In this document: positions 1 through 55,059 of the stretch, piece by piece | Layout of the letters: each line of letters opens with the position of its first letter | How positions within the stretch are numbered: the first letter of the stretch is position 1 | Notes under the pieces: model-generated | Databases searched by the model: none | What the model saw: the letters and a program-made list of their open reading frames with translations, nothing else | What the model was told of the DNA's origin: nothing | DNA from: a virus | Virus record (IMG/VR): IMGVR_UViG_3300045988_019667 | DNA length: 55,059 nucleotides | Direction: 5' to 3' (one strand) | Position numbers and translations under genes: made by a program

Positions 1-141
1 CGACGAGACGTTCCACGTCATCGACGAGGACTACAACAAGATCACGCTTGCCAACGGCGCGGGCAATCAGCCAGTGCGTCTGGCCTACAAGGAGCAGACC
101 ATCTTCAACGCCGTGCTCCCTGTCCCGTCCGGTGTGTTGCC
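1..141. repeat. Terminal overlap, identical to 54919..55059
   Basis: Read directly: cgacgagacgttccacgtcatcgacgagg...ccggtgtgttgcc occurs at both ends. The offset of 54,918 is divisible by 3. Confidence 0.95.
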
Positions 142-1258
142 CGGCAGCAGCGACAACGTGCAGCGGTCCTACTTCATCACCGACGAGAGGGGAAACAAAA
201 TTGTCACACCGGAGGGCTACTACCTTGTGTGGGACACCGACGCCAATATGGCGAAAAAGGTTTCCTTGCAGGCGGGTGTTATCAACATCCCCGTTGTCTG
301 CGGCGAGATCACGACCGGAACACAGATCACCGTGACCGGCGTGACGCTCAACAGCGACAGCGGGGAGAGCTACACGGCAGGGAACGACAACGGAACGATG
401 CTCACCATCGACAGCAACCCATACGCCACACAGGGCATTTGCAATGACCTGTACGCAGCTTTTAACGGGCTGGTGTATTTACCCTTTACGGCGACAAAAT
501 CGCTGTACGACCCGGCTACGGAGCTGGGCGACCAAGTAAAAATCGGTGAGCTTGTCCACAGCGTCATGTTCAACGTCAAGCTGACCCTTGACCACAATTT
601 TCGGGCGGACATCGAAGCCCCGAACAGCGAAGAACTCAGTGAGGAATACCCGTATCTGTCCGAGGTGCAGCACCTGAAGCAGACCACGGAGGAACTGAAC
701 GGCGCGATTCAGAACGCCGCAAAGGAGCTGGCGGGCAAGGTCGATGATACCGCGCTGACGGCTGAGATCGAGCGCGCGCAGGGCGTGGAGGTCGCCCTCA
801 ATGAACGTATAGGCAGCGAGGAAACCCGTGCCAAAGGCGCAGAGGATGGCCTGTCCGAGCGCATAAAGAGCATTGAGGATTCTTCTCCCGGCGCTCTTGC
901 ACAGCGCGTCTCCGCGCTGGAAACCACCGTTTCGGGGCATACAAAATCCATCTCCGCGCTGAACACAGCGATTTCCAGCCATGCGTCGGACATCTCGCAG
1001 CTTGTGCAGCGTGTGCAAAACGCTGAGGGCGACATCGACGCGCTGCAATCCACCGTAGACGGGCATACGACAGCACTTTCGGAGGTGCAGGGCACCGTTG
1101 CCGACCTGCAAACGCGCCTGACCACCGCCGAGGGTACCGTTGCGGCGCATGACACCGCGATCTCGGAGCTTCAGACAAAGGTGTCCAATATTGAGGCTGC
1201 CCTAATCGACATCTACAACCGGCTGAACGCGCTTGACAGCGGCGGCACCGGAACTTAA
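1..1258 (+). CDS. Tail-tip protein, 3' part of the gene starting at 54305 (joined product 623 aa)
   Basis: Same frame as 54305 after subtracting 54,918; TAA at 1256..1258. The C-terminal third is heptad/coiled-coil repeat (ALNTAISSHASDISQLVQRVQNAEGDIDALQSTV...). Confidence 0.75.
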   Translation, partial: DETFHVIDEDYNKITLANGAGNQPVRLAYKEQTIFNAVLPVPSGVLPGSSDNVQRSYFITDERGNKIVTPEGYYLVWDTDANMAKKVSLQAGVINIPVVCGEITTGTQITVTGVTLNSDSGESYTAGNDNGTMLTIDSNPYATQGICNDLYAAFNGLVYLPFTATKSLYDPATELGDQVKIGELVHSVMFNVKLTLDHNFRADIEAPNSEELSEEYPYLSEVQHLKQTTEELNGAIQNAAKELAGKVDDTALTAEIERAQGVEVALNERIGSEETRAKGAEDGLSERIKSIEDSSPGALAQRVSALETTVSGHTKSISALNTAISSHASDISQLVQRVQNAEGDIDALQSTVDGHTTALSEVQGTVADLQTRLTTAEGTVAAHDTAISELQTKVSNIEAALIDIYNRLNALDSGGTGT

Positions 1259-1275
1259 CCATAAGGAGGAAGAAC

Positions 1276-4200
1276 ATGGCTGACAAAAGAATCGCTGATT
1301 TTGCGACGCTTGAGGAAGCACAGGACGACGATCTCCTGCTTGTCTCGTCCGAAGGCGAAACCTATAACATGAAATTTGGCACCTTCAAGGAGGCCGTGCG
1401 GGGCGACGCAGACCGTGCCGCTGCGGCAGCGGAGGCCGCCAAAGCCGCCGCCCAGCTCGCAACCGGCGTGTCTGACGAAGCCCTGAAAGCCGCCGAAGCT
1501 GCTGAAACCAAGGCGCAGGAAGCCAAAACGAAGGCGACGCAGGCAGCAGCCAACGCACAGGCGGCTGCGCAGTCCGCTAACTCCGCGCAGGAATCCGCCG
1601 CACGCTCTGAGCAGGCGCTTCTGGACGCAACGGAAGCCGTCGCATCTATCAATGAGTTTGCCGAGGATTTCAACAACCTGAAAACCACTGTAAAGGGCAA
1701 GGTTGACGACGCCTATGTTGAGGACGGCTACCTGTATATGACCGCCGACGACGAGGTCGTTGTCGGCCCGCTGGGGCCGTTCTCTGGCGGTGGTGGAGGC
1801 GGCGGCGGGGACGCTGGCTCCCTGATCCGAATTGTCAATAAGCTGACCTCGCGGGCGTTCTCCGTGATGAACGGCGCGACCGTCGAGATCAAATTCAACT
1901 GGACGTCCACCGATACTTCCGACGAACAGCCCACCGGCGATGGCTCGGCAACATGGCGCATCAACGGGACGAAGGTAGCTACACAGGCGGTGTCGCAGGG
2001 CGATTGCGCCTTCGACGTTACGAAGTACCTCACCCCCGCAAGCGCGAACACGATCAAGCTCACCATTGAGGACGCCTACGGCAATAGCAAGTCCTTCACA
2101 TGGACCGTCACCGTGTCCACCTATGATCTGGCGTGGAATCTTGGCACCCTTGCTTTCCACGGGTCCAGCGTACTTACTGTGCGCCTCACACCCACCGGAG
2201 AGGGCACGAAGACTATCCACATGACCGTGGACGGCACGGAGGCGTTTACGCGCGAAGTCACCACTACGGGGCGCTCCGTCACTGCGACGATTGACCCCAC
2301 GGCGCTTGAGTTGACGCACGGCGCACACACCGTCGAGGCGTGGCTTGAGGTCACAACGGGCGGCGAAGTCGTCACGACTACGCACCTGCGCCATGTCGGT
2401 ATCTGGACGAAATCGGACGACAATACGCCGGTTATCGCGGTGTATCAGAGCGCAATCGAAATCCAGCAGTTCGCCACTGGAAGCATCAATTACATGGTGT
2501 ATGACCCCACCAGCACCACGGCGACTGTCCGCCTACTGGAAGGCTACAATACCCTATCCACGCTGACCGTTGACCGCACCATCCAGACGTGGGCGTACCG
2601 TGCTACTACGGTCGGCACGATCAACCTCTCCATCCGCACCGGCGAGAGCGTCGTTGCGCCGATCACCGTCACCTGTACCTCTCTCGGCTATGACATCAAC
2701 CCTGTCACGACCGGCCTTGTCGTTGACCTCGATCCCACTGGACACAGCAACAGTGAGACGACCGCAAAGCAGTTCGGCTACAAGGACGGCGACGGCACGA
2801 ATCATCCGCTGACCTTCAGCTCCAATTTTGATTGGATCAACGGCGGATTTCAGATCGACACGGAAGGCGTTACCGGCTTTGTGGTTAAGCGCGGCACCTA
2901 CGTTCAGCTTGACCGCAGCCTGTTCAGCGACAACGCCGCGACCTCCGGCAAGGAAATCAAGGTCGTGTTCAAGGCTACCAACGTCCGCGACTATGACGCT
3001 GAGTTCCTGACCTGCGTATCTGGTGGCATTGGTCTGAAACTTCAGGCGCAGCAGGCGGTTTTCAGCTCTGAGTTGACCAACGTCGAAATCCCGTATTGCG
3101 AGGACCGCAAAATCGAGCTGGACGTCAGCATCGAAGCCAGCAACGAAAACAAGCTGGCCGTGGTCTGGCTTGAAGGCGTACCGTCCAGAGCGTTTGCGTA
3201 CACCGCAAATGATAACTGGATGCAGTCCGACCCGCAGAACGTGAAGATCGGCTCTGACGACTGCGACATCTGGATTTACCGTCTGAAGATGTACAGCCAT
3301 AGCCTCACGCGATACGAAATTCTCGACAACTTTGTTGCCGACTGCGGCAACACCACGGAAATGGTTGCCCGCTACCTCCGCAACCACATCTTCAACACGG
3401 ACGGCTCTATCAACGTCACTGAGCTGGCGGCGGCAAATCCGACGCTGCGTATTCTCAAGATCGGTGCCGACCGCATGACCGTTGGCAAGTCCGACGAAGT
3501 GGTCTGCACGGTCGATCTCGTCTATACGGACGGCGGCAGCACCTACAACTTCCACGCGACCGGCGTCATTATGAAGGGTCAGGGTACGTCCTCTGCTGCA
3601 TACGGCGAAGCCGCCCTCAACCTCGACCTTGATTTCAGCAAGGCTATTTGGGAGAACGGCGCGGGTGAGCGCATCGAGACGTTCGCCATGACCGAAAACG
3701 ACATTCCCGTGTCGTACTTCAATATCAAGCTGAATGTGGCGTCCAGCGAGAATGCGAACAACACTGTTCTGGCTGATGACTACAACAACTTCCAGCCCTT
3801 CCTGTCCGAAGGCCGCCGTGCTGACGCCCGCGTCCGTGATACCGTCAAGGGCTACCCCTGCGCCGTATTCTTCACCAACACCGGCACAAACGCCGTGAGC
3901 GTCGGCGCACGGTCTGTCGGCGCAGGCGCTACGATCCTGTATGGCAACGGCGACATGAACAACAGCAAAAAGAACTTTGCAGTGTTCGGTCAGACCGGCG
4001 AACGTCCGCTTCAGTGCTGCGTCGAGATTTCCAACAACATTGCCAGCCAGTGCCTGTTCAAGTCTGCTGACCTCACCGCCGAGACGTGGGACGGCAACGG
4101 TGCCTTTGAGTTCCGCTATCCCAAAAAACCCACCACAGAGATGAAGGCAGCATTCCAGACCATGCTGTCGTGGGTGGTTTCCACCGATACCACCGCTCCG

Positions 4201-6891
4201 ACCGGTAACGCGCTTAGCGCGCCCGTGACCTACGACGGGACGACCTACACGAACGACACGAAGGAGTACCGCGCGGCGAAGTTCAAGGCCGAGGTCGGCA
4301 ACTACTTCACCGTGGACAGCCTGCTTTACCACTACCTGTTCACCGAGCGCCACTGCATGATCGACAACCGTGCCAAGAACGTTTTCATCTCCTATGAGTA
4401 CGATCCTGACGTGCAGGACTACCGCTGGAACGTCTGCAAGGACTACGATAACGACACCGCAGACGGCAACGACAACGAAGGCGGTCTGACCTTCAGCTAC
4501 GGCCTTGAAGACACCGACAGCGTGGGCACCAAGCCTGTATTCAACGCCTCGTCCTCTGTGCTCTGGTGCAATGTCCGTGACTGCCTTGGCGCAGAGCTGG
4601 AAGCCATGTTCAAGGACCGAGAGGCGGCGGGTGCGTGGAGCGCCGAACGCATCCTTGCCAAATTTGCCGCGCATCAGGCGGCGCGCCCGGAAGCGTTGGT
4701 GGCCGAAGATATGTGGGGCAAATACTTCATGCCCTATATCAACAACGGCAACACCGCGTACATTGACATGATGCAGGGCAACAAGACCGACCAGCGTACC
4801 CAGTTCGAGACATACCAAGAGGGCTATATGTCCTCCAAGTATTACGGCTCTGTGGCCGTGAACGATAAAATTCAGTTCAGAGGCAACACCCCGAACGAGT
4901 GGGCGGGTGTCACGCCGACCGGCAACTTCTCCATCACCCCGTATGCCGACTGCTATATCATCGTCAAATACGGCTCCTACAGCGTCCGTAAGCGCGCGAA
5001 AAGAGGCACGGCATATGAGATCATCTGCCCCGTTCAGGAGGCGCTGAGCGACACGGAAATCTATGTCTACCTCGCTTCCAATGTGGTTGAGATCAGTTCC
5101 ATTGCCGGTCTGTACTGCCAGTTCATCGACCTTCAGGGCGCACGCCGTCTGCGCAGCTTCACCGCAGGCGCGGAGGCAGACGGTTACACGAACAAGAACC
5201 TGACGTCTATCAGCGTCGGCGCAAACACGCTGCTTGAGTACCTCGACCTGCGCGGTACGCCGGAGCTGAAGCAGGCACTTGACCTGTCCGCCCTCACCTC
5301 CCTGAAAACGCTTCTGCTGACCGGCAGCGGCATTACCGGCGTGACCTTCGCGCTGGGTGCTCCTGTCGAGACGGCCAAGCTCTGCCCGCTGAACAGCCTG
5401 ATTGCCCGGCAGCTCTCGCACCTGACCGCGTTTGCTATGGACGGCTCCAACCTCCGCACGATCTGGGTCGAGGACGCCGCAGCAATCGACACCTACGCGC
5501 TTGTGAGCGCTGCGGCAAGCCTCAGCCGTGGCCGCCTGCCGGACGTGGACTGGTCGATGAATGACGCCGACGTGCTGCTTCGCCTGAAAGACCTCGCCGG
5601 TCTGGACGAGACAGGCAACCCCGCTACGGATTTCGTCCTCAAGGGCGCAGCGCATATCGCCGTTGTGTCGCAGGCCGAGTTGACTACCATCATGGCGCGG
5701 TTCCTCGATCTGTCCGTGACCTACGATCAGATGGTCAGCTCCTGCACCGTCACATTCAAGAACTACGACGGCACAGTCCTGAATACGCAGACTGTCCGCA
5801 AGTACGGCGCGGCGAAAAACCCCATCACTGCCGGTCTGATCGACACGCCTGTCAAGCCCTCCACTGTCGATAAGGTGTTTACCTTCATTGGCTGGGATCA
5901 GCAGCTTACCTACATCCTCGAAGACCTCGTTGTGACGGCGCAGTATTCTGAGGCGACGCGGTATTACACCGTCCGTTGGTACAATGGCACTCAGCTTTTG
6001 CAGACTGACACTGTGGCGGCGCATGACGGCGTTTCCTTCCGTGGTGGTGAGCTGACGTCCTCCACCGGCTCTATCTGGATGGGCTGGGACGCGCTGACGA
6101 ACGATGTCACCAGCGACATTGACGTTCACGCAGTGTTCATTACGCCCACGCTGCCGGACACCGTAGCAACCAACTTCGACTACCTGTACAGCGACGACGC
6201 GAACGACAACAGCGGCTACACGCTGGCGGAGTTCTATGGCATCATGGAGACGGGCAAGGCGAAGGACTACTTCGCAGTCGGTGACAAGATCAAGATTGTT
6301 CCGACGACCACGGTATTTGCCGACACCTCTATCATCATGCAGGTCGCGGGCTTCAACCACTTCAAGAAGAAGGACAGCGACGATTTCGCCGGTGTCGTCT
6401 TTACCATGCTGGGCATTATGAACGCTACCCACCAGATGAACAGCCAGAACACCAACGTCGGCGGCTGGGCATCCTGCGGTATGCGGACGTGGCTCAATGA
6501 AACCATCTTTGCCGCGCTGCCGCGTCAGTGGCAGTCCATGATTAAGGTGGTTCAGGTGCGCTCCTCTGTCGGTGACACGAAGGCAGACATCAGCATCAGC
6601 AACGACCGCCTGTTCCTGCTGTCCCGCGCCGAAGTTGGCTTCAATGTCAGCGACGTACCCTACAAGGACGAGGTAGACCCCAACGCCGAAAACGTGACAT
6701 TCGCATTGTTCACCGACAACAATTCGCGTATCAAGAAAACGTACAACGGCACTGGTTCTGCTTCTCACTGGTGGCTGCGGTCGCCTGAGGCGTCCGGCTC
6801 GTCGTCTTTCGCCTATGTGCACTACCTCGGTTACAGCAGCACCAACACCGCGTCCAACTCCTACGGGGTGGCGTTCGGCTTCTGCATATAA
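1276..6891 (+). CDS. Giant tail fibre / receptor-binding protein, DGR target 1 (1871 aa)
   Basis: AAGGAGG RBS. Domains in order: Ala-rich coiled coil; Gly8 hinge; beta-rich middle with a tentative CotH-like stretch (FTERHCMIDNRAKNVFISYEYDP...DYDNDTADGNDNEGG); LRR-like segment (LEYLDLRGTPELKQALDLSALTSLKTLLLTGSGITGV); two Listeria/Bacteroides-type repeats (TVTFKNYDGTVL..FIGW; YTVRWYNGTQLL..WMGW); C-terminal WWLRSP...YGVAFGFCI lectin-like domain carrying VR1. Confidence 0.9.
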   Translation: MADKRIADFATLEEAQDDDLLLVSSEGETYNMKFGTFKEAVRGDADRAAAAAEAAKAAAQLATGVSDEALKAAEAAETKAQEAKTKATQAAANAQAAAQSANSAQESAARSEQALLDATEAVASINEFAEDFNNLKTTVKGKVDDAYVEDGYLYMTADDEVVVGPLGPFSGGGGGGGGDAGSLIRIVNKLTSRAFSVMNGATVEIKFNWTSTDTSDEQPTGDGSATWRINGTKVATQAVSQGDCAFDVTKYLTPASANTIKLTIEDAYGNSKSFTWTVTVSTYDLAWNLGTLAFHGSSVLTVRLTPTGEGTKTIHMTVDGTEAFTREVTTTGRSVTATIDPTALELTHGAHTVEAWLEVTTGGEVVTTTHLRHVGIWTKSDDNTPVIAVYQSAIEIQQFATGSINYMVYDPTSTTATVRLLEGYNTLSTLTVDRTIQTWAYRATTVGTINLSIRTGESVVAPITVTCTSLGYDINPVTTGLVVDLDPTGHSNSETTAKQFGYKDGDGTNHPLTFSSNFDWINGGFQIDTEGVTGFVVKRGTYVQLDRSLFSDNAATSGKEIKVVFKATNVRDYDAEFLTCVSGGIGLKLQAQQAVFSSELTNVEIPYCEDRKIELDVSIEASNENKLAVVWLEGVPSRAFAYTANDNWMQSDPQNVKIGSDDCDIWIYRLKMYSHSLTRYEILDNFVADCGNTTEMVARYLRNHIFNTDGSINVTELAAANPTLRILKIGADRMTVGKSDEVVCTVDLVYTDGGSTYNFHATGVIMKGQGTSSAAYGEAALNLDLDFSKAIWENGAGERIETFAMTENDIPVSYFNIKLNVASSENANNTVLADDYNNFQPFLSEGRRADARVRDTVKGYPCAVFFTNTGTNAVSVGARSVGAGATILYGNGDMNNSKKNFAVFGQTGERPLQCCVEISNNIASQCLFKSADLTAETWDGNGAFEFRYPKKPTTEMKAAFQTMLSWVVSTDTTAPTGNALSAPVTYDGTTYTNDTKEYRAAKFKAEVGNYFTVDSLLYHYLFTERHCMIDNRAKNVFISYEYDPDVQDYRWNVCKDYDNDTADGNDNEGGLTFSYGLEDTDSVGTKPVFNASSSVLWCNVRDCLGAELEAMFKDREAAGAWSAERILAKFAAHQAARPEALVAEDMWGKYFMPYINNGNTAYIDMMQGNKTDQRTQFETYQEGYMSSKYYGSVAVNDKIQFRGNTPNEWAGVTPTGNFSITPYADCYIIVKYGSYSVRKRAKRGTAYEIICPVQEALSDTEIYVYLASNVVEISSIAGLYCQFIDLQGARRLRSFTAGAEADGYTNKNLTSISVGANTLLEYLDLRGTPELKQALDLSALTSLKTLLLTGSGITGVTFALGAPVETAKLCPLNSLIARQLSHLTAFAMDGSNLRTIWVEDAAAIDTYALVSAAASLSRGRLPDVDWSMNDADVLLRLKDLAGLDETGNPATDFVLKGAAHIAVVSQAELTTIMARFLDLSVTYDQMVSSCTVTFKNYDGTVLNTQTVRKYGAAKNPITAGLIDTPVKPSTVDKVFTFIGWDQQLTYILEDLVVTAQYSEATRYYTVRWYNGTQLLQTDTVAAHDGVSFRGGELTSSTGSIWMGWDALTNDVTSDIDVHAVFITPTLPDTVATNFDYLYSDDANDNSGYTLAEFYGIMETGKAKDYFAVGDKIKIVPTTTVFADTSIIMQVAGFNHFKKKDSDDFAGVVFTMLGIMNATHQMNSQNTNVGGWASCGMRTWLNETIFAALPRQWQSMIKVVQVRSSVGDTKADISISNDRLFLLSRAEVGFNVSDVPYKDEVDPNAENVTFALFTDNNSRIKKTYNGTGSASHWWLRSPEASGSSSFAYVHYLGYSSTNTASNSYGVAFGFCI
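6761..6880 (+). other. DGR variable region VR1
   Basis: 120 nt collinear with TR 7540..7659. There are 11 mismatches, all at TR adenines (for example TR AAC AAC AAC versus VR1 CAC TAC CTC). It ends 9 nt before the stop codon of the fibre gene. Confidence 0.95.
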
Positions 6892-6905
6892 TCTGTGCAT
6901 CTTGG

Positions 6906-6935
6906 GTATCTGGCCCCCTTTGTGGGGCCAGATAC
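6906..6935 (+). promoter_or_regulatory. Perfect 12-bp GC-rich hairpin 25 nt downstream of VR1 (candidate DGR target-recognition hairpin and/or terminator)
   Basis: gtatctggcccc-ctttgt-ggggccagatac. It shares the GGCCCC/GGGGCC core with the hairpin after VR2. Confidence 0.6.
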
Positions 6936-7014
6936 TGGCGCACAGGCTTCCGACCTGCGCCCTATATCGCCGCGTAAGCGGCGCGCGAAAATTTTGATTT
7001 TCGGACTTTTCATA

Positions 7015-7043
7015 TGGAAAATGGGGGGGGCGTGTGATATAAT
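7015..7043 (+). promoter_or_regulatory. Putative DGR (avd-TR-RT) promoter with extended -10
   Basis: TGaTATAAT (TG 7035..7036, TATAAT 7038..7043) with a weak -35 TGGAAA 17 nt upstream. A G8 tract (7023..7030) lies in the spacer. It sits 31 nt upstream of the first avd start candidate. Confidence 0.5.
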
Positions 7044-7073
7044 ATATTTCACGAACTTTTCAGCAAAAATGAG

Positions 7074-7487
7074 GTGGTGCCCTTGTCTGTAATCAAAAGC
7101 AAGCGCTCTACGTCTGACATGGAGTTTCTGGCGACCGCAAGGAAGTTAGAAATTTACACGATTCAGAAATGCGTGAATTTCCCGAAGCGATACACCTTTT
7201 ATGTATCACAGCCCTTGGCCGCTGCGGCGACGCGCATTTATGAGGACGTGAAACGCGGTAACAGCATCTATCCGCTCAATCAGCATGAGGTCCAGATCAG
7301 GCGCGACTACTTCCTACACGCCAATGCTGAACTTCAGAGCATGATTTCCCAGCTTGAGGTGGCGCAGGAGCTGTTCGGTATCGAAATGGATACCCTGAAA
7401 TACTGGATGGACATTGTAGATACCGAAATCCGGCTCGTGAAAGCCGTACTGAAAAGCGACAGGGCGCGGTACAAAGACCTGCCCTGA
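7074..7487 (+). CDS. avd: Accessory variability determinant (Avd-like four-helix-bundle protein)
   Basis: 137 aa (122 aa if it starts at ATG 7119, MEFLATARKLE...). It lies between VR1 and TR. The helical sequence has the FPK..Y....Q...AA..I pattern typical of the Avd / 23S-rRNA-IVS protein family. Confidence 0.8.
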   Translation: MVPLSVIKSKRSTSDMEFLATARKLEIYTIQKCVNFPKRYTFYVSQPLAAAATRIYEDVKRGNSIYPLNQHEVQIRRDYFLHANAELQSMISQLEVAQELFGIEMDTLKYWMDIVDTEIRLVKAVLKSDRARYKDLP

Positions 7488-7539
7488 TAAGATCATAGGT
7501 TAAGCGCTGCACAAATTGCCAGTTCTTCGACGAGGTTGA

Positions 7540-7659
7540 CTTCTAACTGGTGGCTGCGGTCGCCTGAGGCGTCCGGCTCGTCGTCTTTCGCCAATGTGAA
7601 CAACAACGGTAACAGCAACAACAACAACGCGTCCAACTCCTACGGGGTGGCGTTCGGCT
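7540..7659 (+). ncRNA. DGR template region (TR)
   Basis: AAC/AAT-rich (AAT GTG AAC AAC AAC GGT AAC AGC AAC AAC AAC AAC GCG TCC AAC). Identical to VR1 and VR2 at every non-adenine position. Non-coding copy of the VR. Confidence 0.93.
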
Positions 7660-7877
7660 CCTCTCGTGCCAGACAGAGTAGCTTTCGGAGTGAAATCCGT
7701 GCAGAGTGGAGAGAAGGAGTGCTTGACCTTCCTGCAAAGGTAAATATATGCCCTGATGCGTCCGGGCGGACGCTGCTTGCATGGTACGGATTGCAGGTCA
7801 TTCCGTATTTCATGCCCGGTGACGCTATGTGCCTACTGCAACCTGCCAACAGGCATACGGGGCAAGCGAGGTTTCTT

Positions 7878-9035
7878 ATGACAAGCGAAGAACGTAGAGA
7901 AGCAAGGTATCAACGCCGCGCTGCCGCACGGCGGGCAAAGCGGGACGCCGCCTGCGCCGAGCACGATAACTACGACGAGGTGTTCAGCTATAAGCACCTC
8001 TATCAATCGTACAAGTGCTGCCGTCGCGGTGTGTCGTGGAAGGCCAGCGTCCAGAAATACACGGCCAACGCGCCGCTGAACATCCTGCACACATACAACC
8101 AGCTTGCAGCCGGAAAATTCAAAAGCCCCGGCTTTTACGAGTTTGATTTGTATGAGCGCGGGAAGCATCGTCATATCCGCAGCACGGTCATAAGCGAGCG
8201 TGTCGTTCAGCGCTGCCTGTGCGACAATGCCCTTGTGCCGGTCCTTGAGCGCACATTCGTCTACGACAACGGCGCGTCCATGAAGAACAAGGGCTACGAT
8301 TTTGCCACGCGCCGGATCACGCAGCATCTCCATGAGCACTACCGGAAATACGGCAATGAGGGCTATATCCTGCTGTTTGATTTCTCTAAATTCTTCGACA
8401 ACGTTTCCCATGAGGTCGTGAAAGCGATCCTGCATAAGGAATTCACCGACGAACGGCTTCTTGCGCTCACAGAGCATTTCATCGACGCTTTCGGCGATAA
8501 GGGTATGGGGCTGGGCAGTCAGATCAGTCAGGTGCTGGCCCTCGCCTCTGCAAACCGTCTTGACCACTATGTCAAGGAGGTTTTGCAGGTGCGCGGCTAT
8601 GGCCGGTACATGGACGACGGCTACCTGCTCCACACATCTAAAGCCTATCTTCAAAACTGCGTGGCACGTATCCGGGCGATATGCGCCGAGCTTGGCATTA
8701 CCCTGAATGAGAAGAAAACGCAGATCGTCAAGCTGAGCCACGGCTTTTCTTGGTTGAAGGTGCGTTTCTTCATCACAAAAACCGGCAAGGTCGTCCGGAA
8801 AATCTATAAGCGCAGCGTCACGAAGATGCGGCAGAAAATGAAAAAGCTACACAGGAAATACCTGCGCGGTAAAATGACCTTCGCGGACATCTATGCGACG
8901 TGGCAAAGCTGGCGCAGCTATGCCGCGCGATTCAACGCATGGCACACCGTTCAAAACATGGGCGCACTGTACACCAACCTTTTTATAAACAGCAAGGAGG
9001 ACTGCTATGGTCTACTTCAAAATCCTGTCTGCTGA
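7878..9035 (+). CDS. DGR reverse transcriptase
   Basis: 385 aa from ATG 7878 (MTSEERREARYQ...). Contains motif 4 GLGSQISQ (the [I/L]GxxxSQ hallmark of DGR RTs) and the catalytic box GRYMDDGYLL. The tracked ORF start at 7536 is only the open frame running through the TR. Confidence 0.92.
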   Translation: MTSEERREARYQRRAAARRAKRDAACAEHDNYDEVFSYKHLYQSYKCCRRGVSWKASVQKYTANAPLNILHTYNQLAAGKFKSPGFYEFDLYERGKHRHIRSTVISERVVQRCLCDNALVPVLERTFVYDNGASMKNKGYDFATRRITQHLHEHYRKYGNEGYILLFDFSKFFDNVSHEVVKAILHKEFTDERLLALTEHFIDAFGDKGMGLGSQISQVLALASANRLDHYVKEVLQVRGYGRYMDDGYLLHTSKAYLQNCVARIRAICAELGITLNEKKTQIVKLSHGFSWLKVRFFITKTGKVVRKIYKRSVTKMRQKMKKLHRKYLRGKMTFADIYATWQSWRSYAARFNAWHTVQNMGALYTNLFINSKEDCYGLLQNPVC

Positions 9036-9420
9036 CGGCACGGTCAAAAGCGTAGAAGCGCTTGCCGATCCCGTCTACGTCTGTTGGCAGACCCGCAACG
9101 GCATTCTTATCCGGTGCGACAAACGGGACGCGCAGGGCGTCATGTCCGGCGACGGGAACACAATCTATCAGCTTCAGGGGAAGCAGCTAAGCGGCGTTGA
9201 GAGTGACGAACTTCTCAGCGCCGTTTCTATTACCCTTGCAGAATATGAGGAGCTTGCGGCACAGGTCGGCACCACGGACCCCGACGACGATACGCCGGTC
9301 AATCCGCCCGACGACCCCGGAACGGAAATCCTCACCCGCGCGCAGCTCACCGAAAAGGTACTGGCCCTTGAAGACGAGCTGGCAGCGGCAAAAATCCTGC
9401 TGGGGGTGACGGACGAATGA
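9007..9420 (+). CDS. Hypothetical protein (tail-fibre accessory by position)
   Basis: AAGGAGGA RBS. Overlaps the RT 3' end by 29 nt. 137 aa with a C-terminal coiled coil. Confidence 0.6.
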   Translation: MVYFKILSADGTVKSVEALADPVYVCWQTRNGILIRCDKRDAQGVMSGDGNTIYQLQGKQLSGVESDELLSAVSITLAEYEELAAQVGTTDPDDDTPVNPPDDPGTEILTRAQLTEKVLALEDELAAAKILLGVTDE

Positions 9421-9824
9421 CGCTGAAAGCCCTCGCACAAAAACTGCGGCCCCTGATCGAAACCGCAGCACAAAGCCTTGATGACACGACCGCCCTTGAG
9501 GCGGTCGAACTTTTTCCGGCGTGGAAGACCGGCACCGTGTACACAACGGGGCGACGGGTCCGACATGGCGGGATTCTTTATACCGTTTTGCAGGATCACA
9601 CCGCGCAAGACAGCTGGACGCCCGATGCGGCACCGTCCCTTTTCGCAAAGGTGCTTATCCCTGATCCCGACGTTATCCCCGAATGGGAGCAGCCGGACAG
9701 CACCAACCCTTACAAGAAGGGGGATCGCGTCCGATTTAATGGAAAGGTTTACGAGAGCCTTATAGATAACAATGTGTGGTCGCCTTCTGCTTATCCTGCC
9801 GGTTGGAGGGAGGTGTCCGCATGA
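9417..9824 (+). CDS. Carbohydrate-binding (CBM5/12-like) protein
   Basis: ATGA start/stop overlap. Two chitin-binding-type repeats (WKTGTVYTTGRRVRHGGILYTVLQDHTAQDSWTP; YKKGDRVRFNGKVYESLIDNNVWSPSAYPAGW). Confidence 0.6.
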   Translation: MTLKALAQKLRPLIETAAQSLDDTTALEAVELFPAWKTGTVYTTGRRVRHGGILYTVLQDHTAQDSWTPDAAPSLFAKVLIPDPDVIPEWEQPDSTNPYKKGDRVRFNGKVYESLIDNNVWSPSAYPAGWREVSA

Positions 9825-10264
9825 CCCTGAAGGATCTTCTTCTGGGCGGCAGCGGCGGTCTGTTCGCGCTGCTGACCATCCTGCAAATCAGCCCCATCAA
9901 GATCAACCCGTGGTCTGCGCTGGCCCGCTCGATTGGCCGGGCGCTCAACAAAGATGTTCTGGACCGGCTCACCACTTTGGAGGTCGAACAGAAGGAAATC
10001 AAATCGGAGCTGGCCGCCCAAAAGGCGCTTTCCGATAAGCGCGAGGCCAACGGCTGGCGAGCAGACATCCTCCGCTTCAACATGGAGCTTGTCGAGCATA
10101 CGCGGCACACGCGGGAGGACTACATCGAGATTTTGGACGTCATCGACAAGTACGAAAAATACTGCGACAGCCACAAGGACTACGAAAACAACCGTGCCGT
10201 CCATGCAATCGCCAATGTTGAGCGCTGCTACGACGACCGGCTGAAAAATAATGACTTTGCATAA
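9821..10264 (+). CDS. Membrane-anchored coiled-coil protein, unknown function
   Basis: ATGA overlap with the preceding stop. N-terminal hydrophobic helix (LLLGGSGGLFALLTILQI) followed by coiled coil. The tracked ORF starts earlier, at 9776. Confidence 0.55.
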   Translation: MTLKDLLLGGSGGLFALLTILQISPIKINPWSALARSIGRALNKDVLDRLTTLEVEQKEIKSELAAQKALSDKREANGWRADILRFNMELVEHTRHTREDYIEILDVIDKYEKYCDSHKDYENNRAVHAIANVERCYDDRLKNNDFA

Positions 10265-10277
10265 GGAGGAAATCACT

Positions 10278-10373
10278 ATGAACCCCAAAACCGAAACCAC
10301 CATCGAAACCACCGAGGCGGAACTGACCGCCGAAGCTCTGGACGAGCTTTCCAACAACAAAGGGGAGGACTAA
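10278..10373 (+). CDS. 31-aa acidic micro-protein (MNPKTETTIETTEAELTAEALDELSNNKGED)
   Basis: AAGGAGGA RBS 7 nt upstream. It exactly fills the gap before the endolysin. Below the ORF-track size cutoff. Confidence 0.4.
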   Translation: MNPKTETTIETTEAELTAEALDELSNNKGED

Positions 10374-10376
10374 AAC

Positions 10377-11378
10377 ATGAGTTACACAAATTCACCGATG
10401 GTGAGCTACACGAAGCTCAGCCCGAACCACAGCGGGCAGCGTACCCACAGCATCGACCGCATCACGCCGCACTGCGTGGTCGGCCAGTGCAGCGTGGAGA
10501 CGCTGGGCCGCATCTTCACGCCGACCTCCAAGCAGGCCAGCAGCAACTACGGCATCGGCCTTGACGGTCGTGTCGGTATGTACGTTGAGGAGAAAAACCG
10601 CAGCTGGTGTTCCTCCTCCAATGCCAACGACCAGCGGGCCGTCACTATCGAGTGCGCCAGCGACAGCACAGAACCGTATGCGTTCAAGGATGTGGTCTAT
10701 CAGACCCTCATCAAGCTCTGCGTGGACATCTGCCAGCGCAACGGCAAAACCAAGCTGCTTTGGCTGGGCGACAAGGACAAGACCCTGAATTACACCCCCA
10801 AGGCCGACGAAATGATCCTGACCGTCCACCGCTGGTTTGCCAACAAGAGCTGCCCCGGCAACTGGATGTACGCCCGCATGGGCGATCTCGCCGTGAAGGT
10901 CACTGCGGCGCTGGGCGCTGCGGCGAAGCCCACTACCCCTACCACTCCCAGCACCATCAAGAAGGGCGATGTCGTGCGCATCCTGTCCGGCGCGACCTAC
11001 TACAACGGCAAGGCTGTCCCGAACTGGGTAGCCGCCAAGCAGTGGATCGTCCGCGAGGTCAGCGGCGACCGCGCTGTCATCGACAAGAGCGTGGACGGCA
11101 AGAATGCCATTTGCAGCCCGATCAATGTCAGGTTCCTGTCCGTCGTGGGCGGGACGGCTACACCGACGCCCAGCTTCAGCGCATATCGCGTGAAGATCAC
11201 CGCCAATGCTCTGAACATCCGCAAAGGCCCCGGCACTGGCTATGACACGAACGGCTGCATCCGTGACCACGGCGTTTATACTATCGTCGCGGAGAGCACG
11301 GGCACCGGCGCGACCAAGTGGGGCAAGCTCAAATCCGGCGCAGGCTGGATCAGTCTGGATTACACCAAAAAGGTGTAA
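10377..11378 (+). CDS. Endolysin: N-acetylmuramoyl-L-alanine amidase (Amidase_2/PGRP type) with C-terminal SH3-like repeats
   Basis: The N-terminal domain has the ITPHCVVGQ / RSWCSS..NDQRAVTIE / CPGNW pattern. The C-terminus has two SH3-like repeats (KKGDVVRILSGATYYNG..; YRVKITANALNIRKGPGTGY..). Confidence 0.85.
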   Translation: MSYTNSPMVSYTKLSPNHSGQRTHSIDRITPHCVVGQCSVETLGRIFTPTSKQASSNYGIGLDGRVGMYVEEKNRSWCSSSNANDQRAVTIECASDSTEPYAFKDVVYQTLIKLCVDICQRNGKTKLLWLGDKDKTLNYTPKADEMILTVHRWFANKSCPGNWMYARMGDLAVKVTAALGAAAKPTTPTTPSTIKKGDVVRILSGATYYNGKAVPNWVAAKQWIVREVSGDRAVIDKSVDGKNAICSPINVRFLSVVGGTATPTPSFSAYRVKITANALNIRKGPGTGYDTNGCIRDHGVYTIVAESTGTGATKWGKLKSGAGWISLDYTKKV

Positions 11379-11405
11379 ATACATATCGAAAAGGAGAATA
11401 TCACC

Positions 11406-11789
11406 ATGACTAACGTTATCATCGAAAACCTTGTGCAGATCGCGGCAACCCTGCTCATTACCCTGATCGGCGTTCTGGGCGCGTGGCTGTCTACCAAGCT
11501 CGCCAAGCGCGAGGAGCTGAAGAACATCTCTACGGCTACCAACGAGGTCATTCACGCCGCCCAGCAGACCGTCCTTGAGCTTCAGCAGACCACCGTGGAG
11601 GGCATGAAGAAAGCCCACGCGGACGGCAAGCTGACCAAAGATGAAATTACTGAGTTGGGCAAGCTGCTTATTGACGGCGCTATGGCTAAGATGTCTGACA
11701 CCTCTAAAAACCTGCTCAACGCTGCCGGTGTTGACATTTCTGCTATCATTCGTGGCGCAGGCGAAGCCCTCATTGCGCGGATGAAATAA
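11406..11789 (+). CDS. Holin (LL-H-like: one N-terminal TM helix plus a long helical tail)
   Basis: 127 aa with TM helix IAATLLITLIGVLGAWL. Immediately downstream of the endolysin. Confidence 0.6.
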   Translation: MTNVIIENLVQIAATLLITLIGVLGAWLSTKLAKREELKNISTATNEVIHAAQQTVLELQQTTVEGMKKAHADGKLTKDEITELGKLLIDGAMAKMSDTSKNLLNAAGVDISAIIRGAGEALIARMK

Positions 11790-11797
11790 CCGAACTA

Positions 11798-11836
11798 CAG
11801 GGGTTACAGTCAGGCGCACTATGGCTGTAACCCCTG
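11798..11836 (+). terminator. 12-bp hairpin after the holin gene (weak T tail)
   Basis: caggggttacag-15 nt loop-ctgtaacccctg, followed by aatttat. Confidence 0.45.
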
Positions 11837-11899
11837 AATTTATGTAACGCCTGTGCCGTTACAAAGCGGAAAAACGTAACCCCTGATTGTAACGCCTGT

Positions 11900-12038
11900 T
11901 GTAACCCCGAAAAGCCTTGAAACAAGGCGCTTTTCGGCTTGATGTTACAATGTTACATACTTTTTCTATTGAATACCTGAAATAAAGAGAAAACGACATA
12001 CGCGCATCATAGCGCCTATATGCACGCGTATTATAGGA
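11900..12038. repeat. Dispersed repeat copy A (about 140-bp core shared with 35347..35486), inside a GTAAC/GTTAC motif array
   Basis: Long identical blocks: tgtaaccccgaaaagcc, ttttcggcttg, tgttacaatgttacatactttt, ctattgaatac, catagcgcctata, attatagga. I count 10 GTAAC/GTTAC pentamers between 11803 and 12058. Confidence 0.85.
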
Positions 12039-12040
12039 AA

Positions 12041-12086
12041 AAGGCCACTGAGTGTAACCCTGCACTCGGTGGCCTTATTTTTTTTT
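12041..12086 (+). terminator. Strong Rho-independent terminator
   Basis: aaggccactgagtg-taaccctg-cactcggtggcctt followed by a T-rich run (ttattttttttt). Confidence 0.8.
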
Positions 12087-12147
12087 GCCTTCTACGATGC
12101 CAGCACGAAAAAATTCACTGGTAGCTCAAAATATTTGACTTAACCTC

Positions 12148-12205
12148 TTGACAAGTACAAATTATTGCACTATAATATGGTTGTCAGTTGAAATAATCGT
12201 ACTGA
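12148..12205 (+). promoter_or_regulatory. Consensus sigma-70 promoter plus operator-like inverted repeat (module 1)
   Basis: TTGACA (12148..12153), 17-nt spacer, TATAAT (12171..12176). Then TCAGT-N12-ACTGA at 12184..12205. About 70% identical over roughly 60 bp to the module at 20396..20453. Confidence 0.75.
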
Positions 12206-12222
12206 TACAGGAGGAACATACA

Positions 12223-12396
12223 ATGAAGTATTTCGTAATTGCCACCCATTGGGACGATAAAAGAAAAGCTCCGGTCAAGTACATTGCCGGAGAATTTGAC
12301 AGATACATGAATGCTGTGCTTTTCAGGGATGCCTACAACAGCTATTACAGCACAGACGCAAAGATTGTTGAGGACTTCGACTTGCTGAATGCCTGA
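12223..12396 (+). CDS. Hypothetical protein (57 aa)
   Basis: CAGGAGG RBS 8 nt upstream of ATG. First gene after the promoter. Confidence 0.6.
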   Translation: MKYFVIATHWDDKRKAPVKYIAGEFDRYMNAVLFRDAYNSYYSTDAKIVEDFDLLNA

Positions 12397-12479
12397 AACT
12401 ACGCAGAGTGACGGGGTGAAAACCCCGGTAATGCGGCAGGCCGGTCACAAGCCCGGCCACGCTATAGGAGGACAAGAAA

Positions 12480-12764
12480 ATGAAGGTCAAAGAAACACGC
12501 TGGATGGACATGGACGATTTGCGGGGGCTGTGCATCAAGCACGGGTGGTTTACGCGGGGTGACTGCAAAGCCTACGACAAGCTGCTGAAAATGCCGTATG
12601 ACGCTAAAGGTAAGTTGCGGAACATCACCTCGACGATTCTCTGCAACATGGCGCAGGCCATCATGCAGTACAGCGACCCCGAAACCTACGAAATCCTTGA
12701 GCTTGAAGGCATCCTGTATTGCCTCGGCGAAATCTGCCACACCTGCTTTTCCGTTGAAGAATGA
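12480..12764 (+). CDS. Hypothetical protein (94 aa)
   Basis: TAGGAGGA RBS; tracked ORF. Confidence 0.6.
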   Translation: MKVKETRWMDMDDLRGLCIKHGWFTRGDCKAYDKLLKMPYDAKGKLRNITSTILCNMAQAIMQYSDPETYEILELEGILYCLGEICHTCFSVEE

Positions 12765-12779
12765 ATGGAGGTAACGAAA

Positions 12780-13145
12780 ATGTTTAAGATCAACAGCTAC
12801 ACCGATCTGAAGGTCGCCTACGAAATCCTTGAGATCGCTTATGAGAGCGGCAGGAGCCAGAAGGCCGCCGACCTCAAGCGCGAAATGCGCGCGTTCTTCC
12901 ATCGCCCCGTCTCTGAGCGCCGCATCGTTCAGGACGACGGCATCGACGGCTATACGGAGCTGTTGCCGCTGCCCGAATATATCGAAACGATGGACGAGGC
13001 CGTCAGCTACTTCGAAGACTACGAATACCGGCACTATTACCCGTCCGCCTATGACTGCACTGGTCAGGCGTTTACGAGCTGGTACAAGGTTTTCGCTCGT
13101 GGCGGACGCTTCTGGGCCTACCACCATGTCAGTGTGGATGTTTGA
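12780..13145 (+). CDS. Hypothetical protein (121 aa)
   Basis: GGAGG lies 8 nt before ATG 12780. The tracked ORF starts at 12765. Confidence 0.6.
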   Translation: MFKINSYTDLKVAYEILEIAYESGRSQKAADLKREMRAFFHRPVSERRIVQDDGIDGYTELLPLPEYIETMDEAVSYFEDYEYRHYYPSAYDCTGQAFTSWYKVFARGGRFWAYHHVSVDV

Positions 13146-13161
13146 GAGGAGGATAACGAGA

Positions 13162-13359
13162 GTGAGGTATCTGGTTCAGGCCATTCTGATTGATGGCGAT
13201 ATCGAAACTGTGGTTGGCAGCATAAAGAGCGATGACTACAAGGCCGCCGCCACATTCCTGATGATGATGCACCGCCACGGCTACAAATATCTTTACCGTG
13301 CGATGGACATTGAAACCGGGGAAATCGTGATGTCAACAACAAAGAACGAATTCCAATGA
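13162..13359 (+). CDS. Hypothetical protein (65 aa)
   Basis: AGGAGG RBS 9 nt before GTG 13162. Only the last third of tracked ORF 12829..13359 does not overlap the upstream gene. Confidence 0.5.
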   Translation: MRYLVQAILIDGDIETVVGSIKSDDYKAAATFLMMMHRHGYKYLYRAMDIETGEIVMSTTKNEFQ

Positions 13360-13434
13360 GCCGAAACGCCCGTTTGGGCGTCTGCCGGAACCGCCCCACC
13401 GGCACTGAAGATGGCAGGGCAACGGAGGTAAAGC

Positions 13435-13680
13435 ATGAAAACATATGTAGTCTCTTTCTTCATCAAGGCAAACCGGACAGAGTATCTGGCCGACGTCGCT
13501 GTCGAAGCTCCTACGGCAAAAGCTGCCTGCGCGCTTTGCAAGGACTGGTATTTCAAGACGACCGGCAAGAACGCTTTCCGGCCCACAACGAAGCTGAGCG
13601 ACGAAGACCGAAAGTGGTATGAGGACCATAACCGCATCAAGCACTTCGACGCGACGCTGAAGCAGAATGGAGAGAAGTAA
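13435..13680 (+). CDS. Hypothetical protein (81 aa)
   Basis: GGAGG RBS; tracked ORF. Confidence 0.6.
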   Translation: MKTYVVSFFIKANRTEYLADVAVEAPTAKAACALCKDWYFKTTGKNAFRPTTKLSDEDRKWYEDHNRIKHFDATLKQNGEK

Positions 13681-14057
13681 TGAAACTGGATCGAACACTG
13701 TTCAAAGAGGTCAAAGCGCTGGCCGGTGATGGAAGCCGGGAGGCAAAATTCGCCCTGCTGCGTCGGATCGACGCAGCGAGGACGGACCTCTCGACATCGA
13801 AGGCCCGCGAGAATTTTAACGCCTGTCTGTCCAAGCACGGCAGGGCGGTTGTCGCGGTCTGCGTGGCCGCCACGCTGGATGCCCGGAAAGATCGGCTGGA
13901 TTGCTGGAATTGGGTCTGGGCGTATGAGGTCCTGTCGGCTCTGCCCCAGAGTATAACACTGCGTAACCTTGAACGCGCCCATATCGAAGATGGCCTGCAT
14001 CCTACCGCTATCTGCGATTATGCCGGTCCGTTCATCCGAATGACGACCGAAGAATAG
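13680..14057 (+). CDS. Hypothetical protein (125 aa)
   Basis: TAATG stop/start overlap; tracked ORF. Confidence 0.6.
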   Translation: MKLDRTLFKEVKALAGDGSREAKFALLRRIDAARTDLSTSKARENFNACLSKHGRAVVAVCVAATLDARKDRLDCWNWVWAYEVLSALPQSITLRNLERAHIEDGLHPTAICDYAGPFIRMTTEE

Positions 14058-14069
14058 GAGGTGTTATGT

Positions 14070-14339
14070 ATGGCAACCTGTGAGATCATCCGCGAGGCAC
14101 ACGATGTACCGGCCTGCTGGGAAACGACCCTCGGCGGTCAGCGCTGGTGGATCACCCGCACGGCGGAGTTTTCTTTCACCGTAGAAACCTGCCTTGAGGT
14201 ACAGTACGGCGACATCGAGGTTGTGGCCGTCAAGACGTGCCGCAGTCTGGCGGCTGCCCAGAAGTGGCTGGAACAGCACTGGCGTGACTGGGTGCCGGAC
14301 GAACGGTGCGAGAGCTACACACGGGAGGGAACATTGTGA
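14070..14339 (+). CDS. Hypothetical protein (89 aa)
   Basis: AGGAG lies 9 nt before ATG 14070. Confidence 0.55.
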   Translation: MATCEIIREAHDVPACWETTLGGQRWWITRTAEFSFTVETCLEVQYGDIEVVAVKTCRSLAAAQKWLEQHWRDWVPDERCESYTREGTL

Positions 14340-15079
14340 GGATTGCAGATCAGAAGCGCGCGGACTTTGTGAAGCGGTTTCGCAGCCTGTCCCGTCGTTT
14401 CCCGCTGTGGCAGGTGTGGAGCGACTTCATCACCATGTTCGCCATTGCGCTTTCCAACGCCGTAGATAGTCGATACCGCACGGAGCGCGAGGCAATGTAT
14501 AAGCGGATCATCGAGAAGTACGAGAAAGCAGAGCGCACGGTGTTCCCTGAACTGGTAGAGGATGTGGTCAACGCCTTTGACGCCGACCGGGAGCAGGATT
14601 TTCTGGGCAGTGCGTACATGGAATTGGAACTCGGCAATCACTGGATCGGTCAGTTCTTCACGCCCTATGACATCTGCCGCTGCATGGCCGCAATCACCAC
14701 CGGCGACGCTGTGGAGCAGATCAACCGCGACGGCTTTGTCACGCTGAATGACTGTGCGTGTGGAGCGGGGGCTACACTGATCGCGGCGGTGAATCAGATC
14801 GAAAAGCAGCTGTTCAAGGCAAAAAGCCCGCTGCGCTGGCAGAATCACGTTCTTGTGACAGCGCAGGACCTCGACTTCACGACGGGGATGATGTGCTACA
14901 TCCAGCTCTCGCTGCTGGGCTGCGCGGGTTACATCAAGATCGGCAACACCCTGACCGACCCCATGCACGACGGAGATGACCCCACAGCCTACTGGTACAC
15001 GCCCGGTTACTTTTCGTCCGTGTGGCAGCTTCGGCGCATCTTCCGGAGCATGGACAAACTTTTCAAGGAGGCGGGATGA
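14336..15079 (+). CDS. HsdM-like N6-methyltransferase core lacking the catalytic (N/D)PP(Y/F) motif
   Basis: GTGA start/stop overlap. Contains GQFFTP (motif X-like), LNDCACGAGATL (motif I) and a VTAQDLDFTTGMMCYIQLSLLG...GNTL segment equivalent to the GQE..t..la.mNl.lhG..gdtL block of HsdM. No NPPY/NPPF/DPPY anywhere. Confidence 0.55.
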   Translation: MRIADQKRADFVKRFRSLSRRFPLWQVWSDFITMFAIALSNAVDSRYRTEREAMYKRIIEKYEKAERTVFPELVEDVVNAFDADREQDFLGSAYMELELGNHWIGQFFTPYDICRCMAAITTGDAVEQINRDGFVTLNDCACGAGATLIAAVNQIEKQLFKAKSPLRWQNHVLVTAQDLDFTTGMMCYIQLSLLGCAGYIKIGNTLTDPMHDGDDPTAYWYTPGYFSSVWQLRRIFRSMDKLFKEAG

Positions 15080-15381
15080 TGGATGACAAAAAGGTCAAAT
15101 ACGACGCGCTTGACACCATGTGGGCATTCGTGCGTATGGGCGGTTATCAGCTTCACCCAGCGGACATTTCTTCCCTAAAGGACCACTGCGAGCAGCTTCG
15201 ACACCTGCTGACGCAGAAAACAGCGGGACAGCGGCGCGATAAGCGGGAGGACATTGACTTTCACGAACTGGACGCAATCACAAATAGCATCGTAATCGGG
15301 GCAATGGTCCTCTATATGAGTGGGAGCCTCGATGCACTAACACCGAAGGAGGCACCGCACCGTGAAAAAGAGCGTAATTGA
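15076..15381 (+). CDS. Hypothetical protein (101 aa)
   Basis: AAGGAGG RBS; the ATG overlaps the upstream TGA. Confidence 0.55.
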   Translation: MMDDKKVKYDALDTMWAFVRMGGYQLHPADISSLKDHCEQLRHLLTQKTAGQRRDKREDIDFHELDAITNSIVIGAMVLYMSGSLDALTPKEAPHREKERN

Positions 15382-15559
15382 AGCCCGGCAACGGGCGCTG
15401 GAAAACAGCGAAGTCGCACCGGGTATTCTGATCCGGGTGATGGATAAGCCGCACCAGCACGCCGTCATCTGTTCTCACCCGAAGGTTTACCGTGAGAGGG
15501 TGCTTGACGGCTGGCACACAGTCGCGGCATTTCGGAACGGCGAGGAGGTGAAAATCTAA
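15362..15559 (+). CDS. Hypothetical protein (65 aa)
   Basis: GTG start with GAAGGAGG upstream; tracked ORF. Confidence 0.5.
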   Translation: MKKSVIEARQRALENSEVAPGILIRVMDKPHQHAVICSHPKVYRERVLDGWHTVAAFRNGEEVKI

Positions 15560-15900
15560 TGCGAGTTGAAAATATGACCGACCGGGAAATCGTCGCGGCC
15601 TGCGCTGTGGATTTCCGACGCAAGGCGCAGGAGGCATACGACGCCTACCAGAGCACCGGCATGAAGCGGTATGACAATGCCTATCACAAATACGAGGCTC
15701 TGGCAGACGCCCTTGACCGTGACGTTCGAAAAGCCGACACCCGGCAGGCCGCCGCGTCCCTCAAATCCGAGTTGATTATGCTGGCATCGGCGGCAAGCAG
15801 GGCGAAGCTGCCCTCCGCGCCGGAAGGTGCGCTGTTGGCGCTGGCGAAAGAGGTTATCGCGGTCGGACGACTGTACGGTTATGACGGGAAGGGAGATTGA
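15559..15900 (+). CDS. Hypothetical protein (113 aa)
   Basis: GAGGAGG RBS; TAATG overlap. Confidence 0.6.
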   Translation: MRVENMTDREIVAACAVDFRRKAQEAYDAYQSTGMKRYDNAYHKYEALADALDRDVRKADTRQAAASLKSELIMLASAASRAKLPSAPEGALLALAKEVIAVGRLYGYDGKGD

Positions 15901-16095
15901 ATGAACTGTCACGGCTGCAAATGGCTCGACCGTTACAAGAAGGACGGGAACGGCTACTGTTGCATGGTGGTCCGGAGTAAGACCCAAACATCCAAAGTTC
16001 GCAGGCCGGATATGGAGCGCTGCGAGCTGTACAAGCCCGGCGACTGGAAAACCCGTTGGGAGACAGAGCTACACGAAGGAGGAAAACAAGAATGA
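15901..16095 (+). CDS. Small Cys-rich protein (CHGCKWL...CC motif)
   Basis: 64 aa. Shares the CxGCxW...CC pattern with the C-termini of 16607..16972 and 16950..17216. Confidence 0.55.
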   Translation: MNCHGCKWLDRYKKDGNGYCCMVVRSKTQTSKVRRPDMERCELYKPGDWKTRWETELHEGGKQE

Positions 16096-16433
16096 AGTAC
16101 AACAGTGTTGAGGAATGGAAGGCGGAGGCGACGCGCCGATTTGGTCCTGATATGCTCAAGTGGCGTTTCCGCTGCCCTATGTGCGGCCACGTCGCATCGG
16201 TGCAGGACTTCAAGGATGCCGGGGCAAAATCTCCGAGCTGCGCTTATCAGGAGTGTCTGGGTCGGTACACCGGCAAGGGCACGCCGAAGAAGGGCGACAG
16301 CAGCGGCTGTAACTGGGCGGCCTACGGGCTGTTCGGCATCCCTGCTGAGCATGACATCGTTATCGTGGCTCCCGGCGACCAAGTGGACGTATATCCGTTC
16401 GCGGACGGAGAGCAGGAGGCTGACAATGGTTGA
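16092..16433 (+). CDS. VVA0879-family-like zinc-ribbon protein
   Basis: MKYNSVEEWKAEATRRFGPDMLKWRFRCPMCGHVASVQDF... matches my recollection of that family. 113 aa. Confidence 0.5.
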   Translation: MKYNSVEEWKAEATRRFGPDMLKWRFRCPMCGHVASVQDFKDAGAKSPSCAYQECLGRYTGKGTPKKGDSSGCNWAAYGLFGIPAEHDIVIVAPGDQVDVYPFADGEQEADNG

Positions 16434-16614
16434 TTTAAGGTCCTGCCCATTCTGCGGCGGGAATGAAATCATCATTCGCCCAGTGTACTACGCGGGGATC
16501 GTCAATCCACGCTTTTACGCACAGTGCCGAAGATGTTTCGCACAGACTGCGCCAAAGTGGACAACGAAGCTGGGCGCAGTCAAAGACTGGAATAGGAGAG
16601 CCGACAATGGTTAA
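16426..16614 (+). CDS. Lar-family restriction-alleviation-like protein
   Basis: 62 aa. LRSCPFCGG...YYA......QC.RC......LGAVKDWNRRA is the typical Lar-family pattern (CPFCGG ... C..C ... WNRR). Confidence 0.6.
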   Translation: MVDLRSCPFCGGNEIIIRPVYYAGIVNPRFYAQCRRCFAQTAPKWTTKLGAVKDWNRRADNG

Positions 16615-16972
16615 AAATTTGAATCACGAAACGGCGAGTGTTTGTGCTTGCAATCACAAGAACCGGATAAAGACGCACTTCGCCAAAATCATCGTCAGCG
16701 GCACAAGTGAAAAGCCGTGTTACGATATTTTGTGTTTCGATCCTACGGACCGGAAATATCACATTGGTTTCGGCTCGTATTGCCTCGATTATGTGTTTAA
16801 GTGGCTGGCAGAAGAATTCGAGATTGAGGAAGCGGCCCCTTCCGCTGATTTCGACTGCGAAGGCTGCGTCTGGCTGAATACACGGCACCAGAAGTGTTCC
16901 TGTTGTCGAAGAAATCAGTGTCTCAAGGACAACTACAAGGAGGGGCAAAATGCCGCTGTACATCAATGCTGA
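16607..16972 (+). CDS. Hypothetical Cys-rich protein (C-terminal CEGCVWL...CSCCRRNQCLKDNYKEG)
   Basis: 121 aa. The C-terminal roughly 50 nt are repeated in the next gene. Confidence 0.55.
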   Translation: MVKNLNHETASVCACNHKNRIKTHFAKIIVSGTSEKPCYDILCFDPTDRKYHIGFGSYCLDYVFKWLAEEFEIEEAAPSADFDCEGCVWLNTRHQKCSCCRRNQCLKDNYKEGQNAAVHQC

Positions 16973-17216
16973 ACAGGCAGCGCGCTATTTCGCAAGTTTG
17001 CGGAAGAAACTGCCTCACGATGCCCGCGACTTTATGACGCGAGACAGCTTGCTTTTGAGCGTAGAACTGGCGTTGAGATCAGACTATTCACAGCTTGCGT
17101 TCTGGGACGCGATACAGATCGGAGACTGTGCGGGCTGTGTCGGGCAGGAAGTTCCGCAGAATTGTTCCTGCTGTCGCAGAAACCGGCATCTCAAAGACAA
17201 CTACAAGGAGGCATAA
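16950..17216 (+). CDS. Hypothetical Cys-rich protein (C-terminal CAGCVG...CSCCRRNRHLKDNYKEA)
   Basis: 88 aa. The C-terminal motif is paralogous to the upstream gene. Confidence 0.55.
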   Translation: MPLYINAEQAARYFASLRKKLPHDARDFMTRDSLLLSVELALRSDYSQLAFWDAIQIGDCAGCVGQEVPQNCSCCRRNRHLKDNYKEA

Positions 17217-17452
17217 TGTTTGGGCGAAGGAAATTGAAAGCCGAGATTGTGCGGCTGTCGTATCGGGTATCGGAGTTGGCGGAGCGCCTGTGCCCCTGTG
17301 AATCACACAGTTGGGTGGTGGTTGATTCCGATTTCACTGTCGGTTCCAGCGCAGGCGACATTGACACGATCTACCGGTATAAGTGCCGCAGGTGTGGAAA
17401 GACGCTGAAAACCTACAAGCTCCTGCCGACAGAGAGCTACACCGGCAAATAG
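17216..17452 (+). CDS. Small zinc-ribbon-like protein (CPCESH...CRRCG)
   Basis: 78 aa; TAATG overlap. Last gene of the accessory operon. Confidence 0.55.
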   Translation: MFGRRKLKAEIVRLSYRVSELAERLCPCESHSWVVVDSDFTVGSSAGDIDTIYRYKCRRCGKTLKTYKLLPTESYTGK

Positions 17453-17492
17453 AAAACTGCCGCAGAGGACAATTACCTCTGCGGTAGTTTTC
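17452..17492. terminator. 41-bp near-perfect palindrome: bidirectional terminator at the convergent junction (attP not excluded)
   Basis: GAAAACTGCCGCAGAGG-ACAATTA-CCTCTGCGGTAGTTTTC. It overlaps the stop codons of both convergent genes. Confidence 0.65.
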
Positions 17493-19080
17493 TTGTCAGG
17501 CCGAACACATTCCTAAACCAAAAGAGTTCGTACCTGTGTGTTTTGGTGGAGCGAGACGCACGGCATCCGAACTCCTCCCCGTCTTCAAAACGCTGCATAT
17601 CATGCAGTGTGATGGTGCTTTTATCTCCGCTGAAGTTGTACGTCAACGTTATGTGGTCGTCGTAAACGAATACCGCGTTCACGAAGGTCTGGATCAGGCG
17701 CTTTTGTGCCTCTTTGTCCGACCAGTCAGCATCACGCAGGCTGCGGAGATAAAATGCGATATGGGATTTTTGCAGGTGGAAACCGCGGGCGATTTCCCTG
17801 TCGGCAATGGACGCCTTCAGGTCGGCTTTCTGCTGCGTCAGCTCGTCCATGCGCTTCTTGGTTTCCTCAGTCAGTATTCCGGCCTCAATGGCCCGAATGA
17901 GGTTTGATATGGCGGTGTCAGTCTGTGCAAGCTGCCGCTGAAGGTTACGCAGCTCCTCTTGACTGTTGTCCTGTGCAAGGTAATACTCCCATGTGCGGTC
18001 AACGATGTAGTCCAGTAGCTCGTCGTCTTGCAGCAGCTCATGGGTGGCGTTGAGCACGGTGTCCTCAATGTCCGCCTGTCGCACGGCCTTTTTGTCGCAG
18101 GAGCGGAAGCGCTTCTTGTTGGAGCAGATGTAATAATTATGCTTGACACCGGTTTTACTGGTGCCGCTCTCTCCGAACATCAGAGCACCGCACTTGCCGC
18201 AGAACAGCTTGTCCGTGAGAATGTAGTCGGCACGCGACCATGTTTTCGCCGGTGCTCGCTTGTTGATCTTCAGCATTTCCTGCACTTTGTTAAACACGTC
18301 GTCCTCGATAATCCGGGGCACGCCGTCCTTGATCTCGCGGCCTTGGTATTCGTAAATGCCAATGTACTTCTTGTTCTTCAGAATCGAATGCAAGCTGTTC
18401 TTGGTGAAGGGTCCGCCGCGCAACGTCCGCAGGCCCATTTCATTCAGCTTGTCAACGATTTCCGTAACTGTCTTGCCGTCCGCGTACATGGTGAAGATCA
18501 TCTTCACTGTGGGCGCGGTATTTTCGTCTATGACGAACTTTTTGTCCGGCCCGGTCTTGTACCCCAGCGGGCGGTTTCCGCCCAACGACTGGCACTTCTC
18601 GGCGCTCTCAGCACGGCCACGGCGGATGTTCTGTGACAGCTGTAGGCTGTAATATTCCGCGAAGCCTTCCAGCACGCTTTCAAGGATTACGCCCTCCGGA
18701 CTGTCCGGGATGGTTTCCGCCACATACTCGACGCGCACGCCGTTCTTACGGCACTTCATCTTGTTTATGGCGATCTCCTCACGGTTACGCCCAAAGCGGT
18801 CAACCTTCCAGAGGATGATAACCGAAAACTGCCGCTTGGCCGTGTCCTTCAGCATCTGCTGGAACTCGGCACGGTTATCCGTCCGACCGCTCTTTGCCCT
18901 GTCAACGTATTCATGCACGATGGTGTAGCCGTGTGCGGCGGCGTAGTCTCTTGCGTTGGAGAGCTGCCCTTCGATGGACTGTTCACCTTGACTGTGGCTT
19001 GAATACCGGGCGTATACGACGGCCAGTTCGCTGACCTCCGGCTTTGCCATTGGCACCCGCCATTTAATATCTATCGACAT
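17473..19080 (-). CDS. int: Large serine recombinase (integrase)
   Basis: N-terminal resolvase domain with VVYARYSSHSQ (catalytic Ser context). Contains a recombinase domain, a Cys-containing zinc-ribbon region (CGKCGALM...YYICS) and a coiled-coil C-terminus. Alternative start at 19050 (MAKPEV...). Confidence 0.9.
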   Translation of the reverse strand: MSIDIKWRVPMAKPEVSELAVVYARYSSHSQGEQSIEGQLSNARDYAAAHGYTIVHEYVDRAKSGRTDNRAEFQQMLKDTAKRQFSVIILWKVDRFGRNREEIAINKMKCRKNGVRVEYVAETIPDSPEGVILESVLEGFAEYYSLQLSQNIRRGRAESAEKCQSLGGNRPLGYKTGPDKKFVIDENTAPTVKMIFTMYADGKTVTEIVDKLNEMGLRTLRGGPFTKNSLHSILKNKKYIGIYEYQGREIKDGVPRIIEDDVFNKVQEMLKINKRAPAKTWSRADYILTDKLFCGKCGALMFGESGTSKTGVKHNYYICSNKKRFRSCDKKAVRQADIEDTVLNATHELLQDDELLDYIVDRTWEYYLAQDNSQEELRNLQRQLAQTDTAISNLIRAIEAGILTEETKKRMDELTQQKADLKASIADREIARGFHLQKSHIAFYLRSLRDADWSDKEAQKRLIQTFVNAVFVYDDHITLTYNFSGDKSTITLHDMQRFEDGEEFGCRASRSTKTHRYELFWFRNVFGLTRKLPQR

Positions 19081-19085
19081 ATCTG

Positions 19086-19919
19086 TTACCCGTTACGCCC
19101 TTCTGCGCCCAGCAGGAGGGCTTTTTCGTTTGTTATGTACTTGTGAGCAGTTTCTTTGATGTCAGCCTCCATTTGGAGGGCGCGCTTTGAAGGCTTATAT
19201 GGTCTTGGCGTATATGTGTATGAGTTTTCCAACCATTCGGAGGATATATCAAGTTCTCTCTGAAACAGCAGCATATACGGTTTATAGCGCTCGTCTCTCA
19301 TGTACTTTTGAAGATACGCTTGCGATTCAGCCGGGCTTATGCGCCGATAGATTTTACCGACCAAAAGTGGGAAAGCCGGAGCGCAATTTTTGTCCGTACT
19401 TTGGGCTTTGAGCGCATATCTCAAAGCTGAATCCCACAGTCCTTCTTGTTCATAAAGTTCGGCCAATTTATAGCTAAAAAACGGGTCATTGGCGTCAAAC
19501 ATAACACGTTGTGCCTCGGCAACTATTTGAGATGATGCCGTGCCTAAATATCTCTCAAAGTATGCAATGGACTGCTGGCGTCCGATAGCTCCTTTGGTTT
19601 GGTATGCAAACCCAACGGCGAGTGCGTCCAAAGGGCTTTTTGATTCGCTGTACTTCTGTACGACAATTTCGTTCAATATGGCTCTCGCCTTGTATTTGAC
19701 TACGGAGGATTCGCTTGCAAGACCCAATGCGCGTTGTTTTGGGGTGTATTTGTTGCTGCCAGCTACACGTAGGACCTCTACGATTGTCTGGTTTTCACCA
19801 TCAGACAGGCGAGTAAAGTCGTATGCCCCATTACACACAATGCAGTCATCGGAATTCTGGTAGTATTCCGCAGGATGTATTGGCTCAAAACGGCTTGAAT
19901 CTTTTTTGAAAATCGACAT
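19086..19919 (-). CDS. Unknown 277-aa protein in the lysogeny operon (visibly lower GC than its flanks)
   Basis: Tightly packed between the repressor (24-nt gap) and the integrase (5-nt gap), same strand. Helical, TPR-like stretches (LAELYEQEGLWDSALRYALKA). No motif I can name. Confidence 0.6.
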   Translation of the reverse strand: MSIFKKDSSRFEPIHPAEYYQNSDDCIVCNGAYDFTRLSDGENQTIVEVLRVAGSNKYTPKQRALGLASESSVVKYKARAILNEIVVQKYSESKSPLDALAVGFAYQTKGAIGRQQSIAYFERYLGTASSQIVAEAQRVMFDANDPFFSYKLAELYEQEGLWDSALRYALKAQSTDKNCAPAFPLLVGKIYRRISPAESQAYLQKYMRDERYKPYMLLFQRELDISSEWLENSYTYTPRPYKPSKRALQMEADIKETAHKYITNEKALLLGAEGRNG

Positions 19920-19943
19920 AGAGGATTTTCCCCTTGCGCCGTA

Positions 19944-20339
19944 TCAGGCGTTCTTTGCTTGAATTTCAGTCCGGTACTTATCAGCGGAAAGCAGCCCGTC
20001 GAGGTATGCTTCCGCTTTTGCTTTATCGACGTCATCGAGCATTCTGAATTTGCTCACGAAGTCAGGGACGGCTCCAATATAGTCACGCGGCGCATCTTCC
20101 ACAACGGGAGCGCTGTTCACATAGTCAATCGGATTATCTGTACGCCCCAGCAAGTAGTCGGCGGACACGCCCAAAGCGTCTGCAATAGCCGCTACGGTTT
20201 CGCCTTTGGGGAATGTGTTTTTCGTATTCCACGAAGAAATTGTGGAGCGTGAAATGCCGAAAAGATCGGCGGCTTTTTGAGAGCACGGTTCAATTCCGTG
20301 TTCGGTGCAAGTGGCTGCATATCGCTCAAAGAAACTCAT
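19944..20339 (-). CDS. XRE-family HTH repressor (CI-like)
   Basis: HTH QKAADLFGISRSTISSWNTKNTFPKGETVAAIADALGVSADYLLG. Divergent from the cro-like early operon. Confidence 0.85.
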   Translation of the reverse strand: MSFFERYAATCTEHGIEPCSQKAADLFGISRSTISSWNTKNTFPKGETVAAIADALGVSADYLLGRTDNPIDYVNSAPVVEDAPRDYIGAVPDFVSKFRMLDDVDKAKAEAYLDGLLSADKYRTEIQAKNA

Positions 20340-20395
20340 TAGATCACCTTAGTCCGAAAAATTTAACCGCAGACCAAAATTTTCACCTAATCCTA

Positions 20396-20453
20396 TTGAC
20401 AAGCTCAATTTTTCGTACTATAATGTAGCTGTCAGTTGAAAATATTAGACTGA
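20396..20453 (+). promoter_or_regulatory. Consensus sigma-70 early promoter plus operator-like inverted repeat (module 2)
   Basis: TTGACA (20396..20401), 17-nt spacer, TATAAT (20419..20424). Then TCAGT-N12-ACTGA at 20432..20453, the same 8-nt offset from the -10 as module 1. Confidence 0.75.
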
Positions 20454-20593
20454 ACGGGCCTTAACAAGCCAAACGCAGTCCGAAATGAAATCGAGCCGCG
20501 CGGCTGTCAAGAATGGTAGCACATCTATGATAGCACGAAAGTCGAAAAGTTTCAACTGCTAATGCAAAAGTTTTTACTCAGGAGGTGAATTTT

Positions 20594-20806
20594 TTGACTC
20601 TCGACTGGACCGCTGAAGTGGTCGGGCGTATGCACATGGCGGCAATTACGGGCAAACAGCTTGCCGATGAAGCAGGGCTGACGAACTCGTACCTGTCCGC
20701 TGTTCTCCACAACAAGAAGGGCAACGCCACGACCCAGCAGCGCATCATTGATGCGCTTGAACGCCTTGAGCAGCGGCAGGCAAGCGAACCCACAGTTAAT
20801 CAGTAA
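20594..20806 (+). CDS. Cro-like HTH protein
   Basis: AGGAGG lies 8 nt before TTG 20594; the tracked start GTG 20585 overlaps the RBS. HTH ITGKQLADEAGLTNSYLSAVLHNKKG. Confidence 0.65.
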   Translation: MTLDWTAEVVGRMHMAAITGKQLADEAGLTNSYLSAVLHNKKGNATTQQRIIDALERLEQRQASEPTVNQ

Positions 20807-20823
20807 GAAACGAGGAAAGCATC

Positions 20824-21024
20824 ATGGCCAACGTCAAAATCGACTGCACGCAGATTCCGCGAGTACAAATGGATATTCTCTGCCGGACGCTGCTTGCAGG
20901 CATTGAGCGGTTTTACTCCGATCCGGAGAATTTACGCCGCTACGAAGCGTGGCTACAGAAATGCAGAGAGGAAGGCAAGTTCTATGACGACGACACGCAG
21001 ACGGCAGCACCAGCAGCTCAATAG
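20824..21024 (+). CDS. Hypothetical protein (66 aa)
   Basis: Tracked ORF with an RBS-like GAGGAAAG upstream. Confidence 0.55.
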   Translation: MANVKIDCTQIPRVQMDILCRTLLAGIERFYSDPENLRRYEAWLQKCREEGKFYDDDTQTAAPAAQ

Positions 21025-21685
21025 GCTGCGCCGTATCGCTTTTGGCCTCTTTGTGCTGGCAGTGTTGGAGGCGGTCGTAATCACGATCCTTGCCGTCAAC
21101 TGCGCGTCAGGCGCAGCGCCCGCACCGGAGGAAACCGCACCCGCTCCCACGGCTGAAACGTCCGTGCCGGAAACCGAAGCCCCTACCGCCTCCACACCGG
21201 ACGAGCCGGTCACAGAGCCGGAAACCGTACCGCAGGAGACAGAAGGGCAGAGATTCCTACACAGTGACGACATTCCGCTGAGCTACGAGCTTCAAGAGGT
21301 AATGCAGCAGGCGTGTGAGGACTACGGCGTTCCCTACGCACTGGCGCTGGCAATCGCGGAATGCGAAAGCAGCTTCAACCTCGATGCAGACAACGGCACC
21401 TGCTGGGGCCTGATGCAACTTCACCCGATTAACTATGATCGCCTGCGCGGACTTGGGATCGAACCCACCGACTATGAGGGCAACATTGTTGCCGGTGTCC
21501 TCCTGATCGGTGAGCTGCTGGACAAGTACGGCGACCAGCACAAAGCCCTCATGGCCTATAACTGTGGCGAGGGCGGCGCTGCGAAGCTCTGGCAGCAAGG
21601 CTACTACTCAAGTCAATACTCAAGGCACGTCTTGAACGTTTCTGAAAGCTGGCAACAAATCATCGACGATCTGAAGAACATTTAG
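20984..21685 (+). CDS. Membrane-anchored lytic transglycosylase (SLT domain)
   Basis: Starts MTTTRRRQHQQ. TM helix FGLFVLAVLEAVVITILAV, then a Pro/Glu/Thr-rich linker. SLT motif ALAIAECESSFNLDADNGTCWGLMQL...AYNCG. Confidence 0.75.
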   Translation: MTTTRRRQHQQLNRLRRIAFGLFVLAVLEAVVITILAVNCASGAAPAPEETAPAPTAETSVPETEAPTASTPDEPVTEPETVPQETEGQRFLHSDDIPLSYELQEVMQQACEDYGVPYALALAIAECESSFNLDADNGTCWGLMQLHPINYDRLRGLGIEPTDYEGNIVAGVLLIGELLDKYGDQHKALMAYNCGEGGAAKLWQQGYYSSQYSRHVLNVSESWQQIIDDLKNI

Positions 21686-21695
21686 GAGGCAAATC

Positions 21696-22175
21696 ATGTT
21701 TGAGATCAAAATGACCATCGAAATCCCCGGATTACCGGAAGCGCTGAACGCGCTGGCCGGTGCCACCGGCAAGCAGCCCGAATTCGTCTGCCATCAGCAC
21801 GGAGGGAACAACCACCACATCGACAACGCAGGCGTTGTCAACGTTGATTTCCCCGCCGCGCCTGCTCCTGCGGCTCCCGTCGTAAACCCTACGACACCTG
21901 TTCAGCCTGCGCCAACTACCGGCACTGTTGCACCCACCCCTGTTCAGCCGACTGCACCGACGACTGTTGCCCCGACTGCGCCGGTCGCCGCTCCGGCTGA
22001 GAGTTACACCGTGGAGGAACTGAGCCGCGCGGGTGCGGCGCTGATCGACGCAGGCAAGATGCCGCAGCTCCTTGCCCTGCTGGGCAAGTTCGGTGTGCGG
22101 GCCGTAACGCAGCTGCCGAAGGAGGCATACAGCGCCTTTGGTGCTGAGCTGAAGGCCCTCGGAGCGCAGCTTTAA
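21696..22175 (+). CDS. Hypothetical protein with a Pro/Ala/Thr-rich linker
   Basis: TAGGAGG RBS; 159 aa. Confidence 0.6.
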   Translation: MFEIKMTIEIPGLPEALNALAGATGKQPEFVCHQHGGNNHHIDNAGVVNVDFPAAPAPAAPVVNPTTPVQPAPTTGTVAPTPVQPTAPTTVAPTAPVAAPAESYTVEELSRAGAALIDAGKMPQLLALLGKFGVRAVTQLPKEAYSAFGAELKALGAQL

Positions 22176-22189
22176 CGGGAGGTGGGACA

Positions 22190-23386
22190 ATGCCTACCCC
22201 CAGACAACACGCCCTTCTGAGCGCATCCAGCGCCCACCGCTGGCTGGCTTGTACGGCGGCACCGCATTTCGAGGAGAGCTTCCCGGATGGGACAAGCTCC
22301 TATGCGGAGGAAGGCACTCTGGCACACGCCATCTGTGAGCTGTACGCCCGCAAGAAATTCACTGTCCTGTCCACCCGCAAATTCAACTCTGAGCTGAAGA
22401 AGCTGCAAGCCTGCCCGCTGTACTCTGCCGAGATGCTGCGGACCGCCGAAGCGTATGTGGACTATCTCACGGAGAAGGCCATGCAGTACGCCGCGCCGCC
22501 CCATGTGGCAATGGAGGTCAAGGTCGATCTCACGGCCTATGTCCCGGACGGTTTCGGCACCTGCGACTGTATCATGATTGGCGGCGACACGCTGCACATC
22601 ACCGACTACAAGCACGGCAAGGGCGTTCCCGTATCGGCTGAAAACAACCCGCAAATGCGGCTGTATGCGCTGGGTGCTCTGAAGCTCTACGGGCCTATCT
22701 ACGGCGACCAAATCAAGTGGGTATCAATGGGTATCTGTCAGCCCCGCCTGTCACAGGAGGCCAGCGAGGACGACCTTAGTGTGGATGATCTGCTTGCATG
22801 GGGCGAGAGTATCAAACCCCTTGCAAAGGAAGCCTACGACGGCCCCGGAACCTTCTGCCCCGGTGAGCACTGCCGATTCTGCAAGGGCAAGGCGCAATGC
22901 GCCGCAAGAGCCGCGTTCTTTACCGGCTTTGAGGATTTTAAGAATCTCACCCCTGCGAACGGCAGCCGGGAGATCGGAAAAAATCCGTGCCTGTCGGACG
23001 CCGAAGTTGGCGACCTGCTGATTCAAGCCGAAGGTCTGGTGCAGTGGTACAAGGACCTTCAGGATTACGCCACCGGCGCTATGCTTGACGGCGGCGAAAT
23101 CCCCGGCTGGAAGCTGGTGGAGGGCCGCAGCAACCGTGCCTTTACGGATGTTGACGCCGCCGTTCAGAAGCTAATCGACGCCGGATATGACGAGGCGCTG
23201 ATCTACGACCGCAAGCCGAAGACCCTCTCAGAGCTGGAAAAGATGCTCGGCAAAAAGACCTTCGCGGAGCTGCTTTCCGAGTGTGTCACAAAGCCGAAGG
23301 GCAAACCTACACTTGCGCTGGCAAGCGACCGCCGCGAAGCCTATTGCGTTGGTGCTGCTGAGTTTGCGGGTGCGTCTGATGGCTGA
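22190..23386 (+). CDS. DUF2800-type PD-(D/E)XK nuclease (Cas4-like, C-terminal Cys cluster)
   Basis: N-terminus LLSASSAHRWLACTAAPH. Nuclease core HITDYKHGKG. Cys cluster CPGEHCRFCKGKAQC. Confidence 0.75.
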   Translation: MPTPRQHALLSASSAHRWLACTAAPHFEESFPDGTSSYAEEGTLAHAICELYARKKFTVLSTRKFNSELKKLQACPLYSAEMLRTAEAYVDYLTEKAMQYAAPPHVAMEVKVDLTAYVPDGFGTCDCIMIGGDTLHITDYKHGKGVPVSAENNPQMRLYALGALKLYGPIYGDQIKWVSMGICQPRLSQEASEDDLSVDDLLAWGESIKPLAKEAYDGPGTFCPGEHCRFCKGKAQCAARAAFFTGFEDFKNLTPANGSREIGKNPCLSDAEVGDLLIQAEGLVQWYKDLQDYATGAMLDGGEIPGWKLVEGRSNRAFTDVDAAVQKLIDAGYDEALIYDRKPKTLSELEKMLGKKTFAELLSECVTKPKGKPTLALASDRREAYCVGAAEFAGASDG

Positions 23387-23711
23387 AACGGTATATCTCA
23401 ATGATGGCAGCATGGAGGTCATTTTCGAGGACAAGGACGTGTTCCTTGAACGGCTGCTGCGCGAAAAGCTCGGAGATGACGTCGCCCGCTGCTTCCGGGA
23501 ATGCGTCGCAGAGCTGAAGGAGGAAATCCAAGAGCAGCAGGAGCTGGTCAAGGATTATGAGGGCAACGCGGACGGCTATCTGGATATGTGCCGCGACGCC
23601 TGCGAATCCTTCACCGCCATTATGGAACTGCTGGAAGCGCCCCGTTTGAACCGGAATGCGCTCAAATCCGTAACCCGAAACGCCTTCAACGCGATCTACA
23701 AAAACCTTTAG
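23379..23711 (+). CDS. Hypothetical protein (110 aa)
   Basis: The ATG overlaps the upstream 3' end. Acidic and helical. Confidence 0.55.
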   Translation: MAETVYLNDGSMEVIFEDKDVFLERLLREKLGDDVARCFRECVAELKEEIQEQQELVKDYEGNADGYLDMCRDACESFTAIMELLEAPRLNRNALKSVTRNAFNAIYKNL

Positions 23712-23775
23712 ACCCCACCTGCGGATGCAGGACTGAACATATTGAACTGAATGAAATTTATGGAGGAATTAAACC

Positions 23776-24489
23776 ATGTATCAGAATGATCCGAAAAGAG
23801 TTCTCACCCCCGAATGCCGCCTGTCCTACTGCAACCTCGTGACCGCCCGTGCGCCGCAGAACGGCGTGGGCGACCCGAAGTTCAGCGTCACGCTGCTGAT
23901 CCCTAAGTCCAACCCGACTATCAAGCAGGAGCTTGACGCGGCCATGAACGCCGCCGCCGAGGTCGGCGTCAACGCCAAGTGGAATGGTGTCCGTCCCACC
24001 CGCATCGAATCCGTTGTCCATGACGGTGACGGTGTGCGCCCCTCCGGTGAGCCTTTTGGTGAGGAATGCCGTGGCTGCTGGGTCGTGACCGCATCCAGCA
24101 AGAACAAGCCCTATGTCTGCGGCGCGGACAATGTGAACTGTGAACTGGCTCCCACGGACATTTACAGCGGTATGTATGCCCGTGTGTCCATCAACTTCTA
24201 TGCCTACAACTCTGCGGGCAAGCGCGGCGTCGGCTGCGGCCTGCGCGCCGTGATGAAGACCCGCGACGGCGAACCGCTCAGCAACTCCGTTGTTACCGCC
24301 GCTGAGTTCGCCGGTGTCGGCGGCGTTCAGCCGCAGGCCCCCGCGCAGGGCTACGCTACCGGCCAGTATGGCGCGGCCATGCCCGCAACGCCTGTCCCCG
24401 GCTACGGCGGTTATCCCGCTGGCGGCGTTCAGCCGCAGGCCGGTTACACTCCCGGCCAGATCAACCCCATCACCGGTCAGCCCATGTAA
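23776..24489 (+). CDS. DUF2815-type ssDNA-binding-like protein
   Basis: N-terminus VLTPECRLSYCNLVTARAP...KFSVTLLIPK and a Gly/Pro/Gln-rich tail. It partners with DUF2800, PolA and VirE in this type of replication module. Confidence 0.7.
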   Translation: MYQNDPKRVLTPECRLSYCNLVTARAPQNGVGDPKFSVTLLIPKSNPTIKQELDAAMNAAAEVGVNAKWNGVRPTRIESVVHDGDGVRPSGEPFGEECRGCWVVTASSKNKPYVCGADNVNCELAPTDIYSGMYARVSINFYAYNSAGKRGVGCGLRAVMKTRDGEPLSNSVVTAAEFAGVGGVQPQAPAQGYATGQYGAAMPATPVPGYGGYPAGGVQPQAGYTPGQINPITGQPM

Positions 24490-24555
24490 ACCACAGCGCT
24501 GGGCAGGCGGCTACACAGTGACCGCCTGCCCGGCAAGGACACAAAGGAGGCAAAT

Positions 24556-24927
24556 ATGAAAACCCGTTTTGACTATTCCGGCGTTTGGATCACCGGCGTC
24601 GGCGAGGCTGTCCCCGTGGGCAACATGGAGACGCCGCATTTGCTGAACACGGTGCGTATGCTCGTTCAGAAGCCCGCTCGGACGCTTTCCATCCTCGTGG
24701 CTGACATTGAGCACGCGACCTTCTCTGATACGGTCTGGACGCCCTTCAACGCCGATGACCGCAAGCAGTCCCTCAAGAACGTAACCAGCTTGAGCGACGC
24801 GGAGCTGGTCGAGTATGTGCAGTCAACCCCGCTGTTCAAGTCCATGATCGAGGAGCTTCAGGAGCGCGGTGTCAACACCAAGAACGTTCTCAGCCTTTAT
24901 TCCAGCTCTGAAGCCTTCCAGCGATAA
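24556..24927 (+). CDS. Hypothetical protein (123 aa)
   Basis: AAAGGAGG RBS; tracked ORF. Confidence 0.6.
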   Translation: MKTRFDYSGVWITGVGEAVPVGNMETPHLLNTVRMLVQKPARTLSILVADIEHATFSDTVWTPFNADDRKQSLKNVTSLSDAELVEYVQSTPLFKSMIEELQERGVNTKNVLSLYSSSEAFQR

Positions 24928-24938
24928 GGAGGTGCGAC

Positions 24939-26930
24939 GTGATCCACCTCAGTATCGACCTCGAAACGTACTCGGACGTGAATCTGAAAAAGGCTGGTCT
25001 TTACCGCTATGTGCAAAGTCCCGCCTTTGAGATTCTGCTTTTTGCGTACAGCCTCGACGGTGCGCCCACTCAGGTCGTTGATATGGCACAGGGCGAAAAA
25101 ATCCCGCTGGAAGTTGTCCACGCACTGACAGACCCGCAGTGCCTGAAGCACGCCTACAACGCGGCCTTTGAATGGTACTGCCTCAGTAAGTACATGGGCG
25201 TGCAGCTCCCGCCTTCACAGTGGCGTGACACGATGCTGCACGGCCTGTATGCCGGTTACACCGCAGGTCTGGACGCGACGGGCCGGGCGCTGGGCATTCC
25301 GGAGGACAAGCAGAAGCTGACCACCGGCAAGGCCCTGATTCGCTATTTTTGTGTGCCCTGTAAGCCAACAAAGGCAAACGGCGGCAGAACCCGAAATTAC
25401 CCGCATCACGACCCCGAAAAATGGGCGCTGTTTAAGACCTACAACGGCCAAGACGTTGTGGCGGAAATGGAGATCGAACGCCGCCTGTCTGTGTTCCCCG
25501 TGCCAGATTTCGTTCAGAAGCAGTGGGAAACCGACCTGCTTATCAACGCGCGCGGCGTGGCGGTCGATATGGACTTCTGCGAAGGTGCGTTGGAGCTGGG
25601 CGAAACCATCCGCGCGAAGCTCACGGACGAGGCCGTCCAGCTTTCCGGACTGCAAAACCCCAACAGCGTCAAGCAGCTTGCCCGCTGGCTGTCCGCCGAA
25701 ACCGGCGACGATATTACCACCCTCCGCAAGGAGACGATCAAAGAGCTGCTGGGCCGCGACAACGCTGACCACGTTCAGCGGATGCTGGAAATCCGGCAGG
25801 AGCTGGGCAAGACCAGCACCAAGAAATACGACGCCATCGAGGCCGCTGTGTGCGACGACGGGCGCGTCCGTGGGCTGCTTCAGTTCTACGGCGCAAACCG
25901 GACGGGGCGCTGGGCCGGACGTCTGGTGCAGGTCCAGAATCTGCCCCGCACCTACACGGAGCCGCTGGAATTTGCCCGTGAGCTGGTCAAGGGCCGCAAG
26001 CTCGACGCGCTGCGGACAGTCTATGGCTCTCCGAATGACACGTTGTCACAGCTTATCCGCACCGCGTTTGTGGCTGCCCCCGGCAACGTCCTGATTGACG
26101 CCGATTTCAGCGCCATTGAAGCCCGCGTCATATCGTGGCTGGCCGACGAGGAGTGGCGGCTTGAAGTCTTCAGGACGCACGGCAAAATCTATGAGGCATC
26201 CGCCTCTCAGATGTTCGGCGTCCCACTGGAACGGATCAAGAAGGGCAACCCCGAATATTCCCTCCGGCAGCGCGGCAAGGTCGCAGAATTGGCCCTCGGC
26301 TATCAGGGCGGCGTTCCCGCCATGCGGCAGATGGACACCGGCAAGCTGCTTGCCGACCTGCCGGACGAAGAAATCAAAGACATCGTGGATAAGTGGCGCA
26401 ACACAAACCCCAAAATCCGCAACCTATGGTACAGCTTCAATGATGCAGCAATCCGTGTCATTCAGAATGGCGGCTCTCTCCGTGTTCGCTGCTGCACCTT
26501 CGCGCGGGAATGTGACTGCATTCGTGGTACGACCTGCATGACCATCTCGCTTCCGTCCGGTCGCAAGCTCTATTATGTGGAGCCTGCTGTCGGTGAAAAC
26601 CGCTGGGGCGGTCCGTCCATCACCTATATGGGCGTGAACGACAAAAACAAGTGGGGCCGCATCGAAACCTACGGTGGGAAATTGGTCGAGAACGTTGTTC
26701 AGGCTATCGCCCGCGACTGTCTGGCGCAGGCCATCGAACACCTTGAAGCCGCTGGGCTGCCTGTGGTTTTCCACATCCACGACGAGGTGGTCATCGACAC
26801 CGCCGCATTCGACACCAACGATGCCATGCTTGACAAAGTGGTCAAGATCATGTCAACCCCGATCCCGTGGGCGGAGGGCCTGCCCCTCGGCGCTGACGGC
26901 TGGGTCGGAGCATTTTTCAAAAAAGATTAA
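24939..26930 (+). CDS. Family-A DNA polymerase with 3'-5' exonuclease domain
   Basis: Exo I SIDLETYS. Pol motif A IDADFSAIEARV, motif B RQRGKVAELALGYQGG, motif C FHIHDEVV. Confidence 0.9.
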   Translation: MIHLSIDLETYSDVNLKKAGLYRYVQSPAFEILLFAYSLDGAPTQVVDMAQGEKIPLEVVHALTDPQCLKHAYNAAFEWYCLSKYMGVQLPPSQWRDTMLHGLYAGYTAGLDATGRALGIPEDKQKLTTGKALIRYFCVPCKPTKANGGRTRNYPHHDPEKWALFKTYNGQDVVAEMEIERRLSVFPVPDFVQKQWETDLLINARGVAVDMDFCEGALELGETIRAKLTDEAVQLSGLQNPNSVKQLARWLSAETGDDITTLRKETIKELLGRDNADHVQRMLEIRQELGKTSTKKYDAIEAAVCDDGRVRGLLQFYGANRTGRWAGRLVQVQNLPRTYTEPLEFARELVKGRKLDALRTVYGSPNDTLSQLIRTAFVAAPGNVLIDADFSAIEARVISWLADEEWRLEVFRTHGKIYEASASQMFGVPLERIKKGNPEYSLRQRGKVAELALGYQGGVPAMRQMDTGKLLADLPDEEIKDIVDKWRNTNPKIRNLWYSFNDAAIRVIQNGGSLRVRCCTFARECDCIRGTTCMTISLPSGRKLYYVEPAVGENRWGGPSITYMGVNDKNKWGRIETYGGKLVENVVQAIARDCLAQAIEHLEAAGLPVVFHIHDEVVIDTAAFDTNDAMLDKVVKIMSTPIPWAEGLPLGADGWVGAFFKKD

Positions 26931-26944
26931 GGAGGCAACCTTTT

Positions 26945-27568
26945 ATGTTTATTAAGACTTCTACTACCAACGAAACCACATGGGCCGCGCTGAAGGCGGC
27001 GGTCGATAACGGCACCATCGCGCAGGGCGATTTGGTCATCTTCAATCTGAAGAACGGCGAGGAAGTGGCCGTGAGAGCTACACAGGACAAGAAGGGCAAG
27101 TGGTTCTTCGTCCTCGAAGACTGCCTCGCTGACGAGCACTGCATGAACAAGCGCCCCACCAACAAGGGCGCGTGGGCCGCCTGCGATATGCGGCAGTATC
27201 TCAACAATACCGTGTTCGCCCTTCTGCCGGACGAGCTTCAGGCGCTTATTGCGCCGACGACAATCGTCCAGATCGTGGACGGTGAGCGCGTGGAAACTGA
27301 AGACAAGCTGTTCTTGCTCTCCAAGACGCAGGTGTTCGGCAAGGGCCGCTGGTCGGATCGTGAGCCGGAGGACACGCAACTCCTGTGCTTCCTCCGCGAG
27401 AAGGACCGCGTGAAGGAGTGCAGCGACAATGGAACATGGTGGTGGTGGCTGCGGTCGCCTGAGGCGTCCGGCTCGTCGTCTTTCGCCAGTGTGTCCGGCA
27501 TCGGTGGCAGCAGCAACTGCTCCGCGTCCTCCTCCTACGGGGTGGCGTTCGGCTTCTGTTTAATCTGA
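26945..27568 (+). CDS. Stand-alone lectin-like (WWLRSP-type) protein, DGR target 2 (207 aa)
   Basis: TAAGGAGG RBS 14 nt after the polymerase stop. Paralogous to the C-terminal domain of the tail fibre (GAWAACDMRQYLNNTVFALLP / DKLFLLSKTQV versus GGWASCGMRTWLNETIFAALP / DRLFLLSRAEV). Carries VR2. No obvious signal peptide or TM helix. Confidence 0.9.
   Translation: MFIKTSTTNETTWAALKAAVDNGTIAQGDLVIFNLKNGEEVAVRATQDKKGKWFFVLEDCLADEHCMNKRPTNKGAWAACDMRQYLNNTVFALLPDELQALIAPTTIVQIVDGERVETEDKLFLLSKTQVFGKGRWSDREPEDTQLLCFLREKDRVKECSDNGTWWWWLRSPEASGSSSFASVSGIGGSSNCSASSSYGVAFGFCLI
27443..27554 (+). other. DGR variable region VR2 (remote target)
   Basis: 112 nt collinear with TR 7548..7659. There are 15 mismatches, all at TR adenines (VR2 AGT GTG TCC GGC ATC GGT GGC AGC AGC AAC TGC TCC GCG TCC TCC). 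Confidence 0.93.
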
Positions 27569-27584
27569 TTTCCCTTTGAAATCC

Positions 27585-27603
27585 GGCCCCCGGTCGTGGG
27601 GCC
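27585..27603 (+). promoter_or_regulatory. GC-rich hairpin 30 nt downstream of VR2
   Basis: ggcccc-cggtcgt-ggggcc, the same stem core as the VR1 hairpin. Confidence 0.5.
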
Positions 27604-27645
27604 ACCCAAAATACAATAACACAAAATCTACGGAGGCAACTCATT

Positions 27646-27882
27646 ATGAAATGCGAAAAGCTGATTAAAACCGCCGCTGTGGTGGCTCTGATCCTTTTTA
27701 TCGCCGGTGCAGTAATCGGCACTCTGGCCGTCCCAGTGGTCCTGTCCATGTTCTATTCGTGGTACTGGCTGTTCCTGTATGCCGGTTATCTGCTTGTCAT
27801 CCTCTATGTGGCGCTTTACTGCATCCGCTACAGCTATGAAGAACACATCAATAACGGAGGGAAATCCTATGCAAAACGCTAA
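27646..27882 (+). CDS. Small multi-pass membrane protein (78 aa)
   Basis: GGAGG RBS; three hydrophobic helices. Confidence 0.6.
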   Translation: MKCEKLIKTAAVVALILFIAGAVIGTLAVPVVLSMFYSWYWLFLYAGYLLVILYVALYCIRYSYEEHINNGGKSYAKR

Positions 27883-28180
27883 CATCGGTCTGGTTGACAT
27901 TACGTTGACCTGCCATTTCGAGGTCAAGGACGCCGAAGTGTTCGGCGGCGCTGGGAGCGTCGGCTACACAAGCGTTGCGCTGAAGCACGCGAAAGCCGCC
28001 GACCAGCTTGTGGGCATCATCAACAATTCGGTTCAGTGTGAGGGGTTCCTTTACGCCCAGCGCAAGAGCACTGCTGACCTGCTCGGCGTTCCCGTCGAGT
28101 GCGTCCGGGCCATTACATACGACCAGTACGAGGCTGCGACCGGGGACGATGAAACGGAGGACGACGATGAAGATTATTAA
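27869..28180 (+). CDS. Hypothetical acidic protein (103 aa)
   Basis: GGAGGG RBS before ATG 27869; acidic tail DDETEDDDEDY. Confidence 0.55.
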   Translation: MQNANIGLVDITLTCHFEVKDAEVFGGAGSVGYTSVALKHAKAADQLVGIINNSVQCEGFLYAQRKSTADLLGVPVECVRAITYDQYEAATGDDETEDDDEDY

Positions 28181-28814
28181 GCCCGGCTTCGAGTTCATCA
28201 CGCCCATTGACGGCAGCGTAATCCTGAAGCGCCTTGAGGAGTGCGGGCGCGTCTGCTACAAATCCGAGGGCAAGATCACAGACGACAGCGCCCCTAAGTT
28301 CGTTGCCGGTATCATCAAGCGCGGCCATGAGGCCGTCTTAGAGCATTGCAGCTTTACCGTGAAATTCATTTGTGACCGTGGCGTCAGCCACGAGATCGTC
28401 AGGCACCGGCTGGCATCCTATTGTCAGGAGAGCACCCGCTACTGTAATTACGGCAAGGATCAGTTCGGCAGCGAGATCACAGTCATTGAGCCGTGTTACC
28501 TGAACAAGGACACCTTCGCCTACGACGAGTGGAAAGAGGCTTGCCGCCGCGCTGAAACAGCCTACTTCAACCTTCTGAATTGGGGTCTGTCTCCGCAGGA
28601 GGCCCGCGCAGTGCTCCCGAACAGCCTCAAAACGGAGGTCGTTATGACGGCCAATATCCGCGAGTGGCGTCACTTCCTGCGGCTCCGCACCTCAACCGGC
28701 GCACATCCGCAGATACGGGAAGTAGCTACACCACTGCTGCGTGAGTTGCAGCAGATCGTTCCTGTTTGCTTTGATGACATTCTGCCGAAGGAGGCTAACC
28801 ATGAAACGAGCTGA
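28167..28814 (+). CDS. thyX: Flavin-dependent thymidylate synthase
   Basis: ThyX signature RHRLASYCQESTRY. 215 aa from ATG 28167. Confidence 0.85.
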   Translation: MKIIKPGFEFITPIDGSVILKRLEECGRVCYKSEGKITDDSAPKFVAGIIKRGHEAVLEHCSFTVKFICDRGVSHEIVRHRLASYCQESTRYCNYGKDQFGSEITVIEPCYLNKDTFAYDEWKEACRRAETAYFNLLNWGLSPQEARAVLPNSLKTEVVMTANIREWRHFLRLRTSTGAHPQIREVATPLLRELQQIVPVCFDDILPKEANHETS

Positions 28815-29160
28815 AATTCTGGAACAGGCGCGTAAATGTGTCTGCGGAGAGCGCGAACGTGAATACGGCAGACCCGAAAACAACTTCGCCCTTATCGGCA
28901 AGCTGTGGGAGGCGTATACCGGAATGCACTACAGCGCGAAAGACGTTGCTATGATGCTGGCGCTTCTCAAGGTGGCCCGCATTAAGACCGGCGTCAAGGG
29001 CGACAGTTTTGTTGACTTGGCCGGTTACGCCGCCTGCGCCGGTGAGATCGCCACGGAGACACCGAAGGCCCTGCCTGTCAACACCTGTATTTCCTGCGGC
29101 GCTGAAATCCCTGAGGGGCAGCAAGTTTGCCCCACCTGCCTAAAGGAGGCGTCAAGATGA
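28801..29160 (+). CDS. DUF6378-like protein with C-terminal zinc ribbon
   Basis: CGEREREYGRPENNFALIGKLWEAY...DVAMMLALLKVARIK pattern, plus CISCG..CPTC. Confidence 0.55.
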   Translation: MKRAEILEQARKCVCGEREREYGRPENNFALIGKLWEAYTGMHYSAKDVAMMLALLKVARIKTGVKGDSFVDLAGYAACAGEIATETPKALPVNTCISCGAEIPEGQQVCPTCLKEASR

Positions 29161-29285
29161 ATGTGCTGACCGCAAAAGAGGCAGAAGCGTGGACTTCTGA
29201 AATGGCCCGTGTGGCGAACATGACCATTCGTGAAATCCTCGAAGCCGCTGACCGCAACAACATTGACCGTGATTCTGCTGTTTAG
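29157..29285 (+). CDS. Hypothetical 42-aa protein
   Basis: AAAGGAGG RBS; ATGA overlap; ends at TAG 29283..29285. Confidence 0.4.
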   Translation: MNVLTAKEAEAWTSEMARVANMTIREILEAADRNNIDRDSAV

Positions 29286-29358
29286 TTCTTCGCAGACCTG
29301 TTCCTGACCATGACAAGCGTTGCCACCTTCGAGCACTTCGACTTGGGAGGTGATCCGC

Positions 29359-29643
29359 ATGGCGAGGGATGAATGCTGGGACGCTCTCAAGGAGCACGCC
29401 CGGCAGAATCACAAGGAGCGGGTAGCAAAGAATCCCGACCGCATCGAGTATGCGATCCGGCAGCTTGAGGCCCACAACATTGAATACGTCCTGAAGAACG
29501 ACGCCACAGGCCATTTCCACTGCCGCCGTAAATCCGACGACGCATTGGTCCAGTTCTGGGCAGGCACCGGTAAAATCCTCGGCTACACACAGAGAGGCAT
29601 TCACAACCTGATCCGCATTTGCGAGGAGGATGTGAATGAGTGA
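29359..29643 (+). CDS. Hypothetical protein (94 aa)
   Basis: GGGAGGTGA RBS before ATG 29359. Confidence 0.6.
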   Translation: MARDECWDALKEHARQNHKERVAKNPDRIEYAIRQLEAHNIEYVLKNDATGHFHCRRKSDDALVQFWAGTGKILGYTQRGIHNLIRICEEDVNE

Positions 29644-30231
29644 CTGGATCGGAAACAGCCGGTCGGCCCACGCCATTCTGGGCGCACGAAACTACGCCCA
29701 GAATGAGCGTGAGGTCAACGACTATTACGCAACCGAACCCAAAGCCGCGCAGCTCCTCATGGAGGTAGAACAGTTTGCCCCGATGATATGGGAGTGTGCT
29801 TGCGGTGAAGGGCATTTGGCAAAGGAATTCGAGAGGGCGGGCTATCACGTCTATGCCACAGACCTGATCGACCGGGGCTTCGGGCATCAGCAGGATTTCC
29901 TGAAGTGTCAAGCCCCCCCGTCCCCGGATTCGACATCATTACAAACCCGCCATATTCAAAGGCACAGGAGTTTGTCAAGCACGCCCTTGACATCTCGGCG
30001 GACGGCTGCAAGGTGGCTATGTTCCTCAAGATACAGTTCCTTGAAGGCAAGGCACGGCGAGCGCTCTTTGAGAAATACCCGCCTAAAACCGTATATGTCA
30101 GCTCAAGCCGCCTGCGTTGCGCTATGAACGGCGATTTTGAGAACGGTATAAAATCAAGCGCTGTCTGCTATGCGTGGTATGTGTGGGTGAAGGGGTACAC
30201 CGGTGACACGGTGATTAAATGGATCAATTAG
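29636..30231 (+). pseudogene. DNA N6-adenine methyltransferase with its frame broken at a C7 tract (29913..29919)
   Basis: The N-terminal frame carries motif I (WECACGEGHLAKE). The frame one nucleotide back carries motif IV (FDIITNPPYS) and the rest of the fold. The two ORFs overlap at caagcccccccgtcc; C8 or C5 would give one ORF of about 198 aa. Confidence 0.75.
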
Positions 30232-30245
30232 AAGGAGTGAAATAT

Positions 30246-30437
30246 ATGGATAAGAAAAGCAGCGGCGGCGGTGGAATTGGCTTCGTCGGCCTGCTGACCA
30301 TCGTGTTTATCACGCTCAAGCTGACACACGTTATTGCTTGGTCGTGGTGGTGGGTGCTGTCTCCGCTCTGGATCAGCGTTGCAGTGGTCGCACTGATCGG
30401 CGTTATCGCCGTCTTTGTGGCCCTCTTGCGGAGATGA
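30246..30437 (+). CDS. Small membrane protein (63 aa, 2 TM helices)
   Basis: GAAGGAG RBS; GFVGLLTIVFITL and WWWVLSPLWISVAVVALIGVIAVFVAL. Confidence 0.6.
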   Translation: MDKKSSGGGGIGFVGLLTIVFITLKLTHVIAWSWWWVLSPLWISVAVVALIGVIAVFVALLRR

Positions 30438-30757
30438 CCCGCGTCACCAACCACGCAGCGCGAAGAACAAAGGAACGTCTCGGCCTGCCGAAGAAGCTCT
30501 CCCACAAGAACGCTGAAAATGCGCTGCGGTACGGCATCCGGCACAGCGACACCAGCGGCAGCCTGAACCGGTACATATCGGCGCTGTACTGGAAGCACGA
30601 GACGGCAAACAATGTCCGTATCTACTGCAACAACGTCTATATCTTCCACGGCGAAACCCTTATAACGATTTTTCCGCTGCCGCAAAAATACCGAAAAACT
30701 GCGGCGCGGATCAATCGAAAAACCACAGAACGAGGTGACTTCGATGAAAATTCCTGA
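30434..30757 (+). CDS. Hypothetical protein (107 aa)
   Basis: ATGA overlap with the upstream stop. Confidence 0.55.
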   Translation: MTRVTNHAARRTKERLGLPKKLSHKNAENALRYGIRHSDTSGSLNRYISALYWKHETANNVRIYCNNVYIFHGETLITIFPLPQKYRKTAARINRKTTERGDFDENS

Positions 30758-31058
30758 AAAGATCAAGATCGGCGGCAAGACCTACACCGTCGAGATCACC
30801 AACAAAATGGATCTCGGTATCAATAATGTATCGGCGGAAATCCTCTACGGCGACCTGATTATTCGCGTCAGCCCGCAGGCCACGGCCAAAATGGAAGCCG
30901 ATTTCATCCACGAAATGGTCCATGCGATTTATTTCGGCCTCGGCTACCGCGACCACGACGAAAAACGTGTGGACGAGCTGGCGAACGCGCTCCATTCGGT
31001 CATTGTCGATAACCCGAATGTGTTTGCGCCCGCTGAGGTCGGACGCCATGAGAGTTAA
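30744..31058 (+). CDS. Small HExxH (zincin-like) protein
   Basis: FIHEMVHAIYFG motif; 104 aa. Confidence 0.5.
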   Translation: MKIPEKIKIGGKTYTVEITNKMDLGINNVSAEILYGDLIIRVSPQATAKMEADFIHEMVHAIYFGLGYRDHDEKRVDELANALHSVIVDNPNVFAPAEVGRHES

Positions 31059-31392
31059 ACAGTACAAGGGCACCGTCTACGGCGCTGAACTGACCGCCAA
31101 AGAGCGGCGCGCTATGAACATTGAGATCAACCGGCAAATCGTGGAGGCCGACCGCAAATACCTGAACAACGTTGACGCCATGATCCTTTATTTCCTGCAT
31201 AAGCACCTTGGCTTCGGGAAAAAGCGGCTCCGGCGCGCGTGGGAACAGTTTACGGTCATCCACGATGATCTGGTCAACTACTACGAAATGCCCGACGACG
31301 ACGCATGGCTTGCGGATCGCAAGCTGAAAGAGATCGGCGTTGACGTCGCGGCATGGAACGACGAAAAGAAGGAGACAGCCCATGAAAAATGA
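31048..31392 (+). CDS. Hypothetical protein (114 aa)
   Basis: In-frame ATG 31048 within tracked ORF 30922..31392. Confidence 0.55.
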   Translation: MRVKQYKGTVYGAELTAKERRAMNIEINRQIVEADRKYLNNVDAMILYFLHKHLGFGKKRLRRAWEQFTVIHDDLVNYYEMPDDDAWLADRKLKEIGVDVAAWNDEKKETAHEK

Positions 31393-31801
31393 CGCGGAAA
31401 GAGGCTCACTTATGAAAAGCGATACAGACATCCCGTGCGTCCAGCTTTCTACTGAACAGCAGGTAGCAGCCATTGAGGCCGCTTGCAAGGCCGCGAATCT
31501 CGATGCGCACATCACCAGAATTACGGCGAAAAGCAGGGCTGCCACATGGGCGGAAAAGATCGCCGCCCGCTTCAAATTGGATCGAGAAGACCTTGTGGTC
31601 AAAAACAGCTATATGTATTGTGACGCGCTGGATATGTGTTTCTTCTTCCTGAATGGCCGTACTCCCGCCTTCGCTTATGCCGGTTATACAGTTGTACGGT
31701 CGGCGGACGCAAACGGCGGATTGGTCAAGGCTTTCGCCAAAGCCGACGAGGTGCTGCGGTATATGGCGGAGTATCAGGAAAAGGAGGCGGCTACACAGTG
31801 A
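31382..31801 (+). CDS. Hypothetical protein (139 aa)
   Basis: GAAGGAG RBS 6 nt before ATG 31382. Confidence 0.55.
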   Translation: MKNDAERGSLMKSDTDIPCVQLSTEQQVAAIEAACKAANLDAHITRITAKSRAATWAEKIAARFKLDREDLVVKNSYMYCDALDMCFFFLNGRTPAFAYAGYTVVRSADANGGLVKAFAKADEVLRYMAEYQEKEAATQ

Positions 31802-32130
31802 GCTATGATGTGAGCTTCAAGGCCAAGCTCGAAGGTACGGATCAGTGGGTGTACGTCGGCGACGACTGGATCAACCACACGTCCAACACCGCCGCCATGA
31901 TTAAAGAGGTGTGCGGCTCCTATCCCTCTGAGTGGAACGGCAAGCGCTGTGCCGATATGTACCCCGTGCTCATGCAAGGCGCGTCCTTGCTGTGTCTTCA
32001 TCCGAAGCGCTACCGGCAGTTTGAGCCGGGCAACTGCTGGGGCACGGTGGAATCCACAGCGGAATTTCTCAGGCAGATTGCGGACAACTGCGATAAGTTC
32101 CCGACCGCCGTGATCGAAGTCGATTGTTAG
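31798..32130 (+). CDS. Hypothetical protein (110 aa)
   Basis: GTGA overlap; AGGAGG lies 10 nt upstream. Confidence 0.55.
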   Translation: MSYDVSFKAKLEGTDQWVYVGDDWINHTSNTAAMIKEVCGSYPSEWNGKRCADMYPVLMQGASLLCLHPKRYRQFEPGNCWGTVESTAEFLRQIADNCDKFPTAVIEVDC

Positions 32131-32139
32131 GAGGTCAGT

Positions 32140-32349
32140 ATGGCAAACTACCCCAAGAGGAACAGCGAGGGCTACTACGATCCCACAGCGTATGAGGGCG
32201 TGAAATCTATCGTCCGCGAAGAAAACGCGCTGGATGGCCGCGTGAGCGACCTCGTGAGGGTCCTTAAATTCATCATCCGTAACTGCGGCTTTGAGCTTGT
32301 CAGCCGCATTGAAATCAAAGATGTCAAGACCGGGAGGGTGTTTAAATGA
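32140..32349 (+). CDS. Hypothetical protein (69 aa)
   Basis: TAGGAGG RBS; tracked ORF. Confidence 0.6.
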   Translation: MANYPKRNSEGYYDPTAYEGVKSIVREENALDGRVSDLVRVLKFIIRNCGFELVSRIEIKDVKTGRVFK

Positions 32350-32741
32350 GTGATATGACGAAGGCCGAGCTTGAAGCCAAACTCAGGCAGGCACAGGACA
32401 AAATCTGCTATTGCGAGTGCAAGAACAAGGAGCTTCAGGAGCGTCTGAGCGCGATTGTGGCACCCGTCCAGTGCGACACCTACGCCGAGGCCGTCAGGGC
32501 CTACGGCAAGCAATCGCAGCTTGTGATGGCCATGGAGGAAATGTCCGAGCTGACCAAGGAGCTGTCGAAGAATCTTCGCGGCGCGGATAACTTCAAGGCG
32601 CTGGCCGAGGAAATCGCAGACGTGGAAATCATGCTGGAACAGCTCAAGGTCATTTTCCGCAACCGCGCTCTGGTGGATCGCATCCGTGCGGGAAAACTTG
32701 TCCGCCTGTCTGACCGGATCACGGGAGAAGCGCGGGAATGA
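32346..32741 (+). CDS. MazG-like nucleotide pyrophosphohydrolase
   Basis: EEMSELTKELSK...AEEIADVEIMLEQL is the EExxE...E..aD pattern of the all-alpha NTP-PPase fold. Confidence 0.6.
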   Translation: MSDMTKAELEAKLRQAQDKICYCECKNKELQERLSAIVAPVQCDTYAEAVRAYGKQSQLVMAMEEMSELTKELSKNLRGADNFKALAEEIADVEIMLEQLKVIFRNRALVDRIRAGKLVRLSDRITGEARE

Positions 32742-32821
32742 GCGGTGCGGAGCTACACAAGGAGGCGACGCCTTCCCCCGGTGACGGGGGGGGGTGATCC
32801 TGAGGACAGGAGTACCTGATT

Positions 32822-35239
32822 ATGAACTATGACAGACAAATCACCATATCCGTAGGTAACAACCGCCGCGATATGGTCTGGAAACAGACGGTGCTGACCG
32901 TCGAAGAACTCTATAAACGGCTGTCTACCCCGGTCCGTGGAGCTGAAACCCTGCAAGATTATCTGCATCTGAGGAAGTCGCAGCAGGACGACCTGAAGGA
33001 TGTTGGCGGCTTTGTGGGTGGCTCCCTGCTGGGGCAGCGCCGCAAGGCAAACAACGTGACCGGGCGCGACATCATCACGCTTGACTTTGATAATGTTCCC
33101 GGCTGGCAGACGGAAACCATCATCGGCAAAATGGACGAGCTGGGCTTCAGCTACTGCATTTACAGCACCCGCAAGCACACGCCTGAGCGCCCGCGTCTGC
33201 GCGTTGTCGTCCCGACTGACCGGACTATGACCCCGGACGAATACGAGCCATGCGCGCGCCGTGTGGCCGCCCATGTGGGCATCGGCATGGCCGACCCGAC
33301 CACCTTTGAGACGGTCCGGCTCATGTACTGGCCTTCCTGCTGCTGCGACAGTGAGTTCGTCTACAAGGCCGTAGACGCACCGCTGATCTCCGCAGACGCC
33401 CTTCTGGGTACATACGCCGACTGGCACGATCTGACGAGCTGGCCGGTGGTCCCCGGCGCTACCAGCTATCAGAAGCTGGCCATGAAGCAGGGTGACCCTG
33501 AAGAAAAGCAGGGGCTTGTGGGCGCCTTCTGCCGCACCTATAACGTGCTGGCGGCTATGGGCGCCTACCTGCCCGGCATCTATGAGGCCGTGGACAACGA
33601 CCCTGGCCGTTATACCTATCTGGGCGGTTCCACCACGGGCGGCGCGATCATCTACGACGACGGCAAGTTCCTGTTCAGCCACCATGCGACGGACCCGTGC
33701 AGTGGGCGGCTGGTCAATGCCTTTGATCTGATCCGGCTACACAAGTTCGGGGACAAGGACGATAATGCTTCGCCGGAAACGCCCATTGCAAAGCTCCCGT
33801 CCTACAAGGCTATGTGCGATCTGGCGCTGGCCGACAAGACCGTATGCGCCACACTCAACCGCGAACAGCACGAACAGGCTATGCGGGAGTTCGAGGGCAT
33901 GGGCAACGACCCCACGCCGGAAGACGACACCGCATGGGCTGAGAAGTTGCAGCGCACGCAGGACGGCAAGATTAAGAGCACCATTGACAATGTGCTCATT
34001 ATCCTTGACGGCGACCCGCTCCTGAAGGGCAAGTTCGCGCTCAACCAGTTCGCTGGGCGCGGCGAGGTGCTGGGGCCGCTGCCGTGGAAGAAGGACGGCA
34101 AACGCCGCCTGTGGTCTGACACGGACAGCAACGGCCTGTACTGGTACATGGAACGCTTCTGGGGCATTTCCGGACGCGGCAACATCGACAGCGCCCTTGA
34201 CATCCACGCCTCGCAGCACGCCTTCAACGAGGTCCGCGAGTACATCGAGCGCCTGACATGGGACGGTGTGCCCCGGCTGGACACGCTGTTCATTGACTAC
34301 CTCGGTGCCAAAGATACGGCCTACAATCGCGCTGTGTGCCGCAAGAGCTTCACCGCAGCCGTTACCCGCGCTATGATCCCCGGCTACAAGTACGACAATA
34401 TGGTCATTCTCGCTGGGCCGCAGGGCATCGGCAAAAGTACCCTGCTGGATAAAATGTCCCGTGGCTGGTTCAACGACAGCATCCGCACCTTCGAGGGCAA
34501 GGACGCATCAGAGCTGCTTCAGGGCGTGTGGCTGGTGGAGGTGTCAGAGCTGGACGCTTTCCGCAAGACAGACGTCGCTCGCATCAAGCAGTTCCTCTCC
34601 CTGCGTGCCGACCGCTACCGCGCAGCGTATGGCCGTCACGTCTCGGAGCTGCCCCGGCAGTGCGTGTTCTTCGGCTCCACCAATACGACGGACTTCCTTC
34701 AGGATACGACCGGCAACCGGCGTTTCTGGCCCGTGGACGTGGGCGAGCAGCCGCACGCCAAAACCGTGTGGCGCGACCTGACCGACGATGTTATCGACCA
34801 ACTGTGGGCGGAGGCAAAGGCCCGCTGGCAGGCTGGCGAATCGCTGTACCTCTCCGGTGACGTGGAGCAGGAGGCGAAGATCAAGCAGGAGGAACACCGC
34901 GAGGTGTCCGTCCGTGAGGGCATGATCGAGGAGTTCGTCGAAAAGCAGGTGCCGGTGGACTGGGCGAAATGGCCGCTTGACAGACGGCGGGATTACTGGT
35001 GCGGAGCTACACGGACACCGGACGGACAGGAGCTTGAGCTTGTGGACCGTGACCGTATTTCCGCCGTGGAAATCTGGTGCGAGCGCCTGAACGGAAATAT
35101 CCGTGACATGAAGCCTGCTGACACGCGGGAAATCAATGCCATTCTGGCAAAGATGGACGGCTGGAAGCGGAACAATAACCCTCTCCGTTTTGGCCCATAC
35201 GGTCAGCAGCGCGGCTTTGCCCGTGTCCGTCGCCGGTAA
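32822..35239 (+). CDS. DNA primase/helicase (N-terminal primase-like domain plus VirE-family P-loop NTPase)
   Basis: ITLDFDN acidic motif. Walker A GPQGIGKST, Walker B LVEVSELD. 805 aa. Confidence 0.8.
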   Translation: MNYDRQITISVGNNRRDMVWKQTVLTVEELYKRLSTPVRGAETLQDYLHLRKSQQDDLKDVGGFVGGSLLGQRRKANNVTGRDIITLDFDNVPGWQTETIIGKMDELGFSYCIYSTRKHTPERPRLRVVVPTDRTMTPDEYEPCARRVAAHVGIGMADPTTFETVRLMYWPSCCCDSEFVYKAVDAPLISADALLGTYADWHDLTSWPVVPGATSYQKLAMKQGDPEEKQGLVGAFCRTYNVLAAMGAYLPGIYEAVDNDPGRYTYLGGSTTGGAIIYDDGKFLFSHHATDPCSGRLVNAFDLIRLHKFGDKDDNASPETPIAKLPSYKAMCDLALADKTVCATLNREQHEQAMREFEGMGNDPTPEDDTAWAEKLQRTQDGKIKSTIDNVLIILDGDPLLKGKFALNQFAGRGEVLGPLPWKKDGKRRLWSDTDSNGLYWYMERFWGISGRGNIDSALDIHASQHAFNEVREYIERLTWDGVPRLDTLFIDYLGAKDTAYNRAVCRKSFTAAVTRAMIPGYKYDNMVILAGPQGIGKSTLLDKMSRGWFNDSIRTFEGKDASELLQGVWLVEVSELDAFRKTDVARIKQFLSLRADRYRAAYGRHVSELPRQCVFFGSTNTTDFLQDTTGNRRFWPVDVGEQPHAKTVWRDLTDDVIDQLWAEAKARWQAGESLYLSGDVEQEAKIKQEEHREVSVREGMIEEFVEKQVPVDWAKWPLDRRRDYWCGATRTPDGQELELVDRDRISAVEIWCERLNGNIRDMKPADTREINAILAKMDGWKRNNNPLRFGPYGQQRGFARVRRR

Positions 35240-35346
35240 CGAAATAGGCGTTACAAACGGGGGTGTTACAAGCGGAAACGGCGTCGAAGCTGTAACACCT
35301 ATGCCGTTACAGAAATTTTTTGTGTAACCCCTGTTGTAACACCATC

Positions 35347-35486
35347 TGTAACCCCGAAAAGCCCGTATTTCAAAGGCTTTTCGGCTTGGTGTTACAATGT
35401 TACATACTTTTCCTATTGAATACTTGTAATAAAGGGCGCACGGGCGTTATACGCCATAGCGCCTATACGCACGGGGAATTATAGGA
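35347..35486. repeat. Dispersed repeat copy B (core shared with 11900..12038), inside a GTAAC/GTTAC motif array
   Basis: Same conserved blocks as copy A. I count 11 GTAAC/GTTAC pentamers between 35236 and 35505. It begins at the primase stop codon. Confidence 0.85.
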
Positions 35487-35520
35487 TTTTATCCCCAACT
35501 GTAACAGGAGGAACTATTGA

Positions 35521-35838
35521 ATGCTTGAATCCTATTACGAAAATAAGCTGAGAACCGGCGTCCAGAAGCTGGGAAACGGCGTCCGGTGTCTGAAGTTTGA
35601 AAGCCCCGGTTTCTCCGGTGTTCCTGACAGGATCATCCTGCTTCCCGGTGCAAAGGTGATTTTTGTAGAGATGAAGAAGCCGGGAAAAATGGAACGCAAG
35701 CGGCAGCTTTATGTGCAAGGGCTGTTGCGCGCATTGGGCTTTGAAGTTTTCTCGGCGGTCGATAGCGTGGAGAAGATCGAAGCCGTGCTTGCACGATGCA
35801 GGGAGGTGCTGAGGGATGAAGGAATTTTGCCCGCATAA
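35521..35838 (+). CDS. VRR-NUC domain nuclease
   Basis: GVPDRIILLPG...IFVEMKKPG is a PD-(D/E)xK core. 105 aa. Confidence 0.75.
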   Translation: MLESYYENKLRTGVQKLGNGVRCLKFESPGFSGVPDRIILLPGAKVIFVEMKKPGKMERKRQLYVQGLLRALGFEVFSAVDSVEKIEAVLARCREVLRDEGILPA

Positions 35839-37198
35839 CTATCAGCAGTATTGCATTGACCGGATCATTCGTGATCCGGCATTGGGGCTTTTCTTGGACA
35901 TGGGCCTCGGCAAAACGGCTATCACGCTGACCGCGATCAAGCGGCTGAAGTATGAATATTGGGCAGTGCGGAAGGTGCTTGTCATTGCTCCGAAGAAGGT
36001 AGCTGAAAGCACGTGGGACAAAGAAGCTGCAAAGTGGTCCCACCTCTCCTGCCTCCGGCTGGTACACGTCCTCGGCTCTGTGGGGCAGCGTACCGCAGCA
36101 CTGGCCCAAACGGCGGACGTTTATCTCATCAACCGCGAGAATGTGCAGTGGCTGGTGGGCTATTACGGGCACAGCTGGCCGTTCGATATGGTGGTCATCG
36201 ACGAAAGCAGCAGCTTCAAAAATCATCAAGCAAAGCGCTTCAAGGCGCTGAAGCTGGTGCGCTCTCGGATCAACCGCATTGTGGAGCTGACCGGCACGCC
36301 GAATCCTCGCAGCCTTATGGACCTGTGGGCGCAGGTGTATCTGCTGGACTGCGGGCAGCGGCTGGGCCGTACCATCACGTCATACCGCGACGCATACTTT
36401 GTGCCGGACAAGCGCAGCCGCACGACGATCTTCTCCTATGCGCCGAAGCTGGGTGCAGCGGACGAAATCTACAGGCGCATTTCTGACATCTGTATCAGCA
36501 TGAAATCGGAAGACTACCTCGACCTGCCGGAACTGATCTATGAGGACATCCCCGTCAAGCTGGACGCCGCAGCGCAGAAGGCTTACGACCGCTTGGAGCG
36601 GGACACGCTGCTTCAGGTGGACGAAACAGTCATCACGGCTGGCTCTGCTGCTACTCTGCGCGGCAAGCTCCTACAGCTCTGTAACGGCGCTGTGTACGAC
36701 GAGGACGGGAATGTCATCACCGTGCATGACTGCAAGATCGAGGCGCTGCTTGAGACTGTGGAGCAGCTGAACGGGCAGCACGCGATTATCTGCTACAATT
36801 TCAAGCATGACCGTGACCGGCTGTTGCAGGCGCTGGAAGCTACACGCCTACGGGTGAGAGTGTACGAGGGCAAAGCGGAAGAAGACGACTGGAACGCCGG
36901 TAACATCGACCTGCTGTTGATGCAGCCCGCGTCCTGTGGCTACGGCCTCAACCTGCAAGAGGGCGGCCATCACATCATTTGGTTCGGCCTGAACGACAGT
37001 TTGGAGCTGTACCAGCAGACCAATAAGCGCCTGCACCGGCAGGGGCAGCCGTGCCCCGTCATAGTCCACCATCTGGTGGTGCTGGGCGGCACGGATGAAG
37101 ACGTTATTAAATCTCTGGGCGGCAAAGCCAATGCACAGGATAGCCTGTTGGAAGCCCTGAAGGTTAGAATTCAGAAGGCTAAGGAGGCCGCAGCATGA
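35816..37198 (+). CDS. SNF2-family helicase
   Basis: Motif I LDMGLGKT, motif II VVIDESSSFKN, plus C-terminal helicase motifs (QPASCGYGLNLQ). Confidence 0.85.
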   Translation: MKEFCPHNYQQYCIDRIIRDPALGLFLDMGLGKTAITLTAIKRLKYEYWAVRKVLVIAPKKVAESTWDKEAAKWSHLSCLRLVHVLGSVGQRTAALAQTADVYLINRENVQWLVGYYGHSWPFDMVVIDESSSFKNHQAKRFKALKLVRSRINRIVELTGTPNPRSLMDLWAQVYLLDCGQRLGRTITSYRDAYFVPDKRSRTTIFSYAPKLGAADEIYRRISDICISMKSEDYLDLPELIYEDIPVKLDAAAQKAYDRLERDTLLQVDETVITAGSAATLRGKLLQLCNGAVYDEDGNVITVHDCKIEALLETVEQLNGQHAIICYNFKHDRDRLLQALEATRLRVRVYEGKAEEDDWNAGNIDLLLMQPASCGYGLNLQEGGHHIIWFGLNDSLELYQQTNKRLHRQGQPCPVIVHHLVVLGGTDEDVIKSLGGKANAQDSLLEALKVRIQKAKEAAA

Positions 37199-37692
37199 CT
37201 ATCAAAGAACTATCGCAACTCTACCACCTCAACCGTGAAATCGAAATGGACCAGCAGCGGCTGGCTGATTTGGACGACGAGATCAGGCGGGACGAAGACC
37301 GTCTCGCCCGCCTCGAAATGGAGGCTACCTCGGTATCAGGCCCGAACTATGACGGTATGCCCAAAGCCCCGTCCTATGGCGGGCGCTTGGAAATCACCGT
37401 TGCGGAACTGGTAGACCTGAAAGCCGCTATTACGCGCAAAAAAGCCCTACGCTCTGACTGCGCCATGACCATTCAGGCAAAGCAGATTCTTTGTCTGACA
37501 GAGCGCAACCGGCTTGAGCGGTATATTTCCAACCTGCCCGACAGCTTGCTTCGGATGATTTTTACATACCGCTTTATCAACGGCCTGACATGGGCGCAGG
37601 TGTCGGAAACAATCGGCATGAGGACAACGGAAGACAGTGTGAAAAAGCTGTGCTATCGCTTTCTGCACGACGAAAACACGAAGGGCGAATAA
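37195..37692 (+). CDS. Late-gene transcriptional activator (sigma-70 region-4-like, RinA/ArpU/DUF1492-type)
   Basis: 165 aa. C-terminal HTH FTYRFINGLTWAQVSETIGMRTTEDSVKKL. Located just upstream of the packaging/structural block. Confidence 0.6.
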   Translation: MTIKELSQLYHLNREIEMDQQRLADLDDEIRRDEDRLARLEMEATSVSGPNYDGMPKAPSYGGRLEITVAELVDLKAAITRKKALRSDCAMTIQAKQILCLTERNRLERYISNLPDSLLRMIFTYRFINGLTWAQVSETIGMRTTEDSVKKLCYRFLHDENTKGE

Positions 37693-37877
37693 GTTTGTCC
37701 CGAATGTCCTTAACATTTGACACGGCCTGTAGTATCATGGTTGCATGGATTTGTGGGCATGATCGAGGCGGCTTTTGGCTCTGCCTCCGGCCTTGCCGCT
37801 ATGCCCATAAATCCATAACAAGCCCGTGGCGCTCTGGCGTCATGGGCTTTAACTTTGTGGATAGGAGGCGCGGCGCT

Positions 37878-38552
37878 ATGATCTACCGGCAGGGACGCAA
37901 TTATGAAAATCTGAACAAAATGATTTATCGCGGTACGGGTAAATTCGACACGCCGCGCCTTGTTCCTGAAGCGTGCAATGCTGATAGCTTTATAGGCTTT
38001 AACTACGCGAAAAGCTGCAAGGACCCGCAGCACAAGGGCGTGCATTTTTTCATTGACGACTACCAATTTACGCGGCTGTGGACAAATCCGGACGCATACC
38101 TCGATATGCTGAGAGCGTTCAAGTGCGTTTTTACACCGGATTTCAGCACATACACCGATTTCCCGAAGGCCGTCCAAATTTGGAATCACTATCGCAAGCA
38201 CTGGCTCGGCGCGTATTGGCAGAGCAACGGAATCACCGTTATTCCGACGATTTCATGGAGCGACGAGAGCAGTTTTGACTGGTGCTTTGACGGTGAGCCT
38301 GTAGGCGGTGCCGTAGCGGTATCAAGCGTCGGTACGCAAATGAATGCGACCGCTCGCGCGCTGTTCCTCGCTGGCTACAAGGAAATGTTGGAGCGCTTGC
38401 AGCCCTCGCAAATTCTGTTTTACGGCTCTATTCCGGCTGAATGCAGCGGCGATAAAATCATTCCGATTTTGACGTTTCAGGACGGATTGAAGCGCCGCGT
38501 GAGTAAAAAGTTTACACAGGACGAAGGAAATTCACAGGAGGATGTGCTATAA
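37878..38552 (+). CDS. DUF4417-domain protein
   Basis: TAGGAGG RBS before ATG 37878. HFFIDDYQFTRLW...FTPDFSTYTDFP...WNHYRKHWLGAYWQSNGITVIPTISW pattern. Confidence 0.65.
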   Translation: MIYRQGRNYENLNKMIYRGTGKFDTPRLVPEACNADSFIGFNYAKSCKDPQHKGVHFFIDDYQFTRLWTNPDAYLDMLRAFKCVFTPDFSTYTDFPKAVQIWNHYRKHWLGAYWQSNGITVIPTISWSDESSFDWCFDGEPVGGAVAVSSVGTQMNATARALFLAGYKEMLERLQPSQILFYGSIPAECSGDKIIPILTFQDGLKRRVSKKFTQDEGNSQEDVL

Positions 38553-39118
38553 TGGGCGGTAGAGGTGGCAGCTATTCAAGGTCCGGCTTTTTAGGGCCTC
38601 GCGGAAAGCAGAAAACCGTTGATGAAGCGCTCGCCGGTTCTAACCCGCATTACAGAGAGGGCCGCGAGTGGCAGCAGAATTGCCAAAGGTGCATTTACGC
38701 TTATGAAATGCAGCGGCGCGGCTATGATGTTGAGGCTTTGCCCCGTATCTTTGACGGGACCGACCGCTTGCCGTATATGTACGACAAAAACGGCTGGCTT
38801 GCGGTCATGGACGGCGCAAAAGCTGTTGACTTTCCTTCCCGAAACACCATTCAGAAAATGGCAGATCAAATGGCGAACTGGGGCGACGGTGCCCGTGCAA
38901 TCGTTCGTGTCCAATGGAAGGGCGGCAGGTCCGGTCATGTATTTATGGCCGAACAGCAAAAGGGCGGCACAGTCTTCATGGACCCGCAGACCGGGCGCTA
39001 TGTTGATATTCACGTCTATATGGATCAGGCGGTCAAGGGCGCGACTAAACTTGTCAGGATCGACAACTTGAAGCCAACCGCACTACTCGAAAAATGCGTC
39101 AAAAAGCGCGACAAATAG
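38552..39118 (+). CDS. Papain-fold toxin-like protein (glutamine-deamidase/Tox-PL1-type Cys-His-Asp)
   Basis: NCQRCIYAYEMQRRGYDVEA (Cys), then RSGHVFMAEQQKGGTVFMDPQTG (His, Asp). N-terminus MGGRGGS. Confidence 0.55.
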   Translation: MGGRGGSYSRSGFLGPRGKQKTVDEALAGSNPHYREGREWQQNCQRCIYAYEMQRRGYDVEALPRIFDGTDRLPYMYDKNGWLAVMDGAKAVDFPSRNTIQKMADQMANWGDGARAIVRVQWKGGRSGHVFMAEQQKGGTVFMDPQTGRYVDIHVYMDQAVKGATKLVRIDNLKPTALLEKCVKKRDK

Positions 39119-39132
39119 GAGGTTATCAGAAC

Positions 39133-39294
39133 ATGGCAAAGACAACCAGTGGCCCCGCAAAGAAAACGGGCGGCAGTAAACCCGCAAAGGGGCGTGTTAT
39201 TACGCCGCCCAATGCGAGCAAGGAGCTTCCGAAGTCCTTCTATCAGCAGGACAAGGCTAAAGGTAAAAAGAAATCCGAAGTTCCGGACATCTAA
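39133..39294 (+). CDS. Small basic protein (53 aa, Lys/Pro-rich)
   Basis: TAGGAGG RBS; followed by a terminator. Confidence 0.5.
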   Translation: MAKTTSGPAKKTGGSKPAKGRVITPPNASKELPKSFYQQDKAKGKKKSEVPDI

Positions 39295-39310
39295 AGAGCA
39301 CAACGCTTCA

Positions 39311-39344
39311 ACCGTCAGCGGCTTTCCGCTGGCGGTATTTTTAT
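39311..39344 (+). terminator. Rho-independent terminator
   Basis: accgtcagcgg-cttt-ccgctggcggt (one G-U pair) followed by atttttat. Confidence 0.7.
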
Positions 39345-39366
39345 ACCCAAAAAGAGGTGAGACAAT

Positions 39367-40179
39367 ATGCAGCTTGACAGATTCAAGCATGAATTCAAGC
39401 GTCTGAATGGCGTTTATGCGACCGACAAGGCGGTGCTTTTCCGCGATCCGCTTGAGCTGTACAGCTTGACGACCGGCAAGATCATTGCATCCTTCAACAG
39501 CCTTGACGAAGCCCTGCATTTTGAGATTGACGGCAAGACCCTTGAGCAGCGGATCAGCGCATGGACGGAGATCACCTTCCCCGTAGAGCACGGCGGGCGT
39601 GGCGGCGGTTCCGGTATCGGTTTTAGCGGCGGCTGGCCGTCCTCTGGTGGCGGCAGCGGCAAGGACGAAACCACCGCAGACCTACCCGCGCGCATGAACG
39701 TCAAAATCGGCTCCAACCGTGTCTATGAGGACATGGTACGCGCCTTTGTGGCCGCACATGGCGACGCGCTGGAAGAACACGGCGTGGTCGTGGATGAACA
39801 GGGCTTTGCGACGAAATACCGTCACGGCAACGCGGGCAGCATTTCAGGGCTGACCGGCAACGGCAAAGAAATTGCCATTCACAACCACCCGCGCGACGGC
39901 TGGCCGACCTTCAGCAAAGAGGACGTTATCAACACCGCCCTCGGCACCCGGCGCGGCATTGTGGCCGTCAGCACCAAAACCGGACGCGGCGACGATACTG
40001 CGCGATATGCGGGCGTGTACACCTTCACGAAGGGCACGCACTTCAACGCTTCCGGCTTTGTAAAGGCGGTCAACAGCGCCCAGCTCAGCGGCAAGGACTA
40101 CAACGACGCCGTTTCTAAGTGGCTGAAAGCCAATCAGCAAAAATTCGGTTACAAGTACAGCTATCAGAAAGCGAAGTGA
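39367..40179 (+). CDS. RadC-like JAB/MPN domain protein with N-terminal domain and Gly-rich linker
   Basis: EEHGVVVDEQG ... IAIHNHPRDGWPTFSKEDV resembles the RadC-type E...HNHPSG..PS..D motif. Linker GGRGGGSGIGFSGGWPSSGGGSG. Confidence 0.55.
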   Translation: MQLDRFKHEFKRLNGVYATDKAVLFRDPLELYSLTTGKIIASFNSLDEALHFEIDGKTLEQRISAWTEITFPVEHGGRGGGSGIGFSGGWPSSGGGSGKDETTADLPARMNVKIGSNRVYEDMVRAFVAAHGDALEEHGVVVDEQGFATKYRHGNAGSISGLTGNGKEIAIHNHPRDGWPTFSKEDVINTALGTRRGIVAVSTKTGRGDDTARYAGVYTFTKGTHFNASGFVKAVNSAQLSGKDYNDAVSKWLKANQQKFGYKYSYQKAK

Positions 40180-40215
40180 CGAAGGAGGAAAAACCACTGA
40201 TAGGAGGTGTGAAGC

Positions 40216-40659
40216 GTGAGCAGACCACAAGACAAGAACCTCATTCCTCTGACCGAACGCAGCGAAGAAGAGGCTCACGCTATCCGCTCTGCTGGTGGTA
40301 AAGCCAGTCAGGAGAAACGCCGTGAGCGGCAAATGATGGCTGACCTTCTTGAGCTGTATTCCGGCCTCCCGATTACCGATAAGCGCAAGCAGAACCGCCT
40401 GAAAAAGCTGGGCATCCCGTCTGAGGTGCTGACCCAAAAAATGCTTGTGGCCGACGCCCTTATGCGGTCGGCGCAGGCGGGCAACACCTATGCGATCCAG
40501 CTCTATATGGACATCACCGGCGAAACCGGCTTGGGCGGCAGCGCAAAGGACAACAATCTGCTTGAAGCTATCCAGAATGCCACAAAGGAGGACGTGAACA
40601 CGGATGATATACCAGAACTTCAGCAAGCGGCAGCTTCTGACGCTGACGTGGTGGAATAA
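40216..40659 (+). CDS. terS: Terminase small subunit
   Basis: TAGGAGG RBS with GTG start. 147 aa, basic N-terminus. Overlaps terL by 56 nt. Confidence 0.65.
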   Translation: MSRPQDKNLIPLTERSEEEAHAIRSAGGKASQEKRRERQMMADLLELYSGLPITDKRKQNRLKKLGIPSEVLTQKMLVADALMRSAQAGNTYAIQLYMDITGETGLGGSAKDNNLLEAIQNATKEDVNTDDIPELQQAAASDADVVE

Positions 40660-41839
40660 GCCGCAGTTCATGGACTGTGACGGCATCATCTGTGACGGCT
40701 CTATCCGTTCCGGCAAGACCGTTTCCATGACAGACGGCTTTATCCTGTGGAGTATGAGCCGCTTTAACAATCAAAACTTCGCTATATGCGGCAAGACCAT
40801 CGAGAGCTTGCGCCGCAACGTTATAACCCTCATGCCGCAGTGGCTTGAGGGTATCTTTTCAATCACTGAACGCCGCAGTGAAAACAAGCTGATTATCACG
40901 TCTGGCGGCGTGACCAACAGCTACTATATGTTTGGCGGCAAGGACGAATCAAGTTACACACTGGTGCAGGGCATCACGCTTGCGGGCGTGCTGTTCGACG
41001 AAGTGGCCCTCATGCCTCGCTCTTTCGTGGAGCAGGCTATGGCTCGTTGCAGCGTGGCCGGTTCTAAGTTCTGGTTCAACTGCAACCCCGAAAACCCCGG
41101 TCACTGGTTCTATGTGGAATGGATCAAGAAAGCGCGAGAGCGGAACATCCTGTATCTGCACTTCACAATGGACGACAATCTGAGCCTTGCGCCTGAAATC
41201 AAGGCCAGATATGAGGGGATGTACACCGGCGTTTTCTACCGGCGTTATATCCTCGGTTTGTGGGTAAAGGCCGAGGGCCTTGTCTACCCCATGTTTGACC
41301 GCTCGGCGCATATCGTCCCGAAGGTCCCGGCGGTCAACCCACGGCACCGCTATTATGTGTCCGTGGACTACGGCACCGTCAACCCGTTTGCCGCTGGCCT
41401 GTACGACTATAGCCCCTCGGAGCAAAAGGCCGTCATGATTAAGGAGCTGTATTACAAAGGCGGCAGCAACAACCGTGTGGACAACGAGGCGTATTACAAG
41501 ATGCTGTGCGACCTGATCGGGGACTATCCGATCCAGTACATCATCATTGACCCGTCCGCGTCGTCCATGATTGAGACGATACAAAAATACGGTAAATACA
41601 TGGCTGTAAAGGCCGACAACGACGTTTTGAACGGCATTCAGGACGTTACAAAGTTCTTGAACGCCGGGTGCCTGTATTTCCACAAGAGCTGCAAAAGCAC
41701 CTTCGAGGAGTTTGAAACTTACTCGTGGGACGAGGAAAAGGCCGAAGACGCGGTTATCAAGGAAAACGACCATAGCATGGACCAGCTCAGATATTTCTGC
41801 CGGACTGCCCTGCGAAATGAACTGAAATGGATAGTTTAA
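40604..41839 (+). CDS. terL: Terminase large subunit (PBSX/Terminase_3-like)
   Basis: Walker A DGSIRSGKT, Walker B VLFDE, plus a C-terminal nuclease domain. Confidence 0.9.
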   Translation: MIYQNFSKRQLLTLTWWNKPQFMDCDGIICDGSIRSGKTVSMTDGFILWSMSRFNNQNFAICGKTIESLRRNVITLMPQWLEGIFSITERRSENKLIITSGGVTNSYYMFGGKDESSYTLVQGITLAGVLFDEVALMPRSFVEQAMARCSVAGSKFWFNCNPENPGHWFYVEWIKKARERNILYLHFTMDDNLSLAPEIKARYEGMYTGVFYRRYILGLWVKAEGLVYPMFDRSAHIVPKVPAVNPRHRYYVSVDYGTVNPFAAGLYDYSPSEQKAVMIKELYYKGGSNNRVDNEAYYKMLCDLIGDYPIQYIIIDPSASSMIETIQKYGKYMAVKADNDVLNGIQDVTKFLNAGCLYFHKSCKSTFEEFETYSWDEEKAEDAVIKENDHSMDQLRYFCRTALRNELKWIV

Positions 41840-41851
41840 GGCGGTGACGAA

Positions 41852-43276
41852 ATGAATTTTTTTACGCGCCTGCTAAGGAGGATCAAAATGCTTTTTATTC
41901 ATAGCGGGACCGATATTGCAAAAGCATTTGGCGTTGAACTCATTTCCTCGCCGGAAATGTCCAGCGCCCTTACAAACTGGGACCACATTTCTACCGGCAA
42001 GCCGCCTTGGCTGAACGCCGAGGATGAAATCGGGACTATCAACATGGCAAAGCATATCAGCGACACCCGCGCAAAGCTGGTGACGCTGGACATTGGTATT
42101 GCTATTTCCGGCTCGTCCCGTGCCGACTACTTGCAGGGGCTGGCTGACGACCTGCTCAAGCGCTTGCCAGATCGTGTGTCGGAGGCTGAGCGGCTGGGCG
42201 GCATTATGCTCAAATGGAACGGCGAGACATGGGACTTCATCCTGCCGGGCAACTTCGGCATTACGGCAAAGGACGACAACGGCGAAATCGTCGGCGCGAT
42301 CTTCGCGGCGCATACCGCACAGGGCAGCCGCCATTTCACACGGCTTGAATACCACCGCTTCGAGGGCAGCACCGCAGAGGGTGGCAAGCTCTACAAGATC
42401 ACGAACAAGGCGTTTGAAAACCGGCTCAGCACGAAGGGCGAAGTTACCCTCGGTGAGGAGGTGGCGCTTGACAAGGTTGACGCATGGGCGCATCTGGCAC
42501 CCGAAGTTACCATTACCAACCTTGAAACGCCGCTGTTTGGCTACTATCGCGTTCCCGGCGCAAACACCGTTGATCCGTCGTCCCCGCTGGGGCTTTCCGT
42601 GTTCGCCAACGCCATTGCAGAGCTGAAGGCCATCGACATTGCCATCAGCCGCAAGAATACGGAGATCGAGGACAGCAAGCACATTACCTTCGTCGGACAG
42701 CAGCTCATTCAGAACGCGCAGAACCGCAACGTCGAGCTGCCGCGTTTCGTGAAGGGCCTCGGTATGGGCTTGTCTGACGGCGAGGTTTCCGCAGTCCATG
42801 AGCACGCGCCGACGCTGTTGACCGACGCGCGGATCAAGGACATCAACTTCGATCTGTCTATGGCTGGTGTCAAATGCGGCTTCAGCGAAGGCGTGTTTGT
42901 GCTGGACGGCCAGACGGGCATGATTACCGCAACGCAGGTTGAGGCCGACGACCGCGACACCATCCAGACGATCAAGACCGACCGCGACGCGCTCAAGGAC
43001 GCCATCACACAGGCGCTGGCCGGTGCTGACGCATTGGTCACGCTCTACAACCTCGCGCCGCTGGGCGAATATGAGGTCAATTTCAACTTCGGAGACGTGA
43101 CCTACAACTACGAGGAGGACAAAGCCTCGTGGCGCGCCTACGTCATGCAGGGCTGGGTCCCGAAGTGGATGTACTTTGTGAAGTTCGAGGGCATGAGCGA
43201 GGAAGAAGCAAAGGCAATGACCGCAGAGGCCGACGCCGCGCAGATCGAGAAAGCCCAGCTTTTCGGCGCAGAATAG
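41852..43276 (+). CDS. Portal protein (SPP1 gp6-like)
   Basis: 474 aa directly after terL. Alternative, better-RBS start at ATG 41888 (AAGGAGG). Confidence 0.8.
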   Translation: MNFFTRLLRRIKMLFIHSGTDIAKAFGVELISSPEMSSALTNWDHISTGKPPWLNAEDEIGTINMAKHISDTRAKLVTLDIGIAISGSSRADYLQGLADDLLKRLPDRVSEAERLGGIMLKWNGETWDFILPGNFGITAKDDNGEIVGAIFAAHTAQGSRHFTRLEYHRFEGSTAEGGKLYKITNKAFENRLSTKGEVTLGEEVALDKVDAWAHLAPEVTITNLETPLFGYYRVPGANTVDPSSPLGLSVFANAIAELKAIDIAISRKNTEIEDSKHITFVGQQLIQNAQNRNVELPRFVKGLGMGLSDGEVSAVHEHAPTLLTDARIKDINFDLSMAGVKCGFSEGVFVLDGQTGMITATQVEADDRDTIQTIKTDRDALKDAITQALAGADALVTLYNLAPLGEYEVNFNFGDVTYNYEEDKASWRAYVMQGWVPKWMYFVKFEGMSEEEAKAMTAEADAAQIEKAQLFGAE

Positions 43277-43288
43277 GAGGCGGCATAA

Positions 43289-44491
43289 ATGCTGACCCCT
43301 CAGCAGATTCTGGACATCATCGAAACCCTGTACCCGCAAATCGACGAGCTGAACGTGTGGATCACCAGCGACCTTATCCGGCGTGTTATGGCGCGGTTAG
43401 GGCGCGGCGAGGGCGTTTTTCTCACCGCCTCGGATGAATGGCAGCTTGAGGTTTATCAAGCCGCAGGCGGCCATCTGGACGCCGTACAGCGGGAAATCAA
43501 GCGCTGGACAAAGGCAACGGACGCAGAGATCAAGCGCATCTTCGAGGACGCCGGTATCAAAGCTCTTGCCTACGACAGCAATTTCTACATCGAACACGGG
43601 CTTGCGGGCATTGAGCTTGCACAGGCTGAGAGCATGATCCGGCTACTTGAGGACACCTACCAGCGCACGGCGGGCACCGTCCACAACTTCACCCGCACGA
43701 CCGCGCACGCGAGCCAACAGCAGCTGCTGAAAGCTCTGGACACCGCGCATTTCAAGGTGGCGTCCGGCGCGACATCGTACACGCAGGCCGTACAGGAGGC
43801 CGTCAGCAGCATTGTTGACACGCAAACGCAGGTCGTCTATCCCACTGGGCACGTTGACACCATCGAAACCGCTGTCCTGCGGGCTGTTCGTACCGGCGTC
43901 GCGCAGGCGTCTGGCAATATGGCCGTTCAGGGTATGGAAGAACGCGACTGGGACATTGTGCTTGTGTCGGCGCATCTCGGCGCACGCTACGGCGACGGCG
44001 GCCAAAACCCCGGAAATCACTTCTGGTGGCAGGGAAAATTCTACAGCCGAACGGGCCGAACGCCTGATCTTCCGCTTTTCGTGGAATCCACGGGGTACGG
44101 CACCGGCGAGGGCTTGTGTGGCTGGAACTGCCGCCACAGCTTCGGCCCCGGCGACCTGCGGCACAATCCATACGCGCAGTTCGACGCGGAGGAGAACAAG
44201 AAAGCCTTTGACCTCAGCCAGAAGCAGCGCGGGAAGGAATCACGCATCCGGCGCACAAAAACAAAGCTGGTCGGTCTTCGCACAGCCATTGAGGCGGCGG
44301 AGGACGCGGGCGTGAAAGCTACACTTGAAGCGCAGTACACACGGACGGCAAAGCTGTTGGAAAAGCAGAATTTGGACTACAACCAGTTCTGCGAGGACAA
44401 CGGCCTGAAGCGTCTCTCCGACCGCATCCAGATTGCAAAATGGACGCGAGAGGACGCGAGGAAATCCATTGCCGCCGCCCGCAGCAAGTAG
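43289..44491 (+). CDS. Minor head / head-morphogenesis protein (MuF / SPP1 gp7 family)
   Basis: 400 aa. Conserved HLGARYGDGGQNPGNHFWWQGKFYS...CGWNCRHSFGPG block. Sits after the portal gene. Confidence 0.8.
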   Translation: MLTPQQILDIIETLYPQIDELNVWITSDLIRRVMARLGRGEGVFLTASDEWQLEVYQAAGGHLDAVQREIKRWTKATDAEIKRIFEDAGIKALAYDSNFYIEHGLAGIELAQAESMIRLLEDTYQRTAGTVHNFTRTTAHASQQQLLKALDTAHFKVASGATSYTQAVQEAVSSIVDTQTQVVYPTGHVDTIETAVLRAVRTGVAQASGNMAVQGMEERDWDIVLVSAHLGARYGDGGQNPGNHFWWQGKFYSRTGRTPDLPLFVESTGYGTGEGLCGWNCRHSFGPGDLRHNPYAQFDAEENKKAFDLSQKQRGKESRIRRTKTKLVGLRTAIEAAEDAGVKATLEAQYTRTAKLLEKQNLDYNQFCEDNGLKRLSDRIQIAKWTREDARKSIAAARSK

Positions 44492-44686
44492 ATAATTGCA
44501 AAGCAGAGCTTTACAGCACCGTTCCGGCGCTGCGAGGCTCTGCTTTTCTATGCCCCTTCCAGTATCGCCGGTGCAACTCCGGCGGGGGTACAAAATCGGA
44601 CTATCGGCGGTCCTAACAATGCCGAAAACGGCCAGACGCTGCAACGTCTTAAATATCTGCTATTGCCGTTATACAGGAGGTTATCT

Positions 44687-45280
44687 ATGAAAACCGAAGA
44701 ACTGACTGCACTGGGGCTGAATGAAGATCAGGTCAAGCAGGTGTTCGCGCTCAACGGGAAAGACGTTGAGGCCGCGAAGGCTGCCAAGGACAAGACCATT
44801 GCAGACCTCACGGCAGAGCGCGACGGCCTGAAAACCCGCCTCGATACTGCCGAAACCACGCTGAAGAAGTTTGAGGGCATCGACCCGCAGCAGATTCAGC
44901 AGGAAATCCAGACCTACAAGACGCAGGCTGAGGACGCGGAGAAGAAATTCACCCGCGAGATCACGCAGCGCGATCAGAAGGACTGGATCACCAAGAAGCT
45001 GGACGAGTACGGCGTCACTTCTCCCTTTGCCCGCACGGCCCTTGTGTCCGAGTGTATGTCTCCGGACGCCGGTCTGACGTGGAAGGACGGCGCATTTTTC
45101 GGCTTTGACGACTTTATGAAGGCCGCCAAGCAGAAAGACGCTGGTCTGTATCAGACCGCCGAGGAAAAGGAAGCCGCAGAAAAGGCGGCAAAGCAGAAGG
45201 AAAAAGCGCCTGCTTTTACGGGACCCACGGGCGATCCCGGCACCAGCTCTGAGAAGTACACCCCGCCCAAAATTTTCTGA
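44687..45280 (+). CDS. Scaffolding protein
   Basis: CAGGAGG RBS. 197 aa, charged coiled coil (MKTEELTALGLNEDQVKQVFALNGKDVEAAK...). Precedes the capsid gene. Confidence 0.75.
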   Translation: MKTEELTALGLNEDQVKQVFALNGKDVEAAKAAKDKTIADLTAERDGLKTRLDTAETTLKKFEGIDPQQIQQEIQTYKTQAEDAEKKFTREITQRDQKDWITKKLDEYGVTSPFARTALVSECMSPDAGLTWKDGAFFGFDDFMKAAKQKDAGLYQTAEEKEAAEKAAKQKEKAPAFTGPTGDPGTSSEKYTPPKIF

Positions 45281-45300
45281 TAAACAAAGGAGTATGAATT

Positions 45301-46257
45301 ATGCCTCGTATCAATGCACTTAACATCCTTCTGGAAAGCGACGGCAAGGAATATCTTGCCGAGCTGTACGGCAAAACCATTGAGGGCGTCCAGAAGGCGC
45401 TGATCTCCGGCTCCATGAAGAACATGGACCTGTCCGGCGATCCTGTTTCCGGCACTGTCGAAGCCAAGCGCTTCGTCAATGCCACCCCCAAGAACTATGG
45501 CACCGCGCGTACCGCAGGCAAGGGCGACGCCGTGAAGGCAAAGCCCGTCACCGTTGCCATCGACACCGACCGCGAGATCGTCGAGGAACTGGAACAGAAG
45601 GACGTCCGCCTGTACGGCGTTGACGGCGTTCTGGACCGTCGTTCCGCAAACCACATCCTGCGCATGGCTGCCGAACTGGACAATGCGTTCTTCGCCGCTG
45701 CTGCCGGTAAGGCCACTGTGCTGAACCTGTCCGCCTACAAGACCATCTCTGACGAGCTGGAAGCCATCATTCAGGAGTGCGAAACCACCCAGAATGACTT
45801 CGTGGACGGCGTGCCTCGCTCTATGATGCACCTCGTTCTGTCCCCGAAGTATTACGGCATGATCCGTAACGACCTCGACAAGCAGACCAACAACGCGAAT
45901 GTGAACACTGCCGCCGAGGAGTTCCTTGTGTGGCACGGCGTCCGCGCGTACAGCTGCGTCCACCTTCCCGCTGGCTGCAACTACCTGCTCATGGTCGAGG
46001 GCGCTGTCGCTCAGCCCATCATGGCCGATCAGTATACCGCCGAGAAGATCCCTCTCTCCAATGCCTACGGCGTCGAGCTGTTCTACCACTACGGCACCAC
46101 CGTTGTCATGCCTGACCTGATCTTCAAGCCCGGCGTGTTCACCAAGGCGGCCACCCACGCTGCCGGTACTCAGTATTACACCGAGGCCAACGGTGTGTAC
46201 ACTGCTGTCTCCATCACGGAGTTCGCGTCCGGCACCACCTACTACACTATGGCCTGA
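45301..46257 (+). CDS. Major capsid protein
   Basis: 318 aa. Assigned by position after the scaffold gene; strong RBS. Confidence 0.8.
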   Translation: MPRINALNILLESDGKEYLAELYGKTIEGVQKALISGSMKNMDLSGDPVSGTVEAKRFVNATPKNYGTARTAGKGDAVKAKPVTVAIDTDREIVEELEQKDVRLYGVDGVLDRRSANHILRMAAELDNAFFAAAAGKATVLNLSAYKTISDELEAIIQECETTQNDFVDGVPRSMMHLVLSPKYYGMIRNDLDKQTNNANVNTAAEEFLVWHGVRAYSCVHLPAGCNYLLMVEGAVAQPIMADQYTAEKIPLSNAYGVELFYHYGTTVVMPDLIFKPGVFTKAATHAAGTQYYTEANGVYTAVSITEFASGTTYYTMA

Positions 46258-46272
46258 TGTAAGGAGGACGCT

Positions 46273-46476
46273 ATGCTGTTTCGCAACCTGAAATCGGGCA
46301 ACATCGTAGCGGCCACCGATGAAACCAGCATTGAGCTGATGCAGAGGTCGGCCATCTACGAAGCCGTAGAAATCGCCCCTGCTGTCGCACCCGCGCCCGC
46401 AAAGGCGGAGGGCAAGCGCCGTAAGAAGCCCACAGAGGCCGAAACGGACGCCCCTGCCGAGGTGCAGGAAGACTAA
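46273..46476 (+). CDS. Hypothetical head-associated protein (67 aa)
   Basis: TAAGGAGG RBS; tracked ORF. Confidence 0.55.
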   Translation: MLFRNLKSGNIVAATDETSIELMQRSAIYEAVEIAPAVAPAPAKAEGKRRKKPTEAETDAPAEVQED

Positions 46477-46488
46477 GGAGGCGTTGAT

Positions 46489-46977
46489 ATGGCATACACA
46501 GACTTTGCGTTTTACGGCTCCGGCTACTTCGGGGACACGCTGACCGAGGAAACCTCCCCAAAGTGGCTTGAACGCGCCAGCGACGAACTGGACGCAATCA
46601 CCTTTGGGCGGCTCACGTTTGCGTTTCCGACCGTGGAAGCCCATGCCGTCAAGGTCAAGAAGGCTGTTTGTGCCATTGCCGAAGCCCTCTACTGGATCGA
46701 CGTCCAGCGGAGGGCATCTTCCGCGCAGAAAGCGGAGGACGGAAGCTATCACGGGGCTGTCGCGTCTATCTCGTCCGGACGGGAATCCATTTCCTATTTG
46801 GCGGGCAGCGCGAATAGCTCCGTTTATGCTGCCGCCGCGACAAGCGCAGAGGCACAAACAAATTTGATCGGCAGCATTGCCGCGCAGTATCTGGCAAATA
46901 TCCCGGATGCAAACGGCGTCAATCTGCTGTATGCGGGAGGTGTTGGGCGTGTACCGCGACACAATAACGGTCTTTAA
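46489..46977 (+). CDS. Head-tail connector (gp6/gp15-like adaptor)
   Basis: Assigned by position and size (162 aa); TAAGGAGG RBS. Confidence 0.6.
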   Translation: MAYTDFAFYGSGYFGDTLTEETSPKWLERASDELDAITFGRLTFAFPTVEAHAVKVKKAVCAIAEALYWIDVQRRASSAQKAEDGSYHGAVASISSGRESISYLAGSANSSVYAAAATSAEAQTNLIGSIAAQYLANIPDANGVNLLYAGGVGRVPRHNNGL

Positions 46978-47383
46978 TTACCACGCCGCAACCGGGCGCT
47001 GGTTTCCGTCCGTCATCTCCGGCGCTGACCTGCTGACCACAAAAGCCAACAGCGCGACAACTGCGGGAGGCAACAACGCCGACGCCGTGGACATCATCGT
47101 CCACTGTACGGCGGACAAGCGCGTTCCCACCGGCGCAGGGATGAAAAGCTACACGGGGCCGAAGGAGTATGCCCGCTGCGACAATCCGGCGCAGCACATC
47201 ACCTTTGCTCCGGAGTGCGATTTCATTTTTGCTGGTGCATGGCCTGACACCGGGCCGCTGACCGATGACGACTATGACGAAGGACTATACCACGCTCTGA
47301 ACGCAGAGCGCGACGGTATCTACCTGATAAGCTCTGCGGGCTTTTACGGCCTTCTCCCTCACTTCGAGATTGGAGGGCGGTAA
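46949..47383 (+). CDS. Head-closure / minor capsid protein
   Basis: GGGAGG lies 8 nt before GTG 46949. 144 aa. Assigned by position. Confidence 0.5.
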   Translation: MYRDTITVFNYHAATGRWFPSVISGADLLTTKANSATTAGGNNADAVDIIVHCTADKRVPTGAGMKSYTGPKEYARCDNPAQHITFAPECDFIFAGAWPDTGPLTDDDYDEGLYHALNAERDGIYLISSAGFYGLLPHFEIGGR

Positions 47384-47841
47384 TGTCCGATTTTCCGAAA
47401 ATCTCCTACTCTGACGGCGGCGTACACGTCACTGTTGACCTGCGCGCGCTGGATCAGCGTATGCGCGAGGCGCAGCAATGGCTGGGCGACCGCGTGCTTG
47501 AGGACTGCAAAGCCTGTATGCCGCTGCTGACCGGCAGCTTGCAGCAGCGCTCCCACACGGAGGACGACGGGAAAAAGGTCGTCTTTCCCGGCCCGTATGC
47601 GCGCTACCAGTACGGCGGTAAGGTCATGGTGGATTCCGTAACCGGCAAAGGCCCCCGCAAAATCCCTACAGGCCCCGGTGAATACATCCTGCGTTTCCGC
47701 AAGGGCGCAAAGCTCGTTGCCACCGACAGGCCGCTGAAATACTCCAACCCGCAGGCCGTTCCGCAATGGTTTGAACACGCCAAACGGCAGAACAAGCAAT
47801 TCTGGATCGACGGCGTGAAGGAGAAAATCGGAGGTAAATAA
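47383..47841 (+). CDS. Minor capsid / tail-completion protein
   Basis: TAATG overlap. 152 aa. Assigned by position. Confidence 0.55.
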   Translation: MSDFPKISYSDGGVHVTVDLRALDQRMREAQQWLGDRVLEDCKACMPLLTGSLQQRSHTEDDGKKVVFPGPYARYQYGGKVMVDSVTGKGPRKIPTGPGEYILRFRKGAKLVATDRPLKYSNPQAVPQWFEHAKRQNKQFWIDGVKEKIGGK

Positions 47842-47843
47842 CC

Positions 47844-48347
47844 ATGCCGTCGAAAACGGTCATCGACATTGACGGCTCTGAGGCCGTCAGCAAAATTCTT
47901 CTTGACCTGCTGAACAAGTTCCCCGGTCTGACCACCGGCAAAAAATCCATCCTGTTCTCCACGCTCTCGGACGCTTCGGGGATCGGATTCTTTCCGATTT
48001 CCGGTGCGGCTTTGCAGAACAGCACAGAGGACGTCACCGGTCACGTCACGCAGGTCTGCCAATACCCGTTCAATGTGGTCTACCGCGCCGCCCCGAAATC
48101 CGAAACCCAGCGCATCCGCATCAAAGAATTCCTTGATGCGCTGGGCAAGTGGCTTGAGCGGCAGCCGGTCACGCTGAACGGCAAGCGCCACCAGCTCAGC
48201 GCATACCCCGCGCTGCTGGCTGGCAACCGCGTCATCAAGAAAATCAGCCGCACAAGCCCTGCCTACCTCAACTCCGCCTATCAGGATGGTGTCGAAGATT
48301 GGCTCATTGGCCTGCGGCTGGACTACAACAACGAATTTGATATTTGA
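47844..48347 (+). CDS. Tail terminator / completion protein
   Basis: 167 aa. Directly precedes the major tail gene. Confidence 0.5.
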   Translation: MPSKTVIDIDGSEAVSKILLDLLNKFPGLTTGKKSILFSTLSDASGIGFFPISGAALQNSTEDVTGHVTQVCQYPFNVVYRAAPKSETQRIRIKEFLDALGKWLERQPVTLNGKRHQLSAYPALLAGNRVIKKISRTSPAYLNSAYQDGVEDWLIGLRLDYNNEFDI

Positions 48348-48359
48348 GGAGCTGAAATT

Positions 48360-48869
48360 ATGCCGAAAATCGAACGCAAGTATCTTGCCCATTTCCTCGA
48401 CGCCAAGTTCGGCGTCAAGACGCAGGGCGAGGAAACCTACACCCCGAATTATACCCGTCTCGGCAAGGACCTTGAGGAGTATAACGAGGAGCTGAACCCC
48501 GACGTTGAGGTCAACAAAAACATTCTGGGCGAACAGAACGTCGTCCACAATGGCTACGAGGTGCAGTCTGAGGTTGACCCCTTCTATGCCTACAGCGGCG
48601 ACCCGCTGTTTGAACGTCTCGCAAAGATCGCCAATGAGCGCCTGACCGGCGACGACTGCATGACCACGAAGGTTGACGTGCTGCTTAACAGTGACGGCAC
48701 CGTGGCATGGGCCTACCGTGAAGACGTGTGGGTCGTTCCCGAATCTGTCGGCGGTGACACCTCCGGCGTGCAGATTCCCTTTACCGTGTACAACGCGGGC
48801 AACCGCGTCAAGGGCACCTTCGACCTCACCACGAAGACCTTCACCGCAGACACCAACGCTGCGGGCTAA
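48360..48869 (+). CDS. Major tail protein
   Basis: 169 aa. Followed by a strong hairpin, then the chaperone pair and the tape measure. Confidence 0.7.
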   Translation: MPKIERKYLAHFLDAKFGVKTQGEETYTPNYTRLGKDLEEYNEELNPDVEVNKNILGEQNVVHNGYEVQSEVDPFYAYSGDPLFERLAKIANERLTGDDCMTTKVDVLLNSDGTVAWAYREDVWVVPESVGGDTSGVQIPFTVYNAGNRVKGTFDLTTKTFTADTNAAG

Positions 48870-48881
48870 TCATCCACCCCC

Positions 48882-48910
48882 GCCGCCCTGCGCCTAATAC
48901 GCAGGGCGGC
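48882..48910 (+). terminator. 11-bp perfect hairpin after the major tail gene (partial terminator)
   Basis: gccgccctgcg-cctaata-cgcagggcggc followed by aacatttt. Confidence 0.6.
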
Positions 48911-48938
48911 AACATTTTGAATTCAGGAGGCAATTAAA

Positions 48939-49439
48939 ATGGCTGACAAACTGGTACAGCAGAATTTCAATGAAATCATCATCGACGATGGCAGCGTAAA
49001 GGTGCCTATCCGAAATAAGCACGGGGAACAGATCGGGGAATTCTCCTTCCGACCGACCGACATCGGCATTGTGGATCGCTTCAACAGCGTCGCCGCAGAG
49101 TTTGACAAAATCGTCGAGCCGCTGGAAAGCGTCAACATCAAGCCGGACGGCACTGTGGACGAACGGAACGAAGCCGAATTCGCGGCACTGCGTGAGGCTG
49201 AAAAACGCCTGTACACTGCCTGTGACAAGCTCTTTGGCGGCAATATGTCGGAGGCGTTCTTCGGTAAGATGCACCCGTTTTCCCCCATCAACGGTCATTT
49301 CTACTGCGAAAACGCGCTGTCTGCGGTCGGTGCTTATATCTCCCGCCAGTTCGACCGCGAGGTGAAGAAAGTCAACTCCCGTGTTGAGCGGTACACCCAC
49401 GGCTACCGTACTGGCAAGCACAAGGGCGGTAAAAAATGA
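48939..49439 (+). CDS. Tail assembly chaperone (gpG-like)
   Basis: 166 aa between the major tail and tape measure genes. Ends GGT AAA AAA TGA, overlapping the next ORF start. Confidence 0.65.
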   Translation: MADKLVQQNFNEIIIDDGSVKVPIRNKHGEQIGEFSFRPTDIGIVDRFNSVAAEFDKIVEPLESVNIKPDGTVDERNEAEFAALREAEKRLYTACDKLFGGNMSEAFFGKMHPFSPINGHFYCENALSAVGAYISRQFDREVKKVNSRVERYTHGYRTGKHKGGKK

Positions 49440-50002
49440 TCGGAACACTGCCGCGAAGTCTTGAGGTAAACGGTAAGTTCTACCGCATTCGCAGCGATTT
49501 TCGGGATGTTCTGAAAATCGTGATCGCGTTCGGTGATCCCGACCTCGAAGACAAAGAAAAGGCTTATATCTGCCTGTTCATTTTGTTCAAGGACTTCGAC
49601 GCAATTCCAAAAGACGACTACGAGGCGGCCTTCAAGGCCGCTCTCGCTTTTATTGACCACAATGACAAGCCGGAGGACACGGGCGGAAAGCCGCCTCCGC
49701 GCGTCATGGACTGGGAACAGGACGAGAGCATCATGTTTCCAGCGGTCAATAAGGTTGCCGGTTTTGAGGTCCGTACCGCCCGGTATGTTCACTGGTGGAC
49801 CTTTATGGGCTATTACATGGAGATTTCGGACGGCGTTTTCGCGCAGGTGCTCAATCTGCGTCTGAAGCGCGCAAAGGGCAAAAAGCTGGAAAAGTGGGAG
49901 CGCGAATACTGGAATTCCAACCGCGCTATTTGCGCCCTACGCACGAAGCTGTCTGAAGAAGAACAGGCAGAAAAGGATAGGATCGACGCGCTACTCGGCT
50001 AA
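49436..50002 (+). CDS. Gp15-family / gpT-like tail assembly protein
   Basis: 188 aa, in the -1 frame relative to the chaperone. Its ATG is embedded in AAAAAATGA. Confidence 0.6.
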   Translation: MIGTLPRSLEVNGKFYRIRSDFRDVLKIVIAFGDPDLEDKEKAYICLFILFKDFDAIPKDDYEAAFKAALAFIDHNDKPEDTGGKPPPRVMDWEQDESIMFPAVNKVAGFEVRTARYVHWWTFMGYYMEISDGVFAQVLNLRLKRAKGKKLEKWEREYWNSNRAICALRTKLSEEEQAEKDRIDALLG

Positions 50003-50018
50003 GAAAGAAGGTGGTTAA

Positions 50019-53000
50019 ATGGCAGATCAGGCTGACGGCTCTATCATCATTGATACCGAGATAAATTCGGACGGATTTAAGGCCGGAAGCGCTGAATTGC
50101 TTGCGGCTATCAAGGCACTGTCCACAGAGGTCAAGAATCTGGGACAAACGCTGAAAGAACTTTTCAGCAAGCCGCTGACACCTGAAATCAATACAGGTGG
50201 CGCAGAGGATAAGGTTGCAGCGCTTGAGGCAAAAGTACAGGAGCTGCAAACCTCCCTCGAAGAATTACAGAATACCAACGGCAGCGGCACGCCTGCGCCG
50301 GAAACAGCTACACCGCAGGTGAACATCGGTGGTGTGACGGAAAAGGCATCCGGTTTGCAGCGTGAGATCGACGCCGTGAACAGCAGCGTGCAGAAGCTGG
50401 AACCGACCTTCCAGAAAGCCATGTCCGGCAGCGAGAGCGCTATGACCTCCTTTGAGGGCAAGGCAAGCACGCTGGAAAGCAAGATTGCGGAGCTTCAGGA
50501 ACGGCTGGATGCAGTCGGTCAGACACAATTCCCGACGCAGGAGTATCAGTCTCTTGTTGATGCGCTGGAAAAAGCGAGCTACAAGGCAGATGCGCTGCGT
50601 GAAAGAATGAAAACGCTTGACGCACGCGGCGTTTCTCACAATTCGCAGCAGTGGAAAAACCTTCAAATTGACATTGACCGCGCCGCTCAAAAATGTGATA
50701 CATACGCAGAGGCCGTCCGGAGGATGGAGGCTGACGGTTCGGCATTCCGGATGGGAGCGGATACGGCGCAGTATGACCAGATGCAGGCGGTCCTTGCCAG
50801 TGCGTCCGAAAGTCTGTCCGAAATGCAATCCAAAACGCAAAAGTCCGAAAGCCTTATGCGTCGTTTCGCAAGCGCAGCAAAAAGTGCAGCAAAAACCATT
50901 GCTGGCTCTCTTGTTTCCGGAATAAGGGCCGCAGCGTCCGGTATGGCAAAAATGCTGTTCCACAGCAAGAAGATGAACAGCCAGTTTGGCGGGCTGATTT
51001 CCGGCGCGAAGAAATTTGCACTCAGCTTGCTTGGCGCGCGCGGCGTCTGGGCGCTGCTGCGGAAAGCGGTCAGCGCCTATATGGCCGAAAATCAGCAGCT
51101 TTCCAATACGCTGTCCGCCTGTTGGTCGGGCATAGGAAACTTGCTGGGGCCGATAATTACACGCATTATCAACCTTGTCGCACAAGCTGTCGCCTATGTA
51201 ACCGCGTTTCTCAAACTCTTTGGCATCTATGGAAAAACTGCATCCAAAGAAATCAGCAGCGCAGGCGGGGCGGCATCCAAAGCTACCGATAAGCTCAAAC
51301 GGCAGCTGGCCGCGTTCGATGAACTGAACATTCTCAGCGACAACAGCTCTGACGGCGGCGGGGGTGGAGGAGGTGCCGGTGATCTCGGAAGTCTGCCCGA
51401 TGTAACGCTGCCCGACTGGGCAAAACTTATGGTCGAGCAGATCAAGGCCGGTGACTGGGCCGCAGCCGCAAACACTCTGGCGGCAAAGCTCAACGAAATG
51501 GTTGATACCGTAGACTGGGCGGGCGTCGGCGATAAGATCGGGTATTATTTGAACGGCGCGTTGACTTTCCTTGCGACGTTCATCCAGAACTTCGACTGGA
51601 AAAACCTTGCGTCGCGCTTTGCAGAACTCCTAAACCACATTATTACCGGTGTGGACTGGGGAAATCTCGGTGTGATCCTGACCGGGAAATGGGCAATCAT
51701 CCTGAAATCGCTTGACGGCTTTTTCGGCACGCTTGACGGCGCAGCAGTGAGCAAGGCCATCACGGATTTCATGTACGGGACCGTGAACGCCGCCGACTGG
51801 ATCGGTATTGCGGGAAGTCTCGCAAAAAACATCAGCAATTTCATTTCGGACATTGATTTTTCGGCACTTGCCGAAGCGCTCAGTACGCAAATCAGAACGG
51901 CGCTTCAAAGTATGGTCGCTGCTGTCGAGAACTTCGACTGGGCAATGCTCGGAAGAAAAATCGCTGATTTTCTCAACGGAATTGATTGGAGCGGGATTTT
52001 CTCTGACCTGACAAGATTGCTTGGTGGCCTGCTTATCGGAGCGCTCAATCTGCTTGTCGGCTTTGTGGATCAGGTCGATTGGACCGGCCTTGCAGACGAA
52101 ATCTGGGCTTGTCTCGAAAGTCTTACCACCGACATTGACTGGGACGGCTTCGGTGAATTGCTTGGCAAGTTTGTCAGTGGAGCCATAACCGGCGTTCTCG
52201 ATCTCATTACGTCTCTGTTTTCAGATCATGACTGGGGCGAAATGGTGCAAAACCTGATTGGCAGTCTGGGGGAGGCACTGGGCGCGGTAATCGAAAACAT
52301 TGACTGGCTCGGCCTGCTGGAATCCCTTGCGACCGCTCTTGTCAGCATTATTGTTCAGATTCCCAGCATTATTGTGGGTGCCATTGGCGGAATATCCGAC
52401 CTGCTTGCAAGTTTGTTTGAGGCAATCGGCCTCGATTCTATCGCCGGTTTCTTTCGTGGAATCGGAGACGCAATGCGCGACGCGGGTTCGTGGCTGAAAG
52501 AAAACCTCGTAGACCCTGTTGTGAACTGGGTAAAGAACCTGTTCGGCATCCACTCTCCGTCTACTGTATTCGCAGAAATCGGTACATTCCTTATCGACGG
52601 ACTAAAGCAGGGCATTTCTAATGCTTGGCACAAGATCACGGACTTCTTCTCCGGCGTAATCGAAAAGTTGAAGACCTTCTTCAGTAACGCATGGAGCAGT
52701 ATCAAGTCCACCGCTACCACGGCATGGGTCGGAATCAAGGGCGTTATCAGCAGTGCATGGAACGGCATCAAATCCGGTGTGTCGTCTGCCTGCAATACCG
52801 TCAAAACCGGTATCTCGAATGCTTGGAGCGCCATCAAATCTGGCACCACAAGCGCGTGGAACGGTATCAAGAGCGGGCTGTCTTCGGCTTGGACGAGCAT
52901 CAAGACCACAGCATCGTCCACTTGGACAAATCTGAAAACTACTGTCAGCAACGGCTGGAACAACATCAAGGCGAACACCTCCACCGTTTGGAACGGTGTA

Positions 53001-53909
53001 AAAGCTACACTGTCCAGCACTTGGAGCAATATTAAGTCTACCGCGTCGTCCACTTGGAACAGCATGAAGACTACGGCTTCCAGCGCGTGGAACAGTATGA
53101 AATCTACTGCATCGTCCACATGGAGCAATATCAAATCCTCCCTGTCCAGCACTTGGAGCAGCATCAAATCTACCGCATCCAGCACATGGAGCGGCATCAA
53201 AAATGCGATTCAGAATCAGGGCTGGTCCGGCGTCGGCAGCAATATCTGTAACGGTATTGCCAACGGTATCAGCTCCGGTTGGAGCTGGCTGAAGAACAAG
53301 GTTTCCAGCCTCGCAAGCAGCCTTCTCAGCGCTGCAAAATCCGCGCTGGGTATTCACTCCCCATCGCGGCTGTTCCGTGACGAAATCGGCCTGAATATCG
53401 GCTACGGCGTCGGTGAAGGTGTGGAGGCTTCGCAGCCGTCCATCCTGAAATCCGTGTCCGGCGTCGCTGACGCAATCGCGGATGAATTCAACGCCGGTGA
53501 TTATAAGGTCGGAAACATCGTCCCCACGTCTGAGGTGGACGGTGCGCTGTCCTCGTTCTCGGACAAGATCAGCGGCAGCTTCACAAGCCTGCTTGACCGG
53601 CTTCAGGCCATTGCGGATAACATCACGTTCGCCGTTCCCGCTGTGGCTGGCGGTGTCGTGCCCTACAAGGCCGCAGCAGCCGCAGCAAGCGGCGGCGGTG
53701 CTGACATCGGCACGACCATTGAAACGTCAAATGACGCGCTCGCAAGCGTTGTTACGCAGGTCGTGACCAATGCGACCGCAGCCATTGTGACGGCCATCCA
53801 GAACTACAGCGGTACGACGGTCAACTTCGACAAGACCGCAATCGCGGAAAGCACGATCCGAGAGATCAACCGCAGAACGCGGGCAACCGGAAAATCCCCG
53901 CTCGAATAA
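50019..53909 (+). CDS. Tape measure protein
   Basis: 1296 aa. Coiled-coil N-terminus, central hydrophobic helices, Gly8 stretch, and 16 x 11-aa Trp repeats. Confidence 0.9.
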   Translation: MADQADGSIIIDTEINSDGFKAGSAELLAAIKALSTEVKNLGQTLKELFSKPLTPEINTGGAEDKVAALEAKVQELQTSLEELQNTNGSGTPAPETATPQVNIGGVTEKASGLQREIDAVNSSVQKLEPTFQKAMSGSESAMTSFEGKASTLESKIAELQERLDAVGQTQFPTQEYQSLVDALEKASYKADALRERMKTLDARGVSHNSQQWKNLQIDIDRAAQKCDTYAEAVRRMEADGSAFRMGADTAQYDQMQAVLASASESLSEMQSKTQKSESLMRRFASAAKSAAKTIAGSLVSGIRAAASGMAKMLFHSKKMNSQFGGLISGAKKFALSLLGARGVWALLRKAVSAYMAENQQLSNTLSACWSGIGNLLGPIITRIINLVAQAVAYVTAFLKLFGIYGKTASKEISSAGGAASKATDKLKRQLAAFDELNILSDNSSDGGGGGGGAGDLGSLPDVTLPDWAKLMVEQIKAGDWAAAANTLAAKLNEMVDTVDWAGVGDKIGYYLNGALTFLATFIQNFDWKNLASRFAELLNHIITGVDWGNLGVILTGKWAIILKSLDGFFGTLDGAAVSKAITDFMYGTVNAADWIGIAGSLAKNISNFISDIDFSALAEALSTQIRTALQSMVAAVENFDWAMLGRKIADFLNGIDWSGIFSDLTRLLGGLLIGALNLLVGFVDQVDWTGLADEIWACLESLTTDIDWDGFGELLGKFVSGAITGVLDLITSLFSDHDWGEMVQNLIGSLGEALGAVIENIDWLGLLESLATALVSIIVQIPSIIVGAIGGISDLLASLFEAIGLDSIAGFFRGIGDAMRDAGSWLKENLVDPVVNWVKNLFGIHSPSTVFAEIGTFLIDGLKQGISNAWHKITDFFSGVIEKLKTFFSNAWSSIKSTATTAWVGIKGVISSAWNGIKSGVSSACNTVKTGISNAWSAIKSGTTSAWNGIKSGLSSAWTSIKTTASSTWTNLKTTVSNGWNNIKANTSTVWNGVKATLSSTWSNIKSTASSTWNSMKTTASSAWNSMKSTASSTWSNIKSSLSSTWSSIKSTASSTWSGIKNAIQNQGWSGVGSNICNGIANGISSGWSWLKNKVSSLASSLLSAAKSALGIHSPSRLFRDEIGLNIGYGVGEGVEASQPSILKSVSGVADAIADEFNAGDYKVGNIVPTSEVDGALSSFSDKISGSFTSLLDRLQAIADNITFAVPAVAGGVVPYKAAAAAASGGGADIGTTIETSNDALASVVTQVVTNATAAIVTAIQNYSGTTVNFDKTAIAESTIREINRRTRATGKSPLE
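52686..53213 (+). repeat. 16 tandem 33-nt (11-aa) repeats inside the tape measure gene
   Basis: Units NAWSSIKSTAT, TAWVGIKGVIS, SAWNGIKSGVS ... STWSGIKNAIQ, with Trp and Lys at a fixed 11-residue period. Confidence 0.9.
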
Positions 53910-53913
53910 GGAG

Positions 53914-54300
53914 GTGCGCGCCATAAAACCAATCCTGAAAATCGGAAATCACGACTATACCGCGTGGCTGGCCGAAGACGGCCTTGCCCCGGTTAGAAAT
54001 GACATCGACGCGGACGGCAGCGGGCGCAACCTCCTTGACGGGCTGATGTACCGCGCAAGGATCGCGCAGAAGGATAAATGGACGGTCAAGTTCAACCGTA
54101 TGCCTGAGTTGATTATGCGGTCGCTCGCGGCAGACGTTGACGGCGAATACACCGACATTACCTTCCTCGACCCCAAAACCAACCGTATTATGACAAAGAC
54201 CTATTACACGTCCACGCTCACCTACGGTACGCAGCGCTACGACAAGGGCGACAACCGTACCTACTACGAAGGCTGTACCTTCAACATGACGGAGAGGTGA
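53914..54300 (+). CDS. Distal-tail-protein-like small tail protein (by position)
   Basis: 128 aa between the tape measure and Tal-like genes. The GTG start is very close to the AGGAGG, so the start is uncertain. Confidence 0.45.
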   Translation: MRAIKPILKIGNHDYTAWLAEDGLAPVRNDIDADGSGRNLLDGLMYRARIAQKDKWTVKFNRMPELIMRSLAADVDGEYTDITFLDPKTNRIMTKTYYTSTLTYGTQRYDKGDNRTYYEGCTFNMTER

Positions 54301-54304
54301 GCCT

Positions 54305-55059
54305 ATGCGTATTTGTACTGAGCGCTGGACGAAGCTCGCGGCGCGCGGGCGGTTTCGGTTTGATGCAAAGGCACGGATCAATAACAAGGATTACACTGTT
54401 ATTTCCGCGCCGCGCATCGACCGTTCTCTTATGCCGTCCCCGCTGTCCGTGGGCAACTGCATATCGGCTACACTGAATCTGTCGATCCTAACGGACGACA
54501 CCATCACCGCAAAAAGCCCCGTCGTCATCATGGGCCGTCTGACGAATGACAAAACTGCCACCGAGTGGAAGGAGTTCGGCACATTCTACATTGACCAGCG
54601 TGACACCAGCTTTGCGGGACTTGTGACCATCGACTGCTACGACGCCATGCTCAAGACCAACCAGAACTATCTGGACGGCAGCGACACCGCCGCCAACTGG
54701 CCGAAAAGCATGAAGTCTGTCGTGGAGGAGATCGCATACCGAATCGGCGTCGGAATTGACCTGCGAACGCGGATCAAGACCGGCGCTGATTACGTTGTAC
54801 CGTACCCCAGCGGAAAAACCATGTCGCAGGTGCTGGGGTATATCGGGGCCTGCCACGGCGGGAACTGGATCATCACAGAAGAAAACCTGCTGCGGCTGGT
54901 TCCGCTCACAACCGCCCCCGACGAGACGTTCCACGTCATCGACGAGGACTACAACAAGATCACGCTTGCCAACGGCGCGGGCAATCAGCCAGTGCGTCTG
55001 GCCTACAAGGAGCAGACCATCTTCAACGCCGTGCTCCCTGTCCCGTCCGGTGTGTTGCC
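54305..55059 (+). CDS. Tail-tip/baseplate-hub protein (Tal-like), 5' part of a wrap-around gene that continues at 1..1258
   Basis: RBS GAGAGGTGA precedes ATG 54305. The frame stays open to the window end (MRICTERWTKLAARGRFRFDAKARINNKDYTV...). It follows the tape measure and a Dit-like gene. Not in the ORF track because there is no stop before the window end. Confidence 0.75.
   Translation, partial: MRICTERWTKLAARGRFRFDAKARINNKDYTVISAPRIDRSLMPSPLSVGNCISATLNLSILTDDTITAKSPVVIMGRLTNDKTATEWKEFGTFYIDQRDTSFAGLVTIDCYDAMLKTNQNYLDGSDTAANWPKSMKSVVEEIAYRIGVGIDLRTRIKTGADYVVPYPSGKTMSQVLGYIGACHGGNWIITEENLLRLVPLTTAPDETFHVIDEDYNKITLANGAGNQPVRLAYKEQTIFNAVLPVPSGVL
54919..55059. repeat. Terminal overlap, identical to 1..141
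   Basis: Same 141-nt string as the window start. Confidence 0.95.

Follow-up and report, generated by a model that had tools for sequence, protein, structure and literature searches.

Evidence for a diversity-generating retroelement with one template repeat and two DUF6273 target genes in a temperate phage of human-gut Clostridia

Target genes, repeats and boundary sequences

The window, i.e. the whole 55,059-nucleotide stretch of viral DNA analysed (IMG/VR record IMGVR_UViG_3300045988_019667), holds a closed phage genome of 54.9 kb with a GC content of about 56%. Target gene 1 (coordinates 1276 to 6891, + strand) encodes a 1871-aa tail-fibre-like protein, and is preceded by genes for a tape-measure protein (50019 to 53909), a 128-aa ORF and a 623-aa tail protein, the last of which crosses the circular junction. 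The last 150 aa of the fibre match the DUF6273 domain (Pfam E = 3.3e-21), which is encoded by approximately 6433 to 6885 and holds the first variable repeat (VR1). The fibre further matches PHROG 4242 (tail fibre) and the large-protein PHROGs 14959 and 24896. These domain and PHROG matches and the gene context agree with the preliminary description of this DNA, which had placed VR1 in the C-terminus of a tail-module protein; the long tape-measure protein, the tail protein, a serine integrase and the ~56% GC content likewise support the genomic context given there. Bacterial assemblies encoding the reverse transcriptase (RT) of this phage at 97–98% identity are metagenome-assembled genomes of uncultured human-gut Clostridia. 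Diversification of the tail fibre is likely to serve host-receptor switching.

VR1 (6761 to 6880, + strand) spans 120 nt, and its end lies 3 codons ahead of the fibre stop codon. It aligns without gaps, at an offset of 779, with a template repeat (TR; 7540 to 7659, + strand) that is also 120 nt long and non-coding here, and the originally proposed collinearity of the TR with the segment near the fibre C-terminus was thus confirmed. The two repeats differ at TR positions 7545, 7593, 7599, 7602, 7605, 7606, 7611, 7618, 7621 and 7627, and each of these 10 mismatches (10/10) falls on an A in the TR (hypergeometric p = 2.8e-8, given that 25 of the 120 bases of the TR are A). Eleven mismatches, all on TR adenines, had been reported before; the adenine specificity stands, whereas the count does not, and the codon list given with it also sums to 10. 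An additional A-to-G difference is found at 7539/6760, one base beyond the 6761–6880 range. As base 6760 is an invariant G in all VR1 of 10 relatives, this position probably lies outside the mutagenised tract. The diversified sites of VR1 correspond to the TR adenines from 7544 to 7636.

The 25 TR adenines always occupy codon position 1 or 2, and never position 3. The TR codons include, among others, 11 AAC and one AAT, which under adenine change can encode 15 amino acids and zero stops; stop codons cannot arise because the TR adenines lie only at positions 1 and 2 of AAC/AAT. The theoretical number of protein variants is ~2e15 per target.

Target gene 2 (26945 to 27568, + strand) encodes a 207-aa protein that consists of a DUF6273 domain only (Pfam E = 1.7e-24). 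The gene is flanked by those for DNA polymerase and ThyX; it is on the same strand as the TR, at a distance of 20 kb. Its variable repeat, VR2 (27443 to 27554, + strand; 112 nt), matches TR 7548–7659 and ends 4 codons before the stop codon. All 15 mismatches between VR2 and the TR are at TR adenines (p = 3.1e-13), with no difference at any of the 89 non-A positions. For VR1 and VR2 combined, TR adenines account for 25/25 mismatches in the window (p about 1e-20). The second target does not appear in the text of the preliminary description on this element. A scan of the window with the adenine-masked TR (both strands, 40-nt sub-windows) revealed no further VR- or TR-like copies beyond VR1, TR and VR2.

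The homology between VR1 and the TR stops at 6880/7659, after which the VR continues with TCTG and the TR with CCTC. The VR-specific 3' boundary (TCTG...TAATCTG; 6881 to 6897, + strand) is common to VR1 and VR2; in all VR1 and VR2 copies compared, GGCT is followed by TCT and TAATCT, and in all TRs GGCT is followed by CCTC. This difference sits where an IMH versus IMH* distinction would be expected. A GC-rich 12-bp hairpin or cruciform (6906 to 6935, + strand) is located 25 nt 3' of VR1, has a DNA folding energy of -20.8 kcal/mol (z = -5.1) and is kept in all VR1 relatives. VR2 is followed, at a distance of 31 nt, by a GC hairpin (GGCCCC-N7-GGGGCC; 27585 to 27603, + strand) that shares its stem core with the VR1 hairpin. 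Neither hairpin includes a T-run and neither was called by a terminator scan, and an assignment as plain terminators was rejected. Both are candidate target-recognition elements. In two distant relatives (L107 and L115), a hairpin is kept at the post-VR2 position with a different stem sequence, which fits the requirement in Bordetella phage BPP-1 for the stem structure rather than its sequence (PMC3240598).

Avd, spacer RNA and reverse transcriptase

The accessory variability determinant gene, avd (7083 to 7487, + strand), lies between VR1 and the TR. A 137-aa Avd-like helical ORF had been described here. The ORF from GTG 7074 to 7487 exists and its assignment to Avd is retained; however, translation probably starts at TTG 7083, which is preceded by the ribosome-binding site GAGGTGG, since most homologues are 134 aa long, and the protein would then be 134 aa rather than 137 aa. 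The product matches PHROG 3206 ('Avd protein of DGR', where DGR is diversity-generating retroelement) with E = 2e-10, and some homologues carry PF05635 (precomputed annotation, on 81%-identical homologues). Single-sequence and 20-sequence profile searches gave no sequence matches in Pfam, NCBIfam or PDB. The AlphaFold model (pLDDT 87) has four helices arranged as a four-helix bundle, and its top Foldseek matches are 2gsc and 2rld, which are of the PF05635 type, and BPP-1 Avd (8ub7_B/C), with TM scores of 0.70–0.86. The PHROG match, the PF05635 annotation of homologues and the model, the fold of which is a simple one, together support the identification as Avd. A candidate promoter-like site with an extended -10 element (TG-n-TATAAT; 7015 to 7043, + strand) precedes avd and has 10/12 consensus matches.

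The RT gene begins at ATG 7878, 218 nt after the TR, as had been noted. The gap is, in addition, a conserved structured RNA, namely Rfam RT-2 (RF03077; 7664 to 7885, + strand), a 222-nt spacer that overlaps the RT start codon. The match is full length (model positions 1–222 of 222) and reaches 157.8 bits, where the gathering score is 40. RT-2 was also found directly 5' of the RT in 8/9 sampled relatives (RT identity 43–78%), and its first hairpin shows compensatory changes among close relatives.

The RT (7878 to 9035, + strand; 385 aa) matches Pfam RVT_1 and includes the DGR-type motifs LGSQISQ and YMDD that had been read from the sequence. It matches PHROG 1423 with E = 7e-85. Among solved structures in PDB, the RT is closest to bRT, the DGR enzyme of Bordetella (8ub7_A; E = 1.8e-16, 63.6 bits), whereas group II intron RTs in PDB gave E = 5e-8 or weaker, at 35.7 bits or less. 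By its motifs and proximity to bRT, the RT is predicted to be of the DGR-clade type.

An alternative would be that the three repeat copies are ordinary duplicated repeats, shaped by point mutation or gene conversion, next to an unrelated retron, group II intron or defence RT. The top NCBIfam model is indeed a group II intron RT/maturase (TIGR04416), and PADLOC lists DRT and retron-type models. However, the RT scores far under the curated cut-offs of all NCBIfam models for group II, retron and DRT enzymes, examples being TIGR04416 (94.6 bits against 300), retron St85 (43.5 against 235) and Drt3a (44.3 against 200). In PADLOC, where curated cut-offs are not applied, a generic 'RT' model scores best (95 bits), above the DRT and retron models. 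Furthermore, Rfam models revealed neither a group II intron RNA nor a retron RNA in the window, RT-2 occupies the position between TR and RT, Avd is present, and the confinement of all 25 mismatches to TR adenines is added to the proximity to bRT. The probability left to the ordinary-repeat alternative is practically negligible, and the three copies are considered below as the template and targets of a DGR.

Variation among related contigs

Activity was assessed by comparing related IMG/VR contigs in place of reads, hence the differences reported are between contigs and not within one population. In the VR1 set (the window and 10 related contigs), 11/11 copies are different, and 115/117 differences from the cognate TR are at TR adenines. 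For VR2, 26 distinct sequences were found among 27 copies, and 50/51 differences in same-contig TR pairs are at TR adenines. Differences at non-adenine positions amount to 2/117 in the VR1 set and 1/51 for VR2. All 23 core TR adenines are kept in every related TR, and where TR haplotypes vary at non-A positions, their variants are also seen in the cognate VR1 and VR2. The polymorphism restricted to TR-adenine columns, which had been put forward as a check on the element, was thus found on related contigs instead of reads. As the VR copies are nearly all unique, differ from the TR almost exclusively at TR adenines and have received the non-A variants of their TRs, the DGR is, as judged by these comparisons, active in nature.

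The same data bear on whether the element is a fossil, i.e. a former DGR that is now inactive and has left the VR differences as relics. In favour of this reading, a Faecalibacterium study detected no read-level variation in culture at the VRs of Lelie, Lagaffe_CP and CP11 (PMC11792537), and one contig (L001) has no avd at all. Yet nearly all VR1 and VR2 copies are distinct in relatives with RTs that are 98–99% identical, and in these the VRs vary at TR-adenine columns only. Recent non-A polymorphisms of the TR have been copied into both VRs, and the RT, Avd, the TR adenines and the RT-2 RNA are intact and conserved. A fossil state is therefore very unlikely, and ongoing activity is the preferred explanation.

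VR2 could also be no real target, resembling the TR merely through shared ancestry of paralogous DUF6273 C-termini. The two proteins are members of one Pfam family, the C-termini of which are conserved family-wide (WWLRSP...GVAFGF). However, the target domains of VR1 and VR2 share only about 29% of residues outside the VR, and VR2 is nonetheless identical to the TR at 89/89 non-A DNA positions; hence this perfect identity has been kept by copying and not by common descent. Moreover, VR2 is hypervariable at TR-adenine columns only in about 25 relatives, tracks the TR haplotype of its own contig, and shares the 3' boundary motif and hairpin with VR1. Shared ancestry alone is thus an extremely improbable explanation, and VR2 is taken as a second target of the DGR.

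A single 90%-identity cluster of the small target holds 2527 distinct sequences. Neither a signal peptide nor a membrane segment is evident in the 207-aa protein. A structure model, in which the VR loop was modelled at low confidence, gave no PDB match and no C-type-lectin structure, and a comparison with BFVD returned only other DUF6273 proteins. The protein might be a DGR-diversified binder that is intracellular or expressed early, and not a receptor-binding protein of the tail or virion, though we regard this as rather unlikely; such a binder could, for example, track a variable host factor or defence protein. The location of the small target in the replication module is kept from this phage to Roseburia phage Shimadzu, the RTs of which are 49% identical. 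Given this conservation, an intracellular binder, if true, would mean that one phage uses DGR diversification in two functionally distinct ways. The role of the small target, which is encoded in a non-structural module, would be a tractable question.

Proposed mechanism and comparison with known systems

The DGR of this temperate phage of human-gut Clostridia, with one template and two targets, is very probably complete and functional. Completeness had been proposed from VR1, avd, TR and RT, each of which is present and was supported by an independent test. By analogy with BPP-1, avd, the TR, the spacer RNA and the RT gene would be transcribed, probably from the promoter-like site at 7015–7043. 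A complex of RT and Avd would bind the structured RT-2 spacer adjoining the TR and reverse-transcribe the TR, presumably with priming of the cDNA from the spacer RNA, and random bases would be put in opposite template adenines. The cDNA would then replace the homologous VR. The 3' boundary of the replaced segment would be set by the VR-specific GGCT/TCTG... sequence together with the downstream GC hairpin, and the 5' boundary by homology.

Knowledge of the DGR mechanism is unchanged by this element. Nevertheless, every cis and trans element was located, comprising two VRs, boundary motifs, hairpins, Avd, TR, the RT-2 spacer RNA and RT, and the locus can serve as a curated reference for the class with large and small DUF6273 targets.

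The order of features is the same as in the mtd-avd-TR-brt cassette of BPP-1, i.e. a target with a C-terminal VR, avd, TR, a structured spacer and RT. Both systems show differences confined to adenines and use AAC as variable codons; in each, the RT has the [I/L]GxxxSQ and YMDD motifs, and Avd is a four-helix bundle. The differing 3' boundary sequences of VR and TR and the hairpin after the VR are also alike (PMC3240598, PMC6182149). The two systems differ in the target domain (DUF6273 here and Mtd in BPP-1), in the presence here of two targets, the second at a distance of 20 kb, and in RT length (385 aa as compared with 328 aa). The hairpins described here have a loop of 6–7 nt and lie 25–31 nt from the VR, farther than in BPP-1, and the host is a Gram-positive gut anaerobe.

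The spacers also differ, being Rfam RT-2 here and RT-10 in BPP-1 (PMC5737381). In 2017, Weinberg et al. assigned only RT-10 to a DGR and guessed that the other RT motifs belong to other DGRs (PMC5737381). The RNA described here is a full-length, high-scoring member of RF03077 immediately 5' of an RT gene, and it fills the TR-RT spacer of an apparently active DGR, with the same position in 8/9 sampled relatives. The locus described here thus ties RT-2, an orphan motif of Rfam, to a DGR spacer role; no paper on RT-2 in combination with DGR came up in a literature search.

Faecalibacterium phage Lelie (Toutatis-like) and the candidate prophage CP11 each have one DGR with two VRs, which lie at the C-terminus of the DUF6273 domain of a large and a small target, and adenine-specific variation was reported across IMG/VR cognates (PMC11792537). 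As judged by the published description, this layout is shared with the phage studied here. The phage is not CP11, which is only about 36 kb. Lelie resembles it in size, at about 53 kb, and in integrase type, with a serine integrase like that of phiC31 (PMC11792537); however, RT identity stays below 50% for all phage records, and the phage is unlikely to be Lelie either. Among GenBank phages no RT exceeds 49% identity, and a DNA search of that collection with the cassette region (6500–9100) revealed no close cultured relative, the only match being a 124-nt segment of Shimadzu inside the RT-2 RNA.

Shimadzu (LR596903) has the nearest annotated RT (49% identity) and shares synteny over the tail fibre, Avd, the TR/RT-2 region, RT, endolysin, integrase (minus strand) and ThyX. 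The product of its orf43, encoded about 12 kb downstream, is homologous to the small target, with 30% identity. Shimadzu has a P2-like baseplate and tail of the myovirus type and a 431-aa tail fibre, whereas the phage studied here has a long tape measure and an 1871-aa fibre, and baseplate genes were not detected. The combination of a large and a small DUF6273 target is an already published layout, represented by the Faecalibacterium phages Lelie and CP11 and by Roseburia phage Shimadzu.

Template repeat and its two targets

The region 6600-9300 was read, and positions 6761-6880 (variable repeat VR1, at the 3' end of the 1871-aa tail fibre gene) were set against 7540-7659 (template repeat, TR) at a fixed offset of 779. 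The two repeats are collinear and gap-free over 120 nt and differ at ten positions (TR 7545, 7593, 7599, 7602, 7605, 7606, 7611, 7618, 7621, and 7627), all ten of which hold adenine in the TR (p = 2.8e-8, given 25 A in 120 TR bases). The preliminary description had reported 11 mismatches, all on TR adenines; the placement on adenines stands, and the number is 10, to which the codon list in that description also sums. A further A/G difference at 7539/6760, one step beyond the repeat range, was left out of the count because base 6760 is an invariant G in VR1 of 10/10 relatives checked. Homology ends at 6880/7659, beyond which the VR continues with TCTG and the TR with CCTC.

An independent repeat search returned the same VR1/TR pair and a third copy at 27435-27557. 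The core of this TR-like copy, VR2 (27443-27554, + strand), makes up the 3'-terminal part of a 207-aa ORF (the small target, 26945-27568), which lies on the same strand as the TR and 20 kb distant. Between VR2 and the TR there are 15 mismatches, 15/15 on TR adenines (p = 3.1e-13), and 0/89 non-A positions are changed. No additional TR-like copies were found on scanning both strands with the TR adenines masked, including 40-nt sub-windows. Both targets match Pfam DUF6273, and the VR is the C-terminal end of the domain in each. Outside the VR only ~29% of residues are common to the two domains; the perfect non-A DNA identity within the VR is therefore due to copying from the TR, not to common descent.

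All 25 TR adenines occupy codon position 1 (12) or 2 (13), mainly in AAC codons (11) plus a single AAT. From each of these codons 15 amino acids can arise but no stop, and the repertoire computed from the TR codons is in theory ~2e15 protein variants.

Avd, reverse transcriptase and associated RNA elements

The accessory variability determinant (Avd) ORF at 7074-7487 gave no match in Pfam, NCBIfam or PDB sequences; in PHROG it hits family 3206, 'Avd protein of DGR' (diversity-generating retroelement), with E = 2e-10. Its 567 homologues, a few of which carry PF05635, are mostly 134 aa long; hence, avd likely starts at TTG 7083, which is preceded by a GAGGTGG ribosome-binding site. A promoter-like site of the extended -10 type (7015-7043), a consensus match only, lies ahead of avd. 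The AlphaFold model of Avd is a four-helix bundle (pLDDT 87), and its top Foldseek matches are 2gsc and 2rld (PF05635-type) and the Avd chains 8ub7_B/C from the RNP of Bordetella phage BPP-1, at TM 0.70-0.86. As the four-helix bundle is a simple fold, this match is supportive of the Avd identity rather than proof.

The 385-aa reverse transcriptase (RT; ATG 7878 to 9035) matches Pfam RVT_1 and PHROG 1423 (E = 7e-85). The closest solved structure is the Bordetella DGR RT (bRT, 8ub7_A; E = 1.8e-16), with group II intron RTs at E = 5e-8 or weaker. In the 8ub7_A alignment LGSQISQ stands opposite IGSLTSQ of bRT, and YMDD opposite YMDD. The RT fell far under the curated cut-offs of all NCBIfam group II, retron and DRT models. 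Among the PADLOC models, which have no curated cut-offs, the generic 'RT' model was the top match (95 bits), above DRT and retron-type models.

The Rfam RT-2 RNA (RF03077) is matched at 7664-7885 over the full 222-position model with 157.8 bits (gathering score 40). In 8/9 sampled relatives with RT identity of 43-78% the same RNA immediately precedes the RT, and its first hairpin shows compensatory changes among close relatives. The study in which these RNA motifs were defined assigns RT-10 to the BPP-1 spacer between TR and RT, and speculates that further RT motifs serve other DGRs (PMC5737381). The RT-2 motif is firmly placed here as a DGR spacer RNA.

TAATCT, containing or adjoining the stop codon, follows both VRs on the 3' side, and a GC-rich hairpin comes next. 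The hairpins of VR1 (6906-6935; -20.8 kcal/mol, z = -5.1) and VR2 (27585-27603) have a GGCCCC/GGGGCC stem core in common and no T-run, and neither was called in a terminator scan. A hairpin is kept in this position, with another stem sequence, in the more distant relatives L107 and L115. Efficient homing of BPP-1 requires a hairpin/cruciform just 3' of the VR, the stem structure of which matters but not the stem sequence (PMC3240598).

Variation among related loci

Searching IMG/VR with the RT protein gave 80 loci, including 18 full-length ones (L001-L018) with 98-99% identity and L019 with 88%; the 207-aa protein gave ~27 loci with 90-96% identity. In every related TR all 23 core adenines are conserved. 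The VR1 copies are all different (11/11), and 26/27 VR2 copies are distinct, with variation only at TR-adenine columns. For the small target protein, 2527 distinct sequences fall in a single 90%-identity cluster. The same two-VR layout occurs in a relative with just 78% RT identity (L021, L107, L134).

Polymorphism limited to TR-adenine columns, a check proposed in the preliminary description for sequencing reads, was borne out with related contigs in place of reads: 115/117 differences from the cognate TR in the VR1 set, and 50/51 in VR2 of the six contigs carrying both TR and VR2, are on TR adenines. Non-adenine TR variants of relatives recur in their own VR1 and VR2 (e.g. GTCG..T at 7574-7580 and TCT to TCC at 7543), which is direct evidence of TR-to-VR information flow. 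Judged from these related contigs, the DGR is demonstrably active in nature.

Non-adenine differences between a VR and its own TR are rare (3/168; L010/L094, L017, L018), and concern TR positions 7589 (T to C, one VR2), 7578 (T to G, one VR1), and 7615 (G to T, another VR1). They could stem from ordinary mutation, from RT error at bases other than A, or from changes in the TR that postdate the last homing. In the 99%-identical locus L001 (IMGVR_UViG_3300045988_014240), at about 9550-9790, the tail-fibre gene continues directly into a TR without mutations, and there is no avd; either the assembly collapsed the VR1/TR repeat, or VR-TR recombination really deleted 779 bp and avd with them. In L115 (IMGVR_UViG_3300045988_108629), a much larger contig (88.6 kb), the non-A positions of a VR at about 4502-4613 agree with the TR of the window except at 4, and the protein bearing it has just 39% identity with the small target, which suggests use of almost the same TR/VR cassette by a quite different phage.

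Genome context and comparison with known systems

The ends of the window are identical over 141 nt (1-141 and 54919-55059), leaving 54,918 bp unique; therefore, the contig is either circular or terminally redundant, and the genome is treated as a closed circle of that length. Since 141 is a common maximum assembler k-mer, a circular-assembly overlap is suggested rather than a biological DTR. The tape measure gene (50019-53909) is followed by a 128-aa ORF and a 623-aa tail protein (54305 to 1258), which crosses the circular junction and appears shortened in every linear list of ORFs. Then come the 1871-aa fibre, the DGR cassette, a small ORF, the CBM5/12 protein, endolysin, and a serine integrase (17473-19080, - strand), and beyond it exonuclease, DNA polymerase, the VR2 protein, ThyX, primase/helicase, and terminase. 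With a GC content of ~56%, this organisation agrees with the genomic context given in the preliminary description. The long tape measure and the lack of baseplate matches make a siphovirus plausible. The bacterial assemblies with the RT at 97-98% identity are MAGs of uncultured human-gut Clostridia.

The 135-aa protein at 9417-9824 (+ strand), between the RT and endolysin (10377-11378) genes, has two CBM_5_12 carbohydrate-binding modules (E = 6e-21) and may be a cell-wall-binding or lysis accessory. Two ribozymes, one Twister-P5 (12402-12456; 69 bits) and one type II hammerhead (13359-13423; 39.1 bits, gathering score 37), lie on the + strand in intergenic gaps of a small-ORF operon, which is preceded by a strong TTGACA/TATAAT promoter (about 12150-12178). 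L021, with 78% RT identity, has the same pair (14849-14902 and 15384-15448) at a similar distance from the DGR. Two pairs of long direct repeats, both non-coding, were also found: 11887-11987/35334-35434 (93% identical), which holds TGTTACAATGTTACA and a short hairpin, and 12109-12205/20357-20453 (71% identical), with a TTGACA...TATAAT promoter in each copy. Both may be shared regulatory/operator regions of divergent early operons.

The interpretation of the element as a DGR was right: the mismatches are adenine-only, the RT is bRT-like, Avd is present, and VR1 lies at the target C-terminus. The DGR is more complete than first described: two targets are present, the spacer RNA is defined, and there are hairpins at the targets. 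RT-2 as a DGR spacer RNA and the role of a small diversified protein amid replication genes are worth following. The mechanism is that of BPP-1 (PMC6182149, PMC5703328, PMC3240598). In Faecalibacterium phage Lelie and candidate prophage CP11, a large tail protein and a small protein, both DUF6273 with a C-terminal VR, are served by one TR; this architecture was published for phage with a serine integrase, together with adenine-specific variation among IMG/VR cognates (PMC11792537). The window shares this layout of large and small DUF6273 targets, one TR, and a serine integrase; thus, neither the mechanism nor the already published architecture is new. The nearest annotated RT (49% identity) is that of Roseburia phage Shimadzu, which has the same synteny and encodes, in its replication region, a homologue with 30% identity to the small target.

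What the first reader, a model, noticed from the sequence alone, without database searches (positions are those of the whole stretch)
26945..27603. Second, remote DGR target: a stand-alone variable lectin-like protein inside the replication module
About 19.9 kb from the TR, 27443..27554 is collinear with TR 7548..7659. I find 15 mismatches, all at TR adenines (AGT GTG TCC GGC ATC GGT GGC AGC AGC AAC TGC TCC GCG TCC TCC).
- The host ORF is only 207 aa and has no evident signal peptide or TM helix.
- It starts 14 nt after the family-A DNA polymerase stop, so it is probably co-transcribed with early or middle replication genes rather than tail genes.
- Outside the VR it has diverged strongly from the fibre C-terminal domain; only short motifs are shared. 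Yet every non-adenine VR position is identical to the TR. That argues for ongoing retrohoming into both targets.

DGR targets in phages are typically tail fibres. A diversified, apparently soluble binder expressed with the replisome suggests a different role. It could be an intracellular variable binder (for example against variable host defence or receptor-maturation proteins), or a separately expressed virion or adhesin accessory.
Basis: partly seen in the sequence, partly recalled or inferred. Interest (0 to 1): 0.82.

Follow-up and report, generated by a model that had tools for sequence, protein, structure and literature searches.

The report
Second, remote DGR target in phage
A gut phage's mutagenic retroelement rewrites not only its tail-fibre tip but also a small one-domain binding protein encoded 20 kb away next to the DNA polymerase; this arrangement is real and active in nature, but it was already described in Roseburia phage Shimadzu and others, and what the small protein does is still unknown.

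Summary
VR2 (27443..27554) matches TR (7548..7659) without gaps. All 15 mismatches fall on TR adenines and none on the 89 other bases.

The 207-aa ORF (26945..27568) is intact and belongs to Pfam DUF6273. It starts 14 nt after the PolA stop codon and has no hydrophobic segment.

VR2 is actively diversified in nature:
- Its 90%-identity protein cluster holds 2,527 distinct sequences, which vary only at the ten TR AAY codons.
- 14 of 15 VR2 copies in IMG/VR differ from one another, while the TR stays constant.

The arrangement is not new. The protein is a homologue of orf43 of Roseburia phage Shimadzu. That gene was published as a second, experimentally diversified DGR target of unknown function, and it also lies among replication genes. 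I found the same layout, unannotated, in Dulem virus 34. Similar two-target DUF6273 systems are published for Toutatisvirus/Lelie and for nd4/nd12.

What I add:
- The stand-alone gene sits in the early/replication module in every lineage I sampled.
- It often lies near a membrane-anchored peptidoglycan hydrolase.
- One lineage fuses it to DUF4406.

Verdict: a new member of a known kind, of moderate interest because the function is still open.

The parts
26945..27568 (+). Target gene 2: a 207-aa stand-alone DUF6273 (C-type-lectin-like) protein. Identical to GenBank DAL13113.1.
   Evidence: ORF list. Pfam PF19789, E = 1.7e-24, residues 51-205. Exact look-up. AlphaFold2 model with pLDDT 94.8 matches viral DUF6273 models and the DUF6273 N-terminal domain of PDB 9qa6.
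27443..27554 (+). VR2, the variable repeat. It encodes residues 167-203. The ten variable residues are 182, 184-186, 188, 190-193 and 196.
   Evidence: Population variation is confined to these residues. 14 of 15 VR2 copies in IMG/VR are distinct.
27555..27558 (+). 3' boundary marker TCTG. Both VRs carry it, while the TR has CCTC. It follows the G+C-rich stretch GGGGTGGCGTTCGGCT and resembles the IMH versus IMH* distinction.
   Evidence: Alignment. Its function is inferred by analogy with BPP-1.
27585..27603 (+). GC hairpin GGCCCC-N7-GGGGCC, starting 31 nt after the end of TR homology. No T-run follows it, so it is not an intrinsic terminator.
   Evidence: DNA fold. The same GGCCCCC...GGGGCC core lies 32 nt after VR1, and there is none after the TR. 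No + strand terminator is predicted between 26908 and 30285.
7540..7659 (+). TR, the template repeat. 7540..7659 is used for VR1 and 7548..7659 for VR2. The 112-nt core has 23 adenines and ten AAY codons.
   Evidence: The TR is invariant at A sites in 9 IMG/VR copies.
7074..7487 (+). Avd accessory protein of the DGR
   Evidence: PHROG 3206 'Avd protein of DGR', E = 2e-10.
7878..9035 (+). DGR reverse transcriptase. The listed ORF 7536..9035 runs in frame through the TR. The likely start is the ATG at 7878.
   Evidence: Pfam RVT_1 and PHROG 1423. Sequence.
1276..6891 (+). Target gene 1: a 1871-aa tail fibre with a C-terminal DUF6273 domain. VR1 lies at 6761..6880.
6905..6936 (+). 13-bp GC hairpin downstream of VR1
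   Evidence: DNA fold, z = -4.4.
24939..26930 (+). Family-A DNA polymerase, immediately upstream (context)
   Evidence: Pfam DNA_pol_A and PHROG 17. The PolA-lectin order is conserved in L006, L008 and the IMG/VR loci that retain the upstream flank.
27646..27882 (+). 78-aa protein with two TM helices, immediately downstream. Conserved together with the lectin gene in this lineage (context).
   Evidence: Hydropathy. 100% identical in most IMG/VR relatives. Homologous position in L006 and L008.
28008..28814 (+). ThyX thymidylate synthase (context)
   Evidence: Pfam Thy1, E = 9e-50.
20396..20424 (+). Perfect sigma-70 consensus promoter beside the repressor gene. It is the probable early promoter of the operon that contains the VR2 gene.
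   Evidence: Repressor at 19944..20339(-).

Best explanation
This is the second, non-adjacent target of the phage's single diversity-generating retroelement (DGR).

How diversification works:
- The TR (7540..7659) is transcribed.
- Avd and the RT copy it into cDNA, misincorporating opposite adenines.
- The cDNA replaces the homologous 112 nt at the 3' end of gene 26945..27568, as it also does at the fibre tip.
- Both targets carry the same 3' boundary (GGCT|TCTG) and a GGCCCC/GGGGCC hairpin 31-32 nt downstream.
- Ten AAY codons are rewritten. AAC can never become a stop codon. This alters ten residues on a beta-hairpin of a one-domain DUF6273 (C-type-lectin-like) protein.

The protein belongs to a large family of stand-alone DUF6273 proteins of about 205-220 aa in phages of gut Clostridia. 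It is a homologue of Roseburia phage Shimadzu orf43.

The gene is translated from the early/replication operon, just behind PolA.

Shown here: the repeat anatomy, the family membership, the operon position and natural hypervariation.

Inferred: the retrohoming steps, by analogy with BPP-1, and the role of the protein. I take the protein to be a soluble variable ligand binder. Where it acts is unresolved. My ranking of the possibilities is:
- on the virion or the cell surface, about 0.45;
- inside the infected cell, about 0.3;
- at the envelope, together with the early membrane-anchored peptidoglycan hydrolase, about 0.15.
For: Repeat anatomy:
- The mismatches are A-only, 15 of 15, P = 3e-13.
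- Avd, RT and TR lie in the same genome.
- Both VRs have hairpins and the TR has none. The same holds in Shimadzu and in Dulem virus 34.

Natural hypervariation:
- The 90%-identity cluster has 2,527 member sequences.
- In 18 aligned members, mean column entropy is 2.58 bits at the ten AAY residues against 0.10 outside the VR.
- IMG/VR holds 15 VR2 copies, 14 of them distinct, with 5-15 changes at A sites. All 9 TR copies are unchanged at A sites.
- The two non-A changes seen in three VR2 copies equal the changes in one TR variant, L023.

Family and fold:
- The protein hits Pfam DUF6273.
- The AF2 model (pLDDT 94.8) matches 28 viral DUF6273 models.
- It also matches PDB 9qa6, the DUF6273 N-terminal domain of an IgA protease, at E = 1e-4 and TM 0.63.

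Homologues with the same architecture:
- Shimadzu: TR 19580-19715, VR1 in the fibre, VR2 33480-33596 in orf43 (paper).
- Dulem virus 34: TR 21399-21538, VR1 and VR2 36192-36313.

Synteny:
- The order PolA, lectin, small TM protein, ThyX is kept at 61-68% protein identity.
Against: - No experiment on this phage exists. Retrohoming into VR2 is inferred from population patterns, not from reads of a single culture.
- The VR2 hairpin is weak on its own: a 6-bp stem with z = -1.2.
- The functional part of the statement has no direct evidence at all.
Confidence: 0.9

Rival explanations
1. The 207-aa protein is a virion-associated or otherwise extracellular accessory receptor-binding protein or adhesin. 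It would resemble Mtd and simply be encoded outside the structural module. It would dock onto the tail or fibre, or act after lysis, and bind host-surface or gut ligands.
For: - Every DUF6273 domain whose context is known is extracellular. Examples are fibre tips and receptor-binding proteins among the viral structure matches, tentaclins and 'target2' proteins (PMC10743442), and the N-terminal domain of a secreted, sortase-anchored IgA protease.
- Giant proteins carry up to 12 tandem copies of the unit. I did not check whether these are secreted.
- The protein shares one TR with the fibre tip, so both binding sites are randomised in the same way.
Against: - The gene lies in the early/replication module in all lineages I sampled: the window, L006, L008, L037, Shimadzu, Dulem virus 34, L009, L035 and L036.
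- No N-terminal anchoring or trimerisation domain is evident.
- In Shimadzu, VR2 alleles showed weaker selection than VR1 alleles during infection in mice.
Confidence: 0.4
2. One reading: an intracellular, early-expressed variable binder that recognises variable host proteins, for example defence systems.
For: - The gene sits directly behind PolA with no room for a promoter or terminator between them.
- Its position in the early module recurs in at least six lineages.
- None of 64 short 50%-identity representatives has a hydrophobic N-terminus.
- One lineage fuses the protein to DUF4406, a nucleoside-deoxyribosyltransferase-like domain that I take to be cytoplasmic (P0365-P0371).
- About ten representatives carry an N-terminal CxxC knuckle.
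Against: - Virion proteins also lack signal peptides.
- The DUF4406 fusion may only reflect that the two genes are neighbours.
- No DUF6273 domain is known to work inside a cell.
- No defence-related partner was seen nearby.
Confidence: 0.28
3. A cell-envelope role from the infected cell. The variable lectin would work with the membrane-anchored peptidoglycan hydrolase encoded in the same early region, for example as a separately encoded cell-wall-targeting subunit or in superinfection control.
For: - A hydrolase with the same architecture (Arg-rich N-terminus, one TM helix, catalytic domain) but with different catalytic folds lies nearby in several lineages.
- It is directly upstream in L035 (3D domain) and L036 (Hydrolase_2).
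- It is 2-3 genes upstream in Shimadzu, Dulem virus 34 and L009.
- It is 5 kb upstream in the window, as the SLT-domain gene 20894..21685.
Against: - The lectin has no export signal.
- In the window lineage the two genes are not adjacent.
- I found no recognisable hydrolase at the corresponding place in L006 and L008.
- The association was not tested statistically.
Confidence: 0.15
4. VR2 is a fossil: a former target, or a duplicated fibre tip, that is no longer diversified.
For: None beyond the single-sequence view. One genome alone cannot show activity.
Against: - 14 of 15 VR2 copies in near-identical relatives are distinct, and they differ only at A sites.
- The 90%-identity cluster has 2,527 members.
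- There are no non-A differences from the TR, although the surrounding framework is only about 30% identical to the fibre tip.
Confidence: 0.02

Closest known systems
Roseburia phage Shimadzu orf43 / VR2 (Cornuault et al., bioRxiv 10.1101/575076; ISME J 2020)
   Same: - One DGR sits next to the tail-fibre gene (VR1), with a second VR about 14 kb away.
- The second VR is at the 3' end of a 209-aa stand-alone DUF6273 protein of unknown function, among early/replication genes.
- The protein is homologous: 30% identity over 70% of the query.
- I re-derived the TR/VR2 pair.
- Diversification was shown experimentally.
   Different: - The phage backbone differs. Shimadzu is described as a myovirus; the window carries PolA, ThyX and a serine integrase, and I did not determine its morphology.
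- The neighbours differ: DNA methyltransferases and Erf there, PolA and ThyX here.
- The TR sequence is different.
Two-target DUF6273 DGRs of gut phages: nd4/nd12 (tentaclin plus small 'target2', PMC10743442), Faecalibacterium phages Lelie/CP11 (PMC11792537), Toutatisvirus (bioRxiv 10.1101/2024.10.15.618418)
   Same: - One TR serves a large and a small DUF6273 protein.
- The VR lies at the C-terminus of the domain.
- In Toutatisvirus the second target is 17.5 kb from the TR and is a core gene.
- The VR forms a beta-hairpin on a C-lec-like domain. This fits strands 179-183 and 189-193 of my model.
   Different: - In those phages the large target is an Ig-domain 'tentaclin' or Hoc-like protein, not an 1871-aa fibre.
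- The passages I read do not say which genomic module holds the small target.
Bordetella phage BPP-1 Mtd / DGR prototype
   Same: - Adenine-specific TR-to-VR transfer.
- AAY codons in the TR.
- The VR lies at the 3' end of the gene.
- A G+C-rich 3' boundary and a downstream hairpin.
- Avd plus RT.
   Different: - BPP-1 has a single adjacent target.
- Mtd is a 381-aa trimeric tail-fibre tip with N-terminal domains (from my own knowledge).
- No significant Foldseek match to Mtd was obtained here.
Dulem virus 34 (PP511788.1) XCD07409.1
   Same: - Two-target layout found here: TR 21399-21538, VR1 in the Ig-like fibre protein, VR2 14.8 kb away.
- VR2 lies in a 221-aa stand-alone homologue (35% identity), just after an adenine methyltransferase.
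   Different: - The target, the Avd-like gene and the RT are all annotated as 'hypothetical protein' in the record. I found no publication describing this DGR.
- It has a contractile-tail backbone.
N-terminal DUF6273 domain of Thomasclavelia ramosa IgA peptidase (PDB 9qa6; PMC12402451)
   Same: Best solved-structure match to the model: E = 1e-4, TM 0.63. It is a DUF6273 domain of unknown role.
   Different: It is part of a secreted, cell-wall-anchored 137-kDa protease, and no DGR is reported for it in that paper.

Membership tests
DGR variable-repeat target | TR/VR pair whose differences fall (almost) only on TR adenines | tested here: met
   15 of 15 mismatches on A and 0 of 89 on non-A. P = 3e-13.
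DGR variable-repeat target | DGR-type reverse transcriptase and an accessory protein (Avd) in the same replicon, with the TR next to the RT | tested here: met
   Avd 7074..7487, TR 7540..7659, RT 7878..9035.
DGR variable-repeat target | VR at the 3' end of an intact ORF; TR adenines concentrated in AAY codons, so that no stop codons can arise | tested here: met
   The VR encodes residues 167-203 of 207. There are ten AAY codons.
DGR variable-repeat target | cis elements for homing: an IMH-like G+C-rich 3' boundary that differs from the TR, and a downstream hairpin | tested here: inconclusive
   Both VRs share GGCT|TCTG where the TR has GGCT|CCTC. A GGCCCC/GGGGCC hairpin lies 31-32 nt downstream of both VRs and is absent after the TR. 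Their function cannot be tested in silico.
DGR variable-repeat target | Evidence of ongoing diversification | tested here: met
   At population level: a cluster of 2,527 sequences varying only at the AAY residues, and 14 distinct VR2 sequences among 15 IMG/VR copies. Heterogeneity within one sample was not testable.
Pfam DUF6273 (PF19789) | Profile match above the gathering threshold | tested here: met
   87 bits against a cut-off of 23.5, residues 51-205.
Pfam DUF6273 (PF19789) | Fold shared with other DUF6273 domains | tested here: met
   The model (pLDDT 94.8) matches BFVD DUF6273 proteins at E down to 9e-14 and TM 0.75-0.83. It also matches PDB 9qa6.
C-type-lectin fold of DGR variable proteins (Mtd, TvpA) | Structural similarity to solved C-lec DGR targets | tested here: inconclusive
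Phage tail fibre / receptor-binding protein | Encoded in the tail module and carrying an N-terminal virion-attachment domain | tested here: not met
   The gene lies between PolA and ThyX, 13 kb upstream of TerL. It is a single globular domain.
Phage tail fibre / receptor-binding protein | Physically present in virions | not testable with these tools
   This needs virion proteomics. I found none in the papers I read for any homologue.

The most novel reading that the evidence does not exclude
Stand-alone DUF6273 proteins encoded in the early/replication modules of Clostridia phages would form a widespread class of DGR-diversified binders that are not virion parts. They would act inside the infected cell or at its envelope. 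Possible roles are hypervariable antibody-like counter-defence or host-takeover factors, or variable targeting subunits of the early membrane-anchored peptidoglycan hydrolases.
Probability: 0.25. Interest if true: 0.8.

Novelty: new member of a known kind. Interest (0 to 1): 0.35.

Why it matters
As a sequence feature it is a clean, naturally active example of one DGR serving two distant targets. It confirms what is already known from Shimadzu and from Toutatis-like phages.

The open question is biological. Phages of several unrelated backbones keep a hypervariable, one-domain binder in the early/replication operon rather than with the tail genes. If that binder acts inside the cell or at the envelope, DGRs in phages would do more than switch receptor tropism.

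Shimadzu, with its cultivable host Roseburia intestinalis L1-82, offers a tractable system to test this.

Tried and rejected
- Megablast of window 1..25000 against GenBank phages found nothing.
- The closest DNA relative, MT837204, has an unrelated 224-aa gene with no Pfam match in the PolA-ThyX slot. The lectin gene is therefore not universal in that slot.
- The first AlphaFold2 run used one subfamily only. It gave pLDDT 65 and no usable Foldseek hits. It was replaced by a run on a three-subfamily alignment.
- A profile search of PDB sequences found nothing relevant.
- I looked for a TR inside the loci of more distant homologues (flanks of 7-10 kb): L006, L008, L009 and L010. None was present, as expected if the DGR lies about 15-35 kb away. 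Whether those copies are DGR targets is therefore unknown.
- N-terminal extensions of ten longer family members had no Pfam domain.
- The DNA-methylase/orf43 fusion P0138 has a single member sequence. I treat it as a possible assembly or gene-calling artefact.
- I considered chance similarity, a simple duplication of the fibre tip and a fossil VR. All three are rejected by the A-only mismatch pattern and the population variation.

Full report
OBSERVATION

An ungapped scan with the TR core (7548..7659) as query, counting adenine and non-adenine mismatches separately, finds exactly two other places in the 55-kb window. These are 6769..6880 (VR1, in the 1871-aa ORF 1276..6891) and 27443..27554 (VR2). 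VR2 has 15 mismatches. All are on the 23 TR adenines and none on the 89 other positions. The probability of that placement is 3e-13.

The TR-VR1 homology begins 8 nt further 5' (7540) than the TR-VR2 homology. Different 5' boundaries for different targets of one DGR are known (Wu et al. 2018, PMC5758913).

The host ORF 26945..27568 is intact at 207 aa. It begins 14 nt after the stop codon of a family-A DNA polymerase, and that gap holds only an AAGGAGG ribosome-binding site. The protein has no hydrophobic stretch.

In the gene's frame the TR carries ten AAY codons. They correspond to residues 182, 184-186, 188, 190-193 and 196. Nine of them are changed in this copy.

The small protein and the fibre tip align over the whole domain: 41% identity over 164 columns, E = 3e-35. 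By my count that is about 30% outside the VR-encoded part.

WHAT SURROUNDS IT

The window is a complete-looking temperate phage genome, and the protein is identical to GenBank DAL13113.1 from a 55,059-nt contig. Its map, is:
- fibre with VR1 (1276..6891), Avd (7074..7487), TR, and RT (7878..9035);
- endolysin (10377..11378);
- serine integrase (17473..19080, minus strand) and repressor (19944..20339, minus strand);
- a perfect sigma-70 consensus promoter (20396..20424);
- a membrane-anchored SLT-domain protein (20894..21685);
- exonuclease, gp2.5-like SSB and PolA;
- the VR2 gene, then a 78-aa protein with two TM helices, then ThyX;
- primase-helicase and an SNF2 helicase;
- TerL (40604..41839), portal, major capsid protein and tape measure.

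No + strand terminator is predicted between PolA and 30285. Co-transcription with PolA follows directly from the sequence. Expression from the early promoter is an inference.

CIS ELEMENTS

Both VRs end with GGCT followed by TCTG, where the TR has CCTC. Both are followed by a hairpin with the same GGCCCC/GGGGCC core, starting 32 nt after the end of homology for VR1 (13-bp stem, z = -4.4) and 31 nt after it for VR2 (6-bp stem, z = -1.2). Nothing comparable follows the TR.

Shimadzu and Dulem virus 34 likewise have a GC hairpin after each of their two VRs. In Dulem virus 34 both hairpins have GAAA loops. This matches what is known of DGR target recognition in BPP-1 (my own knowledge), but I cannot test function.

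IS VR2 ACTIVE?

Yes, at the population level.
- The 90%-identity cluster that contains the window protein has 2,527 distinct member sequences.
- In an alignment of 18 members and near relatives the framework is almost invariant, with mean column entropy 0.10 bits. The ten AAY-encoded residues are hypervariable, at 2.58 bits and 5-9 different residues each.
- An exact 42-mer from the constant part of the repeat found 24 stretches in IMG/VR.
- Sorted by their 3' flank, these hold 9 TR copies with no A-site change, 3 VR1 copies and 15 VR2 copies. Fourteen of the VR2 copies are distinct, with 5-15 A-site changes.
- Three VR2 copies carry the same two non-A substitutions that occur in one TR variant (L023). 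That is what TR-to-VR2 copying predicts, but these sequences lie on different contigs.
- One IMG/VR contig (UViG_3300045988_007015) carries VR1, TR and VR2 together.

None of them is met.

RELATIVES AND SYNTENY

Homologues at 61-68% protein identity sit in the same place in prophages with a serine recombinase module: PolA, a 14-nt gap, a 209/210-aa DUF6273 protein, a small TM protein, then ThyX. A homologue at 66% identity has the same downstream small ORF.

The nearest DNA relative in GenBank, MT837204, instead has an unrelated 224-aa gene between PolA and ThyX. The lectin gene plus the TM gene therefore behave as an accessory cassette in a variable slot.

More distant homologues of 30-35% identity exist in isolated or complete phages.
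- Shimadzu orf43 lies between DNA methyltransferases and Erf. My scan recovers TR 19580-19715, VR1 in the fibre and VR2 33480-33596 in orf43.
- In Dulem virus 34 the homologue follows an adenine methyltransferase. I find an unannotated DGR there, with TR 21399-21538, VR1 in the Ig-like fibre protein and VR2 36192-36313.

Other family members are also in early regions:
- next to SSB, DnaB, RusA and Dam (L035);
- next to a Rep protein (L036);
- next to an SNF2 helicase and a primase (L009).

In my sample of nine contexts, none was in a structural module.

FAMILY AND FOLD

The protein hits Pfam DUF6273. A profile of three subfamilies finds 12,376 representatives at 50% identity. Many are stand-alone proteins of about 200-230 aa, and some are giant proteins with up to 12 tandem copies of the whole 210-position unit. 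The N-terminal 50 residues are therefore part of the domain, not an extra module.

With that alignment AlphaFold2 gives pLDDT 94.8 and pTM 0.90. The VR maps to two strands, 179-183 and 189-193. This agrees with the hypermutated beta-hairpin described for other DUF6273 targets (PMC10743442).

Foldseek finds 28 viral DUF6273 models, including fibre and receptor-binding proteins. It also finds one solved structure, the DUF6273 N-terminal domain of the Thomasclavelia ramosa IgA peptidase, whose role is unknown. It gives no significant match to Mtd, TvpA or classical C-type lectins. Here the C-lec label rests on the literature.

WHAT IS ALREADY KNOWN

- Non-adjacent targets within the same prophage are common (PMC5758913).
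- Shimadzu VR2 in orf43 was reported as such. It was shown to be diversified: 2% of virion reads in vitro and 47% of reads in mouse viromes. It appeared to be under weaker allele selection than VR1.
- Two-target DUF6273 DGRs are described for nd4/nd12 and Lelie/CP11.
- In Toutatisvirus the second target is 17.5 kb from the TR and is a core gene.

The finding is thus a new member of a known kind. All these papers state that the function of the small target is unknown.

FUNCTION

The diversification mechanism can be stated with confidence. The role of the protein cannot.

For an extracellular or virion role:
- DUF6273 domains of known context are extracellular.
- The small protein shares its template with the fibre tip.

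For an intracellular role:
- The position in the early operon is recurrent.
- None of 64 short representatives has an export signal.
- One lineage fuses the protein to DUF4406, a nucleoside-deoxyribosyltransferase-like domain.
- About ten representatives have an N-terminal CxxC knuckle.

For an envelope role:
- A membrane-anchored peptidoglycan hydrolase of constant architecture but varying catalytic fold lies close upstream in six contexts.
- It is directly adjacent in two of them.

None of this is decisive. I rank the three roles at about 0.45, 0.3 and 0.15.

HOST

The repeat also occurs in human-gut Clostridia metagenome-assembled genomes. One relative is integrated next to a galactokinase-like gene in a 107-kb contig.

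Noticed in passing
window 20894..21685; L035 4635..5252; L036 6386..6994; L009 8421..9185; L002 5181..6098; L003 5492..6208: Early-region peptidoglycan hydrolases share one architecture: an Arg-rich N-terminus, a single TM helix, then a catalytic domain. The catalytic folds differ (SLT, 3D, Hydrolase_2, 'cell wall hydrolase'). They lie close upstream of the stand-alone DUF6273 gene in six contexts and are directly adjacent in two. This may indicate a functional link.
   Followed up: partly
P0365, P0368-P0371 (L009 10001..10993): One lineage encodes a single 327-333-aa protein in which an N-terminal DUF4406 (nucleoside-deoxyribosyltransferase-like) domain is fused to the stand-alone-type DUF6273 unit. 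The gene lies in the early region of a temperate phage. In Dulem virus 34 a DUF4406 gene lies about 1.8 kb downstream of the DUF6273 gene as a separate gene.
   Followed up: partly
P0451, P0452, P0455, P0456, P0464, P0469, P0479, P0485, P0507, P0509: About ten 50%-identity representatives of the stand-alone family carry a short N-terminal extension with a single CxxC motif (for example KCPDCGK). It has no Pfam match.
   Followed up: no
window 27646..27882: A 78-aa protein with two TM helices lies directly downstream of the VR2 gene. It is 100% identical in almost all IMG/VR relatives, whereas ThyX varies (67-97% identity). It keeps its position at 61-68% lectin identity (L006, L008), but is absent from the other lineages.
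   Followed up: partly
L001 (MT837204.1) 2528..3202: In the closest GenBank DNA relative the slot between PolA and ThyX holds an unrelated 224-aa gene with no Pfam match, instead of the lectin gene plus the TM gene. This is a variable accessory slot inside the replication module.
   Followed up: partly
L023 514..; L016, L017, L021: One TR variant (L023) carries two non-A substitutions. The same two substitutions appear in the VR2 of three other contigs. This is consistent with VR2 being overwritten from its own TR, but the link is across contigs.
   Followed up: partly
PP511788.1 (L004/L002): 20657..22877 and 36192..36313: Dulem virus 34 has a complete two-target DGR that is not annotated as such in the record. 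The Avd-like gene, the RT (with a YMDD motif) and the second target are all labelled 'hypothetical protein'.
   Followed up: yes
window 7536..9035: The mechanical ORF runs in frame from the TR into the RT, so its N-terminus gives a spurious partial DUF6273 hit at residues 3-38. The real RT start is probably the ATG at 7878.
   Followed up: yes
window 27443..27554 (residues 173, 189, 198): TR adenines outside AAY codons rarely or never vary in natural VR2 copies. These are GAG (E173), AGC (S189) and TAC (Y198). S189 and E173 are invariant in 18 sequences. This suggests purifying selection on scaffold positions.
   Followed up: partly
P0375 (3973 aa), P0376 (3404 aa) and others: Giant proteins contain up to 12 tandem copies of the entire 210-position unit, including the N-terminal 50 residues that the Pfam model omits. 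Their origin and localisation were not examined.
   Followed up: no
BFVD H7BVQ3: A 97-aa viral protein fragment in UniProt/BFVD is 86% identical to the window protein. This phage lineage therefore already has a fragmentary entry in UniProt. I did not trace its source.
   Followed up: no
window 20396..20555: Divergent promoter-like sites lie between the repressor gene (19944..20339, minus strand) and the first rightward genes. One is a perfect TTGACA-17-TATAAT on the + strand. This is probably the immunity region.
   Followed up: no
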